Source of the DNA: Candidatus Dadabacteria bacterium
Lineage (GTDB): Bacteria > Desulfobacterota_D > UBA1144 > Nemesobacterales > Nemesobacteraceae
DNA: 64,000 nucleotides
Assembly (NCBI GenBank): GCA_022822065.1
Contig: JAJECI010000001.1
Span: 23,141 to 87,140, forward strand
Reading direction: 5' to 3'
Part shown: piece by piece, positions 1-64,000 of the stretch
How positions within the stretch are numbered: the first letter of the stretch is position 1
How the letters are laid out: each line of letters starts with the position of its first letter
The notes under the pieces: model-generated
Told to the model about the DNA's origin: nothing
What the model saw: the letters and a program-made list of their open reading frames with translations, nothing else
Database searches by the model: none
Made by a program: the position numbers and the translations under genes

Positions 1-1220
1 AGAAAATCCAGAGTGAGGTGAAGCACCCCGGAGACCTCCTCTCGTATCTGGTCGGGTCGGCAGAATATGTGAGCGTCGTCCTGGGAGAACCCTCTCACTC
101 TCAGAAGACCGTGAAGAACCCCCGAGCGCTCGTACCTGTACACGGTTCCTATCTCCGCCCACCTGATCGGCAGGTCCCTGTAGCTTCTCGTTTTTGACTT
201 GTAGATCAGTATGTGGAAGGGGCAGTTCATTGGCTTTACCTGGTAATCGGAGTTTTCAACCTCCATGCACGAGAACATGTTCTGCGAGTAGAAATCCACG
301 TGACCGCTCGTGCGCCAGAGATCGAGCTTGGCCATATGCGGGGTGTAGAGCAGCTCGTAACCTTTGGAGACATGCTCCTGCTTCCAGAAATCCTCTATCA
401 CACTCCTTACCTTAGCCCCCCTCGGATGCCAGAGGATAAGGCCGGGACCTATCTCGTCGTTCACGCTGAAAAGATCAAGCTCCCTTCCAAGCTTGCGGTG
501 GTCCCTTTTCTTGGCCTCCTCAAGGTCGCGCAGATACTTGCGCAAGTCCTTTTTGTCCCAGAAGGCCGTTCCGTAAATTCTCTGGAGCATCGGGTTGTTC
601 TCGTTGCCCCTCCAGTAAGCCCCGGCGGAACTCGTGAGCTTAAAGGCCTTTATGAGACCGGTTGAGGGAAGATGGGGTCCCCTGCAGAGATCATACCAGT
701 CAGTCTGATCGTATATGGTTATCTCCTCCCCTTCGGGAAGGTCGTTTATTATCTCAACCTTGTAGTTCTCCTTTATCCCGGAGAAAGTGGCGATGGCCTC
801 CTCCCTCGTGACCGTTTTCCTCGTAAGAGGCCGGTTCTTCTTTATTACCTCAAGCATCTTCCCTTCGATGTTCTCAAGGTCCTCAGGAGTGAAGCCCCTT
901 TCGAAATCAAAGTCGTAGTAAAACCCGTTCTCTATCACGGGACCTATGGTGACCCGGGCCTCGGGGAAAAGAGACTGGACGGCTTCGGCCAGGACATGGG
1001 CCGCGGTGTGCCTAAGGAGCCCCAAAGACGTTTCGGTATTGCTTTTTACGGGCAAAAGATCGCAGTCGCCCTCAAGACGGTGCCAGAAATCAACGATCTG
1101 GCCGTCTATGGCGGCGCCTACGGTGCGCTTGTCTCCGTCAAGCTCCGCCAGCACTTCCCCAACGGTGATTCCCGAAGAAAACGTCCCCTGCTTCGCGTCG
1201 ATATTTACCTGTATATCCAA
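1..1220 (-). CDS. thrS: Threonyl-tRNA synthetase, N-terminal ~400 aa (the gene runs off the window start).
   Basis: The minus-strand translation has a TGS-like N-terminus (…VGEVLAEL…IDGQIVDFW…) and class-II aaRS motifs (HRKLGRELDLF, MNCPFH, RVRGFSQDDAHIF). The ORF is open at position 1. The start is probably a TTG near 1220, since there is no in-frame ATG. The provided + strand ORFs 213..665 and 672..1397 are antisense artefacts. Confidence 0.85.
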   Translation of the reverse strand, partial: MDIQVNIDAKQGTFSSGITVGEVLAELDGDKRTVGAAIDGQIVDFWHRLEGDCDLLPVKSNTETSLGLLRHTAAHVLAEAVQSLFPEARVTIGPVIENGFYYDFDFERGFTPEDLENIEGKMLEVIKKNRPLTRKTVTREEAIATFSGIKENYKVEIINDLPEGEEITIYDQTDWYDLCRGPHLPSTGLIKAFKLTSSAGAYWRGNENNPMLQRIYGTAFWDKKDLRKYLRDLEEAKKRDHRKLGRELDLFSVNDEIGPGLILWHPRGAKVRSVIEDFWKQEHVSKGYELLYTPHMAKLDLWRTSGHVDFYSQNMFSCMEVENSDYQVKPMNCPFHILIYKSKTRSYRDLPIRWAEIGTVYRYERSGVLHGLLRVRGFSQDDAHIFCRPDQIREEVSGVLHLTLDF

Positions 1221-1242
1221 CCGATTCGTCCTTTGACATACA

Positions 1243-1317
1243 TGGTGAGCACGGCAGGATTTGAACCTGCGACCCCTTGCACGTCAAGCAAGTGCTCTGC
1301 CACTGAGCTACGTGCTC
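1243..1317 (-). tRNA. tRNA-Val, anticodon GAC, CCA encoded.
   Basis: The reverse complement GAGCACGTAGCTCAGTGGCAGAGCACTTGCTTGACGTGCAAGGGGTCGCAGGTTCAAATCCTGCCGTGCTCACCA folds as a cloverleaf. It has a 7-bp acceptor stem, a GCTC/GAGC D-stem, the anticodon loop TTGACGT and a GGTTCAAATCC T-arm. Confidence 0.9.
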
Positions 1318-1384
1318 AAAAACCTGATATTGTCTTTAATTATCGCATATTGTCAATAACTGCGGGGACGCTTGAGAATGACGG

Positions 1385-2341
1385 TGGTTTCGGGTAGTTT
1401 CACCATTCAGTCAAAGCATCCCGCAAAAACGGGAATCAAGTGGCGGAACCATTCGCAAAACTATACTCAACACGGATTTCATCGGATTCGCAGAATCCAC
1501 CAGAGGCAAGGTAAGAGACATCTACGATCTCGGCGAGCGTATCCTGATGATAGCCACCGACCGCATCTCGGCCTTTGACGTGATACTCCCAAACGGAATA
1601 CCCGCAAAGGGCGAGGTTCTAAACCGCATCTCCGAGTTCTGGTTCAGAAAAACAGAGCACATCATCCCGAACCACATGATCTCGACGGACCCCGGGGATT
1701 TTCCCGAGCCTTTCGGGAACCACGCCGAGACGCTTGCAGGCCGCTCCATGCTCGTGAAAAAGACCGATCCGCTTCCCGTGGAATGCGTCGTGAGAGGTTA
1801 TATAAGCGGCTCGGGGTGGGAGGAGTACAAAAAAACCGGCTCCGTCTGCGCGATACCCCTCGGTGAGGGCCTCGTTGAATCCCAGAAACTTCCGGAACCC
1901 GTCTTCACCCCGTCAACCAAGGCCGAGCAGGGAACCCATGACGAGAACATAACGTTCGGGGAGGTGCAGGATATGATAGGCGGGGAACTCGCGGGCAAGG
2001 TGCGGGACGCAAGCATCGAGATCTACGCTGCCGCCGCCGGAATAGCCGAGGAGAAGGGAGTGATAATAGCCGATACGAAATTCGAGTTCGGCATAGACCG
2101 CGACACTGAAGAACTCATCCTGATAGACGAAGCCCTGACGCCGGATTCTTCAAGGTTCTGGCCCCTGGCGGACTACGCCCCCGGCGGACCACAGACGAGT
2201 TTTGACAAGCAGTTCGTAAGGGACTACCTCAAGCAGACAGGCTGGGACCGGAATCCCCCGGCTCCCGAGCTTCCGCCCGACATAGTGAGGAAAACAAGCG
2301 AAAAGTATCTTGAGATGCTCAGGCTTTTCTGCGGAGGATAG
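1385..2341 (+). CDS. purC: Phosphoribosylaminoimidazole-succinocarboxamide (SAICAR) synthase, long form.
   Basis: Motifs are …[26 protein letters not shown]… and …IADTKFEFG…. The listed ATG at 1547 is internal, because the conserved GKVRDIY block lies upstream. The frame opens after a stop at 1379-1381. The only canonical upstream start is GTG at 1385, so the true start is uncertain. The stop is TAG at 2339-2341. Confidence 0.8.
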
Positions 2342-2345
2342 AACT

Positions 2346-2519
2346 TTGGCAAAGACGAGTTCTCCATGCAACGGCATATGCATAATGGACGAGGATACGG
2401 GGCTCTGCGTCGGATGTCTCCGCACAAGCGACGAGATAGCGAACTGGGAAGAATACTCAGACGAGCAGAGGACTGAAGTCATGCGTGAAATAACGCGGCG
2501 GGAAGCGGAGCAGGACTAG
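2346..2519 (+). CDS. Small Cys-rich DUF1289-family protein.
   Basis: Motif CNGICIMDEDTGLCVGCLRTSDEIANW (CxGxC…CxGCxRTxxEIxxW). The likely start is TTG at 2346, 7 nt after a GGAGGA (2333-2338). The listed ATG at 2310 would overlap the purC 3' end. Confidence 0.6.
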   Translation: MAKTSSPCNGICIMDEDTGLCVGCLRTSDEIANWEEYSDEQRTEVMREITRREAEQD

Positions 2520-3331
2520 TGAAGACCGTGAGCATCCTTGGCTGCGGCTGGCTCGGAGAGCCGCTCGCATACTCCCTCAAGGAAGCGGGTTTTTCGGTAA
2601 GAGGGTCGGTCAGGAAACCCGAGGGGCTCACCGCCCTTTCGCAAAAGGGAATAGAATCCTACCTTATAGACATAGCCCCCGAGGTAAACGGAGAGGAGAC
2701 AGACGAATTTTTCTCCTCGGACGTTCTTTTCATAAACTTTCCCCCCGAGCGAAGAGACGACATCGAGACTTACCACGAAAAACAGATCGAAAACCTCATC
2801 GGGGCGATACCGAACCCCCAGGGGAAAATGGTCATTTTTGCCAGTTCGACCTCCGTTTACCCGAATACAAACGGGGTCGTGCGCGAAGAGGACTCCCTCT
2901 ATCCTGACAAACCGTCGGGAAAGGCTCTTCTGCGCGTGGAGAGGCTTCTCACGGACCACCCTGAAATCGATACGACCGTCATACGTTTTTCGGGGCTCAT
3001 AGGCTACGACAGGGCGCCCATAAAATCGATCAGAAGAAAAAAACTGGTGCTTAACCCCAACTGCCCCCTTAACCTCATACACCGCGATGACTGCATAGGA
3101 ATCATTCGAAGCATAATAGATCTTGACGTAAGAAATACCATCCTCAACGCCACCTGCGACGAACATCCCACAAGAAGGGAATATTACTCGCGCGAAGCTC
3201 AAAAATACGGAATCCCGCCGCCGCTTTTCGAAACGGAAAATCCGCCGGAGTACAAGATAGTCTCAAACGAAAAGTTGAAGAGAACACTCGGGTACAGATT
3301 GATTTATCCGGACCCGCTCGGCATACCCTAG
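2519..3331 (+). CDS. NAD(P)-binding Rossmann-fold oxidoreductase, SDR/epimerase-like (YeeZ-like).
   Basis: N-terminal ILGCGWLG glycine-rich dinucleotide-binding motif, GTG start, 270 aa. Confidence 0.5.
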   Translation: MKTVSILGCGWLGEPLAYSLKEAGFSVRGSVRKPEGLTALSQKGIESYLIDIAPEVNGEETDEFFSSDVLFINFPPERRDDIETYHEKQIENLIGAIPNPQGKMVIFASSTSVYPNTNGVVREEDSLYPDKPSGKALLRVERLLTDHPEIDTTVIRFSGLIGYDRAPIKSIRRKKLVLNPNCPLNLIHRDDCIGIIRSIIDLDVRNTILNATCDEHPTRREYYSREAQKYGIPPPLFETENPPEYKIVSNEKLKRTLGYRLIYPDPLGIP

Positions 3332-3526
3332 AGAATGGACAGATTCCCCAGACAATGGGACATGATCTGAAAAGGGATAATTTCCTTTATTTTTAATAAG
3401 GCGCACATCTGGTATTCTTCATTCTTGGCAAACTACTTGTAGTTGCCTGTGCTTAATCTATTCTCAAAGTTGCGCTTCAGGGTCTAATTCACAGTTTTCG
3501 ATCGAGTTGCTTCTTTGGTTCACAAA

Positions 3527-3555
3527 TTGATAAGCTGAAACATACTTCTTAACAT
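3527..3555 (+). promoter_or_regulatory. Putative sigma70 promoter for the DUF262/DUF1524 gene.
   Basis: TTGATA (3527-3532), 17-nt spacer, TAACAT (3550-3555). An AGGAG RBS at 3571-3575 precedes the TTG start at 3583. Confidence 0.3.
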
Positions 3556-3582
3556 GTACGGATTTTTGTAAGGAGAAAATCC

Positions 3583-5691
3583 TTGAAAGCTTCAGAAGCT
3601 CAACTTTTTGGGGTTCTCAAGAAATCACCTCAATTCATCATTCCCATCTACCAGCGTACTTACTCGTGGAGAGAAAAAGAATGTCGTCAGCTATGGCATG
3701 ACATTGTCCGAGCTGGAAATAACGATGCGATACCGTTGCACTTTTTTGGTTCCATTGTCTACATCCAAGAAGGTCTTTCATTAATCACCCATCAAGAACC
3801 GCTACTCGTTATTGACGGCCAACAACGCCTAGCAACAGTTATGATACTCTTGGCCGCTTTGGCAGAAGCACTCGGCGACGAAAGCGAACCTATCGAGGGC
3901 TTTTCTGCCAGCAAACTACGCAATTACTATCTCTTAAACCCTAGCGAATCAGGTGAACGTCGCTATAAACTTCTCCTCTCCCAAACTGACAAAGAGACCC
4001 TTATTTCAATTGTTGATAAACGACAACTCCCTATGTCATACTCGCTTCGGCTCAAAAAGAACTTCGATCTATTCAAAGACCTTATTGCTGAACAACAAGG
4101 AGATTTAACCCCAATTTATAAAGGGGTGGCAAAATTAATTATCGTCGAAGTCGCCCTCGATCGTGATCAAGATAATCCACAGCTTATCTTCGAAAGTCTG
4201 AATTCGACAGGTCGCGAACTTAGCCAAGCAGATCTGGTCAGAAATTTTATTCTCATGGAACTGAAACCAGAAGCTCAAACCCGCATCTATAAAGAATTTT
4301 GGCAACCTATGGAGATAATGTTCGGACAAGAAGCGTATGAAACGGACTTCAACGAATTTATGCGATATTACTTGACTGTGAAAACAGGGGAAATTCCACG
4401 TCGCAATGATGTGTATGAAGTTTTTAAGGAATACGCCAGATCACAAAAGATTGCCGAGGAGAATATTGAGACTCTGGTCAACGATATTTACAGCTTTGCT
4501 AAGTTTTACTGTGCAATGGCTCTTGACCAAGAAACAGACTCTGACCTCAAACTCGCTTTTCATGACCTTCGAGAGTTGAAGATGGGCGTAGTCTACCCAT
4601 TCCTGCTGGAATTATACAAAGACTATATTGACGGACTGCTGACCAAAGAAAACTTTCTTAGGGCTATCAGGTTGATTGAGTCTTATCTTTTCCGGCGTTC
4701 TATATGCACGATCCCGACCAACTCGCTTAACAAAACTTTTGCCACGTTTACCAAGTCCTTGCAAAAAAACCGATACATCGAAAGTATTAAAGCACATTTC
4801 TTATTGTTGCAATCCTATCGCCGTTTTCCAGATGACCAAGAATTCAAACGTGATTTGCAGACTCGCAATCTGTATAACTTCAGAAATCGTAGCTACTGGC
4901 TACGTCGATTGGAAAACCACGATAAAAAAGAACGCGTTCCAGTCGACGAGTACACAATCGAGCATATTATGCCCCAGAACAAAGCCCTGCCCAATGGTTG
5001 GAAGGAAGCTCTCGGCAACGAATGGGAACGTGTTCATCAGACCTATTTGCATACATTGGGAAACTTGACGCTTACTGGGTACAACTCCGAGTATAGTGAT
5101 CACTCGTTCAAAGAGAAATGCAATATGGAAGGTGGTTTCAAGCACAGCCCTCTTAAGGTCAACTCAGGACTTAGTGAATGGAAAACGTGGGACGAAAATT
5201 CAATCAAATCCCGTGCTGAAATTTTAGCGGAGCAAATGGTGAAAATCTGGCAGGCACCCGTATTATCTGCCGAAATTCTTGAGAATTATAAGCCAAAAGA
5301 AAACAGAGCAATTGAGTACTCAATAGATAACTATTCGAATCTGTCGGACCCCCGAATTCGTGAACTCTTTGAAGCGTTTCGCAAAGAGGTTTTAGGGTTT
5401 GATCCATGCGTCTCAGAGGAACGCAGAAAAAACTATATCGCATACAAAGCGGAAACCAATTTCGTATATCTCAATCCGCAAGTAAATCAGCTTCGACTAA
5501 ACCTTATTATCAGCTTTTCAGACATAAATGACCCACGCGGTATTTGCGAGAATGTTCTTCCCAGCCAAGGACATAACCAAGCAAGCCGTGAAGTTGTTGT
5601 CAGGTTTAGAGAAATCGATAAATTACCTTACGTAGTCGGGTTAGCGCGTCAAGCCTTTGAAACACAGCTCGGAAATGGAGACAACACATAG
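3583..5691 (+). CDS. DUF262 (ParB-like NTPase/nuclease) plus DUF1524 (HNH-like) fusion protein. GmrSD/SspE/BrxU-family putative modification-dependent (type IV) restriction endonuclease.
   Basis: The N-terminus has IPIYQRTYSW and DGQQR motifs (DUF262). The C-terminus has …YTIEHIMPQN…LGNLTLTGYN… (DUF1524 HNH-like). It is 702 aa with a TTG start and an RBS, and sits in a lower-GC region. Confidence 0.75.
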   Translation: MKASEAQLFGVLKKSPQFIIPIYQRTYSWREKECRQLWHDIVRAGNNDAIPLHFFGSIVYIQEGLSLITHQEPLLVIDGQQRLATVMILLAALAEALGDESEPIEGFSASKLRNYYLLNPSESGERRYKLLLSQTDKETLISIVDKRQLPMSYSLRLKKNFDLFKDLIAEQQGDLTPIYKGVAKLIIVEVALDRDQDNPQLIFESLNSTGRELSQADLVRNFILMELKPEAQTRIYKEFWQPMEIMFGQEAYETDFNEFMRYYLTVKTGEIPRRNDVYEVFKEYARSQKIAEENIETLVNDIYSFAKFYCAMALDQETDSDLKLAFHDLRELKMGVVYPFLLELYKDYIDGLLTKENFLRAIRLIESYLFRRSICTIPTNSLNKTFATFTKSLQKNRYIESIKAHFLLLQSYRRFPDDQEFKRDLQTRNLYNFRNRSYWLRRLENHDKKERVPVDEYTIEHIMPQNKALPNGWKEALGNEWERVHQTYLHTLGNLTLTGYNSEYSDHSFKEKCNMEGGFKHSPLKVNSGLSEWKTWDENSIKSRAEILAEQMVKIWQAPVLSAEILENYKPKENRAIEYSIDNYSNLSDPRIRELFEAFRKEVLGFDPCVSEERRKNYIAYKAETNFVYLNPQVNQLRLNLIISFSDINDPRGICENVLPSQGHNQASREVVVRFREIDKLPYVVGLARQAFETQLGNGDNT

Positions 5692-6068
5692 AATAAGTTA
5701 GCTTCTGATCTTACGAGACAGAACCACCCCGTTCGTGTTTCTACATGCAAAGTCATTCAGGGCACTCTTGATTCCAATGCATGAATAATACCTCTCAAGC
5801 CACCTTTTAACCTTTAAAATTGTATTAAATATTGAAAACTTTCTTGGAATCCTAAAACATTTTTATACTATTTTCGCTGTCAAGATGCTTTGCAAATAGT
5901 CTTTAAGCACTTGTGCAATCCCGACCAACCATAGGCCGATTGGATGTCACCAGCGTTTCACCGCTGGACAGCAACAAAGTTCCACAGAAGAGGGAATTCC
6001 CGAATTTTCTTGAATTTTCCCGTTTTTTCTCACAAAATAATCAGCAACAACCAAGACGTGAGTCCGCT

Positions 6069-6248
6069 ATGTCCGATGAAATTATGACTCTCAAAGAAAT
6101 AGCTGAATACCTGAAACTGAAGGAGAAAACCGCTTACCGGCATGCTGCCGAAGGTATTTTGCCAGGGTTCAAAGTTGGTGGCGCATGGAGATTCAGAAAG
6201 GCGGACATCGATGCGTGGATCGAAAAAAACAAGAATTCCGCACAATGA
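6069..6248 (+). CDS. Small helix-turn-helix DNA-binding protein (excisionase/AlpA/MerR-like HTH_17 type), putative regulator coupled to the methyltransferase.
   Basis: MSDEIMTLKEIAEYLKLKEKTAYRHAAEGILPGFKVGGAWRFRKADIDAWIEKNK (60 aa). Its stop (6246-6248) overlaps the MTase ATG (6245) as ATGA. The listed longer ORF 5913..6248 has no support upstream of this Met. Confidence 0.55.
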   Translation: MSDEIMTLKEIAEYLKLKEKTAYRHAAEGILPGFKVGGAWRFRKADIDAWIEKNKNSAQ

Positions 6249-7783
6249 CGAAAAAGAGTAAAACCTATCCCGTAATTGATCTGTTTGCTGGGCCCGGAGG
6301 ATTGGGCGAAGGATTTGCATCTCTCAAAAATAAAAACGGCAAAGCTGCATTTGAGTCAGTTGCATCAATAGAAACGGACAAAACTGCTCATGACACATTG
6401 ACGCTCCGACATTTCTTCCGCTGCTTCCGGGAAGACCAGGTCCCCGAGGCCTATTACAGATATGTGTCTGGAGAAATTTCAAAGTCAGATTTAATCGAAC
6501 TTTATCCAAAGCAATGGAATATCGCCTGTGAAAGCTCATTGAATATAACTCTTGGAAGCGAAAACCACGAACTTGTAAAAAAGGCGATAAAAAAGCGTCT
6601 GGCTAGATCAAAAAACTGGGTTCTTGTTGGTGGGCCACCGTGTCAGGCTTATTCTCTTGTCGGACGTTCCCGCATGATGAGAATAGATGGATTTGAAAAA
6701 GATGAGAGACATTTTCTCTACCGCGAATACCTGAAGATAATTGTTGATCACAGGCCTCCGGTTTTCGTCATGGAGAACGTAAAGGGGCTTCTTTCTTCCA
6801 AGACCGATGGGGAATTTGTCGTTCAGAAAATTGTCGATGATCTTTCCAGTCCTATAAAAGCAGTTACGTCAAGACAGAATGGACTACGATACAACCTTTA
6901 CCCGCTTAGCTCTGCCCGGCTTTTCAAGCACGAAGTTGATCCTTGGGAATTCGTTGTCAGGGCTGAGGCTTATGGCATACCCCAAGCACGGCACCGGATG
7001 TTCGTTGTTGGCATCAGGGAAGATATTGATATCAGCCCATCCCCCCTTTCTCCTTCTGACCCTCCGAATGTAAAAAAGGTTATCGGCAACCTGCCTAGGA
7101 TCAGAAGTGGTGTATCTAAAGGCAGCGACTCTCCAGAAAGGTGGCGTTCTATTGTCTCAGAAGCTGCAGAAAGCACATGGCTGAGACAGTTAAGATCTTC
7201 TGATTATGAACGGCTAGTCTCAAAACTTGAGGCTGTAATTTCAAAAATTTCTCATGCTCCGCAACGAACAAGTGCAAAAACGTATAAATCGACACCTGTT
7301 CTGAATGGGTGGTTTTACGATGAACGACTGAAATCTCTTCTCTCACATGAAGCGCGCTCTCACATGCCCAGTGATCTTCATAGGTATCTTTTTGTATCAA
7401 CTTATGCTTCTGTTTTCAGATATTCACCAAAGCTTACAGATTTCCCAGATGCTCTTTTACCGAAGCATCGAAGTGCGTCTCGAGAAAGAAATCCTGTAGC
7501 TTTTTCTGATCGTTTCAGAGTTCAGCTTTGTGAGCGGGTAGCTACAACTATAACTTCACACATTTCAAAGGATGGTCATTATTTCATCCATTATGATCCG
7601 GTTCAATGTCGCAGCCTAACTGTTCGTGAAGCGGCAAGGTTGCAGACCTTTCCGGATAATTATCATTTTGAGGGACCCAGAACATCGCAATACCATCAAA
7701 TTGGTAACGCTGTTCCTCCCTATCTCGCAAGGCAGATTGCAGAAGTAATAAAAGAAGTCATGGACACACTGCCCGAAGACTGA
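6245..7783 (+). CDS. dcm: DNA (cytosine-5)-methyltransferase.
   Basis: Motifs are I DLFAGPGGLGEGF, IV GGPPCQAYS, VI VFVMENVKGL and X QIGNAVPPYLA. The start is taken at MTKKSKTYPVIDLF (6245). The listed start at 6185 overlaps the HTH gene. Confidence 0.9.
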   Translation: MTKKSKTYPVIDLFAGPGGLGEGFASLKNKNGKAAFESVASIETDKTAHDTLTLRHFFRCFREDQVPEAYYRYVSGEISKSDLIELYPKQWNIACESSLNITLGSENHELVKKAIKKRLARSKNWVLVGGPPCQAYSLVGRSRMMRIDGFEKDERHFLYREYLKIIVDHRPPVFVMENVKGLLSSKTDGEFVVQKIVDDLSSPIKAVTSRQNGLRYNLYPLSSARLFKHEVDPWEFVVRAEAYGIPQARHRMFVVGIREDIDISPSPLSPSDPPNVKKVIGNLPRIRSGVSKGSDSPERWRSIVSEAAESTWLRQLRSSDYERLVSKLEAVISKISHAPQRTSAKTYKSTPVLNGWFYDERLKSLLSHEARSHMPSDLHRYLFVSTYASVFRYSPKLTDFPDALLPKHRSASRERNPVAFSDRFRVQLCERVATTITSHISKDGHYFIHYDPVQCRSLTVREAARLQTFPDNYHFEGPRTSQYHQIGNAVPPYLARQIAEVIKEVMDTLPED

Positions 7784-8196
7784 TGACTGATATTTTGAGC
7801 AAAGAAAAGAGAAGCTGGAACATGTCCCGAATCCGTTCGGGAAACACAAAACCGGAAATTGCGGTTCGCCGTATTCTTCATTTCCTCGGATACAGGTTCA
7901 GACTGCACAGAAAGGACCTGCCCGGAAAGCCGGACATTGTTTTGCCGAAATACAAAACCGTTATCTTTGTTCATGGCTGTTTCTGGCACAGACATGAAAA
8001 CTGCCGGTACTCCTACAACCCGAAATCACGCACAAAATTCTGGCAGAATAAATTCGCAGCCAATATTGAGCGGGATAAACAGAATGCAGCAAAACTGGAA
8101 ATACTTGGTTGGCGACGGCTTGTGATCTGGGAATGTGAGACAAAGAACCCGGAGAATATTCGCTCCATTATTGAACGGTTCTTTGAAAAAATTTGA
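7783..8196 (+). CDS. vsr: Very short patch repair endonuclease.
   Basis: RSGNTKPE…GKPDIVLPKY…VIFVHGCFWHRHENC signature. The ATG overlaps the dcm stop (TGATG at 7781-7785). Confidence 0.9.
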   Translation: MTDILSKEKRSWNMSRIRSGNTKPEIAVRRILHFLGYRFRLHRKDLPGKPDIVLPKYKTVIFVHGCFWHRHENCRYSYNPKSRTKFWQNKFAANIERDKQNAAKLEILGWRRLVIWECETKNPENIRSIIERFFEKI

Positions 8197-8342
8197 GATT
8201 TAAAGGCCTTCTGCTCACATATATTAGCCCTCTTACTTTCATATATTCACTAATTTTCGACATATATACTGCATATATATCTGCATAGACGTATCAAATC
8301 TACCCTTAAAATGATACATTTGGCATTTATATATGAAATATA

Positions 8343-8371
8343 TTGACAATATTACATCGTTGGTGTATACT
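8343..8371 (+). promoter_or_regulatory. Near-consensus sigma70 promoter driving the four-gene candidate operon.
   Basis: TTGACA (8343-8348), 17-nt spacer, TATACT (8366-8371). An AGGAGA RBS at 8383-8388 precedes the ATG at 8395. It lies in an AT-rich region with CATATAT-type repeats. Confidence 0.5.
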
Positions 8372-8394
8372 TACCCTTAAACAGGAGACTGGTA

Positions 8395-8625
8395 ATGCGC
8401 GATAAACGTAAAAAATTTGTTGAGCTGGCAGAAGCCAGAGTGAACCGTGCAGTTAAAGATATCCGGCTTATCGGCAATCTCTCCAACCGAGGTTCTTATG
8501 AATATTCAGAGCAAGATGCGCGCGAGATTTTCAAGGCACTCCAAAAGGAACTTGACGCTGCAAAAAGCAGGTTCTCTGAAAATGGTGAGGGTGGAGTCGA
8601 TTCATTTCGACTGAGCAGTCGCTGA
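8395..8625 (+). CDS. 76-aa hypothetical protein, charged and probably helical or coiled-coil. It is the first gene of the candidate operon.
   Basis: Good RBS and promoter. No recognisable motif. A 6-bp-stem hairpin (8595-8612) lies in the 3' end. Confidence 0.5.
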   Translation: MRDKRKKFVELAEARVNRAVKDIRLIGNLSNRGSYEYSEQDAREIFKALQKELDAAKSRFSENGEGGVDSFRLSSR

Positions 8626-8672
8626 TATTTGAAACGCAGACAGTAAAGAACATTTGTTTATAAGAGGTACAA

Positions 8673-10598
8673 TTGATGAGTGAAATACGACTTGAATTTT
8701 TGCCCAATGTAGGAGGGGAAGCCGAGGGCCTCAGTGATGGGGGCATAGAAACTTTTCGCGAAAATCCATTCGCCGCTGTTGCCCGTGAAACAGGCCAGAA
8801 CAGCCGCGACGCCCGCGACGATACTAATAACCCAGTAAAACTTACTTTCGACATCGTGACGCTAGAGTCAGAGAAATTTCCGTCTATCGAGCAGTACAGA
8901 GAAGCCGCCGAACTTTGTCTGGATAAATCATCCGCGGCAAATAAAGAGAAGGAAACGGGCTTCTTCGGGAATGCTTGCAAAATTCTTAATGCCGAAAATA
9001 TCAGGATTCTCAGAATTTCAGATTTCAATACAAAAGGCGTTCGTGGACCATGTAAAGAGGGTACCCCCTTCCATACGCTTGCTAAAACTGACGGCGTCAG
9101 TGAAAAGGAGGACAGAGACTCTGGTGGTTCTTTCGGCATAGGCAAGAACGCAACCTTTGCCCTTTCAGATATCCAGACTGTCTTCATTTCAACTCTCTAC
9201 ACAGATGAGAACGGAAACGGTCAGGTTCTCTGTATGGGAAAAACATTATTTATTTCTCATAGAGGAAACGATGGGGAGGAGAAAAGGGGGAAAGGATACT
9301 GGGGCAAGTCAGAAAGATATATGCCGTTAGACAGCCCCAGTGAAATTCCGGAATGGCTTCTGCGTGATAAACAGGGAACCTCAATTTTCTCCATCTGCAT
9401 GCGTGACAACCGGACAGACTGGCGCTACGAAATGGCAGCAGCAATACTGATCAATTTTTTCTGCTCTATAGAGCGCCAAGAAATGGAATTTGAAATTGAT
9501 GAGGGGTCGATCAAAATTAATCGTGGAACACTTCAGGCACTTTTCAGCAACAGCCGGGTCAACAAAGCTGTAGATGAGCTTAATGCACGTGTCGCGTTTG
9601 AAACAGCGAGAACCCTCCATGCCTGTCTGATTGATGAGCAGACTTTCATAGAAAATCTGGAGATCGAAGACTTGGGAACGGTCCGCATGCATATGCTGAT
9701 GCGTGACGGCCTTGGATATACAATCGGTATCATCCGTAACGGCATGTATATCACCGACAATCTCTCCCATTTTAACGAACCCTTCAAACGCTTTCCGCTC
9801 CACCGTGATTTTGCTGTAATTATTGAGCCCGTCGGTAAAAGAGAAGGTGAGTGGTTCAAACGACTTGAGAATCCCAGTCATAACAGTCTGTCTGCAGAGG
9901 GAATAACCGACCCTGAACTCAGAGCCAAGGGGCGTAAAGCTTTTGAGAAACTTGCAAAAAAAATACGCAGCAGAATCCAAGCGTTGGCCAAGTCACAGCC
10001 GTCGAATACACTGGAGCTCGATGAACTGAATGATTTCTTCGCCTCGGATGAAACAAGAAGCGAAGATGATGCCGGAATGGAAACAGATCCCCAATCAAAA
10101 AAGCCCACGCCTGTCAGGCCTGTAAAACCCAAGCCACCAACTCCTGATTCCCGCAAACAAACTTCACCAGATGACCCTCCTATCCCCGGACCCGAACCCG
10201 GACCTGAACCAGTTGATGAACCCTCTCCAGATCCGGAGCCACGACCGGAGCCCGGACCAGTACCACATCCAAGGAAGATCATGAAACCAGTTGAATTGAT
10301 ATCAGAACGTGCCCTGATACCGGACAAGTCAAATGCGAGCAGAAGGCAGTTCAGATTCACTTCGCCCATTTCTGCAGAGATCGTGCTCTATGCCGATGCA
10401 ACCGGCTTGACAAACTCTGAACGTCTAAACCCAGTAAGCACATCGGAAGGCCGAATCGAGAACAGTGCTATTGAAGTGTCTTGCACAGCGAATCAGCGTA
10501 ACAGCATTGATGTGGTCTTTGATGCCCCTTATACCGGCCCTGTCGAAATCTTAGCTTACCAAGTTGAAGAAGAACAACAGGCAGGAGAGTCGGCATGA
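8673..10598 (+). CDS. GHKL-superfamily (MORC/MutL/Hsp90-like, HATPase_c_3-type) ATPase with a Pro/Glu/Gly-rich linker and a C-terminal domain of unknown function.
   Basis: Bergerat-fold motifs are the N-box AVARETGQNSRDA (ExxxNSxDA, nt ~8787-8816), a G1-like ISDFNTKGVRG and the G2 box GGSFGIGKNA (nt ~9124-9150). A PEPGPEP-rich linker is at ~10080-10280. The start is TTG at 8673 or ATG at 8676, with an AAGAGG RBS. The stop overlaps the next gene's ATG (ATGA at 10595-10598). Confidence 0.7.
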   Translation: MMSEIRLEFLPNVGGEAEGLSDGGIETFRENPFAAVARETGQNSRDARDDTNNPVKLTFDIVTLESEKFPSIEQYREAAELCLDKSSAANKEKETGFFGNACKILNAENIRILRISDFNTKGVRGPCKEGTPFHTLAKTDGVSEKEDRDSGGSFGIGKNATFALSDIQTVFISTLYTDENGNGQVLCMGKTLFISHRGNDGEEKRGKGYWGKSERYMPLDSPSEIPEWLLRDKQGTSIFSICMRDNRTDWRYEMAAAILINFFCSIERQEMEFEIDEGSIKINRGTLQALFSNSRVNKAVDELNARVAFETARTLHACLIDEQTFIENLEIEDLGTVRMHMLMRDGLGYTIGIIRNGMYITDNLSHFNEPFKRFPLHRDFAVIIEPVGKREGEWFKRLENPSHNSLSAEGITDPELRAKGRKAFEKLAKKIRSRIQALAKSQPSNTLELDELNDFFASDETRSEDDAGMETDPQSKKPTPVRPVKPKPPTPDSRKQTSPDDPPIPGPEPGPEPVDEPSPDPEPRPEPGPVPHPRKIMKPVELISERALIPDKSNASRRQFRFTSPISAEIVLYADATGLTNSERLNPVSTSEGRIENSAIEVSCTANQRNSIDVVFDAPYTGPVEILAYQVEEEQQAGESA

Positions 10599-11428
10599 AG
10601 CTGAATGAGAGAATGCGTTATCCGCACCCTGTTCTAAGCAAATTTTCCTCCGATTATACGACTGGGGAGTTTTCTGCGGCTTTCTCTCATCAGGTTACTG
10701 ATGACGACCAGTTGAAAATTGCTTCAGACTTGTCCACTGACTGTGATGAATTGAGAGTTCTTATCGAAGATCAGAAGGCTTCCGCAGGATATTTTGTTGT
10801 ATGCAGACCCACATATTTCAACCACCTTCAGCTCGTTCCACTCGGAGAGTCAGAAAAATTCTTTGAATTGAGTCAACTTTATGGAGCGGTTTCTCTGCGT
10901 CCCGTAATATGGACCCTTGAAGATGTCGAAAATTATTCGAGCCCTTTAATTGACGCTGAATTCGGCAAGGAAATTGTCATAACAAAAGGTGTAGTTATAG
11001 CTATGGGGCGAGAGTTCCAGTTTTCTATTGATCAACAGAAATTCAAACCATTTGAAACCATATTCGACCTAGCTCAGAGCAAAGACATCAAACCGGGAAT
11101 GATCGAAGTTGATCCTGAAGGGGACAAAATTACAATTCTAGCAGAACCGGAAACCTACAATTCTATCGCCAACATGCGAAATATCCTTCAGGGACGCACA
11201 ATTCTTATTAACGCTGTCTACATGCCAGCCGTCATGGACATTGTCTCAAGACTTCAGACAGACGGCCCAAGCTTGGAGAGCAAACGCTGGTACAGAGTTT
11301 TCAAGGCAAAATGCGACGATATTGGCATCAATCCGTCAGATAAGACCTTCTTGCCTCTTGAGGTTGCACAGGAACTTCTGAGAGGCCCTCTAAAGGCAAC
11401 CATACAAGTCATGGAGTCCATGAGATGA
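10595..11428 (+). CDS. 277-aa hypothetical protein, third gene of the candidate operon.
   Basis: Translationally coupled on both sides by ATGA overlaps. I recognise no conserved motifs. Confidence 0.5.
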   Translation: MKLNERMRYPHPVLSKFSSDYTTGEFSAAFSHQVTDDDQLKIASDLSTDCDELRVLIEDQKASAGYFVVCRPTYFNHLQLVPLGESEKFFELSQLYGAVSLRPVIWTLEDVENYSSPLIDAEFGKEIVITKGVVIAMGREFQFSIDQQKFKPFETIFDLAQSKDIKPGMIEVDPEGDKITILAEPETYNSIANMRNILQGRTILINAVYMPAVMDIVSRLQTDGPSLESKRWYRVFKAKCDDIGINPSDKTFLPLEVAQELLRGPLKATIQVMESMR

Positions 11429-12180
11429 ATGAACCTCTTAAGTATCTCTCGGACAGGGCGTTGTCAGAACTTAGAAACTCTATCTCGGAAAATATTGAGC
11501 GGTATACAGGCAATGGTTTTGAGGAATATGCTTTTCTGCCGTCATGGGATATCTCTCTGAAAATCAACTTCGACAAGAATCTCCTTGCTACGCTTGATAC
11601 GAAACGGCAACGCGCAATTGTCGAGATTGATCTTGCAAATTCAAAAATTGTCGGCAAGGCACTGGAAAACCTGACGCCATCACTGGCGAATGAAGAGCGC
11701 ATCTGGGTTCGTCTTTCTCATCTGGAAGCATTTGAATACAGTAGAATACGCTGGCTTACAGGAAAAGAAGGTGAGTATCTTGTTTCCTCCATAGAAAGAC
11801 ATTTCTTTGCGCCCACTCAAACAATCATCCGTGATGACCATGCACTGTCGCGACTATGGTGGAACTATCATATTGCACGAACCTGCATGCCAGACAATAT
11901 AGATAAGGCTTTAGAGCTTATCCTGAAAACCGCTGACATCAGAAGTAACTTTGTCGAGCGAATCTGGATGAGCAGCCGCAGAAACATCGCAGGTGCTGTT
12001 CTGCGGGCAATGGATACACAGGAATGGATTACCGATGCCGAACAGAACTTTCGCGAGTTCATGAAAGTACTCAACCGTCAAGGCGGCGGAATCGTTTTTG
12101 AAGCCCTGAGCGAGTCAGAAGCCGATGCATTTGTTCAGGAATGTACAGACCGAGCAATGAACATAATGGGAGCAGTTTAA
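11425..12180 (+). CDS. 251-aa hypothetical protein, last gene of the candidate operon.
   Basis: ATGA overlap with the upstream gene. No recognisable motifs. An AT-rich non-coding region follows. Confidence 0.5.
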   Translation: MNEPLKYLSDRALSELRNSISENIERYTGNGFEEYAFLPSWDISLKINFDKNLLATLDTKRQRAIVEIDLANSKIVGKALENLTPSLANEERIWVRLSHLEAFEYSRIRWLTGKEGEYLVSSIERHFFAPTQTIIRDDHALSRLWWNYHIARTCMPDNIDKALELILKTADIRSNFVERIWMSSRRNIAGAVLRAMDTQEWITDAEQNFREFMKVLNRQGGGIVFEALSESEADAFVQECTDRAMNIMGAV

Positions 12181-12430
12181 TTCTAAATATTATTCCAATT
12201 CAGGGTTGTGCCCTCAGCGGACTCCAAGAAAAAATAGACGTTTCACAAGGCTCGGGTTCGTCTGCGCCCGCCGTCGATTTGTCATTCCGTTTGCATACCC
12301 CCGTTCGCCACGAGGCTTGTTTGCCCTTGCTTTTATGTTCTTAAAAGTTATTTTTTCGTTTTTTCTTCATTCATTATGGATAATAATTCACCTGAAAATA
12401 GTAAAAATATCAGAGAATTAGAACAAAAAA

Positions 12431-12459
12431 TTGATATTTCTTCAATATACCGTTATTAT
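12431..12459 (+). promoter_or_regulatory. Putative sigma70 promoter for the Panacea-domain pair.
   Basis: TTGATA (12431-12436), 17-nt spacer, TATTAT (12454-12459). Confidence 0.35.
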
Positions 12460-12488
12460 CATGACCGAAAGTCAAATGGGAGAGTCCG

Positions 12489-12962
12489 GTGGCACGGATT
12501 AAAAGTACCGTTCAGGATGTCGCAAAATATATCCTGAAGAGGCTTGCTTCTAAGGGTGAAGATAACATCACTTCTTGGAAGCTTCAAAAATTAGTTTATT
12601 ACTGTCAAGCGTGGTCGTTAGTCTGGGAGGAGGCCCCTCTTTTCTTGGAAGAAATACAAGCTTGGGCCGATGGGCCGGTCTGTCCTGACCTTTACCATAA
12701 ACATAAGCGTAAATTCAGGCTTGACCCTGATGATATTAAGGGAAACACAAGGAAGTTGTCTCCCAGTCAGCGAGAAACGATTAATGCTGTTTTGGACTAC
12801 TACGGAGATAAAACAGGACGCTACTTAAGCGACCTTACACATCTTGAAAGACCATGGATTGAGGCTCGTGCTGGTTTACAACCTGGGGAGAGAGGTAGTG
12901 TTGTAATTGAGTATAACGACATGGTTGATTACTATGGCGGCTTAATTAATAGTGCCGAGTAG
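12489..12962 (+). CDS. Panacea-domain (DUF4065, SocA/GepA-like) protein, putative antitoxin.
   Basis: …SWKLQKLVYYCQAWSLVWEEAPLFLEEIQAWADGPVCPDLY… matches the DUF4065 core. GTG start, 157 aa. Confidence 0.65.
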   Translation: MARIKSTVQDVAKYILKRLASKGEDNITSWKLQKLVYYCQAWSLVWEEAPLFLEEIQAWADGPVCPDLYHKHKRKFRLDPDDIKGNTRKLSPSQRETINAVLDYYGDKTGRYLSDLTHLERPWIEARAGLQPGERGSVVIEYNDMVDYYGGLINSAE

Positions 12963-13407
12963 TAAAAAGAAGAAACTAACTAGAAAACCTAAGCAAGACC
13001 AAAACCCAGCAACTCTTTCAAAGACCCCTAAATCGATTTCCACAAGTGTTAGCAATGAACACTTCCGCTGGGATGTAAGGAACGCTGACTTTGATGGCGA
13101 GTACGGATGGAAGAAGGTTGAGATAAAAACTTTGTTCCGAGAAATCATTCCTAAACTCAGACAGTTTGAAAGCATGAAGTGGGGAGAAATTGAGGGAGAG
13201 GATAGTCATTTTGTTGATGTGGATAAGTGTAGTACAGAAGCTCAGAAACGCTTGAAAAGAATTAAACTAGATGACTTGGAACAGCTGTTCTCTTTGCGAA
13301 TAGGGGGCAAAAAGCGGATATTTGGCTGGCGGGAAAAATCAGTTTTTCATGTGCTTTGGTGGGATCCAGACCATAAAGTTTATCCGTCAAAAATGAAGTA
13401 CACTTAA
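12952..13407 (+). CDS. 151-aa basic hypothetical protein, putative toxin partner of the Panacea protein.
   Basis: Its GTG start overlaps the upstream gene by 11 nt. It has a Lys-rich N-terminus and a conserved-looking FHVLWWDPDHKVYP block. Confidence 0.4.
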   Translation: MPSSKKKKLTRKPKQDQNPATLSKTPKSISTSVSNEHFRWDVRNADFDGEYGWKKVEIKTLFREIIPKLRQFESMKWGEIEGEDSHFVDVDKCSTEAQKRLKRIKLDDLEQLFSLRIGGKKRIFGWREKSVFHVLWWDPDHKVYPSKMKYT

Positions 13408-13636
13408 TTCCTAACTGACATTGTATACAATCTCCCAAAGTCCCCTTTTCAAAAATCCCCTGAATTTTTGGCTAGCTATGTATGTTATTCCCTCTGAAAG
13501 CTGTTGAGAAAAACCTTAAAAAAGGGGAAAATAGACGGAAGTGGAAAGCGAAATTGCACAATATCGTTTTCGGGTGGGAGCAAAAACCATAAAATTTCCA
13601 GACACGGAGCGTAATTTCTCCCGCGCGGCAGCCTAG

Positions 13637-14632
13637 GTGCCTATGGACGGAATCAGGGAACTTGAACTTGAGAACATAGAAGCGGTAAAGGTCCTCTACG
13701 GGGAACTTAACTCGAATCTCAAGGAAATAGAAAACGAATTCGACATAAGCATCCACACCCGGGGCAACAAAATCACTCTCAAGGGGAATGAGGAAAGGAC
13801 CGCGGAAGCGGGCATGCTCATGGGGCAGATGTACTCGCTTATAGAGAAGGGCTATGTTCTCCAGCCTTCCGACATAAAAATAGCGAAGAGGCTTCTCAGC
13901 CAGAAAGACGCCTCCCTTGAAGAGATATTTCTCGACACGATCTGCATATCCGTACGGAAAAAAATAATAAGCCCCAAGACCATAAACCAGAAACTCTACA
14001 TCGACGCGATAAGAAGAAACGACATGGTGTTCGGCATAGGACCCGCGGGAACGGGAAAAACCTATCTGGCAATGGCGATGGCCGTCTCGGCGTTTACGAA
14101 TAAGAAGGTGAACAGAATAGTGCTCGCGCGGCCCGCCGTGGAGGCTGGAGAGAAACTCGGGTTCCTCCCCGGCGATCTTCAGGAGAAGGTGAATCCCTAC
14201 CTGAGACCTCTTTTTGACGCTCTTTACGACATGATGGAATTTGAGAAGGCAAACAGGCTGATTGAAAAGAACATGATTGAAATCGTTCCGATAGCCTACA
14301 TGAGAGGAAGAACACTGAATGACGCGTTCATAATTCTCGATGAAGCCCAGAACACAACGGCGATACAGATGAAGATGTTCCTCACCCGACTCGGGTTCGG
14401 CTCAAAAACGGTCATAACGGGAGACATAACCCAGATAGACCTGGCCAGGGACCAGAGCTCGGGACTTATCGAAGCCATGAACATCCTCTCAGGAATAAAG
14501 GGGATAGAGTTCGTCAACTTCTCAAAGACCGACGTCATAAGGCACCCGCTGGTCATGAGAATAATAGACGCGTACGAAAAAATTAAGGATAATGTCAGCG
14601 GACGTACCCCCGCAACAGGAGAAAACGAATGA
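13637..14632 (+). CDS. phoH: PhoH-family ATPase (phosphate-starvation-inducible protein).
   Basis: Walker A GIGPAGTGKTYLAMA and a typical PhoH C-terminal region. The start is GTG at 13637 or ATG at 13643. Confidence 0.85.
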   Translation: MPMDGIRELELENIEAVKVLYGELNSNLKEIENEFDISIHTRGNKITLKGNEERTAEAGMLMGQMYSLIEKGYVLQPSDIKIAKRLLSQKDASLEEIFLDTICISVRKKIISPKTINQKLYIDAIRRNDMVFGIGPAGTGKTYLAMAMAVSAFTNKKVNRIVLARPAVEAGEKLGFLPGDLQEKVNPYLRPLFDALYDMMEFEKANRLIEKNMIEIVPIAYMRGRTLNDAFIILDEAQNTTAIQMKMFLTRLGFGSKTVITGDITQIDLARDQSSGLIEAMNILSGIKGIEFVNFSKTDVIRHPLVMRIIDAYEKIKDNVSGRTPATGENE

Positions 14633-15018
14633 AAATACTCGCCGTCTTTTTTCTCGCAGCCATGCTGCTTGCTCCCTCGTGCAGGAGATGGGAGAACCCG
14701 GCGACTTCCATGGTGTCGGCCGACAAATCCGTAGCGGTTCTTATTCTTAACCCCTCTGTGTACACGATGCAGGAAGTGCGCGTCAGGGGAAAGGTGTGGG
14801 AAATTAAAACAACGGAAGAACCGGCAGAATCAACGATCTTCAAACTGGCCGACAGCGACGGAAACTACATAACGGTCGTCTGGGAAAAGGAACTCTTCTT
14901 CTCAGAAGGAAACATAGTCGAAGCGGCAGGCCTTTTTGACAGCAACTTCATCTCCTCTGAGAACAGGTTTGACCCCAAGCTTACGGCGCAGACAATCGAG
15001 GTTCTGAAAGGGGACTGA
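14629..15018 (+). CDS. Lipoprotein of unknown function.
   Basis: Signal peptide plus lipobox (LLAPSC). ATGA overlap with the phoH stop. Confidence 0.5.
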   Translation: MKILAVFFLAAMLLAPSCRRWENPATSMVSADKSVAVLILNPSVYTMQEVRVRGKVWEIKTTEEPAESTIFKLADSDGNYITVVWEKELFFSEGNIVEAAGLFDSNFISSENRFDPKLTAQTIEVLKGD

Positions 15019-17574
<2,556 letters not shown>

Positions 17575-17582
<8 letters not shown>

Positions 17583-19173
17583 CTGAAAAACTGACTTGGG
17601 TTACCGAAATAATATTCTCTATGGTGGAAATTTCCCGGATAACTTCCTCGCTAACCTCGACATCGACGTTCGTAAACACTATAGCTTCCCCGCCGACGGA
17701 TTCTCTTCCAAGATGCATCCGTCCGATGTTTACGCCGTTTTTCCCGAGAACGGAACACATTGAGCCTATGAAGCCCGGGCGGTCATAGTTATGGCTAACG
17801 AGCAGGAATCCCTCGGGAACGACGTCTATCTCAACCCCGTTCACCTTGACTATCCTTTCGTGGTTCCCGCCGAAAACACTCCCCGAAATCTCGTTGGCCC
17901 CCTCGCGGGTCGTGACAGCCACGGTAATGAGGCTTGTGTACTGGCTCATGGCCGCGGATTTCGACTCCACCACTTTTATCTTCCTCTCCTCGGCTATCGA
18001 CGGAGCGTTCACGTAGGTCACCGAGATGTCCATTATATGCGAGAAAAAGCCTTTCAGCACGGCAACCGTGAGGTGCTCGGAGTCCATTTCGGCCGCCTCG
18101 CCCTCGTAAGTTACCTCTATCGTGCGAACCGCACCCTTGCAGAGCTGCCCGTGAAGACTGCCTATCTTCTCGCAGATTGACATATACGGCCTCATGACGG
18201 CAAGCTGCTCCGTCGTAAGCGACGGCATGTTAACCGCGTTTCTGACAACCCCTTTCTGCGCGAAATCTATAAGCTGCTGCGCCATGGTGGTCCCGACCTT
18301 TATCTGCGCCTCCTCCGTGGAAGCACCGAGATGCGGGGTAAGCACTATGTTCTCATCAATGGAAAGAACCGGGTTTTCGGGGTCTATCGGTTCCGAGGTG
18401 TAAACGTCAAACGCCGCTCCTCCCACCTTGCCTTCGCGGAGAGCCTCGGCCATATCCGCCTCGTTCACTATGCCCCCCCTGGCGCAGTTAATCACTATGA
18501 CCCCTTCTTTCATCTTCGCAAAAGACTCGGAGTTTACAAGATCCCTTGTCTCGTCCGTAAGGGGCGTGTGTACCGTTATAACGTCCGAGCGGTGGAAAAG
18601 CTCGTCCAGGGAGACAAGCTCGATGCTGAGCTTCTTCGCGGCTTCCTTGCTGAGGTAAGGATCGTACGCGATCGCCTTCATCTTAAGACCCATGGCGCGC
18701 TCCGCCACCAGCTTTCCTATGTTTCCGAGGCCCACGAGTCCTATCGTCTTTCCGTAGACCTCGACTCCCTTGTACTTGTTTCTCTCCCACTTGCCCGATT
18801 TTATCGAGGAGTGAGCCTGGGGGATTCTCCTGGCGAGGGAAAGCAGCAGCGTGATTGTGTGCTCCGCAGTGGTTATCGAGTTTGACTCGGGGGTGTTCAT
18901 AACGGCCACCCCGTTTCTGGTCGCGGCGTCAAGATCTATGTTGTCTATTCCTATGCCGGCGCGTCCTATGATCCGAAGCCTGCCGCCCGAAGCCTCTATG
19001 ACTTCCTTGGTGACCTTCGTGGCGCTTCTTACCACGAGGCCTTCGTAGTCCTTTATTATATCCGCAAGCTCGTCGGGAGAGATGCCTTTTCTCTCGTCAA
19101 CCTCGACTCCCTCGGCCGCCTTGAGAAGTTCAAGGCCCTGCTTAGCAAGTCCGTCAGTTATAAGTATTTTCAA
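17575..19173 (-). CDS. serA: D-3-phosphoglycerate dehydrogenase with C-terminal ACT domain.
   Basis: NAD-binding [13 protein letters not shown] and a 2-hydroxyacid dehydrogenase fold. The likely start is TTG at 19173, 5 nt after a GGAGGA, giving MKILITDGL…. The listed ATG at 19206 would add 11 residues. Confidence 0.85.
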
Positions 19174-19333
19174 GAGATTCCTCCGGGATGGCGGGATAAA
19201 AACCACTAAGATAATAGTTAAACGAAAGACAATGTCAATCAGTCAGGCCGTGTTTTGAGAGCGGGCGCGCGGAACCCGCGGGGAAGCGTAAAATTGTTAA
19301 AAACCGCGATTTGGGTTAACCTAACCTGCTGCA

Positions 19334-20095
19334 ATGAAAGAAGAAAGCGGCATGAACTTTATTGAGCACGCAGAGGAACTCAGAAAAAGAATCATATATT
19401 CCCTGATTCCGATACTTGTCTTCTTCGTCCCCTGCTACATTTTCTCAAAGCAGCTCTTCGACCTGCTCATGGGACCCATAATAAGGAGCCTGCCGGAGGG
19501 AAGCTCCCTAATATTCACCCGTCCGGCCGAGGGGTTTCTTACCTACCTCAAGGTATCGCTGTTTTTCTCCTTCTTCCTTTCTGTTCCGTTCATTCTGTAC
19601 AACGCCTGGCATTTCGTTTCCCCGGCGCTTTACAAGAGGGAAAAAAAGGTCGTTATCCCGCTCGTGACGGTCGGAACCCTGTTTTTCGTCCTGGGAGCGC
19701 TTTTCTGCTATTTCGTCGCCGCCCCTCAGGGACTGCGGTTCCTGCTCGGCGAATACACGACCGAGTACGTAAAGGCGTTTCCGAGCATAAAGGAGGCTCT
19801 ATCGTTCCTTACGGCGCTCATGATAGGTTTCGGGCTCGTGTTCGAGTTTCCGCTCGTGATCTTCATCCTGTCGAGGCTGGGCCTCGTTACGGCCGGGTTT
19901 CTCGCGAGGCAGAGAAAATACGCGCTTTTGATAAACGCCATACTGGCTGCTTTCATTACCCCGACAACAGACGCCGTGTCGATGATGTTCATGCTCGTTC
20001 CGCTTTTCATTTTCTACGAACTGGGAATAGTTATCGCAAAAATATTCGCCAAGAAAAGACCCGAAACGGAACCGGCGGGGGAAGAATTCAGCTAG
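19334..20095 (+). CDS. tatC: Sec-independent protein translocase subunit TatC.
   Basis: Six TM helices and a typical TatC sequence (…HLEELRKRII…FTRPAEGF…). Confidence 0.9.
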   Translation: MKEESGMNFIEHAEELRKRIIYSLIPILVFFVPCYIFSKQLFDLLMGPIIRSLPEGSSLIFTRPAEGFLTYLKVSLFFSFFLSVPFILYNAWHFVSPALYKREKKVVIPLVTVGTLFFVLGALFCYFVAAPQGLRFLLGEYTTEYVKAFPSIKEALSFLTALMIGFGLVFEFPLVIFILSRLGLVTAGFLARQRKYALLINAILAAFITPTTDAVSMMFMLVPLFIFYELGIVIAKIFAKKRPETEPAGEEFS

Positions 20096-20154
20096 ACAGA
20101 AAGACCTGACCCTTGATCGGGAGCCCACCCCCCGACGGGGAAAAGGAGGAGAAA

Positions 20155-21861
20155 ATGACAAGAAAAAAACCCAAGGACCTGATGCATCCCGTCACCTATA
20201 AGCGTGAGAACGGGAAATTCGACGTCAACTGGTACCTGAAGGAAGACAGGGCAGACTGGGTGCTTCCCAAGGTACTTCGAGAACAGGCCCAGAAACTGGG
20301 CAAAAAGCCCTTCCTTCAGTTCGGCTACAAAAAGCCCCTGAGCTTCTACCAGACAAACCGTCTCGCAAACCGCGTTGCAAACGCCCTCTCCTCTCTCGGG
20401 GTAGAAAAGGCGGAAAAGGTCGCCGTTTACATGCCGAACTCAGATGACTACGTAATAACATGGTTCGGAATACTCAAGGCGGGAGCGGTCATGGTGCCCA
20501 TAAACACGGCCTACAAGATGGACTTTCTTGAATACATAATCGACAGTTCGGACGCCGAGGTGCTCTTCATAGCGGAAGAGTACCTGGACCGGATGCCCCC
20601 AATAGCGAAGAATCTCCGAAAGCTCCGCCACGTGATAGTCTGGACAAGGAGCGGGGAGAGGAAGTTTAAAAGGCACGGATACAGGTTCCGCAGGATGACC
20701 TCCTACTCGGAGTTTCTAAACTCGGGCTCTGGCAAGGAGCCGGACGTCGAGGTCACCTTCATGGACTACGCGAGGCTCATGTACACCTCCGGCACCACGG
20801 GCCGCTCAAAAGGAGTCATGAGACCCTGCGCCGCCGATTACAGCAGCGCGAGGAACTACGCCGAGATAATGGACATCGGCCCGGACGACGTCTGCTTCAC
20901 GTGCCTTCCGCTTTTTCATTCAAACGCCATGGTGATGACCGTCTATCCAGCCTTAATAAAAGGGGCGAAGACAGTAGTGGAGGAGAAATACAGCTCGAGC
21001 CGCTTCTGGAAATGGATGGTCGACCACGGGGTGACAAAGCTCAACACCGTGGGGACCATGTCGTACTTTCTCTGGAACACTCCTCCCGTACCTGAAGAGA
21101 GTCAGCATAAAATAAAGCTTGTTCTGGGCTCCCCCGCCCCCCACGACATGATAGAGGATTTCATGGAGCGCTTCGGGATAAAGTTCATGGAGGGCTATGG
21201 TCTTACGGAGATAGGACAGTGCACCTGGATGAGGCCTGGAGAGCCCTTCAGGGTGGGATCCTGCGGAAAGGAAGCCCCCAACTACGAGATAAAGGTCGCC
21301 GACCCGGAAACGGACGAGGAGGTGCCGAGGGGAAGCATAGGGGAGATCATAGTGCGCCCTAGGATCCCGAACGTGATGCTTCACTACTATCACAAGATGC
21401 CTGAGAAGACCGTGGAGGATTTCAGGAACTTCTGGTTCCACACCGGCGACGCGGGAAGAATGGACAAGGACGGCTACATATATTTTGTTGACAGGGTCAA
21501 GGACTACATAAGAAGAAGGGGCGAGAACATAAGCTCCTTTGAGGTAGAGAAGGTCGTTAACTCCCACCCGGATGTCGAGGAATCAGCCGCCATAGGCATA
21601 AAGTCTGAAGCCGGGAAATACGCGGAAGACGAACTCATGATACTAGTGATTCCGAAGAAAGGAAAAGAGATAGATCCCCCGGAACTGATGGATTACCTGC
21701 AACCCAGGATGCCCTATTTCATGATTCCAAGGTTCATAAGGTTTGTCGACTCCTTTCCTAAGACTGGCACGCAGAGAACCCAGAAGAATAAGCTTCGCGA
21801 ACAGGGAGTGACAAAAGATACCTGGGACATGGTGGAGGCCGGCTACAAGCTAAAGAGGTGA
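20155..21861 (+). CDS. AMP-dependent synthetase/ligase (acyl-CoA synthetase family).
   Basis: YTSGTTGRSKGVM P-loop, YGLTE and GDAGRMDKDGY motifs. ATG at 20155 after GGAGGAG. The listed 20113 start is less likely. Confidence 0.85.
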   Translation: MTRKKPKDLMHPVTYKRENGKFDVNWYLKEDRADWVLPKVLREQAQKLGKKPFLQFGYKKPLSFYQTNRLANRVANALSSLGVEKAEKVAVYMPNSDDYVITWFGILKAGAVMVPINTAYKMDFLEYIIDSSDAEVLFIAEEYLDRMPPIAKNLRKLRHVIVWTRSGERKFKRHGYRFRRMTSYSEFLNSGSGKEPDVEVTFMDYARLMYTSGTTGRSKGVMRPCAADYSSARNYAEIMDIGPDDVCFTCLPLFHSNAMVMTVYPALIKGAKTVVEEKYSSSRFWKWMVDHGVTKLNTVGTMSYFLWNTPPVPEESQHKIKLVLGSPAPHDMIEDFMERFGIKFMEGYGLTEIGQCTWMRPGEPFRVGSCGKEAPNYEIKVADPETDEEVPRGSIGEIIVRPRIPNVMLHYYHKMPEKTVEDFRNFWFHTGDAGRMDKDGYIYFVDRVKDYIRRRGENISSFEVEKVVNSHPDVEESAAIGIKSEAGKYAEDELMILVIPKKGKEIDPPELMDYLQPRMPYFMIPRFIRFVDSFPKTGTQRTQKNKLREQGVTKDTWDMVEAGYKLKR

Positions 21862-21930
21862 AATACAGCATCTCGCAAAGAGAAACACCTATCGGACACC
21901 TTTTAGCGGTTATATAACCACGTATTAATT

Positions 21931-23490
21931 CTATCTTCTAAGATTTGAAGTCTTATACGACGCCTCTCCCGATTCCTCCCGAGCGATCGTCTTGTAATCG
22001 CATCCGACGGCCTTCGCAAGAGCCCCTAAACGACGGCCGACGGTCTCAGGATGCGGTATCTGGTCAGGCATATGCAAAGTAAGTTTTTCTCCGGTCCTCT
22101 CAAGCCTGGTACTTTCAAGAATCCGCGTCACCCCTCCAGAAACGGTGTAGGCCAGACGAAGCGCAAGCCCAGTAACTCTGGCTTCTTCAATATCATCTCC
22201 GGAAAGAAAATCTGAGACTTCCCAGCGACGGATCAGGTTCCCAATCGCCGCATGCCTTGAGGCAACCGAAAAAGCCACCCTTACCCTTTCGGGATGGGTG
22301 ATTCCTACAAGCGGCATCCGCAGTATCCTCAAAAACACCTGCTCCGCCCGGTACTCGGGATGTTCGGAAATCCCTATGTCGGAAAGATGGCAGGCGGCTA
22401 ATCTCAGCCTTGGATTCCCGGAGGACTCATCAGGAATCGCCGGCTCTATCCACCTGCAGAAAGCCTCGCCGTCCCCGATCGATCTTCCCGTCTTGAGCGC
22501 GATTTCCTGGCACATGACAATGAGAGGGTCCAGGGAACGCTGCTCCGGTGGAAGATCATCATATATGCACCCTTCCCGAAGGCCGTACGTACAGAACATA
22601 AGATCCCTTACTCCTGTTCTTTTCAGAAGACTTTTCATAAGCGCCGCGGCGTAGGGAGCGGATTCCATTCTGTTTCTTCCTATGATCCAGAGACTTCGAA
22701 GCGAGCCCGGGGATATATCAACCACCTCCCGAGTCATCTCAAGCGCCCTTGAACTCGAAAGACTGTAGCCGTGAACTATGCGAAGCGGGTAGTCCTCGGT
22801 TTCCATGTGTTTTTTCGCCAGAGCGCGCCACGACCCTCCGACGGCGTAGAAAGTTTTCTTTTTTGCGTTTTTAAGCCAAGGAAGTTCTTCAAGACGGGGG
22901 ACGATCAGTTTCTTGGCGGCTTTTCCTGGACTGAGGCCGCTTTCAAGAAGCGGAATGGTACCCAGCGGCAATGTGGCGTGATTTCTTATTTCTCCCTCGC
23001 AAATCTCTACCAGTTCAAGGCTTCCGCCTCCTATGTCCCCCATCACGCCGTCAGCGTCAGGAATGGCGCAGAGGGTGCCGAAGGCGGAAAGCCTCGCCTC
23101 CTCAATGCCCGAGAGCACCAGAAGCGAGATCCCGCATTCCCGCTCGACAGCCTCCTTGAAGTCGGAGCCGTTTGCGGCGTTTCTCACCGCGGCGGTGGCA
23201 ACTGCCTTTATTCCGGAAACTCTCATCGAGCGCGCGATATCCACAAAGCGGCTTATGGTCCTAAGGGACAGATCCATGCTTCGGGGTGACATCCTGCCCT
23301 CCGCGTCCATTCCGCGCCCTAAGCCGCAGGAGACTTTTTCATCAAGTATAGGAAGCGGGGCGCGTCTCGGTCCCTTGTAGACAACGAGACGTATGGAGTT
23401 TGATCCTACGTCGATTACGGCCACGGTCCCACCCTCGCCGAACGGCGTGGCGGGAGGAGATATTTCTGTCATAAGATTATTCCTGAACAA
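21931..23490 (-). CDS. ppx: Exopolyphosphatase / guanosine-pentaphosphate phosphohydrolase.
   Basis: N-terminal [15 protein letters not shown] (Ppx/GppA ASKHA fold). It overlaps the ppk 3' end by 14 nt. Confidence 0.85.
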
Positions 23491-25626
23491 ACTCAGCCGG
23501 CATTAGCGGCCGGGATTCGGCAAGTGCCTTGCCTCTCCCCGAAAGACTCGGGTTGGTCATAAAGTACTTGTGGGCCGAAAAATTGTCCCCTTCTTTTTTC
23601 AGTTTGTGGAAAGAGCCGTCCGGTCCCATTTCCCAGCTGTTCACGACATCTTTTAGATTAGCGACCATCACCTGCTCAACGAGTTGCTTTTTCACAGTGG
23701 CGTTTTCGATCGGAACAAGCGACTCCACCCTGCGGTCAAGATTGCGGGGCATCCAGTCTGCAGAGGAGATGAAGACCTTGCAGGCATTAGAGGGAAGCCC
23801 CTCCCCGGCGCCAAAGCAGATGACCCTGCTGTGTTCGAGGAAACGCCCCACGATGCTCTTTACCCTGATGTTCTCAGAAAGCCCAGGCACCCCGGGCCGC
23901 AGGCAGCATATTCCCCGCACGAAAAGCTCGATTCTTACCCCCGCGCGGCTCGCCGCGTAGAGCGCGTCTATGATCTTGCTGTCCACAAGAGAATTCATCT
24001 TGGCCCATATCACCGCCGGCCGGCCTTCGCGTGATCTATCTCGTCCCTTATCAACTCAAGCACCTTCGGGCGCATCGTGACGGGAGAGAAAAATATCCTC
24101 TCCATCTTCTCCGGAGTGGCGTAACCGGTCATGTAGTTAAAAAGCTTGGCGGCGTCCCGACCGAGCGCCTCGTCGGCCGTGAAGTAGCTGAGATCCGTGT
24201 ATATCTTGGCGTTTACGGGGTGATAGTTGCCGGTACCGAAGTGGGTGTAGGTGCGGATGTCAGAACCCTCCCTTCTCACCACCAGCGACACCTTGGCGTG
24301 GGTTTTAAGATCAATGAATCCGTAAACGACCTGAACTCCCGCGTCCTCGAGGTCATGAGCCCAGCGGATGTTGGCCTTCTCGTCGAAACGGGCCTTGAGT
24401 TCCACCATGGCGGTTACGGATTTTCCGGCCTCGGCGGCTTCTATGAGCCTTTTCACTATCGGGGAGTCTTCCGAGGTGCGGTAAAGCGTCTGCTTGATCG
24501 TGAGGACCGCCGGATCCGCCGCGGCCTGCTTCAGGAACTCGACCACGACGTCGAAACTCTCGTATGGGTGGTGGACGACAAAATCCTTCTGCCGTATGGC
24601 CGCTATCACGTCGCCTCCGAATTCCCTTACCCGCTCGGGGTAGCGGATACTCATGCGCTTGTAAAGAAGGTCGCTTCGCTCATCCAGTATTATCTGCTTC
24701 ACGCTCTCAAGCCCGAGCATCCCCTTGATTCTGAAGAAATGCGCGTCCTGGGCCTCAATCTTGTCCATTATGAAGTCGACGATCGCGTCCGGCATGTCCG
24801 CGTTGACGTCAACCCTGATCACGGATCCTCCCCTGCGCTGCTGCTTAAGGGCAGTTTCAAACGTTTCGACCAGGTCTTTCGCGTCCTCGTCTATCTCAAG
24901 AAGGCTGTCGCGGGTGATCTGGAAGATCCCCTGATCTTCGACCTCGAAACCCGGGAAAAGAGATTTCATGTTGTGCTCGATGACCTTCTCGATCGGGACA
25001 AACTGGATCTTCTTTCCTCCTGGAACCCTTATGAAGCGCTCAACCTGGGAAGGAAGCAGTATGAGACCCGTCATGCGCTTTTCGTCCTCGGCGCGGCTCA
25101 GCTGCACGGCGCACACTAGGCTTTCGCTCTGTATGAAGGGAAACGGATGCGCCGGGTCTATGGCAAGCGGTGTAAGCACCGGAAAAAGCTTTTTTGAGAA
25201 CCACTCAGAAAGCCACTCCGCGCTCGAGCGGTCGAGGCTCTCGGGAGTCACGATCTTGATCTTCGCCTTCTTGCAGAGGGAAAACAGTTCCTTTTCGCAC
25301 TCGTACTGGCTGTCAAGCAGGAAGCGCACCTTCTCCCTTATGGCCTCGAGCTGCTGGGACGGCGTAAGACCGTCTTTGCTGCGGTCGGTCACCCCTTCCA
25401 TTACCTGTCCCGCAAGACCCGCCACCCTTACCTTGTAGAACTCATCGAGGTTGCTCGCGGAGATGGATAGAAATCGCACCCTCTCAAGAAGCGGAACCTT
25501 CTTGCTTGCCGCCGTCTCGAGAACCCGCAGGTTGAAATCAAGCCAGGAAAGCTCCCTGTTAAGATACTTCTTGGAAGAACCCTTGGAACCTCTCTTGCTC
25601 GCGATGTCCGTTATCGAAGAAGCCAC
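23477..25626 (-). CDS. ppk: Polyphosphate kinase 1, read as two ORFs (24010..25626 N-part, 23477..24013 C-part) because of an apparent 1-nt frameshift in a GGCCGGCCGG tract.
   Basis: The N-part ends …[11 protein letters not shown]. The other frame continues [21 protein letters not shown]…, which aligns with the contiguous E. coli Ppk sequence (…GKPAHIIAKVNSLTD…). One extra C/G at ~24012-24020 would restore a single ~716-aa ORF. Confidence 0.85.
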
Positions 25627-25714
25627 TTACAACCTCCCGAGGGCGTGACATGCTGCGTCTTAACACCCACAACCCGTGAGTTTACATAATTCCTCGCTGC
25701 GTGGAAAGCCGAAC

Positions 25715-27292
25715 TCACTCCGCCACCTCCCAAAACGGCGTAATCCTCCCGAGGCGCTTCCACTGCGGCTGCGCCGTGCGAAGGCACTTTCTCACCCTGG
25801 CCTGCGACCATTCCTGCGCAAGGCGTACTACCGAAGGATCAAGCCTTCCGGGCTTGACCGCCGCCAGGATGTGCCGCGCGACTATCGCATCGTTTGTCTT
25901 TCCGAGGCTGTCCTGAAAGCGTCCCATGAGCTTCATGAAGGGCGGAACCTGGGGGCCGCTCCAAAGCGAATTGAAAAACTGCGTTGCGTAGCGGGCCTTT
26001 TTCCCCCGCTTTCTTATTTCGTGAAGATCCTCGTCAGGAAGGCGCGAAAGAGGCCTCGTATCCTCGAGAAAATAGCGCCACGTTCTTCTGAGCACGCTTT
26101 TCGCAAACGGTTTTACCGGCTGACTGAAAGCCTTGGAACCGGCTTCCTTCTCTACAGACGCGATCCATCGCTCGAACTGGAGCAGCAGGCGGGCGTAGCG
26201 GCGGCTCTCAAGATAGGAGGCCGCGTCCCCGACGGCGCGGCGCCGCTCGGCGCGAGCGATGCGTCTAAGACGCTCTATCGCAAGATCCTGCCCGGGAGCC
26301 GCGGAGGCTATCCTGGGAAGGGTCTCGCTTAAAAACACCTGCCAGTCCCGGGCCGGGGCCAGACGCTGCTGGAACCAGCGGAACTCTCCGTTAAAGGCCT
26401 TCCGCTTGTCATAGGGGAGTATTTTTTTGAAAGCCCGAAGCGCCGCGCGCACGCGTCTCATCGCCACCCTCGTCTGGTGCACCCCTTCCGCCCTTCCCTC
26501 GATGGTCGGAATCTCGTTTGCGAACATGTGTTCAAGCGCGCCCGCGATGATGAAATTAAACGCCTCCCCGACGCTCATCTCCTCCGTGAGCAGAACCTTC
26601 GGGGCCTTAAGCGGTCTTGGCCGAAGGGCCGGCCTCGCAAGAGCGTAGCCCCTCTGCGCCTTGGTAAGGTGGCCGAGACGTATGTCGTAAGCCTCGCAGA
26701 TCTCAAGGGCCACGTCGAACATCCGCGCCGGGTCCCCCGAGAGCAGTTCGAACTCCGCCTCGCAGATAGGCTCCTCAACGCGTCCCCCGGGTGTTTCGGC
26801 GTGAATCACTCCCTGATCCACCGCCAGTTCGAATTCGGCGCCCTTGGTCCTGATGCGAACCGCCTCGCGAAAAAAGTCCGTGGTGAACACGGGGCCGAGG
26901 CGCTTTTCGTAGCGCCGGCGGGAGAGCCTGCGGGCAAGCGCAGGATCGTCCACGGCGCTAAGATTCGGGGAATCGCCATTCACCGGAACGGTCCATTCGC
27001 AGAAATTCTGAAGGCCCGCGGGGCCTCGAAACGGCGCCTTTATGGTCTGCTCCCTTCCATTCCCGTTATCACGCACCCGAAGCACTATGTCGGATTTTCT
27101 GAGCGCATGGCGCGGGGTATCGAAATAGGTGCTTACGAGATGGCGCTTTGAGCGGCGGCCCTTGCGAAGGGGCTTAAGTCCCTTGTAGCGCAGAATCCGA
27201 TTCGCCACGGCGGGCGAAAGGGACAGCTTGAACTCCGTTTCCTCGTACACGACGTAAAGATTTAACCACCCGTTTTGTCCGCAATAGGACAC
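25715..27292 (-). CDS. CYTH-domain (triphosphate tunnel metalloenzyme) plus CHAD-domain protein.
   Basis: N-terminal ExExK signature (YEETEFKLSL) and a C-terminal helical CHAD region. It is the first gene of the operon with ppk and ppx. The start is uncertain (GTG at 27292 or GTG at 27250). Confidence 0.7.
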   Translation of the reverse strand: MSYCGQNGWLNLYVVYEETEFKLSLSPAVANRILRYKGLKPLRKGRRSKRHLVSTYFDTPRHALRKSDIVLRVRDNGNGREQTIKAPFRGPAGLQNFCEWTVPVNGDSPNLSAVDDPALARRLSRRRYEKRLGPVFTTDFFREAVRIRTKGAEFELAVDQGVIHAETPGGRVEEPICEAEFELLSGDPARMFDVALEICEAYDIRLGHLTKAQRGYALARPALRPRPLKAPKVLLTEEMSVGEAFNFIIAGALEHMFANEIPTIEGRAEGVHQTRVAMRRVRAALRAFKKILPYDKRKAFNGEFRWFQQRLAPARDWQVFLSETLPRIASAAPGQDLAIERLRRIARAERRRAVGDAASYLESRRYARLLLQFERWIASVEKEAGSKAFSQPVKPFAKSVLRRTWRYFLEDTRPLSRLPDEDLHEIRKRGKKARYATQFFNSLWSGPQVPPFMKLMGRFQDSLGKTNDAIVARHILAAVKPGRLDPSVVRLAQEWSQARVRKCLRTAQPQWKRLGRITPFWEVAE

Positions 27293-27383
27293 TTTAGTTT
27301 ACTTGATTAAAACCCGGCTGTCATTTTCTCGAGTTACTGGATGAAACCGAAAGAAAATGTATAATTCAATGTCGTAACCCGCA

Positions 27384-30300
27384 ATGGCAGATTCCTTCGT
27401 TCACCTACATTTACATTCGCAGTACTCGCTTCTTGACGGCTCGATAAAGTTCGACGAACTGATCGAAAGGGCCGAGTCCCACTCCATGCCCGCCGTCGCC
27501 GTAACCGACCACGGAAACCTCTTCGGAGCGTACGAGTTTTTCGAAAAGGCAAAGGCCCGGGGCGTAAAGCCCATAATAGGCTGCGAACTCTACGTGACCC
27601 CGACGCTTAAACTCGAAAAGCCTTCCGACGGAAAGAACTACCACCTCACGGTGCTCTGCATGAACGAGCAGGGATACAGGAACCTCTCGAGGCTCGTCAC
27701 GAGAGGGTACTTCGAGGGTTTTTACCGCCGTCCGCGCGTTGATCACCAGATGCTGTCCGAGCACAACGAGGGGCTCATAGTCCTCTCCGGGTGCATGAGC
27801 AGCGAACTCTCCCAGGCCATTTTCAAAAAAGACCTTAAGGAGCAGGCAAGGATCGCGTCGATATACAAGGAGATATTCGGGGACCGCTACTATCTTGAAG
27901 TGCAGGCAATCGGCCTTGAGGAGCAGCGGAGGGTGAACAGGGGGCTCAGGAGAATAGGCGAGCGCCTGGACATACCGCTCGCGGCGACCAACGACTGCCA
28001 TTTTCTCACCAGGGAGGACCACAAGTCGCACGACGCGCTTTTGTGCATCCAGACCGGAAGCATGGTAGCCGACCAGAAAAGAATGAGGTTTCCAAGCGAC
28101 GACTTCTACGTGAAGACCAGGGAGGAGATGGCCAAGGACATGGAGGGTTTCGAGGACGCGCTTGAGGAGGCGGTGAAAATCTCCGAGCGCTGCGATTTCG
28201 AGTTCGAAAACGTGGGATACAGGTTCCCGGAATACGTCCCTCCCGAGGGAAAATCGCTTGATGAGTTCATGCGCGAGATCTCGAGCATGAATCTCGAGAA
28301 AATGCTCCGGGAAAACGAAGTGCCCGAAGAGGCTCACGATACCTATCGCGAGCGGCTTCGCTCGGAGCTTGACACCATCTGCAAGATGGGATTTTCCGCG
28401 TACTTCCTCGTGGTGTCCGACTTCATATTCCACGCCAAGAAAAACGATATCCCGGTGGGACCGGGGCGAGGAAGCGCCGCCGGGAGCCTGGTCGCCTACG
28501 CCCTCGGCATAACGGCCATCGACCCCATAAGGCACAACCTTATTTTCGAGAGGTTCCTTAACCCCGAGAGGGTGAGCATGCCCGACATAGATGTCGATTT
28601 CTGCGGGGAGCACCGCGACGAGATAATAAGGTACGTCACGGAGAAATACGGGGCGGACAAGGTGGCCCAGATCGGCACCTTCGGAACCATGTCCTCGAAA
28701 GCCGTGATAAAGGACGTGGGAAGGGTTCTGGGGCTTCCCTACTCGGAAGTTGACCGGCTCTCGAAAATGGTCCCCTCTTTCCGGGGGAAGGTATTCAGCA
28801 TAGAGGAGGCCGTAAACAAGGTAAAGGAGATAAGGGAGCGGCTTTCCGAGAACAAGGAGCTCGCCGAAGCTGTGGAGCTCGCGAGGTCGCTTGAGAACAT
28901 GGTGCGCCATTCCTCAACCCACGCGGCGGGCGTGGTGATATCGAACGAGCCGCTTGCCGACTACATACCGCTTTACAGGGGAAGCAAAAACGAGATCGTG
29001 ACCCAGTTCGACATGAACTCCATAGAGAAGCTCGGCTACGTGAAATTCGACTTCCTCGGCCTAAAGACCCTTACCATACTGGACAAGGCGGTTAAGTACG
29101 TAAGGGAAACCCAGGGGGAAAATGAAAAGGAATTCGACCTTGACAGGGTCCCCCTTGACGACCCGAAGGTCTACGCCCTGCTTAGCGAAGGCGCGACCAT
29201 GGGGATATTCCAGGTTGAATCCCAAGGAATGAAGGATCTTCTGGCCAAGCTGCGGCCCGCGGAATTCGAGGACATAACGGCCGCCCTGGCGCTTTACCGC
29301 CCCGGCCCTCTTGACAGCGGCATGGCGGAGGAGTTCACCCGGAGAAAAAACGGGGATGCGGTCGATTTCCCGCATCCCGCGCTTCGAGAGATACTGGGAG
29401 GGACATACGGCCTCTTTGTTTACCAGGAGCAGATAATGCAGACCGCGAGCGAGCTTGCGGGCTTCACCATGGGGGAGGCGGATCTTCTCCGCAGAGCCAT
29501 GGGCAAAAAGAAATCAAGCGAAATGAGGGCCCAGCGCAAGAGGTTTCTTACGGGAGCGGAGAAAAAAGGAATCGAGAGCAAAAAAGCCGCCGAGCTTTTC
29601 GACACCCTCGAGAAGTTCGCCGAATACTCCTTTAACAAGAGCCACAGCGCGGCCTACGCCATGATCACCTACCAGACGGCCTACCTCAAGGCGCACTACC
29701 CGGCTGAATTCATGGCAGCCTTCTTGTCCGTCGAGGCCCACAACGTGGGCAAGGTGATCTCCGGCATAACCGAGTGCAAAAAACTCGGAATCGACGTTCT
29801 GCAGCCCGACATAAACCGAAGCTGCTCCGGGTTCACGGTGTCGGAAGGAAAGGTGCTGTTCGGATTCACCGCAATCAAATACGTCGGGGACGGCCTGACC
29901 GAGGAAATAGTCAGAAGCAGGGAAAAAGACGGGGTATTCGAATCCGTCTTCGACTTCTGCGCCAGGGTGGATTCAAGAAAACTAAACAAAAAGGCGCTTG
30001 AAAGCCTGATAAAGGGAGGCGTTTTCGATTCTCTGGAGCCGAACAGGGCACGGCTGCTTGCTTCCTGCGAGTCCCTGCTCGGGTACAACTCCATGAAACA
30101 GCACACGCCGGTTAACGGACAGGGAATGCTGTTTGACCTTCCGGATTCCGTGACCGCTCCCGAGCTTGCAGAAACCGAGCGGTGGGATGACCGCACGAGG
30201 CTTGAGAACGAGCTTGACGTGCTCGGGTTTTTCATATCGTCCCACCCGCTTCAAAAGTACTCTTCCGAGCTTGAAAAACACAGCCGCCTTCGCGACACCG

Positions 30301-30833
30301 AATCCATAAAGCTCGTGAAGGACGGTTCCGAGGTGAGAATAGCCGGGGTGGTGAGATCGTTCGAAACCAAAAACACCCGCAGGGGAACCGGCCTCATCGG
30401 CTACTTCACCCTGGAGGATCTGAACGGCTTCGTGGAGGCCATAGTGTTCAACGACACCCTGCGCACGTCCAGCTCCCTTCTGGAACAGAAGGTGGAACCG
30501 GTGATAGTGAAGGGGAAGGTCGAGGTCTCAGACGACAAGATACGCCTTCTCGCAAGCAGCATCTCCTCGCTCAGGGAGACCAGGACGAACTCCGCGGTCT
30601 GCATAAGCATCGCCCGTAAATCGGTAAACGAGCAGAACATACTCAGCCTGAGGGAAATCCTTGAGAAGTTCCCGGGAGACTCGACCGTTATAATCGACAT
30701 GAAGACCGATCGCTCAGAGGCCACGCTGAGGGTCGGAAACTGCAAGGTCGACTTCGGGAACGAGCTAATAGAAAACATCGAGGGGCTGCTCGGGGAAGGC
30801 GCGGTGACCCTCAGGGAAAGCTCATTCGCCTAG
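27384..30833 (+). CDS. dnaE: DNA polymerase III alpha subunit.
   Basis: PHP domain N-terminus (HLHLHSQYSLLDGS…), 1149 aa. Confidence 0.95.
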   Translation: MADSFVHLHLHSQYSLLDGSIKFDELIERAESHSMPAVAVTDHGNLFGAYEFFEKAKARGVKPIIGCELYVTPTLKLEKPSDGKNYHLTVLCMNEQGYRNLSRLVTRGYFEGFYRRPRVDHQMLSEHNEGLIVLSGCMSSELSQAIFKKDLKEQARIASIYKEIFGDRYYLEVQAIGLEEQRRVNRGLRRIGERLDIPLAATNDCHFLTREDHKSHDALLCIQTGSMVADQKRMRFPSDDFYVKTREEMAKDMEGFEDALEEAVKISERCDFEFENVGYRFPEYVPPEGKSLDEFMREISSMNLEKMLRENEVPEEAHDTYRERLRSELDTICKMGFSAYFLVVSDFIFHAKKNDIPVGPGRGSAAGSLVAYALGITAIDPIRHNLIFERFLNPERVSMPDIDVDFCGEHRDEIIRYVTEKYGADKVAQIGTFGTMSSKAVIKDVGRVLGLPYSEVDRLSKMVPSFRGKVFSIEEAVNKVKEIRERLSENKELAEAVELARSLENMVRHSSTHAAGVVISNEPLADYIPLYRGSKNEIVTQFDMNSIEKLGYVKFDFLGLKTLTILDKAVKYVRETQGENEKEFDLDRVPLDDPKVYALLSEGATMGIFQVESQGMKDLLAKLRPAEFEDITAALALYRPGPLDSGMAEEFTRRKNGDAVDFPHPALREILGGTYGLFVYQEQIMQTASELAGFTMGEADLLRRAMGKKKSSEMRAQRKRFLTGAEKKGIESKKAAELFDTLEKFAEYSFNKSHSAAYAMITYQTAYLKAHYPAEFMAAFLSVEAHNVGKVISGITECKKLGIDVLQPDINRSCSGFTVSEGKVLFGFTAIKYVGDGLTEEIVRSREKDGVFESVFDFCARVDSRKLNKKALESLIKGGVFDSLEPNRARLLASCESLLGYNSMKQHTPVNGQGMLFDLPDSVTAPELAETERWDDRTRLENELDVLGFFISSHPLQKYSSELEKHSRLRDTESIKLVKDGSEVRIAGVVRSFETKNTRRGTGLIGYFTLEDLNGFVEAIVFNDTLRTSSSLLEQKVEPVIVKGKVEVSDDKIRLLASSISSLRETRTNSAVCISIARKSVNEQNILSLREILEKFPGDSTVIIDMKTDRSEATLRVGNCKVDFGNELIENIEGLLGEGAVTLRESSFA

Positions 30834-31106
30834 AAGCTCTATAACGGCTCTTAGCCCCTCGGGGTCCTTCGTGATGACAAACACCTCCTGCACAGAAGTG
30901 CCGCTTCTCGCTATGAGCTTGGCCCCGCTCAGGGTGCTGTACTTGTAGCTCACCGCGAGATTCTCCCCCGTGGCGCGACCGACCTTTATCTCGCCGGGAA
31001 TGATTCCCGTCACGTGGTCAAGGTCCGAGATGTTGTCCTCAAGAAAACGCCTTAGTCCCTTTATTATCGAATGTTCGGTTTTTATCTTGTTTTTTCTGTA
31101 TTTCAT
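30822..31106 (-). CDS. 94-aa hypothetical protein, convergent with dnaE.
   Basis: ORF with a 12-nt 3' overlap with dnaE. No recognisable motif. Confidence 0.35.
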   Translation of the reverse strand: MKYRKNKIKTEHSIIKGLRRFLEDNISDLDHVTGIIPGEIKVGRATGENLAVSYKYSTLSGAKLIARSGTSVQEVFVITKDPEGLRAVIELLGE

Positions 31107-31236
31107 GATTTCCTAGGGGAATATTATACTTCCTTACAGGGTCGAGGTGTAGCGGGCACCCGGGCGCGGGGATTTCTCCCGGCCGCCCGGTCCTCCGCCG
31201 GCATAACGCGCAACGAGGCGCAGAGGGCGCCGTGAG

Positions 31237-32712
31237 ATGAAAAAAATAACGGATCTTCGCTTTGAGAATTCCTACGCGGAACTGCCGTCCGGGTTCTACC
31301 AGAAAAAAGATCCCGTTCCGTTCAAGAGCCCTCATATGGTGGCGTTTAACGAAACCCTGGCGGCGGAACTCGGCATAGACCCGGATGAGAAACGAAATCC
31401 CCTTCTCGCCGAGTATCTCTGCGGGAAAAAGCCACTTCCGGGCACAGACCCCCTCGCGATGTACTACGCCGGGTGGCAGTTCGGAGTCTACAATCCGCAC
31501 CTTGGAGACGGAAGGGCGCTTCTGCTCGGCCAGATAGTCGACGAGCGCGGCCGCGGATGGGACCTTCACCTAAAGGGTTGCGGAGCGACCAGATTCTCAA
31601 GGGGCTTTGACGGAAGGGCCACGCTCAGGTCCTCCATAAGGGAGTATCTAGGAAGCGAGGCTCTCCATCATCTGGGCATTCCGTCCACGAGAGCGTTCTG
31701 CGTGGTGGGGAGCACGGAGAAAATCGAGAGAGAAACCCGAGAACCCGCCGCGATGATGCTCCGGGTCGCGGAAACCCACGTGCGCTTCGGTTCGTTCGAA
31801 GGTTTTTACTACCGCGGCGAGGAGGCAAGCGTCCGGACGCTTGCCGATTACGTGATCGCCAGCCACTACCCAGATATTCCGAGCGGAACAAAGGAAGGCT
31901 ACGGGTTCTTTCTTATAGCGGCTGCGGAGAAAACGGCGGTCACCGCCGCCAAGTGGCAGGCTTTCGGCTTCACCCACGGAGTGATGAACACCGACAACAT
32001 GTCCGTAACGGGTCTCACCCTTGACTACGGACCGTACGGATTCCTGGAAACCTTCGACAGGGATTACGTCTCTAACCACTCGGATCATTTCGGCAGGTAC
32101 AGCTACGGAAACCAGCCCGCGATCGCGCGCTGGAACCTTGAGAAATTCGCAAAATCCCTGGAAAGTCTCGTGGACGAAAAACAGGCCGCCCGCGCGATTG
32201 AGGCCTACAACAAGACATTCTCTCGGACTTACAGAGAACTCATGCTGCGCAAGTTCGGCTTTGAGAAGGAAAAAAAGGAGTCCCTCCGGTTTGTTGAAAA
32301 AACCCTCGGGACGCTTGCCGAATCCGGGACGGACTACCATATCTTTCTAAGAAGCCTCTCCGACGTAAGCCGCGACGGCTCTTTCGGAGAAAACCCCCGG
32401 CTCGCGGAACTCTGCGCGGCCTCGGAAAAGTGGCGGCAGTGGATCTCGGAGTACGCCGGTGAGCTTAGGGGAAATTCGCTTCCCGACCCAGAGAGAAAGA
32501 AGCTCATGGATTCCGTAAATCCCAGGTACGTTTTGAGAAACCACATAATGGAAACCGCCATAAGGGAGGCCCTTGAGCGTGGGAACTACTCGGAGATAGA
32601 AAAAGTAAGAAAAATATTCGAGAATCCCTTCTCGGAGCAGCCGGAGCATGAAAGCTACGCGGGGGTCTCTCCCGAGTGGGCCAAAGACCTCGTCGTTAGC
32701 TGCCTTTCCTAG
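31237..32712 (+). CDS. selO: Protein adenylyltransferase SelO (YdiU/UPF0061 family).
   Basis: Pseudokinase-fold motifs …GDGRALLLGQ…HLKGCGATRFSRGFDGRA…GVMNTDNMSVTGLTLDYGPYGFLE…. Confidence 0.85.
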   Translation: MKKITDLRFENSYAELPSGFYQKKDPVPFKSPHMVAFNETLAAELGIDPDEKRNPLLAEYLCGKKPLPGTDPLAMYYAGWQFGVYNPHLGDGRALLLGQIVDERGRGWDLHLKGCGATRFSRGFDGRATLRSSIREYLGSEALHHLGIPSTRAFCVVGSTEKIERETREPAAMMLRVAETHVRFGSFEGFYYRGEEASVRTLADYVIASHYPDIPSGTKEGYGFFLIAAAEKTAVTAAKWQAFGFTHGVMNTDNMSVTGLTLDYGPYGFLETFDRDYVSNHSDHFGRYSYGNQPAIARWNLEKFAKSLESLVDEKQAARAIEAYNKTFSRTYRELMLRKFGFEKEKKESLRFVEKTLGTLAESGTDYHIFLRSLSDVSRDGSFGENPRLAELCAASEKWRQWISEYAGELRGNSLPDPERKKLMDSVNPRYVLRNHIMETAIREALERGNYSEIEKVRKIFENPFSEQPEHESYAGVSPEWAKDLVVSCLS

Positions 32713-34840
32713 TCGGCGAGAAAGCTCGCGAGGATCTTTTTCACGCCGGAGCCGAAAAAATCAACCGTGGCAGCCGCTTTATCTCCCTTTCCGTCAATCC
32801 GTTTAACGACCCCGGGACCGAAAACGCTGTGGGTAACCCTCTGTCCGGGCCTCAAGCTCCGACCGGTGTTTTCCGGTTCATACGCCTTCTCGCTTGAAGC
32901 CGAATCGGAATAACCGCGGGAATCCCGGCCGGAGAGTTCTCGCTTGCGGGATTCGTAGATGACATGCTCGGACGGGAGATCATCCAGAAAAACTGACCTA
33001 TGGGTGCTGTATACGCTACCCGAGGCGGTTCTTGAAGAAGTGTAGCTAATGTGGAGAAGTCTCTCGGCGCGAGTAACCGCAACGTAGAGAAGTCTTCTCT
33101 CTTCCTCAAACCCCTCCGGAGTTATCATGGATTTTTGATGCGGAAGCAAGCCGTCGTTTACCCCGATCACGAACACCGCCGGGAACTCAAGCCCCTTGGC
33201 CGCGTGAATCGTCATGAGGGAGACTTTTTCCTCTCCGGAATCCCCCCTGTCCTCATCCGTCGCAAGCAGAACGAGGTCAAGAAAATCAGAAAGAGTGATA
33301 TCACTCCAGTCCTCGGCCGCGTTTAAAAATTCCTCGATATTCTCACTCCTCTGGAGATCCTCTCCCAAATAATCCATATAGCCAATACGCTCAAGAAGAG
33401 ACTTAATCACGCGCGCCACCGGCTGACTCTCCGCCATCGAACCAAGCTCCTTTATGATCTCAAGAAAACGGGATAGGGCGCGCAGAGCCTGCGCAGGCAG
33501 AAGATCATGCTCCCGGCAGTATTCGGCCGCTTCGAAAAGGGCGAATCCACCGCCTTGAGATACCTCGCGAAGCTTCCGAAGCGTGACTCCCCCTATCTTT
33601 CTCGGCGGAACGTTCACTATTCTAAGGAAGCTGACGTCATCCCTCGGGTTCTGAACCAATCGCAGGTAGGCAACTATGTCCTTTATCTCCGCTCTCTGGT
33701 AAAAGCCGACTCCCGACACTATCCTGTAGGGAATTCCTCCAGCCCTCAGTGCCTCCTCAACCACTCTAGACTGAAAGTTGGCCCTGTAGAAAACCGCCAC
33801 GTCGCTCCACTTGAAATCTCCGGATTCGACCAGACCTGAAATCCGCTCCACGACAAACCGCGCCTCGTCGGCATTGTCGAGAGCCTTGAACACCACCGCT
33901 TTCTCCCCCTCGGGATTCTCAGTCCAGAGGGTTTTTTCCTTCCTCCTCTGGTTTTTCTCTATTACCGAGTTTGCAATTCCAAGTATAGTGGACGTTGAGC
34001 GGTAATTACGTTCAAGCTTCGTAATCTTCGTCCCGGAAAAGCTCTCCTCGAAATTCAGGATATTGTTTATGTCGGCTCCCCTCCACCCGTAAATCGACTG
34101 GCTGTCGTCGCCCACGACGAAAAGGTTGCGGTGGTGCTGCGAGAGAGTCTTTGCAAAACGATACTGAGGAACGTTGCTATCCTGATACTCATCAATGAGT
34201 ACGTGAAAAAATCTGTCCTGACAGCGGGTGCAAACATTTTCGTTCTCAGAAAGAAGCTTATTTGTCTGGAGAAGTAAGTCATTAAACGTCATGGCGTTTC
34301 GCTTCACAAGCTCGTTTTTGTATAAACCATAAAGCTCGCTGAGCCTGTGACCGTAAAAATCGTCCTTGAAAAACACGTCTCCTCGGTTCTCAACAGCGTC
34401 AAATTCGAAAAGCACTCCCTTGGGCGAAAAAAGGCTTTCCCCGTAGTCAAGTTCCTTCAGGCAGCTTTTTAAAAGGCTGAGTTGATCACCTTGGTCATAG
34501 ATGACAAAATCCTTTGTGTAGCCCTCGAGAAAATCTGCCTCTATCTTGAGAATCCGAAGGCAGATCGAGTGGAAAGTGCCGATCCAAGTACCGTTTATCC
34601 GATCGCCTACCAACTCCGTTGCTCTTTTTTTCATCTCCGCTGCTGCCTTGTTGGTAAAGGTTACGGCCAGAATGTTCCAAGGAGGAATCAAAAGATCGGT
34701 TATGAGGTAGGCAATCCGGTGGGCTATGACCCTGGTTTTCCCGGAACCTGGACCCGCAAACACAAGCAAGGGACCTTCTCCGTGGCTTACGGCTTCGATC
34801 TGGGAAGGGTTAAGTCCTTTAAGAGAATTTTTCGGCACGG
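32709..34840 (-). CDS. uvrD: UvrD/PcrA-family ATP-dependent DNA helicase.
   Basis: Walker A AGPGSGKTRV and SF1 helicase motifs. The likely start is GTG at 34840 (MPKNSLKGLNPSQIEAV…). The listed ATG at 34901 would run into tRNA-Gln. Confidence 0.85.
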
Positions 34841-34859
34841 GCTCTTGAACCGTTTTTTC

Positions 34860-34933
34860 TGGCTGGGGCGGGAGGACTCGAACCCCCACTACCGAGACCA
34901 AAACCCGGTGTCCTGCCGTTAGACGACGCCCCA
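34860..34933 (-). tRNA. tRNA-Gln, anticodon TTG, CCA encoded.
   Basis: The reverse complement TGGGGCGTCGTCTAACGGCAGGACACCGGGTTTTGGTCTCGGTAGTGGGGGTTCGAGTCCTCCCGCCCCAGCCA folds as a cloverleaf. It has a 7-bp acceptor stem, the anticodon loop TTTTGGT and a GGTTCGAGTCC T-arm. Confidence 0.8.
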
Positions 34934-35111
34934 GTCGGCAAGAATTCTTATGTTACCACATTCGTGCGACTGTTAAAGAAAAAACCAAAACTGCGAGCAT
35001 GGGTTAAGATCAGATAGGTCAAACCGCTGATATTCAACACGGATCAGGCAAGGAATGGACCGTTAAATACCAACTTGGCAATAGCCCGACCGCTACTGAC
35101 GGAGAGAAAAA

Positions 35112-36371
35112 TTACCGGGAGCCCGAAGCGGTCTCGCAAGTGACGCCGGCGTATTCCCAGGAAGTGCAGTCATGCACTCCGGGTTCTGAATACGCACACT
35201 CAAGCAGGGCTTCTTCCGTACCGTCGCACTCCACATCGTCAAGCAGGAAAAGCAGCGAGGGCTGCCCTATCCAGATTACGCCTGTTACGGCGGTGCCTCC
35301 GGATAAACCCAACTGGCTGCACGCAACAGTCGCGTCGTCGTCATCCCAGAGGTCATCGCATATCCCCTTCCATTGCTTGGTATGATCATCGAATATCTGA
35401 AGAAGACCCGAGCTGGAATCCGACACCTCGCCGGTCTCAAGGCTGGTAGTGGAAATCAGTCGAAGGCTGCCGTCGGGAAGGTCGGGATAAACCGGCCCCA
35501 CGTCGAAACTTTCGACCTGCTCCGAATTGCCCGCGTCATCGGTGAATCTGATTCTTACCTTTACCCAGTTCTCCTCGTCCCCGGACTGAAAAACGTAGAC
35601 GGAATTCGTCGCGTCCGGAATTTCGGTCTCGTTGTAGGCTAGATCGGACCTGATCCATTGGTAGGAAAACGAACTCTCCTCCGCAGGCTTGCCGTCTGCG
35701 TCAGTGATCCCGGAGTGGTCTGCGGTCACAGAAACTCCCGTTTTGGTCTCCGTGCCCCTGATCGCGATATGGCCGACGGCGTCGTTGTTCGAGGTTTTGG
35801 CTTCGCAGCTGACGCCGAAAGCCTCGTTGTCGCCGCAGTTGTTCTCCCCGTGCACCGAATGCTTGCACTTGTCCTCTCCAAGAATCCTGGCCTCAGAACC
35901 CGAGCATTCAAGATCGTCGAGCAGGTAATACACCGACGGGTCCTCCGCGGCGCTTGCGGGCACCGCGAGCCCGGTAAGCGGAGTTCCTCCCGAGAGACCC
36001 AGCTGGCGACAGGCGACCTCCGCCTCCTGCCTGCCGATCACCCGAATATTGTTGTCCTCTTGCGTTCCCAGCGTCCCGAGTCCGTCATCGCATATCCCCT
36101 TCCATTCGCCGGTGCCGTCACCATCGGGGTCATCGAATATTTCAAGCCTGCCCGATGGGGCGGGAACAATAACAAGGCTCACTACCGTGTCCGTAGTCGT
36201 ATCCACCAATCTGAGATCGCCGTCCACACTGGTCTCCTGGGTGTTGACCTCAGCAGGCCCTCCCATAAGCAGAAGCCCTAGCAGAAGCCCGGCGGCCACA
36301 ACGAAAACGCGCGATACACTCAAGGCCTTAGTGACTCCTCCTCCAACGCGTACCGCGGAACGCCTCCGCAT
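35112..36371 (-). CDS. Secreted protein with two SRCR (scavenger receptor cysteine-rich)-like domains flanking a central beta-rich domain.
   Basis: N-terminal signal/TM segment. Two ~105-aa repeats match the SRCR pattern (GRLEIFDD…WKGICDD…ACRQLGLSGG…LDDLECSGSE…C…HNCG…GVSCE and the second copy LLQIFDD…WKGICDD…ACSQLGLSGG…LDDVECDGTE…HDC…GVTCE). Confidence 0.6.
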   Translation of the reverse strand: MRRRSAVRVGGGVTKALSVSRVFVVAAGLLLGLLLMGGPAEVNTQETSVDGDLRLVDTTTDTVVSLVIVPAPSGRLEIFDDPDGDGTGEWKGICDDGLGTLGTQEDNNIRVIGRQEAEVACRQLGLSGGTPLTGLAVPASAAEDPSVYYLLDDLECSGSEARILGEDKCKHSVHGENNCGDNEAFGVSCEAKTSNNDAVGHIAIRGTETKTGVSVTADHSGITDADGKPAEESSFSYQWIRSDLAYNETEIPDATNSVYVFQSGDEENWVKVRIRFTDDAGNSEQVESFDVGPVYPDLPDGSLRLISTTSLETGEVSDSSSGLLQIFDDHTKQWKGICDDLWDDDDATVACSQLGLSGGTAVTGVIWIGQPSLLFLLDDVECDGTEEALLECAYSEPGVHDCTSWEYAGVTCETASGSR

Positions 36372-36587
36372 CCGAGGAGATTTCTCGATTGTCCCAAAAG
36401 TGTTGTCCTCATCTTAAAGACTGTCTTAAATCAGGCAAGCTTTCCGGTTCCGATCGGCTTTTCGCCGCTCTTAGGCATTTTACTTTCACTACCCGGTTTT
36501 TGCAAGCAAAACAGATATTTAGAAAATGCAGAACTGCCGGGCATAAGAAAGGTCTGCAACCGGGAACACGGGTTGTCAGTGACCAGA

Positions 36588-37454
36588 TCAGTCCGCAAGA
36601 AAATGCCAGCCGCTTATCCCCCGGGCCAGGAAAACGTCAAATTCGGAAGAGGTTCCCAGGTACCCGTAGACTTCCTCCGCCTCACGCTGTTCCCCGAAAA
36701 CGGAAAAAACCGACGACCCGCTTCCCGAGACGAGCACGAAGCGCGCCCCGAGCGAGCGGAAAATCTCTCCCAAGGAAAGAATCTCGGGAAACATCCCGAA
36801 CACCGCCGCCTCAAGACCGTTTTCAAGGGGGAAATCCCCCCTGCGGAACCGCTCCGCAAGAGAAACGGGATCGACTTTTTCGGGCGGGCGCTCCGGGCGC
36901 TCCCAGTTTTCGTAGACTTCCCGGGTCGAGAGGCTTTTTCCGGGGAAAAGGATAACGTAGTGAAAAAGCGGGAAATCAGAAAGCACCCTCACCCTCTCCC
37001 CCGCTCCCTCGACAAACGAAGAGGTGGATCTTACGAAGAACGGGACGTCGGATCCGAGAGATGCGGCCATCCGGAGCAGGTCCCGGTCGGCAAATTTCCC
37101 GAGGACCCTGTTAAGGCCCACCAAAACCGCCGCGGCGTTTGAGCTTCCTCCGCCTAGGCCGGCGCCTAGGGGAATATTCTTTTTTATCCCTATGGAGACC
37201 TTTCTCTGAATCCCGGCTTCCTCAAGATAAATGTGGGAGGCGGCCACGGCGAGATTGTCTTTTCCGGAAGGCATTTCCCTCCCCGAGCATGAAAGACTTG
37301 ACCCTCTCCCCGGTTCTACCGAAATGCTTACTTCGTCAAAAAGGCTTACCGGCTGCAGGACGGACTGGAGTTCGTGATAACCGTCGGAGCGCTTTCGGAG
37401 GATCCTGAGAAACAGGTTCACCTTCGCGGGGGAGAGAAGCTTCACGAAACTCAT
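36588..37454 (-). CDS. ispE: 4-diphosphocytidyl-2-C-methyl-D-erythritol kinase.
   Basis: GHMP kinase motifs (PLGAGLGGGSSNAAA). 4-nt overlap with the upstream gene. Confidence 0.9.
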   Translation of the reverse strand: MSFVKLLSPAKVNLFLRILRKRSDGYHELQSVLQPVSLFDEVSISVEPGRGSSLSCSGREMPSGKDNLAVAASHIYLEEAGIQRKVSIGIKKNIPLGAGLGGGSSNAAAVLVGLNRVLGKFADRDLLRMAASLGSDVPFFVRSTSSFVEGAGERVRVLSDFPLFHYVILFPGKSLSTREVYENWERPERPPEKVDPVSLAERFRRGDFPLENGLEAAVFGMFPEILSLGEIFRSLGARFVLVSGSGSSVFSVFGEQREAEEVYGYLGTSSEFDVFLARGISGWHFLAD

Positions 37455-38221
37455 TTTCGCGCCACATCCGGCTCGAAATTCATCGCGAGCCTCACGCTTC
37501 TAAGCGGAAGCACCAGTCTTTTCAGCTTCCCGGTTTCTTCATTGAAGCTTAGAAGAAGCTTGAACACTATGTATTTCCCCTCCGGGTTTTTCTCCCGAAG
37601 CCTGTACCTGTAGACGAAAACGCGGCCTTCCTCCTCGTTTAACTTTGCGTACGGGCGGCCGAGAATCTCTATCACTTCCGAGAAGTTCGGGATTTCCTTG
37701 GGTTCAAGTGATTTTACGGCCGCGGTGCTTGTTTTCGCGAGTTTTTTCACTTCGGCCCCGCCCACCGAGCCCATCACTTTCCCGAGAACTTCCTTGTTTA
37801 TATACTTGGTGAAGCGCTCGGGAAAGACAATCTCGCAGAGCTTTGCCCGACAAAGCTTCATCCCCATCGCCAGATCGAAATTCCCCCTTTCGCTCTTTCT
37901 ACCCGGGTACTTCTTCACCAGGGGATAGGTCCAGAGCTCAGTGTCCGCGGCAACATGGGTTTTTACGGGCGGCGAGTAGACCATGAGCCACTCCACATCT
38001 CCCGCGAGCAGCACGGGTTTCTTGAAGATGAGGCGGAGACCGTCGTGGTCGCTCACGCTGAAATTCTCGCTGAAATCCCCGAGATGGCTTTTTACCTCAA
38101 GGAACCTGAAGAGCCGGCATCCCCCCACTCCCAGACACAAGACAAGCAGAAAGGATATGAGAATTTTTCTTTGCGAAGGCGACTTTCCCATCGGCGATTT
38201 GGCATTTTCCTCCAGATACAT
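37451..38221 (-). CDS. lolB: LolB-like outer-membrane lipoprotein (DUF4292/LolB family).
   Basis: Lipoprotein signal (…LVLCLGVGGC), position immediately upstream of ispE as in lolB-ispE operons, and a beta-rich sequence. The start is taken at ATG 38221 (AAGGA RBS 9 nt upstream). The listed 38248 start would read into the IS inverted repeat. Confidence 0.5.
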   Translation of the reverse strand: MYLEENAKSPMGKSPSQRKILISFLLVLCLGVGGCRLFRFLEVKSHLGDFSENFSVSDHDGLRLIFKKPVLLAGDVEWLMVYSPPVKTHVAADTELWTYPLVKKYPGRKSERGNFDLAMGMKLCRAKLCEIVFPERFTKYINKEVLGKVMGSVGGAEVKKLAKTSTAAVKSLEPKEIPNFSEVIEILGRPYAKLNEEEGRVFVYRYRLREKNPEGKYIVFKLLLSFNEETGKLKRLVLPLRSVRLAMNFEPDVARK

Positions 38222-38224
38222 TAG

Positions 38225-39484
38225 AGAATTATCCTTTTTAGTTAACAAAGGTTTCTGAGTCTCTTATGAGTTAGGTATAATATAGTAATGATAAGGACTT
38301 ACAAGTGCAGGGTGAGATTATCCAAGCCGGGGCATGAGAGGCTTGGGGAGATATTCGCAATGTCTGCGGAACTGTACAATGCCTGCCTTGAGGAGCGTAT
38401 TGACTGCTACAGGAAGACGGGTGAATCCCGTTCGTACTATGACCAGTGCAAGGCGTTGACCGAGGTGAGGGCGGAATTGCCGGAGTTCGCAGATATAAAC
38501 CTTCAGGTGTTCCGTGGTGTTCTCGGTCGTATAGACAAGGCGTACAAGTCATTCTTTCGCAGGGTGAGAACCAAGGAGAAAGCCGGTTTCCCCCGCTTCA
38601 AGAGTGGTCGGAGATGGCGAACCATCGAGATTAACGACCAAGCTTGGCATATGCTCAAGCGTGAGGGAAGCAAGTTCGTCCTCAAGGTAAAGGGGCTTCC
38701 CCGCATAGAAGTGAAGCCTTCCCGGGAACTCCCGCCTAATAATCTGCTTAAGGCAATACGAATTACCAGAAAGCCTTTGCGTACTGAAGTGGCCCTGTCT
38801 TACGACCTGCAGGCTCCCGAGGCAAAACCAGTCAGCAATCCCGTCGGGATAGACATGGGGGTATCGAAGCGTCTTACCTTAAGTAACGGGGAAACCGTGG
38901 AGAAGAGGGAGATAGACAGAAAGAGGCTGATACGCCTGCAACGCTCCGTCTCACGAAAGAAGAAAGGTTCTAACAACCGGAGAAAGGCCGTATCCCTGCT
39001 CGCAAAGGAATGGCAAAGGCTTACGGATAAGGAAAGAGACTATCTTCACCGTCTGAGTGCGGAAATAGTAAAGATGTACGGATTCATAGCGGTAGAGAAA
39101 CTAAGAACAAAGAGCATGCTCCGCAACAGGAATTTAGCAAAGAGCATCCAAGAGCAGGCTTGGGGCAGGTTCATTACGCTACTTAACGAGAAGGCTGAAA
39201 GCGCTGGCGTTAAGATGGTGGAAGTGGACCCCAAGGGAACCTCGCAGGAATGCTCAAGTTGCGGAGCAACGGTGCAGAAGAATCTGTCCGTCCGGACGCA
39301 TAAATGTTCATGCGGATATGAAGCGGACAGGGACGTGAACGCTGCGATAAACATCCTTCATCGAGGTATCTCGATTGCGGGCGGGAATCTTACCCGCATG
39401 GCCGGAAGGATGAGAGAGAAGCGGGGGGTTGCCCTCGCTCGGCCAAGAACAGTCCTTGAAAGTGTCAACTAAAAAGGATAATTC
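38225..39484 (+). mobile_element. IS200/IS605-family (IS1341-like, tnpB-only) insertion element bounded by 18-bp perfect inverted repeats.
   Basis: GAATTATCCTTTTTAGTT at 38225-38242 and its reverse complement AACTAAAAAGGATAATTC at 39467-39484. It encloses a single tnpB gene. The element interrupts the presumably ancestral lolB-ispE / fxsA intergenic region. Confidence 0.6.
38288..39472 (+). CDS. tnpB: TnpB (OrfB), RuvC-like RNA-guided nuclease of IS200/IS605 family.
   Basis: RuvC-I GIDMGV, a zinc ribbon CSSCG…CSCG and RuvC-III DRDVNAAINI. A TATAAT box lies ~10 nt upstream of the ATG. No tnpA is adjacent. Confidence 0.85.
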   Translation: MIRTYKCRVRLSKPGHERLGEIFAMSAELYNACLEERIDCYRKTGESRSYYDQCKALTEVRAELPEFADINLQVFRGVLGRIDKAYKSFFRRVRTKEKAGFPRFKSGRRWRTIEINDQAWHMLKREGSKFVLKVKGLPRIEVKPSRELPPNNLLKAIRITRKPLRTEVALSYDLQAPEAKPVSNPVGIDMGVSKRLTLSNGETVEKREIDRKRLIRLQRSVSRKKKGSNNRRKAVSLLAKEWQRLTDKERDYLHRLSAEIVKMYGFIAVEKLRTKSMLRNRNLAKSIQEQAWGRFITLLNEKAESAGVKMVEVDPKGTSQECSSCGATVQKNLSVRTHKCSCGYEADRDVNAAINILHRGISIAGGNLTRMAGRMREKRGVALARPRTVLESVN

Positions 39485-39538
39485 CCATGTATTATTATAC
39501 CGTACAGACAACCGGGATTTACCTCTAAAAGACTTCAA

Positions 39539-39937
39539 ATGTTCGCAAGACTGATAATTCTGTTCACCGTGGTTCCGCTCATTGAGCTCGCGCTGCTCAT
39601 AAAGCTCGGGAACGTGATAGGACTCTGGCCGACCATACTCATAGTCATAGGGACGGGGGTGCTGGGAGCGGCGCTTGCCAGAAGCCAGGGAACGCAGGTC
39701 GTAAGCGCGATAAGGGCTGAGCTCGCCGAAGGCAGGCCGCCCACCGAAAGCCTCTTAAATGGTCTTTTAGTACTCGTGGGAGGGGTCGTGCTTATCACCC
39801 CCGGGCTACTCACCGATCTTCTCGGCTTCTCCCTTCTTGTTCCCTCCACCAGAAACTGGTTCAAGAGAAAACTTCAAGGCAGGCTGAAGAAATACGCGCA
39901 GAGAAGCTCAGGCTCCGCGACCATAATAATACGCTGA
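39539..39937 (+). CDS. fxsA: FxsA family cytoplasmic membrane protein.
   Basis: Two N-terminal TM helices, then …ITPGLLTDLLGFSLLVP… (FxsA signature PGFxTDxxG), 132 aa. Confidence 0.8.
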   Translation: MFARLIILFTVVPLIELALLIKLGNVIGLWPTILIVIGTGVLGAALARSQGTQVVSAIRAELAEGRPPTESLLNGLLVLVGGVVLITPGLLTDLLGFSLLVPSTRNWFKRKLQGRLKKYAQRSSGSATIIIR

Positions 39938-39957
39938 AGGTCCGAGACGGCGCCCGC

Positions 39958-40533
39958 TCACGGCTGAAACGGCTCGTGGCTTATCTTGTGTATTATCGGC
40001 ATGGAGAAACTCACCGACTCCATGAGCTTCTGTCCGTACTCAATCACCCACTGCTCGGGAGCCAGGGAATAGAAGTCCGCAAGCGTCATCCACTCCCCTC
40101 CCCTCACTATCTCCCCGTGGTCCGCGCTTACCAGAAAAGCGGTCATGTCTCCGCCGTCCATGGCGTTTAGCACCGAGCACTCTGCGTAGGAATGTATTCC
40201 CTCTAGGACGGGACAGCCGTTTTTGCCCTCGAAATGGTCTATGCCGGTAAACTTTTGTTTTTCCCTGCCCGAATAAAAGCCGAAGTTCCGCACAAGGGCG
40301 ATCTGATCCCTTTTGAGGAGATGAACCACGAGATTTCTGCTTTCCATTATGAACCCGTGGGTGTGGTTTCCCTTCCATATCCCCACAAGAAGCCTGGGCA
40401 CCGTGTGGACTATGGAGGAGGTGACAAGCGTCACCGCCACCTGGCCGTTTATCTCATCCTCCCGCCTGCTGGTTATGACCACCACCGGGCAGTTGTGCCA
40501 GAAAATTCCGGAAACTGAAGGCGCGTCGTTCAC
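39958..40533 (-). CDS. Flavin reductase-like FMN-binding protein.
   Basis: Split-barrel flavin reductase family resemblance (…VAVTLVTS…), 191 aa. Confidence 0.5.
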   Translation of the reverse strand: MNDAPSVSGIFWHNCPVVVITSRREDEINGQVAVTLVTSSIVHTVPRLLVGIWKGNHTHGFIMESRNLVVHLLKRDQIALVRNFGFYSGREKQKFTGIDHFEGKNGCPVLEGIHSYAECSVLNAMDGGDMTAFLVSADHGEIVRGGEWMTLADFYSLAPEQWVIEYGQKLMESVSFSMPIIHKISHEPFQP

Positions 40534-40676
40534 TGAAAAACTCCTTGTTTTTATCCCGGGCGGAAAATGCCGCGGGAAAATTGAAAAAACATCCCCCGTG
40601 TGCTATAGTAACCCCGTCTTTTAAGTTTACCCGCTACACTGCGGGAACGCCTTTTAAACGGACTGAAATCCTGATC

Positions 40677-41441
40677 ATGAAAAAAATAATCCCGGCGGTC
40701 GCTTTTCTTTTTCTGCTAGTGGGTGTTCTGCACATCTCGGGGTGCTCGAAGAAGGTTCCCCCGCCCACTCCCTCGGCAGACACTCAGGAAAGAGTCTTGG
40801 CCCTATCGGAGAGGCTTGAAGAGGCCCGGGCGGAGGGTGCCGAAGACACTTGGGAGTATGAAGAGGCGCAAAAGCTTTTCGAGAGGGCCCAGACCCTCAT
40901 AAGCGAAGGGGAACTTGAGGAAGCCGAGAAAGTCCTTGCACAGGCGGAACTAAAGGCCACGCAGGCAATCGGCGCCGCCAGGGAAGGCGCCTACATGGAG
41001 GGCTTTGACGAAGAAGCCCAGGAAATGCGGAAATCCCTGCTAAGCGACGCCTTCTCCAGGGAAAACCTGATAGACCTTCCCACCTCGGACGTGTTCTTTG
41101 AATTTGACAGTGCGGAGATATCGGAAGAGGGAATGGAGATAATCGACGGCAACATAAGCATCTTCGAAAAAAACAAAGACAAAATCAAATTCATTCTCGT
41201 CTTCGGTTTCTGCGACATCCGCGGGACGGAGGAATACAACCTCTCCCTTGGAAAGAAAAGAGCGGATGAAGTCAAGAAATACATGATCGGAAAAGGGATG
41301 TCTCCCGACATGCTGCACTCCATCAGCAAGGGAGAGACGGAAATATGGCAGGAGGGAACATCGGAGGAGGCTTACAGCCGCAACAGGCGAGGACACTTCA
41401 TGGCCCTCTCCGACAATAATCCCCCACCCCCAGAAAACTAA
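40677..41441 (+). CDS. pal: Peptidoglycan-associated lipoprotein (OmpA C-terminal domain).
   Basis: Lipoprotein signal (LHISGCSKK) and an OmpA-like C-terminus (VFFEFDSAEI…FGFCDIRGTEEYNLSLGKKRADEV). The start is ATG at 40677. Confidence 0.8.
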   Translation: MKKIIPAVAFLFLLVGVLHISGCSKKVPPPTPSADTQERVLALSERLEEARAEGAEDTWEYEEAQKLFERAQTLISEGELEEAEKVLAQAELKATQAIGAAREGAYMEGFDEEAQEMRKSLLSDAFSRENLIDLPTSDVFFEFDSAEISEEGMEIIDGNISIFEKNKDKIKFILVFGFCDIRGTEEYNLSLGKKRADEVKKYMIGKGMSPDMLHSISKGETEIWQEGTSEEAYSRNRRGHFMALSDNNPPPPEN

Positions 41442-42241
41442 TGAGAAAAAAATATCTGGCCGTCGCCGTAGTGTCGTTTTGCTCCATGCTCATGTACGGG
41501 TGCGTAGCATCGGAAGGAGACCTGGATTTTCTTTACTCGAGGCAGAGGGAAATTCAAACGAGTCTCAAAAAGATGCAGAAGGATATCGACCAGCTGAATG
41601 CGGAGGTAAAAAAAGAAGAGAATATCACTGATCTTAGGGAAAAGACTTTCGAACTCGAAAACAAGCTTCTGGAACTCGAGCAGATAATAGGCGAAATGCA
41701 TACGCGGTTCAAAAAAATAGAAACCGGACTGCCAGCAGTTGCAGATGCCAAACCCCAGGCCGCGGTTCCCAAGCCGAAAACGCCTTCCGCCGCCCCCAAG
41801 CAGGCCTCTGAAAGCCCGGGCGGGAAACCCGGAACGGAACCGTCCACCGCGGAAAAGAATTCCAAGAAGAACTACAACCTGGGCCTGAAGGAGTTTTCCA
41901 ACGGCAACTATGAGGGCGCAAGGGCGCTGCTTCGAGAGTATCTCGCCACCGCCCCCAGAAGCGATGAGGCCGCAGACGCGATGTTCCTCATAGCAGATTC
42001 ACACTTCAAGGAAAAATCCTACGAGGAAGCCATACTCGAATACCAGAACACAATCGAAACCTGGCCCACCAGCCCCAAAGTCCCGCTTTGCCAGCTCAAT
42101 CAGGGAATCGCGCTCCTGGAAATAGGGAAACCGAACGAGGCGAGTCTCTTTTTTGAATCGCTGATCGAGGCGTACCCGGACTCACCCGAAGCCGCGACGG
42201 CGAAAAAACACCTTGAGGCCTTGTCTGCGCCGGGAGAATAG
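41441..42241 (+). CDS. cpoB: Tol-Pal system protein CpoB/YbgF (coiled coil plus TPR).
   Basis: Signal peptide, coiled-coil region and C-terminal TPR repeats (…YNLGLKEFSNGNYEGA…). It lies immediately downstream of pal. Confidence 0.75.
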   Translation: MRKKYLAVAVVSFCSMLMYGCVASEGDLDFLYSRQREIQTSLKKMQKDIDQLNAEVKKEENITDLREKTFELENKLLELEQIIGEMHTRFKKIETGLPAVADAKPQAAVPKPKTPSAAPKQASESPGGKPGTEPSTAEKNSKKNYNLGLKEFSNGNYEGARALLREYLATAPRSDEAADAMFLIADSHFKEKSYEEAILEYQNTIETWPTSPKVPLCQLNQGIALLEIGKPNEASLFFESLIEAYPDSPEAATAKKHLEALSAPGE

Positions 42242-42275
42242 AAGCTCCGGCCGTGGCCGGCACCGAACCGTTTTC

Positions 42276-43568
42276 ATGAAAACCACCAATTCAGAGAAGC
42301 TTTTTCGCAGAGCGAGAAACGTTCTTGTGGGCGGGGTGAACAGTCCCGTGAGATCTTTTGCGGCCGTGGGAGGTTCGCCGCTTTTCGTATCAAGGGCCGA
42401 AGGTTCCTACGTATACGACGCCGACGGCAACAGGTTCATCGACTACGTGGCCTCTTGGGGTCCGCTGATTCTGGGACACTCGCACCCCTCGGTGGTAAGC
42501 GCCGTCGGGGAAAGACTTCCGCTGGGAACGAGCTTCGGCGCTCCCTGCGAGCTGGAAACGGACCTAGCGGCGCTTATAGCAAGGCACTTCCCCTCGATTG
42601 AGAAGGTTCGTCTTACCAATTCCGGAACCGAGGCCACCATGAGCGCCATAAGGCTTGCAAGAGCGGTCACCGGAAGGGAGTACATAATCAAGTTCGAGGG
42701 ATGCTACCACGGACACTCGGATTTTCTGCTAGTGAAATCCGGTTCGGGGGCCACGACTTTCGGGAATCCAAGCAGCGCTGGGGTCCCGAAATCGTTTGTA
42801 AACAGAACGCTGCTAGCTCGGTACAACGACATAGATTCCGTCAAAAGGCTTTTCGAGAAGCATCCCCGGAAAATTGCCGGAGTGATAATCGAACCCGTGG
42901 CGGGAAACATGGGAGTGGTGACCCCGGAGAAGAACTTTCTGAAGAGACTACGCTCCACATGCAGAAAACACGGAGCGGTTCTCATCTTCGACGAGGTGAT
43001 AACCGGGTTTCGCCTCGCCAGAGGAGGCGCGCAGGAGCTGTTCGGCATAACACCGGACATAACCTGTCTCGGGAAAATAATAGGAGGAGGTCTTCCAGTG
43101 GGAGCATACGGAGCCAGCGCGGAAATAATGCGGATGGTTTCCCCCGAAGGCCCCATGTACCAAGCGGGCACCCTCTCGGGGAACCCGCTCGCCATGGCGG
43201 CGGGGATTGCGACAGTAAAAGAACTTAACCCCAGAACCTACAGGCGCCTTGAGAGCCTGACTGCCTCTTTGGTATCCGGAACAAGGGAGATAATAGCGGA
43301 ACTCGGCGTTGCCGCCACCGTAAACTCCGTCGGCTCCATGTTCACCGTGTTCTTCACCGACCAGAGAGTAACGGACTACGCCGGGGCGCTCGGATGCGAT
43401 ACCTCGAAATACGCGAGATTCTTCAGAAACCTTCTCGAGAACGGAGTCATGTTCCCGCCGTCTCAGTTCGAAAGCGTATTCGTTTCGACAGCGCATACGA
43501 AAAAGCAGGTAGGCCAGACCCTTAAGGCTGTCTACGCGTCACTTAGGGAAATTTCCCAGGGAGAGTGA
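42276..43568 (+). CDS. hemL: Glutamate-1-semialdehyde 2,1-aminomutase.
   Basis: MKTTNSEKLFRRARNVLVGGVNSPVRSF… and a class-III aminotransferase fold. The start is ATG at 42276. Confidence 0.9.
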   Translation: MKTTNSEKLFRRARNVLVGGVNSPVRSFAAVGGSPLFVSRAEGSYVYDADGNRFIDYVASWGPLILGHSHPSVVSAVGERLPLGTSFGAPCELETDLAALIARHFPSIEKVRLTNSGTEATMSAIRLARAVTGREYIIKFEGCYHGHSDFLLVKSGSGATTFGNPSSAGVPKSFVNRTLLARYNDIDSVKRLFEKHPRKIAGVIIEPVAGNMGVVTPEKNFLKRLRSTCRKHGAVLIFDEVITGFRLARGGAQELFGITPDITCLGKIIGGGLPVGAYGASAEIMRMVSPEGPMYQAGTLSGNPLAMAAGIATVKELNPRTYRRLESLTASLVSGTREIIAELGVAATVNSVGSMFTVFFTDQRVTDYAGALGCDTSKYARFFRNLLENGVMFPPSQFESVFVSTAHTKKQVGQTLKAVYASLREISQGE

Positions 43569-43569
43569 A

Positions 43570-43797
43570 ATCGGAAATCCCAACTGGCCTTTTTTCATCG
43601 TAATCGGAATTGAGTTCGCTTTTTCCGTCATAGCGGGGCTCTTCCTCGGGGACTACATCGACGGGAAACTTGACACCGCTTTCCCTTTCTTTACCCTGCT
43701 AGGTCTTGTGTGCGGAGTGATAGCGGGACTGACCCTGCTTTTGCGTACACTTAAACTGAGGCAGAAAAGAAAAGACGGGAACGATGAAAAACCTTAA
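43570..43797 (+). CDS. AtpZ-like small membrane protein (putative F0F1-ATPase-associated protein, PF09527 family).
   Basis: The frame after the hemL stop translates …NPNWPFFIVIGIEFAFSVIAGLFLGDYIDGKLDTAFPFFTLLGLVCGVIAGLTLLL…RQKRKDG…, typical of AtpZ. There is no canonical ATG/GTG/TTG start in frame. The frame opens at 43513, and the candidates are ATC at 43570 or CTG at 43528. Confidence 0.45.
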   Translation: MGNPNWPFFIVIGIEFAFSVIAGLFLGDYIDGKLDTAFPFFTLLGLVCGVIAGLTLLLRTLKLRQKRKDGNDEKP

Positions 43798-44125
43798 CCT
43801 CGGCGTCGAGAAATTCTCCCTGGCCGTAACGGCGCTTCTTTTCGCCGTGAATATCGCCATCGGGCAAAGGGAAATTGCGGTGGGCATAGCGGTTGCCGGG
43901 GTCCTTTTTCTGCTCGACTACGTGGCCATAAGATTCATCGTAAAGGCGCTTGCGGAAAGAAGGTATTCACTCGCATTTTCCATATTCATACTGGTCATGA
44001 AAATGCTCGCGCTGCTTGCGATAGTGGCGGTTTTGCTCGTATTTGCAAAACTGAATATTTATGGTTTAATGATAGGCTTAACTTCGGTGGTGATAGTAAT
44101 AATAGGTAAAGGTTTGAAGGGCTAG
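43784..44125 (+). CDS. atpI: ATP synthase protein I.
   Basis: 113-aa hydrophobic four-helix protein immediately upstream of atpB. Confidence 0.6.
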   Translation: MKNLNLGVEKFSLAVTALLFAVNIAIGQREIAVGIAVAGVLFLLDYVAIRFIVKALAERRYSLAFSIFILVMKMLALLAIVAVLLVFAKLNIYGLMIGLTSVVIVIIGKGLKG

Positions 44126-44127
44126 AC

Positions 44128-44817
44128 ATGGAACATTTCAGCTGGTTTTCCCTCGCCGGTCTCATAGAATACGACCATATTCTGGGCGGAGTGCTGGTAC
44201 TTCTGTTCATACTGTTTATCGGCCTGAGGGTGACAAAACATTACTCCAGAGAAGAATCCGTAATCCCCGAAGAGAAGCCGTCGATGAACATCTTCTTCGA
44301 ACTCGTGGGGCTCGAGTTCCTTTTCAACACGATTGAAAACGTTTTCGGATCCCGGGAGAAGGCGAAGAAATACTTCCCGCTTCTGGCCGGGTCGTTTTTC
44401 TTCGTACTGTTTGCTAACCTGCTGGGAATGGTCCCGGGCTTTCTTCCGCCGACCGGAAATCTGAACACCACCGTGGCGTGCTCGCTTCTCATATTCGTCA
44501 TGTACAACTACTACGGAATAAGGGAGCACGGATTCGGGTACATCAAGCATTTTCTGGGCCCGGTAATCTTCCTCGCGCCGCTTATGCTCATCATCGAGAT
44601 AATAAGCCATCTCGTAAGGCCCCTGTCATTATCTCTCAGGCTTTTCATGAACATAACCGGCGACCACATGGTGCTCGGGGTGTTTACCAACCTCACGCAT
44701 ATACTGATTCCCATGGCGTTCGTGGGACTCGGTATTTTCGTGTCTTTTCTGCAGGCTTTTATATTCACCATACTTTCGACCATATATATCGCGCTTGCCG
44801 AAGCGCATGAACACTGA
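44128..44817 (+). CDS. atpB: F-type ATP synthase F0 subunit a.
   Basis: Conserved C-terminal …LSLRLFMNITGDHMVLGVF… with Arg in the LSLRLF motif. Confidence 0.9.
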   Translation: MEHFSWFSLAGLIEYDHILGGVLVLLFILFIGLRVTKHYSREESVIPEEKPSMNIFFELVGLEFLFNTIENVFGSREKAKKYFPLLAGSFFFVLFANLLGMVPGFLPPTGNLNTTVACSLLIFVMYNYYGIREHGFGYIKHFLGPVIFLAPLMLIIEIISHLVRPLSLSLRLFMNITGDHMVLGVFTNLTHILIPMAFVGLGIFVSFLQAFIFTILSTIYIALAEAHEH

Positions 44818-44838
44818 CACAAATCTAGGAGGTAAGAA

Positions 44839-45165
44839 ATGAAAAGGTTGTTTTCTTTTATAGGTCTTGCGGCGCTGGCTTCGTTCGGCGTTTTCGTTCC
44901 CGACGCGTTTGCCGCGACTGAGGGGGGCTTAGGAGAACTGGCGAAAATGGGGCTTGGAATCGGCGCCGGAGTAGGCATAGGCATAGCCGCAGGCGTCGCT
45001 GGAGTAGGTCAGGGACTCGCCACGGCTTCCGCTGTTGACGGCATAGCCAGAAATCCGGGCGCTTCCGCGAAGATCCAGACGCCCATGATTATCGGTCTCG
45101 CCCTGATCGAGTCTCTGGTAATCTACGCCCTGCTGATAGCGTTTCTGCTTCAGGGAAAAATCTGA
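44839..45165 (+). CDS. atpE: F-type ATP synthase F0 subunit c (with N-terminal signal-like extension).
   Basis: The C-subunit hairpin has the [13 protein letters not shown] glycine-zipper and ion-binding E in …[16 protein letters not shown]…. Confidence 0.85.
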
Positions 45166-45178
45166 CGCACATAAGATA

Positions 45179-45219
45179 AAGACGGGGAATGCCACAGCAA
45201 AAAGGTTATTCCCCGTCTT
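45179..45219. terminator. Rho-independent terminator hairpin, potentially bidirectional (atpE on + and cca on -).
   Basis: Perfect 12-bp stem AAGACGGGGAAT / ATTCCCCGTCTT with a 17-nt loop. A/T-rich runs lie on both sides. Confidence 0.5.
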
Positions 45220-45284
45220 ATTATCTGCCGTTGCGCAGTACGGTTCCGTGCAACGAGTTGTAACCGGAACCCAAACGATAATCT

Positions 45285-46640
45285 CTAACCGCGGTTATCG
45301 GGATAATTCTTCAGCACAAAATCTATGGCTTCCTCTTTCGAGGCAAGCCCGTTTTCAAGCTGGAGTTCCTCCACCCTTCCCAGTATTTCCGAAAAAACGG
45401 GGCCGGGAGAATATCCGAGATCTATAAGATCCCGTCCGCTTAGAAGCGGCGGGGGCTTTATTTCCTCCCTCCCATACTCTTCCATCTTTTCCCTGATGAA
45501 ATCGTAGGCGTCGGTTTGTCCGTGACTTGCCATGCAGTCAGCGAGATGCATCTGCATGTGCTCCTCAAAATACGGAAGGGAAAGAAACCTCTTCAGGGTG
45601 CTTTCTCTCATGTTGAAAACATCCTTGAACTTAAGATGCTCGAGGATAAGCTCGGAAATTCTCTTTATCTGCTTTTTGGAAAATCTGAGCCTCCTGCAGA
45701 TATCCTCAGACATCTTGGCCCCTACCCTGTCGTGCCCGTTGAACCTTATCCTGTCAGACTCGCTGTAAGTAGGCGGCTTGCCCACGTCATGGAGAAGCGC
45801 GGCGACGGCAAGCTCCTCAGAGTAACTGCCGCCTGTGTTACCGTAGAGCATGTCCATAACAAGGCAGGTATGCTCAAACACGTCTCCTTCGGGATGAAAC
45901 TGGGGAGGCTGTTGCACCCCGTGCATGCATTCGACTTCCGGGAGGAAATGTTCGAGAAGACCGCTAGAGCTAAGAAGCCTGAGCCCGTCCCCAGGATTTT
46001 GGCGGGTGAGTATCTTGACGAGCTCTTCGCGTATCCTCTCCCCGCTCACGACGGATATAGCGGCGGCCTCGTCGCGTATAGCCGAAAGGGCCGCTCCGTC
46101 GAGCCGAAAATCGAGACATGACGCAAAGCGCACCGCCCTCATCATTCTCAGCCTGTCCTCGCCGAACCTTTCCTCGGGATCCCCTATGGTCCTGACAAGC
46201 CCCCGCTCAAGGTCCCCGAGACCCTCCACGTAATCGTAAAGCTCTCCGGAAACCGGATCGTAAAGCATTCCGTTTATCGTAAAATCCCTTCTGCGGACGT
46301 CTTCTTCCGGGCTTTTCGTGTAGTCGACGCGTTCCGGGTGCCTTCCGTCGCCGTAACTCGATTCCCTCCTGAAGGTGGCAACCTCGAATTTTATGTCTCC
46401 TTTTATCACCAGCACCACGCCGAAGCTCTCCCCCACGGCCACGGTCTTCGCAAACGCCCCCTGAACCTGCTCCGGAGTCGCGCTTGTCGCTATATCGATC
46501 TCGTCGCACTCAACGCCGAGCAGGGCGTCACGCACGCAGCCGCCCACGAAAAAAGCCTCGTGTCCCTTCTCCCCGAGGGTCTTTACGATCTCAAGCGCCC
46601 CCGCGAAATTTTTCTTCTCGAAATCAAGTTCCCTTTTCAT
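45285..46640 (-). CDS. cca: CCA-adding tRNA nucleotidyltransferase / poly(A) polymerase family with HD domain.
   Basis: Pol-beta NTase motif GGCVRDALLG…DIDIAT, RRDFTINGMLYD, and a C-terminal HD domain (ALLHDVGK). Confidence 0.85.
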   Translation of the reverse strand: MKRELDFEKKNFAGALEIVKTLGEKGHEAFFVGGCVRDALLGVECDEIDIATSATPEQVQGAFAKTVAVGESFGVVLVIKGDIKFEVATFRRESSYGDGRHPERVDYTKSPEEDVRRRDFTINGMLYDPVSGELYDYVEGLGDLERGLVRTIGDPEERFGEDRLRMMRAVRFASCLDFRLDGAALSAIRDEAAAISVVSGERIREELVKILTRQNPGDGLRLLSSSGLLEHFLPEVECMHGVQQPPQFHPEGDVFEHTCLVMDMLYGNTGGSYSEELAVAALLHDVGKPPTYSESDRIRFNGHDRVGAKMSEDICRRLRFSKKQIKRISELILEHLKFKDVFNMRESTLKRFLSLPYFEEHMQMHLADCMASHGQTDAYDFIREKMEEYGREEIKPPPLLSGRDLIDLGYSPGPVFSEILGRVEELQLENGLASKEEAIDFVLKNYPDNRG

Positions 46641-46727
46641 AAATTCGCCACCATGGCGTGCAAACCGGTTAAGTTATAATTTTAAATTCTACCCGAATCA
46701 TAATCCGCAAAGGCGGTCCGAACAAGA

Positions 46728-47723
46728 ATGAACGAAAGGAACTTCCGCAATTTTCTGGTGCGAAGAACAAAGGAAAACGGCTCAAGGCTGCTGTTTCAGA
46801 AAAAAGACGGATGGAGCTGGAAACAGATCACCTGGCCCGACCTTGTCACTGAGGTTGAAAGCATAGCCTGCTTTCTTCTGAATTCGGGGTTCTCAACGGG
46901 AAGCAAAATCGTTGTTCTCTCGCCCAACACGCTGGCGTGTCTTTTCTTCGAACTGGCGGTATTCGCGCTTGGGGGGATCTGCCTGCCCGCAAGAAACATG
47001 AAGGAAGCAAGGGAAATCCTCATGAGTTCGTCCGGAAACTGCTTTTTTCTTTGCACAAGCGCGGATGAGGCGCGAGAACTCGTCGAGACCCCAGTGCTCG
47101 GAGAAAAAATAAAAAAGGCTTTTCTAAGCGTAAACGAGAAGATTCCCGTGGAGGAAAAAACGGTCAGTTACTCTAACGTCGTAAAATTCGGCTTTCTCGG
47201 CAGAAAAAAGCTCAAGGACGAAATAAGCGCGATTGGAAGCTCGGTGAAAGAGGACTCCCCGGCCGTAATATTTGATGCGGGAGCCGCCGCGGCCGAGAGC
47301 AAAAGCTTTTCCCAAGGAGACATACTCGATCTCCTGCGCCTCTCAGAACAGGAACTGGGGGAAATCTCTGTTGAGGATCAGACATTCTCCTACCTTCCCG
47401 GCTGCGGTTCTTTTTCCAAATTCGCCAACCTGCTTAACCTGCAGACCGCGGCCAGGGGAGCCATCGCGGAAGGCACGGAAGACTTTTTCGCCGATGTCCC
47501 CGAGATAATGCCGGTCATGCTTTTTCTTCCGGGTGCCGAGATCGAAAACGTCGTTAACGGTCTCCGGGGCGAAAACGGTTCGGCAAAGAATCTCAGAAGC
47601 GATCTCGGGGGAAGAATAAGGCTTCTGCTTACGGATGTCCTGCCGCCCGAGAGAACAAGGGATCTGCTGGCTGCGCAGAACATATTGGTCGTCGAGCTTA
47701 AAAGTCTTTCGGTCGTTCCCTGA
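46728..47723 (+). CDS. ANL-superfamily (acyl-CoA synthetase-like) N-terminal-domain homologue with degenerate P-loop, a putative pseudoenzyme.
   Basis: Recognisable ANL N-domain layout (…WSWKQITWPDLVTEVESIACFLL…GSKIVVLSPN…). The AMP-binding P-loop position reads AVIFDAGAAAAESKS instead of T[SG]GTTGxPKG. There is no C-terminal subdomain (331 aa). Confidence 0.45.
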   Translation: MNERNFRNFLVRRTKENGSRLLFQKKDGWSWKQITWPDLVTEVESIACFLLNSGFSTGSKIVVLSPNTLACLFFELAVFALGGICLPARNMKEAREILMSSSGNCFFLCTSADEARELVETPVLGEKIKKAFLSVNEKIPVEEKTVSYSNVVKFGFLGRKKLKDEISAIGSSVKEDSPAVIFDAGAAAAESKSFSQGDILDLLRLSEQELGEISVEDQTFSYLPGCGSFSKFANLLNLQTAARGAIAEGTEDFFADVPEIMPVMLFLPGAEIENVVNGLRGENGSAKNLRSDLGGRIRLLLTDVLPPERTRDLLAAQNILVVELKSLSVVP

Positions 47724-47732
47724 AGATCAGAC

Positions 47733-48911
47733 CTAGGATTCGTTCTCCGTTCCCTCAACGCTGCAAAACGCCCTGCCCCTGCTTAGCCTCAAAACGAGTT
47801 TCTCCTCGCGCTCAAGCGTCCGGGAATCCCGCACTATCTCCCCGCTTTCTTCCTTCGAGACTATGGCGTATCCCCTCTCAAGGACGCCGAAAGGGTTCAG
47901 CGAGGTAAGTTTTCCCGAATAATTCTCGATGCGCCGTTCAAGGTTCTCGATCCGCGAGGTCATATGATGCCTGAAACTGGCTGCGAGCCCGTCAAGCTGC
48001 ATGGAGAACATGTCCATGCGGCTTGTGAGGGAAAAATCGAGGCGGCGGCGAAACTGCGCAAGATCTTCTAGGACTTCCCTTTTTTCCCTTACCGCAAGCT
48101 CGGCGGCCATTGAGGGGGTGGCCGCCCTCACGTCGGATACCAGGTCGGCTATCGTCACGTCCACTTCGTGTCCCACGGCCGAGATCACGGGAAAGGGGGA
48201 AACGGCGATTTTTCTTGCGACCCCCTCGTCGTTAAAAGCCCTGAGATCTTCTTTCGATCCCCCTCCCCTGGTCACGATCACGAGATCAAGTCCCTCCATG
48301 CCGTAGAGCCTGTCAAGGGCTCTCGTTATCTCGGCCGGGGCGCTGTCCCCCTGAACGCTCGCGGGAGAAATAACAACCTCTACATTGGGAGACCTCCTGT
48401 ATACGACTTTTATGACGTCCCTCACGGCAGCTCCCGAAGGGGAGGTAACCACCCCTATTCTGCGGGAGAGAAAAGGAAGGGGGCGTTTTTTCGAGACGTC
48501 AAAAAGTCCTTCTTCTGAAAGATTCTGCTTGAGTTTTTCAAGCGCGAGCGCGTCGGCCCCCACTCCCTTCGGCTCCATCGCGCTTACGTACAGCTGGTAC
48601 TTGCCGTCTTTCTCGTAAACCCCGACGCGCGCGGAACAGATGACGTCCATTCCGTTCTCCGGCGTGAATTTTATCTGCTGATTACTGCCCCTGAAGCAGA
48701 CCGCGGAGATCTGGCTCTGCTTGTCCTTCAGGGAGAAATACCAGTGGCCGCTTGCGTAATGCCCCTTGAAACCGGAAATTTCCCCCGCGACCCATATTGT
48801 CTCTCCGCCGAACTCAAGCTCAATCGCATCCTTTATCGAGGAATTGAGTTCCGATACGCTGTAGATTTTCCTGTCCATTCTTAAAAGCACCTTCCCGGGC
48901 GGAGGACTCAC
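47733..48911 (-). CDS. xseA: Exodeoxyribonuclease VII large subunit.
   Basis: N-terminal OB-fold (…IWVAGEISGFKGHYASGHWYFSLKD…) and a typical XseA catalytic region. Confidence 0.85.
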   Translation of the reverse strand: MSPPPGKVLLRMDRKIYSVSELNSSIKDAIELEFGGETIWVAGEISGFKGHYASGHWYFSLKDKQSQISAVCFRGSNQQIKFTPENGMDVICSARVGVYEKDGKYQLYVSAMEPKGVGADALALEKLKQNLSEEGLFDVSKKRPLPFLSRRIGVVTSPSGAAVRDVIKVVYRRSPNVEVVISPASVQGDSAPAEITRALDRLYGMEGLDLVIVTRGGGSKEDLRAFNDEGVARKIAVSPFPVISAVGHEVDVTIADLVSDVRAATPSMAAELAVREKREVLEDLAQFRRRLDFSLTSRMDMFSMQLDGLAASFRHHMTSRIENLERRIENYSGKLTSLNPFGVLERGYAIVSKEESGEIVRDSRTLEREEKLVLRLSRGRAFCSVEGTENES

Positions 48912-49405
48912 TCAAACAGATGCGGAGATTTAGTTTTCACCTTTTCGAGGATTTCGTCTGAAACCTTGAGATTTTCAAGATCCTTGAGATGAAACAGCTG
49001 GGAAGCCCGCAATTTCCTCACTCCCGCAAGATCGGCATCCCTGAGAATCGCCCCGTCGAAATTCGCGAGCTTGAGGTTAGCTCCGGCGAAATCGGCGCCC
49101 GTAAGATCAGCGCCCAGCATGTGGGCCCCTTCAAGGTTGGCGCCTCTGAATACCGCGCCGCGAAGATCGGAGCCCTCAAGGTTCACTCCGCGCATGTTCG
49201 CCTCGGAAAAATCCGCGCCCACCATGCTGCACCCCCTGCAGAAGGCAAGCTTGAGAACCGACTTCGTAAACACTGCGCCGTCAAGATTAACCCCGTTAAG
49301 ATTCGCCCAGCCGAGATCCGGGATAACGTCGGGCTCCTCCTCCCGCCACCGGTTCCACGCGGCCGCACCCTCTTTTACCCTAGAGACATGCTCCGAATCA
49401 GCCAC
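48908..49405 (-). CDS. Pentapeptide-repeat protein.
   Basis: Tandem A(D/N)LxG / A(N/D)FxG pentapeptide repeats through most of the 165 aa. Confidence 0.75.
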   Translation of the reverse strand: MADSEHVSRVKEGAAAWNRWREEEPDVIPDLGWANLNGVNLDGAVFTKSVLKLAFCRGCSMVGADFSEANMRGVNLEGSDLRGAVFRGANLEGAHMLGADLTGADFAGANLKLANFDGAILRDADLAGVRKLRASQLFHLKDLENLKVSDEILEKVKTKSPHLFE

Positions 49406-49619
49406 AGCAGCCCACCGCCAGTGACAGTCCGAAAACCTTAAACGCGGACAGAAGTATGTAAATCGCGACCGCTATAAGTATCACGCTCCGAAGAAGTCCC
49501 CTGACTCCACTTTTCGCCCTGCGCCGCATACTCTCTCCGCAGGAAAGGCATATGTCCGTTTTCGCCGTGGTCTCGTAACCGCATTCTTCACATCTTCTGA
49601 CAGGCTGAAGCGACATCAA
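49398..49619 (-). CDS. Small zinc-ribbon membrane protein.
   Basis: CEECG…CLSCG zinc ribbon followed by a single TM helix. 73 aa. Confidence 0.4.
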   Translation of the reverse strand: MMSLQPVRRCEECGYETTAKTDICLSCGESMRRRAKSGVRGLLRSVILIAVAIYILLSAFKVFGLSLAVGCCG

Positions 49620-49637
49620 GCTATCCCTTTTTCTTCC

Positions 49638-51131
49638 CTAACCAACCCTTTTCAAAGCGGAACTAACAAAACCCGGATGCACCTTGCCAATTTCCTGCGC
49701 AAGCTGCCCAATGACGTTCTTTATATCCCATTGCGCCCCCTCCGACATCCGCAGGTTCGTCAGGTGGTATAGCTCCCAGAGATCGAAGCTGCCGCAGACT
49801 CTCCTGTTGTGGGCGTTTGTGACAACGTAGCTCGCCACATCGCGAAGACCGGCATCGACGAGTTTTTCATAGAACCGCTCGCTTCGCCCGACGGCCTCGA
49901 GCAGAAGCTCCTCTGTTCCCGATTCCGTAACGTGCGGTGGAATCGTCACGCCCTCTCCCACGGAAGGCTCCTTTATGGTCCAGCTGACTTTCCTGTGCCT
50001 AAGCAGCTGATGCCACGCCGCCTCGCTCAGGACAAACTCCGCGCTGTAGTTAACCGATCTGAATATGCCCGCCGGGTTGTCGTGCTTCCCGAGTTCCCGA
50101 ACGGCAATTGAAAAAATTCTCTCAAGCTCAGGGGTGTTTTCGGAAAGGTGTTTTTCTATGTCTGCAACTGAAAGTCCCGAGAACTCGAAAAGAAGGCCTC
50201 TTGCGATCTCCCTTAGGGCCTCGACCTCGGGCTTTTCCTTTCCCCGCCCCGTGTACTCAAAAAGGGTGACCGAAGATCCGTTGCCGGGCACGCTCCCTCC
50301 GGCGTCGCCGAGACCGTGTGAGATCTCCTCGAGCGTCTCCCGCATTCCAACAATGTAGGGGTTCTCGTTTGCGTACTTAACAAGCGTCGGAACCGAAAAC
50401 CTGACCTCGCTTTTTATCTCCTCGGCCCTGTTTCTCGCTTCAAGGTAGCGGCTCGAGAGAAGCGCGGAGATGGTCTGCTCCATGGCCCTTGCGTTCGCCG
50501 TCATGCCGAGATTCGTAAGCGTGGAGAGATTAAGGGCGTACCTCGCGTCCTCAAACGCTATTTTCTCAAGCGCCCTGAAGTGGGCTTTTTCCTCCTTGCC
50601 TTCGGGAACGGGAAACTTCTTTTTCAGAAAATCAAAGAGCTCGGTGTTGAGCTGCGAGTAAACCTCGTACTGAAAATCGCAAAGCTCCTCGAACTCCTTT
50701 TTAAAGGCGGGGTGCGGGTCAAGCTCCTGGGGAATATAGTTATCGCCCTTGCGCGGTCTCTGGTATCTCTGCGAGTACTCGGTAAACGAGAGGAATTCGT
50801 TTACGCACTCAAGCAGGGATGAGAAAAGCCTCGAAACCCTCTCAACGCCTATGTGCACGGTCGCGTGCTCGGCAACAGAAGCGTGACCGTAGTTAAGAAC
50901 CCACTTCTCGTGGAACTTCTCCGCCCTGTCCCTCCCCATCTCCTGCTCCCTTATCACGGTGTCTATGTTTTCCCTGAAACTTTTGGGGCTTCTGCTTACG
51001 TAGGCGAAGATGACGGCGACGACTTCCTCGGGAATATTGCTTATGGTGTAGATGTCCCTGTCGAGATTCGAAACGTAGCGTTCCATCTCCCGGGCGACAT
51101 CTTTATCATCCATTTCTATCTCTGCGGACAA
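49638..51131 (-). CDS. thyX: FAD-dependent thymidylate synthase, tandem-domain long form.
   Basis: The first half has GHASVAEHATVHIGVERVSRL…YSQRY. The second half has a second ThyX-like core with LLRHRKVS. At 497 aa it is about twice a canonical ThyX. Confidence 0.6.
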   Translation of the reverse strand: MSAEIEMDDKDVAREMERYVSNLDRDIYTISNIPEEVVAVIFAYVSRSPKSFRENIDTVIREQEMGRDRAEKFHEKWVLNYGHASVAEHATVHIGVERVSRLFSSLLECVNEFLSFTEYSQRYQRPRKGDNYIPQELDPHPAFKKEFEELCDFQYEVYSQLNTELFDFLKKKFPVPEGKEEKAHFRALEKIAFEDARYALNLSTLTNLGMTANARAMEQTISALLSSRYLEARNRAEEIKSEVRFSVPTLVKYANENPYIVGMRETLEEISHGLGDAGGSVPGNGSSVTLFEYTGRGKEKPEVEALREIARGLLFEFSGLSVADIEKHLSENTPELERIFSIAVRELGKHDNPAGIFRSVNYSAEFVLSEAAWHQLLRHRKVSWTIKEPSVGEGVTIPPHVTESGTEELLLEAVGRSERFYEKLVDAGLRDVASYVVTNAHNRRVCGSFDLWELYHLTNLRMSEGAQWDIKNVIGQLAQEIGKVHPGFVSSALKRVG

Positions 51132-51168
51132 AACTGCTCTCCCGTTCCCCTCCCATGGCTCCCGCAGT

Positions 51169-51933
51169 TCAGGAGACCGTATGGGTTTCCTTGAGTTTAT
51201 TGACTATGTAAGGCATGACCTGGCTCGGGCTTCCGTATATGACGGCGCTTACGTATTCATCGGCCGGAGTGTTCCTCTCGCCGATAATAACGACCTTGTT
51301 CCCCTTGTTCATGACCTGGAAGGGAAAAGACGCCACGGGCTCGATTTCCAGATTCGCCCCGACGATTATGAAAAGATCGCAGTGCTGGAGCCTCATCCAG
51401 GACTCCCTTATCTCCCAGTGAGGAAGCGGCTGTCCGGGGAAGGACAGCGGAGGCTTCATCTGATCGCTCTGGCATTCCTTGCATTTCGGAATGCCGGTCT
51501 TGCTGTCCTCAAGGGAAAGCAGAATGCCATCGGTGCGGTAATCGTTTCCGCATTCATGGCAGTGGATCCAGTTTATCGTCGAGTATATCTCTATTATCTT
51601 CTCGCTGCCGGTTTTGCTGTGCAGGCCGTCGGCCGCCTGGGTCAAAACGCAGTCGACGTTGCAGAGAAACTCCATCTCGTAAATGGCTTCGTGGGCGGGA
51701 GAGGGCCGAGCCTCCGAGATCCTGGGATAAAAATCCTTTATCTTTTCCCAGTACTCCTTTCTTACCTCCGGGCGATTCTTGAATTTTCCTATGTCGGGAT
51801 TGAAGCTCAGATCAGAAACGTCGGGCAACCCGACTTCAAGAGAGAGTTCAACTCCCGTCAGAAAAACTATCTGAGAGGCTTCCTGAATCCATTTGACTGT
51901 CGCCGAGAGCGCATCCTGTTCCTGCTCGCTCAT
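51169..51933 (-). CDS. Sir2/CobB-family homologue with substituted catalytic motifs, a putative sirtuin pseudoenzyme.
   Basis: It is collinear with CobB. The changes are GAGIS to GVELS, QNIDxLH to QAADGLH, the catalytic HG to YS and GTS to GAN. The zinc-binding CHEC…CKEC pairs are retained, and the C-terminal YGSPSQVMPYIVNKL is CobB-like. Confidence 0.55.
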   Translation of the reverse strand: MSEQEQDALSATVKWIQEASQIVFLTGVELSLEVGLPDVSDLSFNPDIGKFKNRPEVRKEYWEKIKDFYPRISEARPSPAHEAIYEMEFLCNVDCVLTQAADGLHSKTGSEKIIEIYSTINWIHCHECGNDYRTDGILLSLEDSKTGIPKCKECQSDQMKPPLSFPGQPLPHWEIRESWMRLQHCDLFIIVGANLEIEPVASFPFQVMNKGNKVVIIGERNTPADEYVSAVIYGSPSQVMPYIVNKLKETHTVS

Positions 51934-52087
51934 TTCAGGTTTTGATTATAACCGCTCGCGTTAACTGTCCGCAAATTGATCGCAGCCCGCCGATGCCGGG
52001 TGAATTCAGGACGCGAAAAACCCCGCCACAGCGCAATTAAACGGGTTTAAATCGATTGCGGCGGAGCGGGCGGGTAGAATATCGTTT

Positions 52088-52408
52088 GTGGACGCAAAAC
52101 CTAAGGAAATAAACGAATTTACCGAAAAAGCCCTTCAGATCGTCTGGGACAACGGTGAAGAAAGCATATTCTTTTACGAAGAACTCAGGGAGATCTGTCC
52201 CTGCGCCACCTGCAGGAGACTCAGGAAAAAAAGCAGAACCGGGAAACTTCCGTTTAAAAAACGTATACCCCTCGGAAAAAGCAGCTTGGCACCGGAGAGA
52301 ATAGAGTACGTCGGGAATTACGCCATAAGGTTCATAGGCGAGAACTGGTGCGAAACCGGGTTCTACACATTCGATTTTTTAAGGAAAACCAGCGTTCCGG
52401 GCGGATAA
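52088..52408 (+). CDS. DUF971 (gamma-butyrobetaine hydroxylase-like N-terminal domain) protein.
   Basis: …LQIVWDNGEESIFFYEELREICPCATC…NYAIRFIGENW… GTG start. Confidence 0.5.
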   Translation: MDAKPKEINEFTEKALQIVWDNGEESIFFYEELREICPCATCRRLRKKSRTGKLPFKKRIPLGKSSLAPERIEYVGNYAIRFIGENWCETGFYTFDFLRKTSVPGG

Positions 52409-52426
52409 GGTCCCCGCGGCGGAAAA

Positions 52427-53323
52427 TCACGCGCGCGCGCTTATGGAAAGCCACTTCCTGGTAACAAAGCGATTGCCGTCCTCGTCCACTTCCCCGTGGA
52501 GAAGAATTGCCGGCTCAACAGCGTTTTTCATGGCGTCGGAAACGGCCTCATCCGGATAGCCGTGAAGGGCGCCGGCGGCATACTGCTGGAAGGAACTTAT
52601 GTACTCCCACGCTTCTTTCGTAAGGTCGGCGGCGAACTCCTGAGCGTCGATAAGGTCAAACCCTACCTTGCCTACTAGCTCTTCGTAGTAGGAGCGCGGA
52701 TGAAACTTCGCGGCTTCGGCCTTTTTCTCAACCTTTACTCTTCTCACTCCCTGTTTTCTCAGGACCTGGACGGCGTTTCTCACCTGGGTCCTGTAGAAAG
52801 GTATGGTCTCCTCGGGTCTTGCCCCCTCGTAAAAGGAGGTGTTGAAAAAGAACCAGCCTCCAGGCTTAAGCGCTTTTTTGATCGCCTTTAGGCTCTTCAG
52901 CTGCTCTTCCTCGTCAAGGTAGTGGATGCCGTTACCCCATACAGCCACGTCGAGGCTTTTCGGAGGGAGATCAAGCTCCTGTATGGATGAATTGATAAGA
53001 GTCAGCTTGTCAATCTCTTTTTCAAGCCTGCTTTTGGCAAGCTTGAGCGCGCCAGCCGACTGGTCAAGACAGAACACCGCGGACTCCTTCAGATTTGCGG
53101 GGAGCATATCAAAGAAAAGCTGCGCCATGGTTCCCGCGCCGGTAGCGACATCAAGGAACCTGTCGAGACTCTCGACCCCTCTGTCAACCATTATCTGGAT
53201 CCAGTTTCTGGTCATATCGCCGTTTACCTTTCTGTACTCCTCGGTATCGGCAAAAGGCTCATAGTTGTAATCTTCGGTATGCTTTTCCATCGTTTCTCTC
53301 CTCGGCTCTTGACCGGCCCGCAC
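52427..53323 (-). CDS. Class I SAM-dependent methyltransferase.
   Basis: Motif I LDVATGAGTMA and post-I …FCLDQS…. 298 aa. Confidence 0.6.
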   Translation of the reverse strand: MRAGQEPRRETMEKHTEDYNYEPFADTEEYRKVNGDMTRNWIQIMVDRGVESLDRFLDVATGAGTMAQLFFDMLPANLKESAVFCLDQSAGALKLAKSRLEKEIDKLTLINSSIQELDLPPKSLDVAVWGNGIHYLDEEEQLKSLKAIKKALKPGGWFFFNTSFYEGARPEETIPFYRTQVRNAVQVLRKQGVRRVKVEKKAEAAKFHPRSYYEELVGKVGFDLIDAQEFAADLTKEAWEYISSFQQYAAGALHGYPDEAVSDAMKNAVEPAILLHGEVDEDGNRFVTRKWLSISARA

Positions 53324-53421
53324 AACCTATTTCTTATACCCTGAATTCTAACATAATAGCAACAAGAACATTAAAAAAAATTAAAAACTGAGCCAAGAAA
53401 GTTTTAAGGCAATGAAAGAAA

Positions 53422-54066
53422 TCAGACTCCCCTTTTCTCTCCCCAGAATATCTTGTGAAGCTGCGGAAGCACTCTTACGTTTTCCATTCCGTCGCTCAGG
53501 ACCCTCTCTGCTATCCAGTCCGCTTTTGTGCCGTAAACGGGCTGGAATATGATTGAAGCCCTTATGCGGCACTTCGCCATAACACTCCTTGCGTACTCGT
53601 AGTCCGCACTGTCCGCTATCACGAACTTGAGCTGATCCTTTTCCCCCAGGGCGTCATAAAGCGAGAAATCCATTCTGGAGGCCATGCCCGAACCGGGACA
53701 CTTGCAGTCCATGCTCACAATTGAGTTGGGATGGGAGAAAATTCCGGGCGGCTTCTTGTTCCCGCTTGTTTCAAGCACGACCACGAAATCCCGCTCGAGG
53801 AGAGATCCCGCTATCTCCTCCACTTCATCCCGCTGGATAAGCGGCTCCCCGCCGGTTATGCAAACGCGGGAGCATCCGTACTCAAGGATCCTGCCGAGGA
53901 CCTCTCCGGTTTCCATCTCCCGGAAGTCAGAGCCCTCAACGGCGTACATGGTATCGCACCAGCTGCATCTGAGATCACAGGCGAAAAGCCTGAGAAAGAC
54001 CGTCGGCAGCCCGATATGGACCCCTTCACCCTGTATTGAAAAGAAAATTTCGCTTACCTTCATCAC
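53422..54066 (-). CDS. queE: 7-carboxy-7-deazaguanine synthase (radical SAM).
   Basis: …IFFSIQGEGVHIGLPTVFLRLFACDLRCSWCDT… (CxxxCxxC-type QueE motif). Confidence 0.85.
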   Translation of the reverse strand: MMKVSEIFFSIQGEGVHIGLPTVFLRLFACDLRCSWCDTMYAVEGSDFREMETGEVLGRILEYGCSRVCITGGEPLIQRDEVEEIAGSLLERDFVVVLETSGNKKPPGIFSHPNSIVSMDCKCPGSGMASRMDFSLYDALGEKDQLKFVIADSADYEYARSVMAKCRIRASIIFQPVYGTKADWIAERVLSDGMENVRVLPQLHKIFWGEKRGV

Positions 54067-54068
54067 AG

Positions 54069-54743
54069 TTACGCCTCGTACTCAGTCGGATCGTCCACGC
54101 CCGCTTCGATAAAGGCCCTTTTTCTCTCCCTGCACGAACTGCAGGTGCCGCAGTGCATACGGGAACCCACGTAGCACGACCACGTGTCTTCGAAAGGAAC
54201 CCCGAGATCCGCGCCGAGCCTTACTATCCCCGACTTGTCCATATCTACAAACGGGGCGACTATTGTGAGGCGTTCGTTATCAGTCGCGAGTCTCTCCGCT
54301 TTTTCGAAAGCCGAAACGAATTCCACCCGGCAGTCGGGATACACCCCCCTGTCGGAATGATGCGCTCCGTAGAACACGGTGTCGCAGCCGATGCTCTGTG
54401 AATAGGCGACCGCAAGGGAAAGAAAGATGGCGTTTCGGTTCGGAACGACCGTTGCCGAGAGGGTCTCGTAGTTGCCCGCCGTCGCGGAAACCCTAGGGAT
54501 CTCGACGTCCCGGTCGGTAAGCGCGGAGGAACCGAAAAGAGTCCTTGCGGAGGAAAGATCGATTATGTTGGGAGAAAGCCCCAGACGGCGGCATATATTC
54601 TCTGAGGAACGGATCTCCTTTTCGTGTTTCTGTCCGTAGATGAAGGTAAGAGGAAAGACTTCGTATCCTTCCCGAACCGCCTTGTAGCAGAGAGTAGAAC
54701 TGTCCACGCCTCCAGAGACCATCACAACCGCTTTTCCAGACAC
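54069..54743 (-). CDS. queC: 7-cyano-7-deazaguanine synthase.
   Basis: PP-loop KAVVMVSGGVDSST and C-terminal zinc Cys cluster (CGTCSSCRER). The start is probably GTG at 54743 (MSGKAVV…). The listed start at 54779 is a TTG. Confidence 0.85.
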   Translation of the reverse strand: MSGKAVVMVSGGVDSSTLCYKAVREGYEVFPLTFIYGQKHEKEIRSSENICRRLGLSPNIIDLSSARTLFGSSALTDRDVEIPRVSATAGNYETLSATVVPNRNAIFLSLAVAYSQSIGCDTVFYGAHHSDRGVYPDCRVEFVSAFEKAERLATDNERLTIVAPFVDMDKSGIVRLGADLGVPFEDTWSCYVGSRMHCGTCSSCRERKRAFIEAGVDDPTEYEA

Positions 54744-54911
54744 TTCCTTAATATTAAAGCCGAAAAAAACAAATAACAATTTTCCAATCGAACCCTTCCC
54801 GTGAAGGCAGGCGGGAGAAATTGAAACTTAAACAGTTTCAGTATGTTGGCAGAAGCAAATCGGAATTATATACTTATTTACCCGAGAGTCCGGGAAGGCG
54901 CGGAGAATTCT

Positions 54912-56819
54912 ATGAGTGAAACGGAAAAAAAACATGGACAGACCCTTCTTTTCGATGATTTTCCAAGCGTCTCGAAAGAAAGCTGGAAAAAAGAAGCCGA
55001 AAAAAGGATTTCCTACGAAGATCTCATATGGCATACCGAAGACGGCATAGAGGTCGAACCCTTCTACACAGAAGAAGAAGCCAAGGGCTTTTTCCCGGGG
55101 GAAACCCCGCTTCCGGGAGAATTTCCGTTCGTCCGGGGAACCGGCAAAAAAGATAACAGCTGGCTTCTTACAGAAGAGATAAAGCTCACCACACCGAAAA
55201 AGACTGGAGCCGCGGCACTCGCGGCAGTAGAGGGCGGGGCGGATTCTCTTACCTTCATCCCGCAGGCGGGAATGAAACGCAAGGTCCTCGAAACTCTCCT
55301 AGAAGACATAGATCCCCTGCGCATCAGCATAAACTTCGCCTTGAGAGAGGATCCGGAAAAGGCCTGCGCCCTTTTCATGTCCTCCTGCGCCAGAAAAAAA
55401 ATCGACACGCAGGAATTAAGCGGGGCCATGTTCTTCGACCCTCTATCGCATCTGCTTGGACACGGATCCCCCGAAACGCCGCTTGACGAGAATGTGGATA
55501 AAATCGCAGAAGCCATCGGATATCTTTCAGACACCGCGCCCGGCTACGGGGCGTTTTCGGTAAAAAGCGCGACGTTTAAAGACTCAGGCGCGACGATAAC
55601 CCAGGAGCTCGCCTTCACCATCGCCGCGGCAGTCGAATATCTGGTCATGCTTCGCCAAAAAGGCGTTGATACCGACAGCGCCTGCCGCCACTTCGTTTTT
55701 TCCTTTTCCACGGGCTCAAGCTACTTCGCGGAAATCGCCAAGCTTCGCGCCGCGAGAGCGCTCTGGGCAAACGTCACGCAGCAGTTCTCCCCCGCCTCTG
55801 CCGAATCCGCGAAAATGAGGATCCACTGCCGCACCACAGCCTTCAACAAAACCGTTTACGACCCGCACACAAACATATTGCGGACGGCACTTGAAGCCAT
55901 GGCGTCTGTAATCGGGGGGACAGACTCCCTGACCGTGGAGCCCTTTGACGCCCATTACAGGGAAGCCGACGGATTCTCAAGGAGAGTGGCGAGGAACATT
56001 CAGCTTCTCGCAAGAAACGAATCCCACCTCGACGCGGTGACCGACCCTGGAGCCGGTTCCTACCACATAGAGAAACTGACGCAGTCCATTTCACAGAAAT
56101 CCCTCGGGCTGTTCCAGGAAATAGAAAGAAAAGGAGGCTACCTTGAGTGCCTTAAAAGCGGTTTCATACAAAACGCGGTCGAGGAAAGCAGGAAGAAAGT
56201 CCTGAGCGACATTTCCCGGAGAAAAAAAACGCTTGTCGGAACAAACGAGTTCCCCAACCCCCTGGAAAAAATGGCGGGGGATATCGGGAAAACCCTACCC
56301 GCGGGAAAAGGGACAAACGGTTCGGCCCCGACGGTAGCGCCTCTTACGGAATCTAGGGCGGCCCAGATCTTTGAGGAAATAAGGCTTCTAAGCGAACAGT
56401 ACGCGGAGAAAACGGGCGAGGCGCCCAAAGTTTTTCTGCTTCACCTGAGCGGTTCGCCGCAGACGGTCGCAAGATCGGTTTTCTCGATGAATTTCTTCGG
56501 ATGCGGGGGGTTCGCTATAGTCGACGGAGCGGAAAATCCGGGCGTTGACGAGGGAGTCGCGGCAGCCTTGCGCGAGAATCCGCTCGCGGTAGCGCTCTGC
56601 GGTTCCGACAAAGATTACGAGGAGTTCGCCGAGGAGGCCGCAAGAAAACTCAAGGACAAGGGAGCGGAGATAAAAGTTGTGGTTCCAGGCGGCGGACAAA
56701 ACGAATGGGGAGAACTCGCTCAGGCGGGTGTGGATGATTTTATCAATTCGGATTCGGACGTCCGTGACATGCTTGAGCGATACCAGCAGCTGGTTTTCTC
56801 GGACGAGGTGGGACCATGA
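54912..56819 (+). CDS. mutA: Methylmalonyl-CoA mutase small (beta) subunit.
   Basis: MCM-like TIM-barrel region without a conserved B12-binding DxHxxG. ATG at 54912 after a GGAGA RBS. 4-nt overlap with mutB. Confidence 0.75.
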
Positions 56820-58954
56820 GACCTGATTTTTCGAAAATAGATCTCGGCTTCGGTTCAGACGGCAGCGGCAACGCACGCGCTAACGGAGAAATCGTTAGGG
56901 AGTCACCGGAGAAAATAGACATAAAAACGTTTTATGTCCGCGACGACCTCAGCGATTCAGAACATCTGGGATTCGTCTCCGGAATTCCGCCCTACCTTCG
57001 CGGACCCTACCCGACCATGTACCTAACGAGGCCCTGGACCATCAGGCAGTACGCGGGATTCTCCACCGCGGAGGAATCAAACGCCTTTTACAGGAGAAAC
57101 CTGGCCGCGGGGCAGAAGGGGCTTTCCATAGCTTTTGATCTTCCTACTCACAGGGGATATGACTCGGACCATCCCAGGGTTTCGGGAGATGTCGGAAAGG
57201 CGGGGGTGGCGATAGATTCGGTACTCGACATGGAGATTCTTCTCGATCGAATACCCCTTGACCGAATCTCGGTTTCCATGACCATGAACGGCGCAGTTCT
57301 GCCGATCATGGCTTTCTACATAGTCGTTGCGGAGCGGCAGGGAGTGAGGCCGGAAAAACTCAGCGGGACGATCCAGAACGACATACTCAAGGAGTTCATG
57401 GTAAGGAACACCTACATTTACCCGCCCGAATTCTCGATGAAGATAGTCTCTGACATTTTCGAATATACATCGAAAAACATGCCGAAGTTCAACTCGATAA
57501 GCGTAAGCGGCTACCACATGGAAGAAGCGGGCGCCACGTCGGACATAGAGCTTGCCTACACGCTCGCCGACGGCCTTGAGTATTTAAGGGCGGGCGTCGG
57601 GGCGGGACTCAACATCGACGATTTCGCTCCCAGAATTTCCTTTTTCTGGGGAATAGGCATGGACCATTTCATGGAAATCGCGAAAATGAGAGCGGCAAGG
57701 ATGCTCTGGGCCAAGATCGTCAAGACCTTTGAGCCCAAAAAGCCGGCGTCGCTCATGCTCAGAACCCACTGCCAGACTTCGGGATGGAGCCTCACGGAAC
57801 AGGACCCTTTTAACAACGTGACCAGAACGTGCGTTGAAGCCCTGAGCGCGGTGCTCGGCGGCACTCAATCGCTCCACACAAACGCCCTGGACGAGGCGAT
57901 CGCACTTCCCACCGACTTTTCCGCCAGGATAGCGAGAAACACCCAGCTTTATCTTCAGAAAGAAACAGACGTATGCAGGCTGATCGATCCATGGGCGGGA
58001 TCCTACTATGTCGAGTACCTGACTCACAATCTGGCAAGAAGGGCCTGGGAACTCATAATGGAGATAGAAGAACTGGGAGGGATGTCCAAAGCCATAGAAA
58101 CCGGTCTGCCGAAAATGAGAATAGAGGAAGCGGCGGCGCGGAAACAGGCGAGAATAGACTCGGGAAAAGACTTGATAGTAGGGGTCAACAGTTATAATTC
58201 GGACGCGCAGGAAGAATTCGATATACTGGAAGTGGATAACCGCAAGGTGAGGGAGAACCAGATTAAAAGACTAAGGAAGCTCAAAGAAAAGAGGGACTCT
58301 GAGGCGGTTGGGCGCGCGCTTCGCAAAATCACTGAATGCGCAGAAACCGGGCAGGGCAACCTTCTCTCCCTGGCAGTCGATGCCGCAAGGGAAAACGCCT
58401 CCCTCGGCGAAATATCGGACGCGTGCGAGGAGGCTTGGGGAAGATACAGGCCTGGATGGCGCACGATCTCGGGAGTATATTCATCGGAAATTTCGAAGGA
58501 CGCCGGGTTTGCCAGGGCAAGAGAACTTGCCGACCGTTTCGCCACTCTGGAAGGGAGAAGACCCAGGATACTGGTCGCAAAAATGGGGCAGGACGGCCAC
58601 GACCGCGGGGCGAAGATAATAGCGACGGGCTTTGCCGACCTCGGTTTCGACGTGGACATAGGCCCGCTCTTTCAGACCCCTGAAGAAGCGGCGAGGCAGG
58701 CGGTTGAAAACGATGTCCACATAATCGGAATATCAAGCCTTGCCGCCGGCCACAAGACGCTCATTCCCGAACTCATAGAAAAGCTCAGCGAGATGGGAGG
58801 CGACGACATAATGGTGGTCGCAGGAGGGGTTATACCCAAACGCGATTACGACTACCTCAGGAACTCCGGAGTCTCGCAGATATTCGGTCCGGGGACCGTG
58901 CTGTCCGAAGCGGCTGAAGCCATACTCGCGCCCCTGACAGAAACCCGAACATGA
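56816..58954 (+). CDS. mutB: Methylmalonyl-CoA mutase large (alpha) subunit.
   Basis: …[44 protein letters not shown]… and a C-terminal B12-binding domain (…[23 protein letters not shown]…). Confidence 0.9.
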
Positions 58955-59961
58955 CCCCGCGCAGAAAAACGGAGGCGGAAACTTACCGCCAGGGCATAGC
59001 CAAGGGAGAAATACCCGCCCTGAGCAGGGCGATAACCCTCGCGGAGAGCACCCTCCCCGAGCACAAAAAGCTCGCGCGGGAGATAATCACGTGGTGTCTG
59101 CCGCGGTCCGGAAAATCGATAAGGGTGGGAATTACGGGCATCCCCGGAGTCGGGAAGAGCAGCTTCATAGAATCTCTGGGTCTCTATCTGGCCCGCGAGT
59201 GCGGAAGAAAGATAGCGGTGCTCGCAATCGATCCCACGAGCAGCGAAACCGGGGGAAGCGTTTTGGGCGACAAGCTCAGAATGCAGGAGCTTTCCCGGCA
59301 CGAAAACGTCTATATAAGGCCTTCCCCGTCATCCGGCTCCCTGGGAGGAGTCGCAAAAAAGACAAGCGACGCCGTGGTTCTCTGCGAGGCGGCGGGATTC
59401 GACACGATCTTTATAGAAACGGTGGGAGTCGGGCAGTCCGAAATTACCTGCCACTCCATGGTCGATTTTTTCATGCTGCTCATGATTACCGGAGCGGGAG
59501 ACGACATCCAGGGAATAAAAAAGGGAATAATAGAGCGCGCCGACGCCGTACTGGTAACCAAGGCGGACGGGAGAAACAAGAAAAAGGCGGAGCTTATGAA
59601 ACAGGAAATGGAAGAGTCGCTTGGATTTCACAGACCGCCCGAATCCGGCTGGGTTCCCAAGGCTTATACCTGCTCCTCCGTTACGGGTTACGGAATAAGG
59701 GAAATCTGGCAGTGCGTCATGGACTATGAAGATATCTGCAGAGAGAACGGATACTTTACGGAAAAAAGAAGAAAGCAGGCTAAATACCGCCTGCATGAAG
59801 CCCTCCTCCAGAATCTTGAGGACAGCTTTTATGAAAACTCCCTCATCAAAGAAACGCTCGGCAAAGTGGAAAAAGAAGTAATGGAAGGAAAGACGGATCC
59901 CTACACGGGAGCAGCGAATCTGCTTGACCTTTATTTTGAAACGATCCGTCCGCCCGAGTAA
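58951..59961 (+). CDS. meaB: Methylmalonyl-CoA mutase-associated GTPase MeaB/ArgK.
   Basis: P-loop [12 protein letters not shown], switch motifs and the NKAD-like TKADG. Confidence 0.9.
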
Positions 59962-59972
59962 GCACAGGGAAG

Positions 59973-60446
59973 ATGATCATAAAACACCTCTCACCGAAAT
60001 ATATAAACGAGATCGTGAAGATCGAAAACGAGTCCTTCATCTCCCCATGGCCGAAACAGGTGCTCGCAGATTACATCAAAAAATCCGGGTTCTTCTGCAA
60101 CGTAGCCGTAAACGGAAGCGACGAAGACGTTGCGGGCTACTCGATATCCACCCTTGTCTACGACGAGATCCACGTATTCAAGATCGCCGTGGCATCCTGC
60201 CACAGGAGAAAGGGAATAGCGATTGAACTGCTCTCGGACACGTTTAATTTTTATGAAAAAATGGGGGCTCTATCGGTTATTTTGGAGGTAAGAACAACAA
60301 ACACCCCGGCGATCACGCTTTACAAAAAGCTCGGGTTTGAAATTCTCAGAACACGCAAGAACTATTACGGCAGGGGAAAAGGAGACGCCTATGTCATGGG
60401 TCTTGCGCTTGACAGCTACTATCAGAAGTTTCTCTCAGCCACGTAA
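59973..60446 (+). CDS. rimI: GNAT N-acetyltransferase (RimI-like).
   Basis: Acetyl-CoA binding motif A …VASCHRRKGIAIELL…. Confidence 0.65.
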   Translation: MIIKHLSPKYINEIVKIENESFISPWPKQVLADYIKKSGFFCNVAVNGSDEDVAGYSISTLVYDEIHVFKIAVASCHRRKGIAIELLSDTFNFYEKMGALSVILEVRTTNTPAITLYKKLGFEILRTRKNYYGRGKGDAYVMGLALDSYYQKFLSAT

Positions 60447-61405
60447 TCGGCAAGGCAGCCGAGGGATTCCTTGTAATCGCTCTGCGTTATCTCGTCCAGA
60501 GATTTTTTCGCTTCAACTACAAACTCTTTTGCCCGCTGTCTGGTCAAATCGACCCCGCGGTAGTGGGCTACTATCTGCGTTATCTCCGCTATCTCGGAGC
60601 TATCGAGATCATCTTCCTTATCAAGCGTTTCGATCACTTTGCGTTTCACGTCCCCCGGGGCGTTTTCAATTGAGTAGTAAAGCGGGAGGGTCATCTTCCG
60701 CTCAGCCAGGTCCTGTCCGGTCTTTTTCCCGAACTTGTTTTCCTCGGAACAGTAATCAAGCGCGTCGTCTATAAGCTGAAACGCTATTCCTATGTTGCGT
60801 CCGTAGTGTGAAAGAGCCTTGACCGCTCCGTTTGAAGTATTAGCCAGAAGCGCTCCGGTCTCGGTCGAGCACTCAATGAGCGCGGCCGTTTTGTGGTCAA
60901 TCACGGAAAAACAGAAATCCTCCGAGATCTCAACCATTTTTCTTTCGCTCATGATCTCAAGCACATGGCCCTCGGCAAGGCGCGACGAGGCCCTGGAAAC
61001 CACCCTCAGGAGTTCGAGACTGCCGCAGCTGTATATAAGCTCAAGACCCCGGGCCAGCATAAAATCTCCCACGAGCACGGTGGGTTTGTTTCCCCAGACC
61101 ATATTGGAAGAGGCGTTTCCCCTTCTGAACTCCGCCTGGTCAACCACATCGTCGTGAAAAAGGGTGCCGGCGTGGAAAAGTTCAATCCCGGCGGCGGCCG
61201 CGATCCGGTCTTCCCCATCGGCAAGCCCGCAGGCGGCGCTTGAGAGAAGAACGAGGGAAGGCCTGATTCTCTTTCCTCCCCCGCCAAGCAGATACTTGGC
61301 TATTTCGTAAACCAGAGGAACATCGGATTTTATAAATTCATCGATTTTCCTCTCCGTTTCCGCTAGGCTCGGGTGAATTATCTCAATTATGTCTGAGAAC
61401 TCCAT
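60422..61405 (-). CDS. ispB: Polyprenyl diphosphate synthase (octaprenyl/heptaprenyl).
   Basis: FARM LFHDDVVDQAEFRRG and SARM GIAFQLIDDALD motifs. Confidence 0.85.
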   Translation of the reverse strand: MEFSDIIEIIHPSLAETERKIDEFIKSDVPLVYEIAKYLLGGGGKRIRPSLVLLSSAACGLADGEDRIAAAAGIELFHAGTLFHDDVVDQAEFRRGNASSNMVWGNKPTVLVGDFMLARGLELIYSCGSLELLRVVSRASSRLAEGHVLEIMSERKMVEISEDFCFSVIDHKTAALIECSTETGALLANTSNGAVKALSHYGRNIGIAFQLIDDALDYCSEENKFGKKTGQDLAERKMTLPLYYSIENAPGDVKRKVIETLDKEDDLDSSEIAEITQIVAHYRGVDLTRQRAKEFVVEAKKSLDEITQSDYKESLGCLADYVAERNF

Positions 61406-61535
61406 CGGACGGTTAGACTATATGAACCGACCCGACAAGTCAAAGACTGGACACCACCGTTAACCTGATGTAAGTTTCCTTTTTCAAAGGGAATTTTTCG
61501 TAAAACAGCCCACAAGAGCGTAACGGTAAACCGTT

Positions 61536-62072
61536 TTGAACCTGTTTGATATCTTACTCTTATTCATGATCTTGGTCTGCTTCGGGGCAGGACTCAGGTC
61601 AGGCCTTATAAAGCAGATTTTCTCCCTGACCGCCATAATAGGGGGAGTAGCGCTGGGCTTTTTCTTCTATGAGCCGCTGGGGACCATCCTGCTCGAAAAA
61701 AACATTATCGCCGAACCGAGAATCGCCGATATTCTGGGATTCGTGATCGTAGCCTGCCTTGCGTACATGCTCATACATTATCTTTCCCATTTCCTTACAG
61801 ACCTGCTGGAAAAGATCAGGATGGGATGGATTAACCACCTCCTCGGCGGAGCGATAGGCTTTATAGTCGGCCTGCTGCTCTGCTACCTGGCGGTAACCGG
61901 GGTCAAGCAGTTTGTGGATGAGGATGCTCCTTTCCTCAGAAACTCCGTTCTGGCCCCAAAAATCATCACCGGATATCACATTATCAGGGAACAGGCGCCG
62001 GGGGATCTTGACGAGGGCCTGGAAAAACTGCGGGAACTGCGGGAAGAAAAACTGGAGCCAGGCTTCGAGTGA
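61536..62072 (+). CDS. cvpA: CvpA-family membrane protein.
   Basis: Four TM helices and CvpA-like N-terminal MNLFDILLLFMILVCFGAGLRSGL. Confidence 0.7.
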   Translation: MNLFDILLLFMILVCFGAGLRSGLIKQIFSLTAIIGGVALGFFFYEPLGTILLEKNIIAEPRIADILGFVIVACLAYMLIHYLSHFLTDLLEKIRMGWINHLLGGAIGFIVGLLLCYLAVTGVKQFVDEDAPFLRNSVLAPKIITGYHIIREQAPGDLDEGLEKLRELREEKLEPGFE

Positions 62073-62274
62073 GCGAGGATGAACCGCGGAATCCTGATAG
62101 CAGTTTCTCCGCGGCACCGCCCAGAAATCCCGCCCCTCTGGGCACCTTTTGAGGCCGAAGCATTTTTCTTCAGTCACCGTTAATCAACACTCCCTTAATT
62201 AACTGCGCCGATTCAGTTAGACTCTTACGGGAAGAGCGTTTTGTCCATGGCCTTTCTCTAGAACAACTCGCGAC

Positions 62275-63294
62275 ATGGTTTCGATAACTACTCTTGACGA
62301 ATTCATCATAAGAAATCAGTATGAATTTCCCTATTCCACCGGGGAGCTCTCAAGACTGCTTCGGGATATAGGGTTCGCGGCGAAAATAGTTCACAGGGAA
62401 GTAAACAAAGCCGGTCTGGTCGCGGATATTCTGGGCAAAACAGGCCAGGTAAATATCCAGGGAGAAGAGGTAAGAAAACTCGATTCCTACGCGAACGAAA
62501 AGTTCCTGACCGCGCTTGAACATGGCGGAGAATGCGCGGGGGTGGCGTCCGAGGAAAACGAGGATTTCATAGCATTTTCCGACGAGAACTCGAGAAACTC
62601 GAAATACGTCATAGCGATCGATCCTCTCGACGGGTCCTCCAACATAGACGTTAACGTGTCGGTGGGAACCATATTCTCCATATACAGGAGAACGTCCAAG
62701 ATGTTCTCCCCGTGCCTCAAGGAGGATTTCCTGCAGCCGGGCAAGGCCCAGACAGCCGCCGGATACATAATATACGGTTCTTCTACCATGCTGGTGTACA
62801 CTACCGGCCACGGAGTGAACGGGTTTACCCTTGACCCGTCGATAGGAGAATTCTGTCTCTCCCATCCGAACATAAAGATCCCGAGCCACGGCAGTATCTT
62901 CTCGGTCAACTACTATAACTACTCGAAATTCCCGGACAGAGTAAGGGAGTATCTCGATCACTGCAGGGACGGGGAAGGCAGTTCCAGCCTATCGCTTCGC
63001 TATGTCGGGTCCATGGTCGCCGATATACACAGGAACCTGCTCAAGGGAGGAATATTCCTCTATCCACGGACTTCGGACTCTCCGGACGGAAAACTCAGGC
63101 TTCTCTACGAGTGCAATCCGATGGCCTTCATCGTGGAGCAGGCAGGAGGAGCGTCGTCAAGCGGAACGGAAAGAACTCTTGACATTCAGCCGACGGAACT
63201 TCACCAGAGAACCCCCATATATATCGGTTCCTACAATATGGTAAGCAAGTTTGTAAACTTCTTAAAAGACGCCAAAGAACCCGAGGAGGAGTGA
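62275..63294 (+). CDS. fbp: Fructose-1,6-bisphosphatase class 1.
   Basis: …[25 protein letters not shown]… metal-binding motif and [21 protein letters not shown]. Confidence 0.9.
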
Positions 63295-63297
63295 AAA

Positions 63298-64000
63298 ATG
63301 GATGAAAAAATAAGCTTCGGGCTTACAGCCCCCCTTCCGGGCAAGCCGGTTACGGAACTCGTGGACTTCGCCGTCAGCTGCGAGGCGGCCGGTTTCGACG
63401 CCGTATGGTATCCAGACCACATACTGTTTATGGCGAAAAAACTGACCCCCGAAGTGTGGTCGGTAATCACGGCCGCGGCGGTAAAGACGGGCAGAATACG
63501 CCTTGGGGCCATAGGGGACCCCCACAGGTCTCATCCCGCGATGTTCGCCCACAGGCTCGCGACCATAGACAATCTCTCGGGGGGAAGAGCGTTCAGCTGC
63601 CTTGGGTACGGGGAGAAGATGAACCTTGACTACTACGGCATAAACTGGAACAGGCCTCTTGCGCGTTTGCGGGAGTCCGTGCCGCTTATGAGGCGGCTTT
63701 GGGCCGGGGAAGCGGTAACCTTCAAGGGGGAATTTTTCTCTCTAAGCGAAGCCGAAGTAAGAGTAAGCCCCGTCAACGGAGAAGTTCCGGTATACATAGC
63801 CGCGACCGGCCCGAAGGCTCTAGGGGTCGCTGGCACGCTCGGAAACGGCTGGGTAACAAACGCGATGCCCACATGGGTTTTTTCGAGCAAGCTCGGCGAA
63901 GTGGAAAAAGCCATGGGCGAGAATTCCGTTGCCCCGGAGAACTTTGAGAAGTGCATATACATTTTCGTGTCCATCGCCAGAGACAAGGACACGGCCTACG
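63298..64000 (+). CDS. Luciferase-like (LLM class) flavin-dependent oxidoreductase, 5' portion (truncated at the window end).
   Basis: …GFDAVWYPDHILF… and …RIRLGAIGDPH…, TIM-barrel LLM family. The ORF is open at 64000. Confidence 0.6.
   Translation, partial: MDEKISFGLTAPLPGKPVTELVDFAVSCEAAGFDAVWYPDHILFMAKKLTPEVWSVITAAAVKTGRIRLGAIGDPHRSHPAMFAHRLATIDNLSGGRAFSCLGYGEKMNLDYYGINWNRPLARLRESVPLMRRLWAGEAVTFKGEFFSLSEAEVRVSPVNGEVPVYIAATGPKALGVAGTLGNGWVTNAMPTWVFSSKLGEVEKAMGENSVAPENFEKCIYIFVSIARDKDTAY

Follow-up and report, generated by a model that had tools for sequence, protein, structure and literature searches.

Documented hotspots of horizontal gene transfer include some without mobile-element genes, bounded by core genes, and a proposed explanation for these is double homologous recombination in the flanking sequence (PMC5635113; PMC10250203). 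We analysed a 64-kb window (the whole stretch of DNA considered here, 64,000 nucleotides), from an uncultured, probably sponge-associated Dadabacteria bacterium, and found that positions 3374-13497 very probably form a horizontally acquired mosaic defence island in an oxidoreductase-phoH hotspot that varies lineage-wide in Candidatus Dadabacteria. Like cDHS1/cDHS2 of Pseudomonas aeruginosa (PMC10250203) and other transfer hotspots (PMC5635113), the site is fixed, has conserved core-gene bounds, ranges from empty to many kilobases and differs among close relatives, with diverse defence systems, lower GC and no obvious mobile-element class.

We assessed the composition of the segment at 3332-13636, which a first-pass annotation had described as a lower-GC island, and sliding GC and tetranucleotide checks both marked it. 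Its GC content was 0.436 compared to 0.539 in the rest of the window, with all 1-kb bins from 3001 to 13001 at 0.41-0.47 and all bins outside at 0.48 or above. The 5-kb windows within the island lay at a tetranucleotide distance of 0.027-0.033 from the remaining sequence, against 0.010-0.016 for those elsewhere, such that the segment is the window's sole tetranucleotide outlier, at two to three times the distance of any other part. The block therefore stands as annotated but its ends do not: alignment with empty sites of relatives placed the insert at 3374-13497, and the outermost 42 bp on the left and 139 bp on the right proved to be conserved empty-site sequence. As also annotated, a tRNA-Val(GAC) gene lies upstream (1243-1317, minus strand) and is parted from the island by core genes, namely purC and the oxidoreductase gene. 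The flanks and junctions are as follows.

2519-3331, plus strand: oxidoreductase, left flanking core gene (270 aa, NAD(P)-binding, SDR-like; weak Pfam and NCBIfam matches to NAD-binding families)
3332-3373, no strand: left remnant of the empty-site spacer, with GATCTGAAAA at its end as the left junction
3374-13497, no strand: the insert itself (10.1 kb), a compositional outlier that 11 relatives with empty sites lack
13488-13497, no strand: right junction, CCTCTGAAAG, an imperfect copy (7/10) of the left-junction decamer
13498-13636, plus strand: right remnant of the empty-site spacer, with the conserved CTGTTGAGAAAAACCTTAAAAAA, a putative phoH promoter (TTGAGA-17-GAAAAT)
13637-14632, plus strand: phoH, right flanking core gene (85-98% amino acid identity in about 30 relatives)

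The gene order purC-oxidoreductase-gap-phoH-129-aa ORF-purA-hisZ was kept in relatives from Candidatus Dadabacteria, about 30 genomes or species, all of them MAGs in which misassembly or strain mixture is possible; the order 3′ of phoH was invariant, and oxidoreductase orthologs adjoined purC in 24 relatives (67-90% amino acid identity). The first-pass annotation had proposed asking whether the oxidoreductase gene and phoH are adjacent in relatives, and this was the case in 11 of the roughly 30 (gap of 126-185 bp), which favours acquisition. Occupied gaps measured 1.2-6.5 kb or more than 10 kb, and about 18 of the relatives carried different cargo at the site, including XhoI-type restriction-modification (R-M) systems or their remnants (7 loci), Gabija GajA/GajB (2 loci; E 1e-256 and 1e-234), another GmrSD, a ThiF/E1-like module, Fic, DUF7802, and IS1595, IS110, IS3 and DDE transposases. 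The window's 10-kb block was found in none of the GTDB representative genomes. Turnover at the hotspot is fast, as sister genomes differ at the site (L007 and L011 empty vs. L013 with XhoI R-M; L001 empty vs. L042 occupied; L018 empty vs. L016 occupied). The XhoI R-M cassette at the site nonetheless diverges in step with core genes (80-90% vs. 85-93%), indicating that not all hotspot cargo is recent.

At the left junction, 3332-3373 matches the empty-site sequence in L005 and in L037 as far as TGAAAA, and the break point is identical in L082, a metagenomic relative. On the right, CTGTTGAGAAAAACCTTAAAAAA was kept in 26 relatives, and of 14 occupied relatives 9 have their junction at this motif or a few bases 5′ of it. 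The insert in the window is bordered by the two halves of the empty-site sequence, both retained whole, which indicates insertion into an empty-type allele and not an origin of the empty sites by deletion. Flanking direct repeats had been reported as absent; an imperfect 6-10-nt repeat does in fact flank the insert (GATCTGAAAA on the left, CCTCTGAAAG on the right), although with 7 of 10 matching positions it is only weakly suggestive of a real direct repeat. The two copies are possibly a target-duplication scar.

The island holds 11 genes, every one of defence or toxin-antitoxin type, with intergenic gaps of at most 377 bp. Pfam and PADLOC matches agree with the annotated content (a DUF262/DUF1524 nuclease, HTH-dcm-vsr, a GHKL operon and a Panacea pair), to which we add a 76-aa ORF that the earlier gene list had overlooked.

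3583-5691, plus strand: Module 1, GmrSD-family (DUF262/DUF1524) type IV restriction-like nuclease with C-terminal DUF5655 (Pfam GmrSD_N 1e-32, GmrSD_C 3e-26, DUF5655 1e-9)
5876-8152, plus strand: Module 2, HTH_17, Dcm and Vsr (Pfam HTH_17 5e-18, DNA_methylase 8e-49, Vsr 9e-33)
within 5913-6248 (about 6069-6248), plus strand: HTH_17 regulator (Pfam HTH_17)
6185 or 6245 to 7783, plus strand: Dcm, C5 cytosine methyltransferase (Pfam DNA_methylase)
7783-8196, plus strand: Vsr, T:G mismatch endonuclease (Pfam Vsr)
8343-8371, plus strand: putative promoter, best sigma-70-like match of the island (TTGACA-17-TATACT, 11/12 consensus), 5′ of the 76-aa ORF
8395-8625, plus strand: conserved 76-aa ORF, always 5′ of M33A (45-99% amino acid identity, 12 of 12 lineages with upstream sequence)
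8673-10598, plus strand: PDC-M33A, predicted GHKL (Hsp90/MutL-like) ATPase with proline-rich linker and C-terminal beta-sandwich domain (PADLOC PDC-M33A 8e-97; AF2 model)
10595-11428, plus strand: PDC-M33B, predicted beta-sandwich and helical protein (PADLOC PDC-M33B 3e-43; AF2 pLDDT 81)
11425-12180, plus strand: PDC-M33C, DUF6339 protein (Pfam DUF6339 9e-42, PADLOC PDC-M33C 3e-29)
12188-13497, plus strand: Module 4, Panacea pair with flanking intergenic DNA (Pfam SocA_Panacea 3e-19)
12489-12962, plus strand: Panacea (SocA-like) antitoxin gene (Pfam SocA_Panacea 3e-19)
12952-13407, plus strand: 151-aa putative toxin gene overlapping the Panacea gene (weak NsnC 1e-9, MAG6450 1e-7, phrog_8366 2e-13)

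The annotated consensus-like promoters were borne out only in part: promoter-like sites in the island (15) do not exceed the shuffled expectation (16 ± 3.5), but the two best matches are intergenic and lie 5′ of the small ORF of the M33 cassette and, at 12431-12459 (10/12), just 5′ of the Panacea gene. The GmrSD gene (PADLOC Orf5 2e-188, HEC-06 1e-71) resembles GmrSD or DUF262-DUF1524 type IV enzymes, as well as SspE and PADLOC HEC-06, in being full length with an N-terminal DUF262 and an HNH-like C-terminal DUF1524, and differs from them in its additional C-terminal DUF5655. Because it adjoins an active-looking Dcm, it presumably spares the 5mC pattern of this neighbour. The Panacea pair resembles PanA-PanT toxin-antitoxin systems (PMC8832971, PMC10440598) in combining a Panacea/SocA protein with a small unrelated partner in an overlapping bicistron, while its partner belongs to no characterised toxin family and has a MAG6450 match of 32.2 bits, under the 40-bit cut-off.

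The HTH-Dcm-Vsr genes and the GHKL operon, which had been listed as two systems, are both present and behave as a single linked cassette. In 10-11 of 12-13 lineages, the M33 genes have a C5 methyltransferase gene as a neighbour. They match the PADLOC candidate system PDC-M33, with all three signature proteins in the correct order, and go beyond that three-gene model in having a fourth conserved gene, the 76-aa ORF (25 invariant columns in an alignment of eight sequences), and a near-constant Dcm(-Vsr) neighbour. PDC-M33 is a computational candidate defence system, and the literature searched held no mention of it or of DUF6339. No HATPase_c or HATPase_c_3 match gave Pfam support for the annotated GHKL label of M33A; its structure model (pLDDT 76) nevertheless matched TRAP1/Hsp90 (Foldseek E 4.5e-8) and the MutL ATPase domain (2.6e-5), and an invariant ExxxNxxD motif (E39, N43, D46) together with G152-S-x-G-I-G-K further supports a predicted GHKL fold. 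Fold and sequence searches of the PDB gave no significant match for M33B, nor did a profile search find a PDB relative of M33C. GHKL ATPases of the MORC/paraMORC type are known in restriction-modification operons (Iyer, Abhiman and Aravind 2008, PMC2292703), where a MutL-like ATPase lies beside a Vsr-superfamily endonuclease and a cytosine methylase, in some cases with an HNH endonuclease as well, the same neighbourhood as that of M33A. Unlike those ATPases, M33A has no Pfam GHKL match, is not accompanied by a superfamily II helicase, and always occurs with three specific partners (the 76-aa ORF, M33B and DUF6339).

Such a neighbourhood could alternatively reflect 5-methylcytosine maintenance instead of anti-phage defence, with the MutL-like ATPase aiding Vsr-dependent very-short-patch repair of T:G mismatches arising from the linked methyltransferase. 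This reading, which we consider unlikely, is consistent with the predicted MutL/Hsp90-like fold of M33A, the binding and stimulation of Vsr by the MutL N-terminal domain in E. coli (PMC2715241), the position of Vsr directly 5′ of the M33 genes in the window, L081, L082, L084 and L091 (with a 3′ remnant in L083), and a core in which fold, sequence and profile searches recognised no nuclease. It is opposed by the enrichment of the cassette in defence contexts, which is why PADLOC models for it exist, and by its positions beside AbiG on a Lactococcus plasmid, beside a temperate-phage integrase and in defence islands. Variable nucleases (HNH, Sau3AI/MutH-like, ExoI) often lie 3′ of it, and in the phage and Priestia contexts Dcm was present but Vsr was not detected. 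The question bears on one cassette alone and leaves the verdict on the island unchanged.

Comparison with relatives indicates at least three, probably four, separable modules. Positions 5876 to about 12187 recur as a unit in L081 (94.4% identity) in another chromosomal context beside TCA-cycle genes, 8153-12148 alone lies at a third locus in L083 (85.5%), whose hotspot is empty, and the GmrSD module is common to the window and L082 (92.3%) and missing from L081. The left breakpoint of Module 2 falls at 5876 by L081 and at 5906 by L082. Segment 12188-13497 had no counterpart in any relative examined, L081, L082 and L083 among them; the same overlapping Panacea pair occurs elsewhere, in L095 (73% nucleotide identity, coding part only). 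These sharp, recurring breakpoints support the earlier suggestion of assembly by repeated insertion.

The annotation had held that the same block at the same place in a relative would make it ancestral, and formally L082 carries GmrSD-HTH-Dcm-Vsr-M33 at exactly the window's left junction. Together with the in-step divergence of the XhoI R-M cassette, this is what an old, vertically inherited resident, repeatedly lost in most Dadabacteria lineages, would predict. However, both flank trees pair L082 with L037, whose site is empty, so that L082 is not sister to the window. Third-codon identity between the window and L082 is 0.898 in island genes and 0.734 in core genes (Fisher p = 3 × 10−18), which shows a more recent common ancestry for the shared block than for its flanks and points to horizontal spread or flank replacement. 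Vertical residence also fits poorly with the insertion signature at the 11 intact empty sites, a GC content 10 points under the backbone and the other chromosomal contexts of Dcm-M33 in L081 and L083, and we regard it as improbable. The window and L082 could still be genuinely clonal, with recombination having replaced the core genes on either side; vertical inheritance would then account for the left 8.8 kb in this pair. Their identity ran at 0.84-0.86 towards the 3′ end of the oxidoreductase gene, was only 0.62-0.66 over the initial ~130 bp of the island and reached 0.91-0.97 within it; no recombination tract was visible in the flank profile, so that a simple double crossover within the flanking core genes stays conjectural.

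That one integrative element (a genomic island, ICE or prophage) brought in all the cargo in one step and has since decayed, losing integrase and att sites, is more improbable still: the imperfect decamer GATYTGAAAA at both insert ends in the window and L082, the HTH_17 gene (excisionase-like fold) and M33 cassettes on an ICE-like element (L084), plasmids and a temperate phage would fit it, but domain searches found no integrase, recombinase or transposase in any island ORF, as first annotated, no relaxase or phage structural or replication gene or fragment occurs in or beside the island, all ORFs are defence or toxin-antitoxin genes, the modules are distributed independently with sharp breakpoints in L081, L082, L083 and L095, HTH_17 travels with Dcm as a cassette part in L081 and L082, the repeat matches at just 7/10 positions, and the window's right junction also resembles that of L003.

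The preferred reading, a mosaic island acquired horizontally, would have insertions tolerated only from the oxidoreductase stop codon to the phoH promoter motif, in a spacer that different species fill with differing defence cargo or leave empty. We infer that at least three steps went into building the island, out of self-contained cassettes that each bring a promoter region of their own: the GmrSD type IV nuclease, the HTH-Dcm-Vsr unit joined to a four-gene GHKL cassette (the small ORF and PDC-M33A/B/C), and the Panacea-type pair beside phoH. The order of these insertions and an anti-phage role of each cassette are likewise presumptive. As the island has no recombinase, gain, loss and exchange would rely either on the host's own recombination of DNA that arrives from related cells or on enzymes acting in trans, for which the IS transposases seen at the hotspot in other species are candidates.

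Most defence-island hotspots of E. coli reportedly hold recognisable mobile elements (prophages, satellites, integrative islands with integrases), unlike the Dadabacteria island, in which none is recognisable. Common to both is the clustering of defence systems at recurrent integration positions set by flanking core genes (PMC10121019). Raised flank recombination, reported for hotspots of the kind of cDHS1/cDHS2 and other transfer hotspots (PMC10250203, PMC5635113), was not seen in the one genome pair compared. The Dadabacteria case differs further in that it compares species at ~90% identity and not strains, belongs to a phylum without cultured members, and is confined to one intergenic spacer of ~175 bp whose right edge, at a promoter motif, is very sharp. 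With these differences, the island is a clear case of a well-known phenomenon, the gathering of defence genes in a chromosomal hotspot.

The AT-rich block between the oxidoreductase gene and phoH is real, and the first-pass annotation's interpretation of it as an acquired defence island was supported, with its boundaries (window positions 3374–13497) and module structure refined. GC content was 0.436 over the interval first flagged (3332–13636) compared to 0.539 in the remainder of the 64-kb window, with each 1-kb bin from 3001 to 13001 at 0.41–0.47 and all other bins at 0.48 or above, and tetranucleotide distances to the remainder were 0.027–0.033 for 5-kb windows in the island versus 0.010–0.016 elsewhere. 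phoH and the next 129-aa ORF (13637–15018) had a GC content of 0.49–0.51, compared to about 0.55 further on; despite this intermediate composition they are core genes outside the island, since both were conserved in all relatives. ORF finding combined with profile searches confirmed the gene list that had been read from the sequence and added a conserved 76-aa ORF that was absent from it.

Genes of the island (window coordinates)
3583–5691: GmrSD-family nuclease with a DUF5655 tail
About 6069–8196: HTH_17 protein, C5 cytosine methyltransferase (Dcm) and Vsr
8395–8625: conserved 76-aa ORF
8673–12180: three co-oriented genes matching the PADLOC candidate system PDC-M33 (M33A, M33B and M33C, the last a DUF6339 protein)
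12489–13407: SocA/Panacea-domain gene and overlapping 151-aa partner

The cargo is of defence type (GmrSD, Dcm-Vsr, PDC-M33 and PanAT). GmrSD_N (DUF262) and GmrSD_C (DUF1524) occurred in one polypeptide at residues 12–223 and 415–550 (Pfam E 1e-32 and 3e-26, each passing the gathering cut-off), and nucleases of this class cleave modified DNA, such as DNA carrying glucosyl-hmC. The Panacea gene (SocA_Panacea, 3e-19) overlaps its 151-aa partner by 11 bp, and the pair was conserved at another locus (L095). By gene arrangement, a Panacea-domain protein beside a putative toxin in a bicistron, this is a predicted PanAT pair, a class in which the Panacea protein neutralises the toxicity of its partner. 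The promoter-rich intergenic regions of the first-pass annotation had no statistical support, as a terminator and promoter scan gave counts equal to those of shuffled sequence; the two best promoter matches did lie upstream of the small ORF preceding M33A and upstream of the Panacea gene.

No integrase, recombinase or transposase domain was detected in any island ORF using Pfam, PADLOC, NCBIfam and PHROGs, and the intergenic gaps, at most 377 bp, are too short to hide a recombinase gene. tRNA-Val(GAC) was located at 1243–1317 on the minus strand, 2 kb from the island, with purC and the oxidoreductase gene between them, as originally described. Comparison with the relative L082 indicated that the plus-strand ORFs at 213–665 and 672–1397 are spurious; the stretch 1–1400 instead holds, on the minus strand, the 5' portion of thrS, with tRNA-Val after it.

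Synteny was assessed with PhoH as the anchor and one genome per species. The scan recovered about 30 relatives with PhoH at 85–98% identity and placed the organism in Candidatus Dadabacteria, and the isolate names of several suggest that these are sponge-derived MAGs. The order purC–oxidoreductase–gap–phoH–129-aa ORF–purA–hisZ was conserved, with the left flank (purC–oxidoreductase) present at 24 loci and the right flank (phoH to hisZ) at about 30, and the gap itself varied as follows.

State of the oxidoreductase–phoH gap in relatives
Empty, 126–185 bp: 11 genomes
Insert of 1.2–6.5 kb: 14 genomes
Oxidoreductase gene not found within 10 kb of phoH: 4 genomes
Gap cut by a contig end: 2 genomes

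The comparison with relatives that had been proposed as a check found empty sites in 11 genomes and other cargo elsewhere; the window's cargo was absent from all representative genomes scanned. At least 10 different cargo types were found, including an XhoI-type R-M system or its remnants, Gabija (GajA E 1e-256, GajB 1e-234), a different GmrSD, a ThiF/E1-like module, Fic, a DruA fragment, IS1595, IS110, IS3 and DDE transposases, and the non-defence Cache sensor, PPDK_N proteins and DUF7802. Inserts were mostly lower in GC than their own flanks. Close relatives in the flank trees differed in hotspot content, which indicates fast turnover, and some cargo is old, as XhoI R-M cassettes diverged in step with core genes and were not more similar than core. 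The PPDK_N (pyruvate phosphate dikinase ATP-binding) proteins were 939–1181 aa long (L012:6462–9368, L028:2364–5909 and L028:6635–9454), those of L012 adjoining IS110 and IS3 transposases. A possible ubiquitin-like conjugation defence module occupied the site in L004 (L004:6341–9513), where a ThiF/E1-like protein (PADLOC E1-E2, 2e-18) was encoded together with partners of 125 and 78 aa and a protein of 367 aa.

Empty alleles allowed the junctions to be placed at base-pair level. Homology to the conserved empty site ended on the left at 3373 (…GATCTGAAAA) and restarted on the right at about 13495–13498, where …CTGAAAG is followed by CTGTTGAGAAAAACCTTAAAAAA…, so that the 10.1-kb insert is bordered by the two halves of the empty site, each still complete, a pattern that marks insertion into an empty-type allele. 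The right junction fell at, or a few bases from, the same point in 9 of the 14 occupied relatives, directly 5' of the conserved motif TTGAGA-17-GAAAAT, which is probably the phoH promoter, while left junctions were spread across 40 bp 3' of the oxidoreductase stop codon. The longer motif CTGTTGAGAAAAACCTTAAAAAA(A)GGGAAAATA upstream of phoH (window 13498–13535, and the equivalent place in L001–L042) was conserved in about 26 species and formed the right limit of nearly all hotspot insertions. The simplest reading is that an insertion survives only where it leaves stop codon and promoter both untouched.

Each of the modules could be separated from the others. A homolog search with M33A yielded three informative contigs from relatives (L081, L082 and L083). 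In L081, HTH-Dcm-Vsr, the 76-aa ORF and M33A/B/C were 94.4% identical to window 5876–12185 and were flanked by an unrelated gene on one side and an HNH gene on the other, beside TCA-cycle genes. In L083 (OZ242294.1, the genome of L015, whose hotspot is empty), the 76-aa ORF and M33A/B/C were homologous to window 8153–12148, and the left edge keeps the last 43 bp of a Vsr gene; this cassette sits in a second Dadabacteria defence island at another locus (L083:9510–20687), ordered 76-aa ORF, M33A/B/C, HNH, Dcm, Vsr, EcoRII-C, Dcm and a MORC-like HATPase_c_3 gene. At the hotspot itself, L082 carried GmrSD, HTH-Dcm-Vsr with the 76-aa ORF and M33A/B/C, an XhoI R-M system and a caspase-like gene. Homology between the window and L082 ended at 12187 and restarted at 13498, which makes the Panacea pair (12188–13497) a separate module, and its coding part was found elsewhere as the same overlapping pair (L095). 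From these sequence comparisons we consider the island to consist of at least three, and probably four, separable cassettes, which supports the suggestion that it was assembled by repeated insertion. Some L082 genes were fragmented (L082:4973–9105 and 16200–16790: GmrSD in 259- and 188-aa pieces, Dcm in 163- and 88-aa pieces, XhoI 196 versus 244 aa), with M33A/B/C and all core genes intact; either some of the defence genes have truly decayed, or indel errors of long-read sequencing cluster in the AT-rich DNA.

The same block at the same place in a relative had been named as the sign of an ancestral rather than acquired island, and L082 does carry GmrSD-Dcm-Vsr-M33 there, with a left junction exactly that of the window. 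Yet neither flank tree placed L082 as sister to the window, and it paired instead with L037, which has an empty site; these trees were built by pairwise deletion, as the truncated L082 locus gave an artificially long branch in the first core tree. Third-codon identity between the window and L082 was 0.734 in core genes (purC, oxidoreductase and purA; n = 970) and 0.898 in island genes (Vsr, small ORF, M33B and M33C; n = 745; Fisher p = 3e-18), indicating a far more recent common ancestor for the block than for the backbone around it. Both horizontal spread of the shared block and a clonal kinship that was hidden when diverged core DNA was later imported into the flanks fit these data, and under either the region is recombinogenic and the block accessory.

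The lack of a recombinase in the island favors host recombination, which would act on incoming DNA from related cells, with transposases such as those present at the site in other species possibly contributing on occasion. Host recombination has been proposed for hotspots free of mobile elements (PMC5635113; PMC10250203). Sliding-window identity between the window and L082 showed no high-identity tract running into the flanks, and the two were unusually diverged over the initial ~130 bp of the island. As neither this profile nor the XhoI cassette comparison revealed recombination in the flanks, the mechanism is one we infer. Cargo might alternatively enter by a site-directed, island-independent mechanism leaving a duplication of ~10 bp, which we rate below the already tentative proposal of a joint Dcm-Vsr-M33 system made below. 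An imperfect decamer does occur at both island ends (GATCTGAAAA and CCTCTGAAAG, 7 of 10 positions), and L082 has decamers at its insert ends (GATTTGAAAA and GATTGTGAAG); the end decamers could be a target-duplication scar, but the match is weak and the right junction of the window also resembles that of the relative L003. No flanking direct repeat longer than this decamer was found: a search over 2400–14800 returned only short, chance-level direct and inverted repeats, with no att-like or TIR-like pair around the island or its modules.

The candidate Dcm-Vsr-M33 cassette is the most interesting element of the island. Dcm (PF00145, 8e-49; TIGR00675, 152.9 bits against a cut-off of 100.65) and Vsr (9e-33) are encoded by genes that overlap, stop on start, at 7783, and the contiguous M33A, M33B and M33C genes, with 4-bp overlaps, had PADLOC matches at E 8e-97, 3e-43 and 3e-29. 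The GHKL label given earlier to M33A had no Pfam match, the best sequence-level GHKL match being sub-threshold (sacsin ATP-binding domain, E 0.007), but an AlphaFold model built on 26 homologs (pLDDT 76) matched the ATPase domains of TRAP1/Hsp90 and MutL (Foldseek 4.5e-8 for TRAP1 and 2.6e-5 for the MutL N-terminal domain, probability 1.0 for both). An ExxxNxxD motif (E39, N43, D46) and G152-S-x-G-I-G-K were invariant in the 26 homologs. The model thus places M33A in the GHKL ATPase superfamily (Bergerat fold; MutL/Hsp90/MORC-like). Sequence searches against the PDB gave low-complexity proline-rich matches only for M33A and no match for M33B and M33C profiles, the AF2 model of M33B matched only generic Ig-like sandwiches in the PDB (E > 6e-3), PHROGs had no match for the M33 proteins, and no nuclease fold was found in the structure models of M33A or M33B.

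The order small ORF–M33A–M33B–DUF6339 was conserved across Dadabacteria, an alphaproteobacterial conjugative element, Rhizobium, Altererythrobacter, metagenomic contigs, Priestia and Lactococcus plasmids and a temperate Clostridium phage. A metagenome scan with M33A recovered only five loci. The gene after M33C was variable (HNH, DUF5677, ExoI or, in the window, none). A C5 methyltransferase lay within about 5 kb of the cassette in 10–11 of 12–13 independent lineages, usually accompanied by Vsr and in some cases by a nuclease of its own (EcoRII-C, LlaJI or Sau3AI type). In the temperate Clostridium innocuum phage NatCom_9291 (PV036421.1; L098:1907–8274), a complete cassette directly follows the integrase, the typical place of defence genes in prophages, with an HTH-fused C5 methyltransferase 1 kb downstream. 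A distant cassette on the Lactococcus lactis conjugative plasmid NZ_CP094475.1 (L096/L099) lies beside abiGI/abiGII, with a gene for an AlwI-family endonuclease upstream of it; a C5 methyltransferase was not detected at this locus, one of two exceptions to the Dcm linkage. In P0259 (359 aa, on a 3.9-kb JGI contig), residues 1–255 come from a window-type Dcm and are followed by the final ~100 residues of M33B. We rejected it as a Rosetta-stone fusion, since the two parts were brought together by an in-frame deletion in which Vsr, the small ORF, M33A and most of M33B were lost; together with the Vsr remnant in L083, this protein records an ancestral Dcm-to-M33 gene order.

The M33 cassette may act in restriction or as a guard, or it may assist 5mC repair. 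We tentatively propose, while considering it somewhat improbable, that HTH-Dcm-Vsr, the 76-aa ORF and M33A/B/C form one widely mobile 5-methylcytosine-linked system, in which a nuclease-less GHKL ATPase complex would cooperate with the methyltransferase and either Vsr or a nuclease encoded nearby, as a new restriction arm or a guard of cytosine R-M systems. The real unit of PDC-M33 is apparently four genes tightly linked to Dcm-Vsr, which offers a concrete target for defence-system testing; no mention of PDC-M33 or DUF6339 was found in the literature searched.

Core-flanked, integrase-free defence hotspots are known from Pseudomonas, E. coli and Vibrio. The window island is an instance of this known feature, with all four properties of the class found here, and current understanding is not overturned by any of these results. 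Such hotspots operate also in an uncultured phylum with small (1.5–2.4 Mb) genomes, and one 175-bp spacer with empty, singly and multiply occupied alleles and base-pair junctions provides a natural experiment on filling without a resident recombinase. R-M operons in which MutL-like GHKL ATPases accompany cytosine methylases, Vsr-type endonucleases and HNH have been described (PMC2292703), and MutL binds and stimulates Vsr (PMC2715241). The paraMORC families (Iyer et al. 2008) are marked by family-specific motifs, C-terminal extensions and linkage to superfamily II helicases; none of the M33 loci had a helicase, and their neighbourhood of Dcm, Vsr and HNH agrees with that of those families. The Dcm-Vsr-M33 cassette is an uncharacterised member of this known GHKL/R-M theme.

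Follow-up and report, generated by a model that had tools for sequence, protein, structure and literature searches.

The question raised by this locus is whether four co-directional genes at 8343-12180 of a 64,000-nucleotide stretch of Candidatus Dadabacteria DNA (the window) form an undescribed defence operon, as originally predicted, and what such an operon might do. The claims that the set is undescribed and that no named system matches it did not survive a PADLOC run, since all three large proteins (here A, B and C) hit PDC-M33 (HMM E-values 7.9e-97 for A, 3e-43 for B and 3e-29 for C), and the finding, which a hit to a named system was to demote by its own terms, is demoted. On these profile matches, and with the gene order A>>B>>C common to the window and the PDC-M33 entry (supplementary file 8, CAS_00129), the region is assigned to a catalogued phage-defence candidate. 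PDC-M33 is one of 145 such candidates, and the copies that served to define it sit within BREX, DISARM or type I RM loci (Payne, Hughes, Fineran and Jackson 2024, bioRxiv 10.1101/2024.01.29.577857); one embedded copy lies inside a type I RM locus on a Ligilactobacillus salivarius megaplasmid. The entry shares with the window the same three HMM families in the same order, comprises three genes without a proposed function, and lacks a methylase, Vsr and the 76-aa regulator, which are shown below to be parts of the PDC-M33 unit. The features of the operon and its upstream region are as follows.

8262-8278, no strand: distal palindrome copy ATATATACTGCATATAT, putative operator, fits AYATWT-N3-5-AWATRT
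8329-8343, no strand: proximal palindrome ATATATGAAATATAT, putative s76 operator, abuts the -35 hexamer
8343-8371, plus strand: sigma-70-type promoter TTGACA-17-TATACT of the four-gene operon, 11/12 consensus positions
8395-8625, plus strand: 76-aa gene (s76), ORF
8673-10598, plus strand: protein A gene, 641 aa counted from TTG, ORF, PADLOC PDC-M33A
10595-11428, plus strand: protein B gene, 277 aa, ORF, PADLOC PDC-M33B
11425-12180, plus strand: protein C gene, 251 aa, ORF, PADLOC PDC-M33C, Pfam DUF6339

The architecture that had been predicted was borne out: the four ORFs all lie on the plus strand at the coordinates claimed, the near-consensus promoter is the top-scoring site across 7500-13000, and the coupling of the last three genes can be read directly from the sequence as ATGA stop/start overlaps at 10595-10598 (A/B) and 11425-11428 (B/C). 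Promoter-like sites are not in excess in this region (6 versus 8.4 expected from shuffles), and the operon promoter counts because of its position, an AGGAG ribosome-binding site standing 8 nt ahead of the s76 ATG at 8395. The lower-GC block (GC 0.41-0.47 versus 0.51-0.57, at about 3000-14000) was likewise found, and the neighbours named in the original prediction, GmrSD (DUF262/DUF1524), Dcm, Vsr and a Panacea antitoxin, were all recognised by domain. s76-A-B-C is a genuine operon, a co-transcribed and translationally coupled cassette in a defence-island setting.

The ORF of protein A does run from TTG at 8673, as listed, but its start is most likely ATG 8676, 7 nt after AAGAGG, because homologues begin MSEIRL, and the protein would then have 640 rather than 641 aa. 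Pfam and PDB HMM searches recognised no GHKL domain in A. Profile alignment with hhalign scored 31.3 against E. coli HtpG (shuffles 14.9, sd 2.3), with all four motifs co-aligned, and 28.0 against MutL (shuffles 14.9, sd 2.7), the GHKL motifs of A being in register with both, and the N-box residues E39, N43 and D46 that had been singled out are at least 95% conserved among 67 homologues. Judged by these pairwise profile scores, with their modest E-values of 0.0025-0.09, A has an N-terminal GHKL (Bergerat-fold) ATPase. The middle region carries invariant RxGM and ExPxH motifs and may contain an S5-type transducer; a Pro-rich linker at about 460-540 and a small conserved C-terminal domain complete the protein. 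Of the label GHKL/MORC-like, the first part holds through the HtpG and MutL alignments and the second is not established, since the motifs reach only the GHKL superfamily level; an S5 motif of the MORC-specific kind could not be made out. The predicted MORC/paraMORC restriction-modification operons of Iyer, Abhiman and Aravind (2008, PMC2292703) likewise bring together, on mobile islands, a GHKL ATPase, cytosine methylases, Vsr and EcoRII-like nucleases, and the ExxxH signature described there for paraMORC2 is present and invariant in A (E399-x3-H403); A-B-C differs in that its operon encodes neither an SF2 helicase nor a recognisable nuclease, and in its two partner proteins.

Neither of these partners, B and C, has a match among solved structures. 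B begins with a conserved but disordered peptide, continues with an Ig/FnIII-like beta-sandwich in tandem and ends in a helical domain, and is proposed to be an adaptor or scaffold. For the 251-aa protein, the statement that no motifs could be assigned has to be withdrawn, C being Pfam DUF6339 (E 9e-42), an all-alpha fold with a small sheet. Its conserved His/Asp/Glu/Arg/Trp cluster, which includes H99, H126, D138, D171 and E178, is an enzyme-like polar set, and because of it C is proposed as a candidate effector enzyme. The suggested check of the 277-aa and 251-aa proteins for a cryptic nuclease, TIR or SIR2 fold found none, and a nuclease or other effector fold was recognised in none of A, B and C. 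In P0480, B and C occur as a natural fusion, and this fusion together with the ATGA overlaps suggests that A, B and C most likely act in one complex.

An HMM of s76 was run over 79 sources, the window and 78 fetched loci, and matched 38 of them; in each the gene immediately precedes A and shares its strand. Conservation is still strong in Bacillota (E 1.6e-29 and 3e-27), and the product weakly resembles the ArgR/AhrC DNA-binding domain (NCBIfam E 3e-4, PDB E 0.2). The palindrome AYATWT-N3-5-AWATRT was found upstream of s76 in 18 of the 38 regions against 0.2 expected, with only 30 occurrences in total in 1.5 Mb of loci; s76 and the palindrome co-occur. s76 thus looks like a helical, controller-type DNA-binding autoregulator of the effector operon and a facultative component of it. 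Such an arrangement would follow the same logic as controller-protein RM systems, in which the toxic nuclease is delayed. Both express the methylase separately and place at the head of the effector operon a small regulator gene whose promoter has a palindromic, here putative, operator; they differ in that s76, whose DNA binding is predicted, did not match HTH_3 or C-proteins in Pfam, and in that a single nuclease there stands against a proposed three-protein ATPase complex here.

As the original prediction required, A, B and C are found together and in unchanged order at virtually every locus inspected. Of the 79 sources, 77 have A, 70 have B and 69 have C, the missing genes being accounted for by contig ends or by decay of the locus. 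The 69 complete loci from other genomes cover Proteobacteria, Nitrospinota, Planctomycetota, Cyanobacteria and Bacillota; the spread is sporadic (352 of 185,579 species genomes), and carriers include conjugative plasmids, a type I RM locus and a prophage. The unit had nevertheless been drawn too small, with dcm-vsr regarded as a mere island neighbour. Upstream of the operon the window holds the following genes.

6069-6248, plus strand: small HTH_17 (excisionase/MerR-like) DNA-binding gene, Pfam HTH_17 5.5e-18
6185-7783, plus strand: cytosine-5 DNA methyltransferase, Dcm type, long variant, Pfam DNA_methylase 7.6e-49, true start likely ATG 6245
7783-8196, plus strand: Vsr very-short-patch repair endonuclease, Pfam Vsr 9.1e-33, start overlapping the Dcm stop

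Of the 69 complete loci, 66 (96%) have a C5-methylase in their flanks, 57 of them within 2.5 kb, and 52 have Vsr; dcm-vsr of the window therefore belongs to the system as a near-obligate partner. In eight loci (L057, L067, L069, L070, L072-L075) the methylase gene runs up to or into the start of A, which makes a dcm-A-B-C operon, and these eight are all among the 14 methylase-linked loci without Vsr. No additional conserved partner was found among the flanking genes, which are mobile-element and defence genes and whose most recurrent family, methylase partners aside, reaches at most 5 of 109. A GHKL gene pair, HEF_HK/Response_reg_2, has also been described beside a C5-methylase and Vsr (Bellieny-Rabelo et al. 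2021, PMC8011034), but its partner proteins differ from B and C, and neither Pfam family matched any of our four proteins at E up to 1. In three loci (L027, L046 and L065) an interrupted or shortened A stands beside an intact Dcm, which is the usual decay route of RM systems.

The reading we prefer, at a probability of about 0.5, is a methylation-marked, ATP-dependent, restriction-like defence in which A-B-C is the attacking half of an unusual RM-like system. The region would then be a single copy of a mobile, two-part defence module. In the proposed self-marking half, the HTH-Dcm-Vsr operon (about 6069-8196), Dcm would methylate host cytosines, and Vsr, which repairs T:G mismatches arising from 5-methylcytosine deamination, would mend those that this methylation causes. 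In the effector half, the downstream operon at 8343-12180, s76 bound to the palindrome abutting the -35 hexamer would gate expression, and A, in the manner of MutL, Hsp90 and MORC-type enzymes, may be an ATP-gated dimer that clamps DNA or serves as a matchmaker, while B would be a beta-sandwich adaptor and C the catalytic effector on DNA without the methyl mark. A-B-C has recombined with unrelated C5-methylase families (25-55% identical to each other) without compensating change, no element of it co-varying with methylase family, and thus probably does not discriminate through a specificity domain of its own. Self might be recognised by reading 5-methylcytosine regardless of sequence context, or through the methylase as sequence-reading subunit, the role that it has in type I and III enzymes and in BREX. 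A methylase self mark and a mobile, multi-protein ATPase effector without a classical restriction enzyme would be shared with BREX, DISARM, Hma and MADS; none of their PADLOC HMMs matched the window set, their ATPase is of the P-loop rather than the GHKL type, and the A-B-C system is much smaller.

The restriction-like reading is favoured by the PDC-M33 identity, the constant gene order, the methylase linkage, the controller-like regulator, the decay pattern, the signs of complex formation, the GHKL motifs of A and the polar cluster of C, by the diversity of RM partners, namely an EcoRII-type nuclease in 31 of 69 loci, a Sau3AI/MutH-type nuclease beside a Priestia plasmid copy, and an HTH-C5-methylase with McrBC beside a phage copy, and by plasmid and prophage carriage, one mobile copy adjoining AbiG and an AlwI RM system. 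Against it count the lack of co-variation, awkward for a classical sequence-matched restriction enzyme, the apparent redundancy of a second restriction activity in the 31 loci already with complete EcoRII RM, the absence of a recognisable nuclease or effector fold, and the modest GHKL E-values. So do the loci without the methylase: intact s76-A-B-C in L002 and L010 has none within 10 kb, and in Lactobacillales two plasmid copies adjoin N6-adenine or type I methylases, with no C5-methylase close by.

Alternatively, A-B-C might be a guardian or abortive-infection module that a working cytosine-methylase or RM system holds inactive and that fires on the cell or phage once methylation or restriction has been knocked out by a phage counter-defence, much as PrrC guards the EcoprrI type I system. 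Its position beside or within complete EcoRII, Sau3AI-type, AlwI and type I RM systems, the same lack of co-variation, the absence of a recognisable DNA-specificity domain, and a tight regulator control that suits a toxic effector all agree with this. PrrC-type guards, however, bind one RM family, whereas the partner methylases here are highly divergent; 38 of 69 loci have no EcoRII-type enzyme to guard, and no toxin-like fold was found, which makes such a guard unlikely.

Slightly less probable again is a repair or tolerance accessory that lowers the mutational cost of the methylase, with A as a portable MutL-like matchmaker for Vsr (or MutH/Sau3AI-type nucleases) or clearing methylase-DNA adducts. 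The alignment of A with MutL, the stimulation of Vsr and MutH by E. coli MutL (discussed in PMC2292703), the frequency of Vsr, the MutH/Sau3AI-family nuclease of the Priestia copy and a linkage to C5-methylases generically rather than to one specificity would fit this role, but the 14 methylase-linked loci lacking Vsr, the dcm-A-B-C operons among them, and the two Lactobacillales copies do not, and a controller-type regulator, plasmid/prophage carriage and sporadic distribution are typical of defence rather than repair.

That A-B-C is an independent defence system, adjacent to methylases merely through defence-island clustering, seems improbable: the PADLOC definition contains no methylase and four copies (L002, L010 and the Lactobacillales pair) lack a nearby C5-methylase, but 96% adjacency is far above the island background set by the other flanking families, and dcm overlaps or abuts A in eight loci. 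EcoRII, Sau3AI/MutH-type enzymes and AlwI need two sites or transient dimerisation to cut. An ATPase that loops or compacts DNA to let them cut sparse sites would accord with their presence beside A-B-C and with the looping role put forward for paraMORCs (Iyer et al. 2008, PMC2292703), but is the least likely of these explanations, since over half of the loci have no EcoRII-, Sau3AI- or AlwI-like nuclease within 10 kb, including the window, where only Vsr and the unrelated GmrSD are in the vicinity.

The HTH_17 gene is an accessory not conserved across other loci, a single tblastn match having been found elsewhere, distant from the system. Its ORF was listed as 5913-6248 from a GTG, with the first ATG at 6069, and its stop overlaps the probable Dcm start in an ATGA read at 6245-6248; the protein is possibly a regulator of the methylase operon.

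All four genes of the candidate defence operon were recovered as co-directional ORFs at the positions given in the original prediction. They lie inside a low-GC block (about 3-14 kb) that, as had been described, also contains a GmrSD type IV enzyme, the cytosine-5 methylase Dcm, the very-short-patch repair endonuclease Vsr and a Panacea pair, together with an HTH_17 gene. The 76-aa protein is referred to here as s76 and the 641-aa, 277-aa and 251-aa proteins as A, B and C.

Features of the low-GC island and the operon
3583-5691, plus strand: GmrSD-type type IV restriction enzyme, 702 aa (GmrSD_N, GmrSD_C, C-terminal DUF5655), upstream in the same island
6185-7783: Dcm gene, C5-methylase adjoining the operon
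8395-8625, plus strand: s76 gene, 76 aa (ORF listing)
8673-10598, plus strand: A gene, 641 aa (ORF listing)
10595-11428, plus strand: B gene, 277 aa (ORF listing)
11425-12180, plus strand: C gene, 251 aa (ORF listing)
12431-13407 (with promoter), plus strand: Panacea (SocA-like) antitoxin, 157 aa, and overlapping 151-aa partner

The two ATGA stop/start overlaps said to join A to B and B to C can be read directly in the sequence, and the proposed promoter TTGACA-17-TATACT (8343-8371), matched at 11 of 12 positions, is the top-ranking promoter-like site of the region. Promoter-like sites as a class are not enriched in the operon region (6 observed vs 8.4 expected), and it is the AGGAG lying 8 nt 5' of the s76 ATG that makes this promoter credible. 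The ORF coordinates of A stand, with the reservation that its true start is probably ATG 8676, since homologues of A open with MSEIRL. Just upstream, HTH-Dcm-Vsr form a second translationally coupled operon, as the end of HTH_17 shares an ATGA (6245-6248) with the probable first codon of Dcm, and Vsr in turn begins at 7783, overlapping the end of Dcm; the HTH_17 gene showed no conservation in other A-B-C loci. A second good promoter-like site (TTGATA-17-TATTAT, 12431-12459) lies ahead of the Panacea pair, whose 151-aa member has no Pfam match. The island (3000-14000) is bounded on one side by the ORF of a 270-aa protein (2519-3331) that has an NADP/F420-oxidoreductase-like domain and follows closely on purC (1547-2341), and on the other by phoH (13637-14632); neither an integrase nor a flanking tRNA was seen there. 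The sole tRNA within positions 1-20000, tRNA-Val (1243-1317, minus strand), falls inside ORF 672-1397, which may thus be spurious.

The gene set had been thought to match no named system, a view that must be given up for the three large genes, as the triad A-B-C is already listed: the PADLOC models PDC-M33A (7.9e-97), PDC-M33B (2.7e-43) and PDC-M33C (2.5e-29) matched A, B and C in that order in adjacent co-directional genes. Likewise C, described as lacking any assignable motif, carries Pfam DUF6339 (PF19866; E 9.1e-42, 143.2 bits vs a gathering threshold of 23.2). A named-system scan of all four proteins with Pfam, NCBIfam and PADLOC returned only PDC-M33 and DUF6339; the supposed novelty was thus lost to PDC-M33 and survived with respect to the remaining PADLOC systems. 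Hma, MADS, BREX, DISARM, Gabija, Septu and the other PADLOC-DB v2 models gave nothing at E up to 1 besides PDC-M33 and two weak chance-level matches, and the PD-(D/E)xK domain DUF4263 of Shedu and paraMORC3 was not found, the SduA model matching at only 12 bits (E 0.022, 49 residues). PDC-M33 is one of the 145 phage defence candidates of Payne et al. 2024 (bioRxiv 10.1101/2024.01.29.577857), which were derived from genes that sit inside BREX, DISARM or type I restriction-modification (RM) loci; it was explicitly left untested in that study, and appears in its supplementary table as cassette CAS_00129, with three families and a count of 98. No characterisation came up in literature searches covering PDC-M33, DUF6339, and GHKL combined with Vsr or methylcytosine defence. 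The association of GHKL ATPases with cytosine methylases and Vsr is a theme that was predicted in 2008 (Iyer et al., PMC2292703) and taken up again in 2021 for another family (Bellieny-Rabelo et al., PMC8011034). New in this analysis are the inclusion of the methylase as an integral part of the unit, the regulator together with its putative operator, the GHKL assignment and a B-C fusion, as well as two proteins unmatched by any solved structure and the absence of co-variation between the module and the family of its methylase.

The assignment of A to the GHKL ATPases held up by another route than database matching, A being left unplaced by Pfam, NCBIfam and PDB HMM searches. Among the curated GHKL models, HATPase_c_3 was matched by one of 20 N-terminal A fragments (E 0.019), none of 10 full-length divergent members matched a Pfam GHKL model, NCBIfam gave a weak sacsin ATP-binding-like match (E 0.007), and HMMER searches of the PDB with profiles of A, its N-terminal domain, B, C and s76 gave nothing usable. 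A profile of 71 family members covering A residues 1-460 was compared by hhalign with E. coli HtpG, MutL and GyrB, with shuffles as control. The score was 31.3 for HtpG (E 0.0025; 40 shuffles 14.9, sd 2.3, max 22.3) and 28.0 for MutL (E 0.0061; 40 shuffles 14.9, sd 2.7, max 20.3), both above every shuffle. With the motif criterion of an N box (ExxxNxxD), a DxGxG-like G1, a GxxGxG G2 and a GT in order, the Bergerat motifs I-IV of A are E39/N43/D46, D117xNTxG122, G152SFGIGK158 and G235T236, at least 90% conserved, and all four co-align with HtpG within a single hhalign alignment.

Motif alignment of A and E. coli HtpG
A ARETGQNSRDA, HtpG LRELISNASDA
A RISDFNTKG, HtpG TISDNGVGM
A GGSFGIGKNATFALSD, HtpG IGQFGVGFYSAFIVAD
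A QGTSIF, HtpG RGTEITL

On these scores and co-aligned motifs A is, by profile alignment, a GHKL ATPase. Beyond the ATPase domain, two motifs, R355-x-G-M and E399-x-P-x-H403, show at least 95% conservation (67 sequences). As a motif, the latter fits ExxxH, the paraMORC2 signature that is located in the C-terminal portion of the S5 domain (Iyer et al., PMC2292703). MORC proper has an S5-fold domain with the motif GhXhhpXXRhl (PMC2292703), and A reads G-Y-T-I-G-I-I-R355-N-G-M, its Arg one position off that pattern. A Pro-rich low-complexity linker (PEPGPEP repeats; residues about 460-540, window 10050-10290) connects the ATPase region with a small conserved C-terminal domain; the linker varies in length and composition among homologues, being Pro-rich in some and Gly/Asp/Glu-rich in others. 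B has few invariant residues, and its AF2 model (pLDDT 87.8) comprises a disordered but conserved N-terminal peptide followed by a tandem beta-sandwich and then a helical domain, for which fold searches returned only generic Ig/FnIII matches; judged from this model, B looks like a scaffold. In a metagenomic representative of 528 aa (P0480), B (residues 10-269) and C (284-522) are naturally fused. No restriction endonuclease fold was found in B or C by Pfam, PADLOC, and PDB sequence and fold searches, or in A by sequence searches.

The first gene of the operon has features of a regulator. HMM matches to s76 were found in 38 of the 79 sources (78 fetched loci and the window), in each case co-directional with A and immediately before it, except for one locus with s76 upstream of dcm-A-B-C instead, and s76 is better conserved than A, B and C (E 1.6e-29 for a Priestia plasmid copy, 3e-27 for a phage copy). 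A palindrome, AYATWT-N3-5-AWATRT (typically ACATTTYNNRAAATGT-like), occurs within 147 nt upstream of s76 in 18 of the 38 loci, vs a mean of 0.2 and a maximum of 3 in 500 base shuffles, and the motif has only 30 occurrences across the whole 1.5 Mb of loci. In the window one copy, ATATATGAAATATAT (8329-8343), abuts the -35 hexamer, and a second lies at 8262-8278. s76 is weakly similar to the ArgR/AhrC DNA-binding domain and has no Pfam HTH match, and we infer that it binds the palindrome. In controller-protein RM systems the regulator delays the toxic nuclease, and the 76-aa protein looks like such a controller: its gene comes first, the palindrome sits at its own promoter and the methylase is expressed separately. 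Unlike the C-proteins, however, s76 does not match the HTH_3 family. The putative regulator-operator pair, conserved from Thermodesulfobacteriota to Bacillota, may be a portable regulatory part. Five loci (L028, L033, L055, L060, L061) have no main palindrome but share another inverted repeat, ATATTGCAACATA...TGTTGCTATAT, some 70 nt ahead of the small gene; seen by eye, this repeat may serve as an alternative operator.

The co-occurrence of the three large genes was borne out widely. Scanning one genome per species, relatives of A were found in 352 of 185,579 genomes. When the ORFs of the 79 sources were clustered, A was represented in 77 sources, B and a Dcm-family methylase in 70 each, C in 69, Vsr in 55 and s76 in 37, and A-B-C was complete in 69 loci. 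A C5-methylase of at least 250 aa lies in the flanks of 66 of these 69 loci and within 2.5 kb in 57; where the gap is larger, it holds Vsr, the small gene or a nuclease of the EcoRII family. Of the other three loci, L002 and L010 have an intact s76-A-B-C and no C5-methylase within 10 kb, and L025 has too short a flank. The C5-methylase is thus a near-obligate partner, and the real unit is larger than four genes; the PADLOC PDC-M33 model should include the methylase and the regulator. The nearest reference genome, a Thermodesulfobacteriota MAG (L001), has the system at 14755-18733 adjoining dcm-vsr-EcoRII and a second C5-methylase, its s76 being 99% identical to that of the window and its A only 75%; no E. 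coli homologue was found at the DNA level.

The best reading, to which we give about even odds (0.5), is a methylation-marked, ATP-dependent, restriction-like defence, in which Dcm would mark self DNA, Vsr would limit the mutational cost, s76 would gate expression, and A-B-C would form a GHKL-driven complex with C as the probable effector. It is supported by the near-obligate methylase linkage, the controller-like regulation, the carriage on plasmids, a prophage and genomic islands, the embedding in RM loci, and three decayed loci (L027, L046, L065) in which A is split or truncated and Dcm kept; against it count the lack of a recognisable nuclease in A, B and C, a few loci without methylase, and the apparent redundancy beside complete EcoRII systems. 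Several rivals, each judged unlikely, have to be weighed. A-B-C may be a PrrC-like guardian of methylase or RM function, a proposal to be read beside RM neighbours of different kinds. That A is a MutL-like helper of Vsr may be set beside the presence of Vsr in 52 of the 69 complete loci, and beside eight loci (L057, L067, L069, L070, L072-L075) in which the methylase abuts or overlaps the start of A in a dcm-A-B-C operon that lacks Vsr. An enhancer that loops DNA for two-site nucleases may be compared with the dcm-vsr-EcoRII cassette, which is present in 31 of the 69 loci, Pfam EcoRII-C matching five of six scanned nucleases at E 1e-62 to 1e-67 and the sixth at 1.4e-26. Against mere island clustering count the methylase in 66 of 69 loci and the make-up of the 109 other genes that lie nearest in the flanks: these are a mix of integrases, relaxases, transposases, housekeeping genes and various defence genes, with no further conserved partner found and no family occurring more than five times. 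If the restriction-like defence is real, compact immunity of this type would consist of a methylase, a GHKL ATPase and two proteins without a solved-structure match, and DUF6339 (about 1,200 sequence clusters at 50% identity) would receive its first function, as a new enzyme or reader. The system would also be a small test system for the 2008 idea that bacterial GHKL/paraMORC ATPases act in methylation-dependent DNA surveillance, an idea that touches on how the eukaryotic MORC proteins arose.

Bacillota plasmids and a phage also encode A-like proteins (about 27% identity), each with B and C beside it (by HMMs), and these distant copies are consistently on mobile elements with other defence genes.

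Distant mobile copies
Priestia plasmid: s76-A-B-DUF6339 adjoining a MutH/Sau3AI-family nuclease and a C5-methylase
Clostridium innocuum phage (L082, PV036421.1, 1907-11177): integrase, s76-A-B-C, then HTH-C5-methylase and McrB/McrC homologues
Lactococcus conjugative plasmid: A-B-C with AbiGI/GII on one side and, on the other, an AlwI RM system that has two N6-adenine methylases
L. salivarius megaplasmid: hsdS-hsdM followed by an inserted A-B-C

The phage is temperate, with the HTH fused to the C5-methylase, and from these gene contents the C5-methylase link is dominant, not universal.

Like a classical type II RM system, the operon has a methyltransferase gene adjoining it, Dcm in the window and a C5-methylase across the loci. 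Unlike such systems, its partner genes have no recognisable restriction endonuclease fold, and the proteins on the restriction side do not co-vary with the methylase. Identity in A, B or C correlated weakly with that of the neighbouring methylase (Spearman 0.10-0.17, 49 loci), and pairs with the same and with different methylase families, compared at matched divergence of the A N-terminal part (55-70% identity), were nearly alike.

Percentage identity at matched A N-terminal divergence
B: same methylase family 53.8, different family 55.2
C: same methylase family 56.6, different family 57.8
A C-terminal domain: same methylase family 41.6, different family 42.0

No specificity element tracking methylase family was thus found in B, C or the A C-terminal domain. 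EcoRII-type and Sau3AI-type systems have different targets, and since both are among the partners, a nuclease of the classical, sequence-matched kind is improbable; recognition would come either from the methylase or from a reading of 5-methylcytosine in any context. A bolder proposal, which we regard as improbable, is that cytosine-5 methylation is read as such, without sequence context, as the self mark, that A loads on DNA as a MutL/Hsp90/MORC-like ATP-gated clamp, and that DUF6339 is a new kind of effector or methyl-cytosine reader. Context-independent reading would account for the free exchange of the module among unrelated methylases, and the system would be a bacterial parallel to eukaryotes, where GHKL ATPases are paired with DNA methylation.

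Some homologues depart from the common architecture. A 359-aa protein (P0239), considered as a Dcm-B Rosetta stone, was rejected: in it the N-terminal half of a Dcm like that of the window runs directly into the last third of B, and it represents a decayed locus and no functional fusion, since the deletion took Vsr, s76, A and most of B. A DUF6339 subfamily of 336-375 aa (P0478, P0487, P0500, P0507, P0520, P0526) has a conserved C-terminal extension of about 100 aa, which by eye resembled HRDC; this identity was not upheld, as the extension has no Pfam match and its hhalign score against the E. coli RecQ HRDC domain (14.1) lies in the shuffle range (10.3, sd 2.2). The DUF6339 protein of the C. 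innocuum phage (354 aa) has an acidic C-terminal extension of about 100 aa. Stand-alone DUF6339 genes on Listeria plasmids (L087, NC_014495.1, 6031-6590, and 63 others), with no A or B, proved to be frameshifted remnants between IS elements, flanked by IS6-type and UPF0236-type transposase genes.

Follow-up and report, generated by a model that had tools for sequence, protein, structure and literature searches.

The open reading frame at 8673–10598 on the forward strand of the window (the whole 64,000-nucleotide stretch of Candidatus Dadabacteria DNA analyzed here) encodes what motifs and a structural model support as a real, very divergent GHKL plus transducer ATPase, its activity being predicted. 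This gene (A) belongs to a conserved, translationally coupled cassette, S-A-B-C, made of the PADLOC candidate PDC-M33 (genes A, B, and C) plus an unannotated gene for a 76-aa protein (S). The cassette is horizontally mobile and, in nearly all well-flanked loci, lies close to genes for a C5-cytosine methylase (Dcm) and/or for Vsr. This linkage of PDC-M33 to Dcm/Vsr is a new observation. The features of the window are as follows.

6185–7783, forward strand: C5-cytosine DNA methyltransferase, 532 aa, long, DrmMII-like (Pfam DNA_methylase, E = 7.6e-49; PADLOC DrmMII, E = 1.9e-94)
7783–8196, forward strand: Vsr very-short-patch repair endonuclease (Pfam Vsr, E = 9e-33)
8204–8343: AT-rich region with repeated CATATAT motifs, preceding the putative promoter
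8343–8371, forward strand: putative sigma-70-like promoter of S-A-B-C, TTGACA-17-TATACT (11/12 consensus match)
8395–8625, forward strand: ORF S, 76 aa, probable fourth cassette gene by conservation and position, outside the PADLOC model
8676–10598, forward strand: gene A, PDC-M33A, 640 aa (PADLOC PDC-M33A, E = 9.5e-97; AF2, pLDDT 81; Foldseek)
8676–9410, forward strand: GHKL (Bergerat-fold) ATP-binding domain of A, residues 1–245 (invariant motifs in 37 + 6 homologues)
8781–8813, forward strand: N-box ARETGQNSRDA, residues 36–46 (string checked in place)
9021–9038, forward strand: G1 box DFNTKG, residues 116–121 (string checked in place)
9123–9146, forward strand: ATP-lid/G2 box GGSFGIGK, residues 150–157 (string checked in place)
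9411–10043, forward strand: transducer/S5-like middle domain and long helix of A, residues 246–456 (Foldseek alignments to GHKL plus transducer chains)
9735–9746, forward strand: family signature RNGM in the middle domain
9867–9881, forward strand: family signature ENPxH in the middle domain
10044–10274, forward strand: disordered Pro/Asp/Glu-rich linker of A, residues 457–533 (pLDDT below 50, composition)
10275–10595, forward strand: C-terminal beta-sandwich of A (Ig-like), ordered residues 535–631 (AF2)
10595–11428, forward strand: gene B, PDC-M33B, 277 aa, no known domain (PADLOC, E = 2.7e-43)
11425–12180, forward strand: gene C, PDC-M33C, Pfam DUF6339, 251 aa (Pfam, E = 9e-42; PADLOC, E = 2.5e-29)

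The preliminary description had reported in this frame the strings ARETGQNSRDA, DFNTKG, and GSFGIGK, followed by a Pro-rich linker, and all are found in place. The likely start codon of gene A, at 8676, is an ATG that follows the Shine–Dalgarno sequence AAGAGG, located 8 nt upstream; the homologues start with MSEI or MSKI. At E ≤ 1e-3, 478 database proteins are related to the product, and the relatives occur in at least 323 species among about 185,600 species genomes, in many phyla and on plasmids. Given these matches and the invariant motif residues, the frame is not a chance one.

The conservation of the motifs was followed in 37 homologues and in six distant ones at 22%–30% identity. None of the residues E38, N42, D45, D116, T119, G121, G151, G154, G156, and K157 varies, even as overall identity falls from 88% to 22%. 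Motif I, the N-box (ExxxNxxD), reads R37-E38-T-G-Q41-N42-S-R-D45 and sits on the helix 31–45. Motif II (G1) comes after the strand 108–117 and reads D116-F-N-T119-K-G121-V-R-G124, with the non-canonical spacing DxxTxG and not DxGxG. The DFNTKG string had been called less canonical, which holds for the spacing, but its invariance marks it as a genuine equivalent of G1/motif II. Motif III (G2, GxxGxG) is the invariant G150-G151-S-F-G154-I-G156-K157; residues 148–155, which bear it, have pLDDT below 50 in the AF2 model, as expected of a flexible ATP lid. Candidates for motif IV are T168, S172, and T173 (strand 168–176), invariant in the 37 homologues but not all so in the distant set. In the middle domain, R354, G356, M357, E398, P400, and H402 are invariant.

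The AF2 model, made without templates, is ordered over residues 1–456, with pLDDT above 90 across most of residues 1–443. A Bergerat fold is apparent in this predicted structure: Foldseek matches residues 1–456 to five GHKL plus transducer proteins, with a probability of 1.00 each, namely Topo VI-B (9o0g_B, E = 5e-9), TRAP1 (4z1i, E = 1e-7), MORC2 (9cdg, E = 2e-6), GyrB (3zkb, E = 4e-6), and MORC4 (7k7t, E = 3e-5). The alignments to such chains extend over 470–770 columns. Sequence searches do not find the relationship. None of the 37 family members matches a GHKL model in Pfam at E ≤ 1, including HATPase_c_3, with which the preliminary description had proposed to check the assignment, and searches of PDB sequences (phmmer, hmmsearch) give no GHKL match. 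NCBIfam gives a single match (E = 0.007, sub-threshold), in which the G2 box region aligns to a sacsin ATP-binding-like domain, and hhalign against a neighboring Mza-type HATPase_c_3 GHKL protein returns a probability of 0.5%. Because no sequence profile recognizes gene A, the GHKL assignment rests on motifs and predicted structure. With the invariant motifs and the five structural matches, the earlier proposal of a MutL/MORC-type GHKL ATPase is well borne out.

MORC and paraMORC ATPases, which combine GHKL and S5 domains, occur in restriction-modification (RM) operons that contain Dcm and Vsr (PMC2292703). Gene A shares with them the GHKL plus transducer/S5 architecture with intact ATP motifs and the presence in mobile operons together with genes for C5-cytosine methylases and Vsr, where EcoRII-like or HNH nucleases are frequent too; like gene A, several paraMORC families have C-terminal extensions of their own. 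In the predicted structure, a GHKL domain is followed by an S5-type fold (an alpha/beta domain at residues 246–400), with alignments of 470–515 columns to the MORC2 and MORC4 ATPase modules. On the other hand, the MORC S5 motif GhXhhpXXRhl is absent: the corresponding segment, G347-Y-T-I-G-I-I-R354-N-G-M, has its Arg one residue out of register and departs from the motif in its order of polar and hydrophobic positions (judged by eye), and the MORC-type profile (HATPase_c_3) does not retrieve the family. Since both the S5 signature and detectability by profile are absent, gene A is not in the MORC family proper; of the MORC resemblance suggested earlier, the predicted GHKL plus S5/transducer fold stands. 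The cassette also differs from MORC/paraMORC operons in having, instead of an SFII helicase or a recognizable nuclease, the proteins B, DUF6339, and S, and gene A lacks the HxH C-terminal motif of paraMORC5. The gene A family may equal one of the families paraMORC1–5.

With MutL, the likeness is an analogy of plan only: an N-terminal GHKL plus transducer module, a long disordered Pro-rich linker, and a small C-terminal domain. In the genome, gene A lies next to the gene for Vsr, and MutL is known to stimulate this nuclease (PMC2292703). However, gene A has no Pfam or NCBIfam match to the MutL families DNA_mis_repair and MutL_C, no MutL chain is among the significant Foldseek matches, and the predicted C-terminal domain is a beta-sandwich and not the MutL dimerization/endonuclease fold. 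A third relative in design is VcSduA, a fusion of GHKL and Shedu that is validated against phage and in which ATPase mutants abolish defense (PMC12137116). As in this paraMORC3-type Shedu protein, the GHKL ATPase of gene A is proposed to control an anti-phage effector. VcSduA is, however, a single polypeptide that joins GHKL to a DUF4263 PD-(D/E)xK nuclease, and its HATPase_c domain is detectable with Pfam, whereas the partners in the cassette are separate proteins and the cassette is linked to methylases.

The linker (77 aa, 25 of them Pro, including IPGPEPGPEP) has pLDDT below 50 throughout residues 457–533, in agreement with the flexible linker described earlier. Its length and composition differ among homologues, and it is alignable in 18 of 71 loci. 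The C-terminal domain, which reads IMKPVELISERALIPDK...VEILAYQVEEEQ (10275–10595), had also been recognized as separate, and the AF2 model places the boundaries alike; it is predicted to form a sandwich of 9–10 strands (pLDDT about 90). Its Foldseek matches are weak (FN3-, CBM35-, Asf1-, and CsgH-like, E between 0.02 and 0.4). Residue R545 is invariant even among homologues at 22% identity. As a whole, the domain evolves fast, with a median identity of 33%, like that of B (33%), against 46% for the GHKL domain. The PADLOC model of PDC-M33A aligns to residues 4–484 only, so that the C-terminal domain is divergent from the seed sequences. For this domain, MutL-like dimerization or the docking of a partner is as possible as the sensor/effector tether suggested in the preliminary description.

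Genes A, B, and C are adjacent and co-directional, in the order FAM_02818>>FAM_02838>>FAM_01881 of PDC-M33. The start of B overlaps the stop of A (ATGA), and the start of C overlaps the stop of B in the same way. B accompanies A in 74 of 80 loci and C does so in 72; the loci that miss B or C are mostly contigs that end or break inside the cassette. S is directly upstream of A in 44 of the 80 loci and also on plasmids of Priestia, Planococcus, Arthrobacter, Deinococcus, and L. salivarius. With a median identity of 60%, S is the most conserved component of the cassette; it has no match in Pfam, PDB profiles, or PHROGs. Gene B has no Pfam match for any single member and no PDB sequence match. For gene C, a PDB profile search gives no match. 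The AF2 model of DUF6339, built on database homologues that are at least 56% identical, is mostly helical (pLDDT 93.5, pTM 0.90) and has no structural neighbor by Foldseek (best E = 1.0 in PDB and 2.8 in BFVD). Residues Y27, H99, R109, H126, R136, D137, D138, R143, R173, and E178 of DUF6339 are invariant or nearly so.

In the window, the Dcm methylase and Vsr immediately upstream of the cassette agree with the RM-like setting that had been suggested. Across the 58 well-flanked loci (flanks of at least 6 kb), Dcm and/or Vsr lie within 10 kb of the cassette in 55 (95%), in varied order and orientation, with Vsr itself in 51. A Dcm-like gene clusters with the cassette in 69 of 80 loci, and the linkage to Dcm/Vsr is also present on plasmids of Deinococcus, Arthrobacter, Planococcus, and Priestia. 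Some Firmicute cassettes (Lactococcus, Enterococcus, L. salivarius) lack an annotated C5 methylase in the parts that were inspected. The linkage could partly come from co-mobilization. At least 41 loci contain a type II restriction enzyme; the restriction partners are often of the EcoRII, MvaI, Sau3AI, or AlwI type, and HNH, LlaJI-type, and type I enzymes occur too. In about 20 loci, the window included, no restriction enzyme was identified and the arrangement is Dcm-Vsr-S-A-B-C only. A specific link to CCWGG, prompted by the EcoRII and MvaI partners, was rejected in view of the Sau3AI/MutH-, AlwI-, and LlaJI-type partners and of the varied DrmMII specificities.

The cassette of the window sits in a 10-kb islet of low GC, together with GmrSD and a SocA toxin–antitoxin pair; no Rfam RNA family was found in the islet. 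At other loci, the neighbors include AbiG, Shedu, AIPR, Mza-like genes, and type I RM genes. PADLOC chose PDC-M33 as one of 145 candidates because it was embedded in systems of the BREX, DISARM, or type I RM kind (guilt-by-embedding) (cassette CAS_00129, with a count of 98 beside the entry) (Payne et al., bioRxiv 10.1101/2024.01.29.577857). In the searchable text and supplements of that source, no domains are assigned to the proteins, and neither a fourth small gene nor the Dcm/Vsr linkage is mentioned. Our search found no literature on PDC-M33, on DUF6339, or on GHKL with Vsr and a methyltransferase in defense.

GHKL clamps (MutL, MORC, Topo VI-B, Hsp90) play key roles in DNA repair, in the silencing of chromatin, and in DNA topology. 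Bacterial GHKL relatives in RM operons were reportedly predicted in 2008; to our knowledge, few of them have been tested. The gene A family is widespread although invisible to the sequence profiles tried. For S-A-B-C, we slightly favor a candidate role as an RM-coupled defense module in which A acts as an ATP-gated clamp or switch resembling MutL and MORC. ATP binding would dimerize the GHKL domains of A, as in MutL, MORC, and Topo VI-B, and dimerized A would form this clamp or switch on DNA. Its C-terminal domain, held by the tether, may itself dimerize or dock one of the partners B, C, or S. The resulting complex would serve as an anti-phage/anti-plasmid module coupled to restriction-modification, with the neighboring methylase presumably marking self DNA. 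DUF6339 is the probable effector, its conserved His, Asp, Arg, and Glu residues looking enzyme-like; this step is conjecture because no nuclease, helicase, or DNA-binding domain is recognizable in A, B, C, or S (Pfam and PDB profiles; Foldseek for C). The near-obligate pairing with cytosine methylase/Vsr gives PDC-M33 a concrete, testable hypothesis, and the cassette offers a compact bacterial model of how a MORC/MutL-like ATPase could couple an epigenetic mark to a DNA transaction. DUF6339 and protein B are flagged as possible new effector or sensor folds.

Two points speak against the RM-coupled model: a methylase that already has a type II enzyme at its locus has no obvious need of another restriction partner, and the Firmicute cassettes mentioned above have no annotated C5 methylase in the parts inspected.

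In a bolder and less likely form of the RM-coupled model, S-A-B-C would represent a new class of methylation-coupled immunity. The MutL-like clamp, together with B, DUF6339, and S, would read C5-methylation, or the T:G/Vsr-processed state, and would destroy or silence unmarked DNA. DUF6339 would then be a nuclease or effector fold not seen before, and, in the roughly 20 loci with Dcm-Vsr-S-A-B-C only, the methylase would have no restriction arm other than the cassette.

The MutL-like plan of A also suggests an accessory to very-short-patch repair, in which A, as a MutL surrogate, would stimulate Vsr at the T:G mismatches that arise by deamination of 5-methylcytosine. B, C, and S would aid mismatch recognition or hand-off, and with the cassette any host could carry a C5 methylase at a smaller cost in mutations. 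E. coli MutL does interact functionally with Vsr (PMC2292703 and its ref. 18), and the proximity of Vsr holds whatever the restriction enzyme (EcoRII-, MvaI-, AlwI-, or Sau3AI-type, or none). However, no Vsr or Dcm is present in the stretches examined around some cassettes: that of L. salivarius, between type I RM genes, that of Enterococcus, which adjoins AIPR, and that of Lactococcus, which adjoins AbiG with an AlwI-type enzyme nearby. Most bacterial Dcm-Vsr pairs must lack the cassette, since relatives of A are found in only the 323 or more species counted above. The neighbors of the cassette are defense genes and mobile elements, and, as Vsr nearly always accompanies Dcm, the link of the cassette may be to the methylase. 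We consider a role in repair unlikely.

PrrC guards EcoprrI, and S-A-B-C, instead of restricting DNA itself, could similarly monitor the neighboring RM system or the methylation state of DNA and kill or arrest the cell if a phage inactivates or escapes that system. Such a guard or abortive-infection module would suit a cassette that lies within or beside RM systems of various types and has no recognizable nuclease of its own, and Abi genes adjoin it on a Lactococcus plasmid. B and the C-terminal domain of A, the fastest-evolving ordered parts, behave as expected of contacts with variable partners or phage proteins. Nevertheless, the restriction partners are structurally unrelated (EcoRII-C, MvaI/BcnI, HNH, MutH/Sau3AI, AlwI, type I), or none is identified, which argues against a guard acting through specific protein–protein contacts. 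We consider this role, too, unlikely.

An Hsp90/sacsin-like chaperone, or another ATPase not acting on DNA, that hitch-hikes incidentally in islands beside RM genes would account for the rank of TRAP1, an Hsp90, as second-best structural match and for the weak sacsin-like match, below the cut-off. We consider it very unlikely: the six significant matches include MORC and GyrB and are headed by Topo VI-B, the operon partners are not co-chaperone-like, and hitch-hiking falls far short of explaining how often Dcm/Vsr linkage recurs in different phyla and arrangements. A sensor histidine kinase catalytic domain, which the preliminary description had named as the identity that would overturn its own, shares the Bergerat-fold motifs only (one of the 37 homologues has a non-significant Pfam His_kinase match, E = 0.15) and is rejected as practically negligible, since no HisKA/DHp, HATPase_c, or response-regulator partner was found in the gene or its neighbors (Pfam, PADLOC), the GHKL domain begins at residue 1, the GSFGIGK box with a transducer typifies the MutL/MORC/Hsp90/topoisomerase branch, and each of the six Foldseek matches at E ≤ 0.001 has a transducer domain, with no kinase among them.

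The profile of gene B covers 2,569 clusters at 50% identity. In a search of the representative library, the best 150 matches are all close relatives of the same length, with no informative fusion among them. One protein, P0359, joins the N-terminal half of a methylase to the last 105 residues of B; a Rosetta-stone fusion between Dcm and B was considered and rejected, as the protein is most likely a deletion chimera.

The ~10-kb islet that holds the cassette (3300–13600) is low in GC, 41–47% vs. 51–57% in the flanks, and is bounded by purC/an oxidoreductase gene on one side and by PhoH/purA/hisS-like/serA/tatC on the other. Four systems lie close together in it: GmrSD, Dcm-Vsr, S-A-B-C (S, a small ORF; A, B, and C, PDC-M33A, PDC-M33B, and PDC-M33C), and a SocA-type toxin–antitoxin pair.

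Features of the islet
3583–5691, +, GmrSD-type type IV restriction enzyme (702 aa; GmrSD_N + GmrSD_C + C-terminal DUF5655)
6185–7783, Dcm, a 532-aa DrmMII-like C5 methylase
7783–8196, Vsr
8343–8371, putative near-consensus sigma-70 promoter (11/12 match) ahead of S
8395–8625, +, S, 76-aa ORF directly 5′ of A, with a good ribosome-binding site
8676–10598, +, A, 640 aa (PADLOC PDC-M33A, E=9.5e-97)
10595–11428, +, B, 277 aa (PADLOC PDC-M33B, E=2.7e-43)
11425–12180, +, C, 251 aa (PADLOC PDC-M33C, E=2.5e-29; Pfam DUF6339, E=9e-42)
12489–13407, +, SocA/Panacea-domain antitoxin (157 aa) and 151-aa partner, overlapping genes

The ORF 8673–10598 (+) of the preliminary description is real. Its ATG at 8676 is almost certainly the biological start, with a Shine-Dalgarno AAGAGG 8 nt 5′ of it and the same start Met in homologues. 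ORFs overlapping A on the opposite strand have no comparable homologue support. A is matched by 478 database proteins and is clearly under purifying selection; with patterns specific to its subfamily, relatives were found in 323 of ~185,600 species genomes. With very high confidence, A belongs to a PDC-M33 operon. The stop of A overlaps the start of B and the stop of B that of C (both ATGA); A is translated together with B and C, and it is probably co-transcribed with S. The latter is present in 44/80 loci, also on plasmids (Priestia, Planococcus, Arthrobacter, Deinococcus, L. salivarius), and is the best-conserved component (median identity 60% vs. 46% for the GHKL domain); we treat it as the fourth gene of the cassette. 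The vsr-S intergenic region (8204–8343) is AT-rich and adjoins the strong promoter-like site. Six or more CATATAT(A) repeats occur in it, along with several imperfect palindromes, e.g., TGCATATATAT/ATATATCTGCA, and these sequences may be operator sites.

Sequence profiles are blind to protein A. The route proposed earlier for recognizing a GHKL domain (Pfam/HMMER, HATPase_c_3) failed: Pfam gave nothing at E≤1 for A or any of 37 family members, NCBIfam only a sub-threshold match of the G2-box region to a sacsin ATP-binding-like domain, and PDB sequences (phmmer and profile searches) only matches confined to the low-complexity linker. Aligned by hhalign with a Pfam-recognized HATPase_c_3 GHKL protein from some of the same loci, A reached a probability of 0.5%. 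The motifs quoted in the preliminary description are all in place: the N-box ARETGQNSRDA (residues 36–46, 8781–8813), DFNTKG (116–121), and the G2 box GGSFGIGK (150–157). From 88% down to 22% identity, Firmicute plasmid homologues included, residues E38, N42, D45, D116, T119, and G121 are invariant, as is the stretch G151-S-F-G-I-G-K157.

A template-free AlphaFold2 model drew on 37 homologues and came out confident (mean pLDDT 81; >90 across most of residues 1–443), with low values over the ATP-lid segment, as expected of a mobile lid. Foldseek against the PDB returned six matches at E≤0.001 from five proteins, all with probability 1.00: Topo VI-B (5e-9), TRAP1/Hsp90 (1e-7), two chains of MORC2 (2e-6 and 6e-6), the GyrB ATPase region (4e-6), and MORC4 (3e-5). 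In all six, a GHKL domain is followed by a transducer/S5-like domain. The earlier reading as a GHKL ATPase agrees with this predicted fold and with the invariant motif residues, and we consider it highly probable; the model gives A a GHKL+transducer fold with conserved catalytic motifs. The transducer region carries two more invariant family signatures, R354-N-G-M and E398-N-P-x-H402, and a long helix (residues 413–437) precedes the disordered linker. Residues C81, C126, and C317 (8916–8918, 9051–9053, 9624–9626) are invariant in the 37 homologues, with not all retained in the most distant ones, and H402 (9879–9881) is invariant at all depths; if spatially close, the four may constitute a metal or redox site.

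The linker comprises 77 residues (457–533), among them 25 Pro, contains the string IPGPEPGPEP, and varies among homologues in length and composition, Pro/Glu-rich here and Gly/Asp-rich elsewhere. The C-terminal region, beginning KIMKPVELISERALIPDK, is predicted to form a β-sandwich of ~100 residues (535–631, pLDDT ~90) with R545 invariant at all depths; its Foldseek neighbors are just weak Ig/FN3/CBM35/Asf1/CsgH-like ones (E 0.02–0.4). The separate domain behind a linker, as first described, is therefore also found in the model, and the plan of A is an ATPase module, a Pro-rich tether, and a small C-terminal domain. MutL shares this plan (ATPase module, disordered tether, small C-terminal domain) but differs in the C-terminal fold, and its DNA_mis_repair and MutL_C domains are absent from A. 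A shares its genomic niche with the MORCs and paraMORCs described from RM operons (Iyer et al. 2008; PMC2292703). It lacks the S5 signature of the MORC family, GhXhhpXXRhl, and has no profile similarity to it. Of the proposed MORC/MutL type, the predicted fold holds; A is neither a MORC in the family sense nor a MutL. Compared by description, A differs from paraMORCs in having neither an SFII-helicase partner nor the paraMORC5-type HxH motif, which, with its invisibility to profiles, argues for a separation from these sparsely described families.

In Payne et al. (10.1101/2024.01.29.577857), PDC-M33 is among 145 candidates picked from within BREX, DISARM, or type I RM systems ("guilt-by-embedding"); the table there gives it as cassette CAS_00129 and lists a count of 98 next to it. 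A-B-C is a member of this PADLOC entry, a catalogue placeholder rather than a characterized system, and the searchable literature gave no mention of PDC-M33 or DUF6339. New with respect to the literature searched are the predicted fold of A, its predicted domain plan (like that of MutL but ending in an Ig-like domain), the conserved gene S, and the near-obligate Dcm/Vsr linkage together with a DUF6339 protein without structural neighbor in the PDB or BFVD. The Dcm/Vsr context is the main new result.

In the 80 loci surveyed around relatives of A, B accompanies A in 74/80 and C in 72/80, and most loci missing either have contig ends or breaks within the cassette. Among the 58 loci flanked by ≥6 kb of sequence on each side, a Dcm-like methylase and/or Vsr lies ≤10 kb from the cassette in 55 (95%), and Vsr in 51. 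These partners occur on either side of the cassette and in both orientations. About 20 loci, the window included, combine a long Dcm (43–56% identical to that of the window), usually Vsr, and S-A-B-C, with no restriction enzyme identified. The RM-linked pattern recurs in distant plasmid cassettes, in which A is 24–28% identical (ATPase module only).

Distant cassettes and exceptions
Deinococcus plasmid: Dcm-Vsr-x-S-A-B-C
Arthrobacter plasmid: dcm-vsr-REase-DUF3320-S-A-B-C-Shedu
Planococcus plasmid: AlwI-Vsr-Dcm-S-A-B-C
Priestia plasmid: S-A-B-C, then MutH/Sau3AI-type REase and dcm
L. salivarius (exception): type I hsdS/hsdM on one side, further RM genes on the other
Enterococcus (exception): directly 3′ of an AIPR gene
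Lactococcus (exception): adjoining AbiGI/GII, AlwI-type enzyme nearby

Since the partner enzymes recognize differing sequences, what the loci have in common is not a single target site but a module of C5 methylase and Vsr or, in a looser sense, an RM module. Relatives occur on just 4 of 2.9 million IMG/VR contigs, which marks the cassette as an element of islands or plasmids and not a phage gene. It is mobile, is linked genetically to C5-methylase/Vsr modules, and belongs to the GHKL-ATPase-containing, methylase-linked RM-like modules.

A is predicted to work in the manner of GHKL+S5 ATPases of the MORC/paraMORC/MutL class. ATP binding would dimerize its N-terminal domains into a gated clamp or conformational switch, a step established for MutL, MORC, GyrB, Topo VI-B, and Hsp90. 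The tethered C-terminal domain would keep the two subunits joined, as in MutL, or recruit B, C, or S. From the context and by comparison (PMC2292703), the module may act on DNA in RM-like defense, the methylase marking self. C, with an enzyme-like conservation pattern (Y27, H99, R109, H126, R136, D137, D138, R143, R173, E178), is conjectured to be the effector; its mostly helical model is very confident (pLDDT 93.5, pTM 0.90), with no significant structural neighbor (best E=1.0 in the PDB, 2.8 in BFVD). B and the C-terminal domain of A, the fastest-evolving ordered parts (median identity ~33%), are conjectured to be variable recognition surfaces. We lean, somewhat beyond even chances, toward this whole package of an ATP-gated clamp or switch in an RM-coupled defense module with its proposed effector. 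The domain plan shared with MutL and the linkage to Vsr would also suit a MutL surrogate in Vsr-dependent very-short-patch repair, but some cassettes have no Dcm/Vsr within the stretch examined and the neighbors are defense-island genes, making this unlikely. A PrrC-like guard of RM systems is likewise improbable, as the partner enzymes are structurally diverse and absent at some loci. A chaperone-like role away from DNA is very doubtful, and a histidine kinase, the case that would have overturned the first assignment, can be set aside almost entirely, with no kinase among the six Foldseek matches at E≤0.001. The cassette is worthwhile and experimentally tractable; its status as a defense candidate was already flagged, and the mechanism is inferential.

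Few polar residues are invariant in B, for which relatives of known function were not detected. A search with the B profile in a library of 1.84 billion proteins yields 2,569 clusters at 50% identity (1,881 with E≤1e-10), and despite this number the family has no Pfam model; the best 150 of these clusters are all stand-alone proteins of ~275 aa. In a 359-aa JGI metagenome protein (P0359), a C5 methylase cut down to its N-terminal half (motifs I–VIII) runs into the final 105 residues of a B protein (55% identical). This chimera most likely arose by a deletion spanning Vsr-S-A-B or in assembly, and is less likely to be a functional fusion.

On the Enterococcus faecalis plasmid NZ_CP102071.1 (L087, 5731–10494), the AIPR-family gene is directly upstream of A-B-C, co-directional, and occupies the position of S; AIPR also occurs in Mza-type GHKL clusters beside Dcm at L007, L013, and L048. 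The C5 methylases at loci without an identified restriction enzyme form an unusually long subfamily (~500–560 aa; window 6185–7783, L006, L009–L011, L014, L026, L049, L061–L063, L067, L069, L075), with DISARM DrmMII as top PADLOC match. In the window, the GmrSD-DUF5655 gene (3583–5691) is the first of the islet and matches PADLOC Orf5 (E=2e-188). The pair at 12489–13407 has its own promoter-like site (12431–12459); the 151-aa partner of SocA matches NCBIfam MAG6450, phrog_8366, and the C-terminus of PADLOC NsnC, and the two probably form a toxin–antitoxin or Abi module. The mechanical ORF 672–1397 (+) has no Pfam match and encloses a tRNA-Val(GAC) gene (1243–1317, −), and is therefore probably not a gene.

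Follow-up and report, generated by a model that had tools for sequence, protein, structure and literature searches.

Among the closest described systems are the paraMORC GHKL ATPases, which were predicted to work in restriction-modification systems with the cytosine methylase Dcm and the endonuclease Vsr (Iyer, Abhiman and Aravind 2008, PMC2292703). The paraMORC ATPases are widespread but patchy in distribution, neighbor cytosine methylases and Vsr-family endonucleases, and have as described partners SF2 helicases and RE-fold, HNH, TIR or fused nucleases; in paraMORC2, an ExxxH motif downstream of the ATPase was described as a possible substrate site (PMC2292703). VcSduA (paraMORC3, Shedu type I-D) has been shown experimentally to defend Vibrio cholerae, and provides the experimental precedent for ATPases of this kind in phage defense; in this single protein, a GHKL ATPase whose middle region resembles a clamp, and which is believed to govern an effector directed at DNA, is fused to a DUF4263 PD-(D/E)xK nuclease (PMC12137116). 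The HEF_HK/Response_reg_2 pair, consisting of a GHKL (HATPase_c_3) protein and a partner gene tightly linked to it, is enriched beside C-5 cytosine methylases (Bellieny-Rabelo et al. 2021, PMC8011034), and the E. coli GHKL ATPase MutL is cited in PMC2292703 as stimulating Vsr.

In the 64-kb window (the whole stretch of DNA that was analyzed), an HTH-Dcm-Vsr operon is followed by a cassette of four genes, here called s, A, B and C, with Vsr immediately upstream. The cassette is larger than the unit described in an earlier note on this DNA, which overlooked gene s. The features are as follows.

6069..6248, + strand: small HTH_17/excisionase-type DNA-binding protein (Pfam HTH_17, 5.5e-18; listed ORF start 5913, probable ATG 6069)
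6245..7783, + strand: DNA (cytosine-5) methyltransferase (Dcm) of family D2, about 516-532 aa (DNA_methylase 7.6e-49, TIGR00675 1.9e-44; listed ORF start 6185, probable start ATG 6245)
7783..8196, + strand: Vsr very-short-patch-repair (T:G mismatch) endonuclease (Pfam Vsr 9.1e-33; TIGR00632 149 bits, cut-off 97.85)
8343..8371, + strand: sigma-70-like promoter candidate for s-A-B-C (TTGACA-17-TATACT, 11/12 matches)
8395..8625, + strand: gene s, 76 aa, first gene of the cassette (AGGAG at 8384-8388)
8676..10598, + strand: gene A, about 640 aa, putative GHKL (paraMORC-like) ATPase (PADLOC PDC-M33A, 7.9e-97; listed ORF start TTG 8673)
10595..11428, + strand: gene B, 277 aa, ATG start (PADLOC PDC-M33B family, E 2.7e-43)
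11425..12180, + strand: gene C, 251 aa, ATG start (Pfam DUF6339, 9.1e-42; PADLOC PDC-M33C, 2.5e-29)

The stop codon of the HTH_17 gene (TGA, 6246-6248) overlaps the Dcm ATG at 6245, and Vsr overlaps the Dcm stop by 1 nt in a TGATG junction that resembles the classical dcm-vsr arrangement of E. coli. The same HTH_17-Dcm-Vsr-s-A order occurs in a related locus (L093). The small HTH_17 protein is likely the controller of the methylase operon. It scores 82.7 bits against the NCBIfam MADS model MAD1 (cut-off 80), and MADS is likewise a multi-gene system with a methylase, but only this HTH protein resembles a MADS component: MADS combines the MAD1 HTH with further mad genes (mad2-mad8), and A, B and C match no PADLOC mad model. 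No recognizable restriction nuclease, including any EcoRII-like ORF, was found anywhere in the window, and the searches detected no helicase or nuclease domain in s, A, B or C; only Vsr is adjacent. The locus does not fit a classical Type II restriction-modification system, as the methylase is present but no gene of the cassette has a recognizable nuclease fold. The window also contains a low-GC island with GmrSD and a SocA/Panacea pair.

The earlier note had proposed that two ORFs downstream of the ATPase each begin in an ATGA overlapping the preceding stop codon, that both are genuinely coding, and that they are coupled to each other and to the ATPase, all of which is borne out. The A/B junction reads GGC-ATG-A at 10595 (A stop TGA 10596-10598, B start ATG 10595-10597) and the B/C junction reads GAG-ATG-A at 11425 (B stop 11426-11428, C start 11425), with Shine-Dalgarno-like purine-rich stretches before the starts of B (AGGAGAG, 10582-10588) and C (GGAG, 11411-11414). 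These overlaps recur family-wide: among 66 related loci, A and B overlap by 1-14 nt in 62, and B and C by 1-8 nt in 57, with a gap of at most 3 nt between B and C in the remaining loci. Wherever a related locus offers sufficient sequence, A-B-C is colinear. The coding frames of B and C each have one stop, compared with 12-17 in the other two frames. Purifying selection acts on both genes, with dN/dS values of 0.35 (B) and 0.39 (C) relative to L001, the closest locus. Moreover, B and C occur as a natural fusion in protein P0343 (hhalign 99.1%, E 1.3e-18).

The label “ORFans” given to B and C does not hold, because B has homologues in 120 clusters and C in 361 clusters with at least 1216 representatives at 50% identity, and because C belongs to Pfam DUF6339 (PF19866; 143.2 bits, well above the gathering score of 23.2, residues 69-238). 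The homologues are found in Thermodesulfobacteriota, Alpha- and Gammaproteobacteria, Bacteroidota, and one Clostridium phage, and the absence of conservation elsewhere, which the earlier note had named as counting against its proposal, was thus not observed. The three PDC-M33 models of PADLOC-DB v2.0.0 match contiguous, co-oriented genes on the + strand in the order A-B-C, making the locus a member by sequence; what had been put conditionally, that the operon might be a defense system, now corresponds to a catalogued candidate (PDC-M33A/B/C). PDC-M33 is a computational candidate only, and its definition includes neither gene s nor the methylase linkage, both of which are seen here. The literature library searched contained no paper on PDC-M33 or DUF6339 and no experiment on any member. 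For DUF6339, a family with no described function, the present locus adds the s-A-B-C context beside Dcm, the fusion partner B, and a confident model without a known structural relative. The annotation accordingly changes from “two ORFans” to PDC-M33/DUF6339 members in a cassette of four genes, one of them small.

Within the cassette, B and C diverge fastest, and sister (type-2) cassettes have in their place other or diverged proteins for which no confident alignment is possible. This behavior suits sensor or effector components, and the high dN/dS of B and C (0.35-0.39 versus 0.02 for s) fits the usual pattern of components whose target varies. Gene s is near-invariant (dN/dS 0.023) and better conserved than B and C. 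In 17 of the 19 genome loci, A is immediately preceded by a homologue of s, and in the window s starts 24 nt downstream of the promoter candidate, which was identified by its consensus match alone. None of the 737 homologue clusters of s carries a Pfam domain. The small number of source names given for them are either generic or disagree with one another, and the exact s sequence is not present in the protein collection searched.

Gene A consists of a putative ATPase region, a Pro-rich linker (approximately residues 470-545), and a C-terminal domain, conserved and roughly 95 aa long, whose invariant residues include no acidic or His cluster. Across 16 sequences at 35-79% identity, the motifs R-E39-xxx-N43-xx-D46-A, D117-x-N-T-x-G122, G151-G-S-F-G-I-G-K158 and L398-E-x-P-x-H403 are invariant, so that GHKL motifs I (ExxxNxxD), II (DxGxG-like) and III (GxxGxG lid) are all present and in order; the ExxxH motif (E399-x-x-x-H403) is kept even in type-2 cassettes. 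None of the 16 members matches Pfam HATPase_c, the A profile matches no PDB sequence, and the score against the sacsin ATP-binding domain (16.8 bits) is below the cut-off of 50. With hhalign, only the GxxGxG lid aligned with E. coli HtpG (E 0.013), and E. coli MutL gave no significant alignment (E 0.36). The assignment of A as a GHKL ATPase is putative and based on motifs, as no significant match to a known GHKL family or structure was found.

As in the paraMORC systems, A is a putative GHKL protein with a widespread but patchy distribution, an ExxxH motif downstream of the ATPase as in paraMORC2, and a neighborhood of cytosine methylases and Vsr. Unlike the described paraMORC partners, s, B and C match no known domain, and A has no HATPase_c match and could not be placed in any of paraMORC1-5; no linked helicase or nuclease other than Vsr was found in the window, whereas other loci have EcoRII-C, NgoFVII or McrBC-type genes. 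A shares with VcSduA the putative GHKL ATPase but contains no nuclease domain, and its partners are separate proteins with a linked methylase. A shows no DUF4263 nuclease domain that would place it in Shedu: the match to SduA is weak (12.2 bits, E 0.022, A residues 401-449) and Pfam gave no hit. The HEF_HK and Response_reg_2 families (PF19191 and PF19192) match none of A, B and C, and form a system of two genes rather than four. The tie to Vsr and Dcm recalls E. coli MutL, although A does not align significantly with MutL and the cassette also occurs without Vsr.

The AlphaFold2 model of B (pLDDT 85.4, pTM 0.62) comprises a conserved N-terminal peptide (P10-H11-P12-V13-L14 ... D20), a beta-sandwich (approximately residues 26-183), and a helical C-terminal domain (185-276); Foldseek against the PDB returned only generic Ig/FnIII-like beta-sandwich matches, none of them significant (E ≥ 0.018). 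The model of C is more confident (pLDDT 92.5, pTM 0.89) and mostly alpha-helical, and its best Foldseek matches (E 1.4 in PDB, 2.0 in BFVD) point to no solved or viral relative. The conserved residues of C (Y27, W94, H99, Y105, R109, W110, H126, F128, R143, L144, W145, W146, D171, R173, R179, R210 and N217) form a patch rich in Arg, Trp, His and Tyr, and acidic residues are almost absent from the family-wide conserved set, which makes C unlike a metal-dependent nuclease. The earlier note saw no nuclease, TIR, SIR2, transmembrane or HTH signature in B and C, and the searches agree: Pfam, NCBIfam and PADLOC return only DUF6339, PDC-M33B and PDC-M33C, no transmembrane segment was found (maximum 19-residue Kyte-Doolittle hydropathy 1.33 for B and 0.55 for C), and Foldseek on the AlphaFold models recognized no enzyme fold. 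No nuclease or other catalytic domain was recognized in s, B or C, nor in A outside its GHKL region. The effector role of B and C is putative.

The most informative fact about the cassette, which the earlier note overlooked, is its linkage to m5C methylases. In 42 of the 48 informative loci, the cassette has an m5C methylase no more than 10 kb away, and Dcm is present in 28 of the 30 loci whose flanks extend 5 kb or more on each side. Vsr occurs in 41 of the 48, nearly always together with Dcm. An EcoRII-C-type nuclease accompanies the methylase in 22 of the 42 loci, and elsewhere there is an NgoFVII-type or McrBC-type nuclease or no partner. The position and orientation of Dcm relative to the cassette vary and at least four methylase families are involved; in many loci the cassette is divergent from Dcm-Vsr or several kb away. 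The window and L001 cassettes are 79-88% identical, yet are accompanied by D2 and D1 methylases, respectively, and loci with the methylase type of the window (L002, L006, L009-L011) share no conserved neighbor beyond Dcm, Vsr, s, A, B and C. The linkage extends to distant DUF6339 members, which adjoin Dcm and an NgoFVII-type nuclease, and to type-2 cassettes, which adjoin HTH-Dcm-Vsr or Dcm-Vsr-EcoRII-C. Cassettes with Dcm but without Vsr include L031, L078 and the NgoFVII-type loci; L031 consists of Dcm-A-B-C alone, with overlapping genes, no adjacent nuclease gene, and housekeeping genes on its flanks. The temperate Clostridium phage NatCom_9291 carries a full s-A-B-C together with Dcm and McrBC-like genes beside an integrase, and other loci are flanked by Gabija-like, reverse transcriptase, NACHT, and NERD/MZB genes. 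Four loci (L007, L066, L092 and L055) have no methylase in the available flanks, and in several methylase-free loci the sequence ends on the side where the methylase would be.

The best explanation, to which we give a probability of roughly 45%, is that s-A-B-C is an m5C-coupled, paraMORC-like GHKL defense module, restriction-like but without a recognizable nuclease, that works with the neighboring methylase. The methylase would mark host DNA, while A would act as an ATP-driven dimerizing clamp on DNA, as do MutL, MORC and the Shedu GHKL protein VcSduA. B and C, as a fast-evolving sensor/effector pair, would form a complex with each other and with A, and would supply recognition of, and/or attack on, DNA without the mark; in the window, the cassette would take the place of the restriction component. 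This explanation is supported by the PDC-M33/DUF6339 membership, the conserved junctions, the B-C fusion and the methylase linkage, as well as by the lack of another restriction gene in the window, the defense context, the rate pattern, and the paraMORC and VcSduA precedents. Counting against it are the lack of a catalytic domain, the few acidic residues of C, and the recognition of the GHKL fold by motifs only. Moreover, the cassette is not needed as a restriction enzyme in the 22 of 42 loci that already have a complete EcoRII-C Type II system, or where NgoFVII- or McrBC-type nucleases are present, and the pairing of close cassettes with unrelated methylase families would be difficult to explain if the cassette were a sequence-specific restriction enzyme tied to a single methylase.

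An unlikely alternative is that the cassette does not itself restrict DNA but serves m5C systems as an accessory. It could be a MutL-like factor dedicated to assisting Vsr in very-short-patch repair of T:G mismatches, a factor dealing with difficulties that every m5C methylase brings (deamination, covalent methylase-DNA adducts that become trapped), or an ATP-driven helper bringing sites together for multi-site nucleases (for example EcoRII or NgoFVII). The frequency of Vsr among the loci and its place directly upstream of the cassette in the window favor this alternative, as does the stimulation of Vsr by MutL, but the cassette also accompanies Dcm where Vsr is absent. Vsr genes are also widespread without the cassette. 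An m5C-generic function fits the occurrence of the cassette with four kinds of m5C module and the swapping of the methylase partner between close relatives, and no nuclease was found in the cassette; on the other hand, the cassette has its own promoter-like site, is often divergent or distant from Dcm-Vsr, and lies in defense islands and a prophage cargo region, and fast B and C beside a near-invariant s would be unusual for a housekeeping-type repair factor.

It is less probable still that B and C are adaptors or regulators, with the damaging activity located in A (for example at the invariant E399-x-x-x-H403 motif or in its C-terminal domain) or borrowed from a neighboring nuclease such as Vsr, EcoRII-C, NgoFVII or a McrBC-type protein. 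The conserved residues of B and C form no obvious catalytic constellation, some nuclease gene is present in most loci, and the ExxxH motif retained in type-2 cassettes has its analogue in the possible substrate site of paraMORC2 (Iyer et al., PMC2292703). However, L031 has no nuclease gene next to Dcm-A-B-C, the C-terminal domain of A offers no acidic or His cluster, and the confident model of C without a structural relative leaves room for a new catalytic fold. Similarly improbable is a nuclease-free, MORC-like m5C reader, in which the m5C state may be read via the Arg/Trp/His/Tyr-rich pocket of the DUF6339 fold or via the methylase itself, and a MORC-like machine would then clamp, compact or silence unmarked DNA; in a related reading, DUF6339 may be a new metal-independent nuclease or DNA-modifying fold.

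Least probable is that PDC-M33 is a self-contained defense system that ignores the methyl mark, its proximity to Dcm and Vsr reflecting island clustering or the common descent of a single mobile island: PADLOC defines the candidate by A, B and C only, other defense genes are nearby too, and four loci have no methylase in the available flanks, but several methylase-free loci are truncated on the relevant side, it is an m5C methylase in particular that accompanies the cassette in 88-93% of informative loci, the linkage holds across subfamilies sharing about 25% identity, four phyla and one phage, and the differing positions, orientations and families of Dcm indicate selection for proximity rather than one inherited island.

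If the m5C-coupled defense module is the right explanation, the cassette would represent a widespread family of immunity systems coupled to methylation, found in several bacterial phyla and a temperate phage, with an ATPase only distantly GHKL-like and partners that match no fold or catalytic motif known so far. It would offer a concrete case on which the 2008 prediction of paraMORC ATPases in restriction-modification could be tested, and show one module working with many different cytosine methylases; a new DNA-sensing or DNA-attacking domain might also emerge from it. If instead the MORC-like reading were true, the eukaryotic connection of MORC ATPases with DNA methylation would have in the cassette its counterpart among prokaryotes, and possibly its forerunner.

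The two genes downstream of the putative GHKL ATPase gene A are genuine coding genes, and profile matches place the locus in a catalogued but uncharacterised candidate, PDC-M33 of PADLOC and DUF6339 of Pfam (PF19866). Together with a small gene, s, they form a cassette s-A-B-C, upstream of which in the window lies a second overlapping unit, HTH_17-Dcm-Vsr, encoding an m5C methylase (Dcm) and a T:G mismatch endonuclease (Vsr):

6069-6248, + strand, HTH_17 gene
6245-7783, Dcm gene
7783-8196, Vsr gene
8343-8371, promoter-like site for the cassette, TTGACA-17-TATACT, 11/12 consensus match
8395-8625, + strand, gene s, 76 aa, with AGGAG at 8384-8388
8676-10598, + strand, gene A, putative GHKL ATPase
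10595-11428, + strand, gene B, ORF of 277 aa
11425-12180, + strand, gene C, ORF of 251 aa

The earlier note described each of the two ORFs as starting inside the preceding stop codon (ATGA) and regarded both as truly coding, and it was right on both points. The ATG of B at 10595 overlaps the TGA of A (641-aa ORF) at 10596-10598, the ATG of C at 11425 overlaps the TGA of B at 11426-11428, and a purine-rich, Shine-Dalgarno-like stretch lies 5' of both starts. Such overlaps recur across 66 related loci, at the A/B junction in 62 (1-14 nt) and at the B/C junction in 57 (1-8 nt, the remainder having gaps of at most 3 nt); the ATGA overlaps are a family trait and not chance. The reading frames of B and C contain only the terminal stop, against 12-17 in the other two frames, and relative to the closest related locus, L001 of a Thermodesulfobacteriota MAG, B has a dN/dS of 0.35 and C of 0.39. 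These frame statistics and dN/dS values, together with the homologues, rule out artefactual or non-coding ORFs.

The label "ORFans" that the same note gave to B and C is wrong. B matches PDC-M33B (2.7e-43), C matches both PDC-M33C (2.5e-29) and DUF6339 (9.1e-42; 143 bits, gathering score 23), and PDC-M33A is hit by the ATPase encoded upstream (7.9e-97). Among 5.8 billion proteins searched, B has 120 homologue clusters, nearly all of ~276 aa, and C has 361, and an exhaustive HMM search gave 1216 representatives of DUF6339 at 50% identity. The hosts of B and C homologues include Thermodesulfobacteriota, Alpha- and Gammaproteobacteria, and Bacteroidota. A literature search found no paper naming PDC-M33 or DUF6339 and no report on this cassette. 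The order A-B-C is colinear in all loci with enough sequence, and the 528-aa protein P0343 is a natural B-C fusion, with the B profile aligning to its residues 8-269 (hhalign 99.1%, E 1.3e-18) and DUF6339 covering residues 342-512; the colinearity and the fusion suggest that B and C work together. On a 3913-nt metagenome contig (L033), the gene before C encodes P0119, a protein of 359 aa that carries a cytosine-methylase annotation and shares 55% identity with B across 38% of B's length; either s, A, and the greater part of B have been deleted in this variant, or the assembly is chimeric.

In protein A the GHKL-type motifs are invariant, and a Pro-rich linker and a conserved C-terminal domain are also present. 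Pfam searches with 16 members of the A family gave no significant match to GHKL families, a profile search of PDB sequences gave none either, and hhalign found nothing for Escherichia coli MutL and a weak alignment of the lid motif alone for E. coli HtpG, so the assignment of A as a putative GHKL ATPase is at the level of motifs. The AlphaFold2 model of C is confident (pLDDT 92.5, pTM 0.89) and consists of a small N-terminal beta-hairpin and ~15 helices; Foldseek found no relative of it, the top hits having E 1.4 in the PDB and 2.0 in BFVD. Residues conserved among 120 diverse members of C (Y27, W94, H99, Y105, R109, W110, H126, F128, R143, L144, W145, W146, D171, R173, R179, R210, and N217) are rich in Arg, Trp, His, and Tyr and nearly without acidic residues, which would fit a surface that binds nucleic acids or bases better than a metal-dependent nuclease. 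The model of B (pLDDT 85.4, pTM 0.62) combines a beta-sandwich region, with only generic Ig/FnIII-like matches in the PDB (E ≥ 0.018), and a helical C-terminal domain; its N-terminal peptide P10-H11-P12-V13-L14 ... D20 is highly conserved and modelled with low confidence. Pfam, NCBIfam, PADLOC, and PDB-sequence profiles gave no domains in B or C beyond DUF6339 and PDC-M33B/C, inspection of the conserved residues by eye revealed no family-wide HEPN, HD, or PD-(D/E)xK motif, and s, A, B, and C have no transmembrane-like segments. These results agree with the earlier reading that B and C carry no visible nuclease or transmembrane signature.

When ORFs from 21 genome loci, 19 of them complete, were clustered, gene s proved to lie directly 5' of A in 17 of the complete loci. 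Gene s is the most constrained of the cassette (dN/dS 0.023), with an identity to the window copy of 59-75% where A has 24-38% and B and C have 33-39% or are unalignable. None of its 737 homologue clusters carries a Pfam domain, the handful of source names given for them are generic or disagree with one another, and its exact sequence was not found in the protein collection searched. It is absent from about a third of loci, and fusion to A in loci without a separate s gene was rejected, the upstream regions there being unrelated. The HTH_17 protein clears the NCBIfam cut-off for MADS MAD1 (82.7 vs 80 bits), but the HTH alone fits and the other genes are not MADS.

Homologues of s led to a second cassette type. 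In Prosthecochloris (L093), which has the same HTH-Dcm-Vsr front end as the window, HTH_17-Dcm-Vsr-s is followed by genes of 639, 262, and 236 aa (9001-12819), and in a Bacteroidota MAG (L095), EcoRII-C/Vsr/Dcm genes are followed by s and genes of 605, 255, and 262 aa (9001-12594). Homology between the type-2 A and that of the window is supported by hhalign (97%, E 5e-11), and the type-2 A retains the ExxxH motif. The downstream pair, B2 and C2, matches between the two loci (1e-31 to 1e-37) and has no Pfam or PADLOC family. Single-sequence hhalign found no match of B2 or C2 to B or C, and profile-profile comparison gave weak colinear matches (E 0.0037 and 0.013; cross-pairs 0.21 and 0.42), so that the two pairs are at most remotely related. 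As A is homologous between the types while B2 and C2 are so distant, s and A make up the conserved core and the B/C position is the rapidly diverging or exchangeable part. Further defence-type genes, for NACHT, Gabija-like (AAA_15 + UvrD-like pair), reverse transcriptase, and Helicase_C/MZB/NERD proteins, flank related cassettes:

L095, 12630-18027, AAA_15 + UvrD-like pair and reverse transcriptase
L097, 1-4669, Helicase_C/MZB/NERD
L093, 13497-16841, NACHT

Linkage to m5C methylases was quantified by scanning 48 informative loci, the window among them, using HMMs derived from window and locus proteins. A Dcm gene lies within 10 kb in 42 loci (and in 28 of the 30 having at least 5 kb on both sides), Vsr occurs in 41, and the EcoRII-C nuclease (PF09019, 1e-66) in 22. 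The position and orientation of Dcm relative to the cassette vary (upstream, downstream, co-oriented, or divergent), and the linked methylases fall into at least four families. The M.EcoRII-like family D1, with CCWGG as its expected motif, is nearly always accompanied by EcoRII-C, and D2, the window type of about 516-532 aa, never; the two are intermixed on a tree of concatenated A+B+C, where the D2-type window has the D1 locus L001 as its sister, at 79-88% identity. Locus L031 consists of overlapping Dcm-A-B-C genes set among housekeeping genes and lacks both Vsr and a nuclease, and in L026-L030 the cassette adjoins Dcm and an NgoFVII-type nuclease. A search of 72,556 plasmids found no cassette homologue. 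The complete temperate phage NatCom_9291 (PV036421.1; L099; host Clostridium innocuum) has the whole set next to the integrase gene, in the order s-A-B-C, a 167-aa gene, HTH-fused Dcm, McrB-like, and McrC (1907-11177); a protein with an ABC-3C CTD6 domain comes after it. In a Phyllobacterium locus (L097, 7894-8895) and a related metagenome contig (L098, 1735-2736, - strand), an HNH_2 endonuclease gene, divergent from the cassette, lies between EcoRII-C and s; HNH genes adjoining paraMORC1, of the paraMORC group of GHKL ATPases, were noted by Iyer et al. 2008 (PMC2292703).

All defence-type genes of the window lie in a low-GC island at ~3000-13500 (0.41-0.46 vs 0.54-0.57 in the flanks). The sole RNA gene nearby, tRNA-Val (1243-1317, - strand), is ~1.7 kb from its left edge; one chance-like 25-nt repeat occurs around the locus, and no direct repeats flank the island. 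Directly upstream of the methylase operon is a 702-aa Type IV restriction enzyme of the GmrSD type (DUF262/DUF1524), with DUF5655 as its C-terminal domain (3583-5691, + strand), so that a modification-dependent nuclease adjoins the m5C methylase. Just downstream of C, an overlapping pair on the + strand encodes a SocA/Panacea antitoxin-like protein (12489-12962) and a 151-aa MAG6450-family/NsnC-like protein (12952-13407), probably a toxin-antitoxin or small defence module.

The co-occurrence of cassette and methylase argues for functional coupling rather than hitch-hiking, since the linkage persists through shuffled methylase family, position, and orientation and spans subfamilies only ~25% identical, plus a phage. 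The best-supported reading is that the cassette is a methylation-coupled, restriction-like defence module, based on the minimal loci, namely the window type and L031, in which no other nuclease occurs, settings in defence islands and prophage cargo regions, and the fast evolution of B and C. This agrees with the role in restriction-modification predicted for paraMORC ATPases (Iyer et al. 2008, PMC2292703) and with the precedent of VcSduA, a Shedu/paraMORC3 protein and demonstrated GHKL defence protein (PMC12137116). The leading alternative gives the cassette an accessory role in m5C systems, such as that of a MutL-like partner of Vsr. A simpler model, in which the cassette is itself the restriction enzyme, has against it the lack of a recognisable nuclease and the complete Type II system already present in about half of the loci. 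The swapping of the methylase between close relatives suggests that recognition by the cassette is generic, of the mark or of the methylase, and not of one sequence.

Newly described here are the fourth gene s, the B-C fusion, the absence of a structural relative for C, the frequency of methylase linkage, a second type of cassette, and a copy carried by a phage; B and C are plausible effector or partner proteins of a defence operon.
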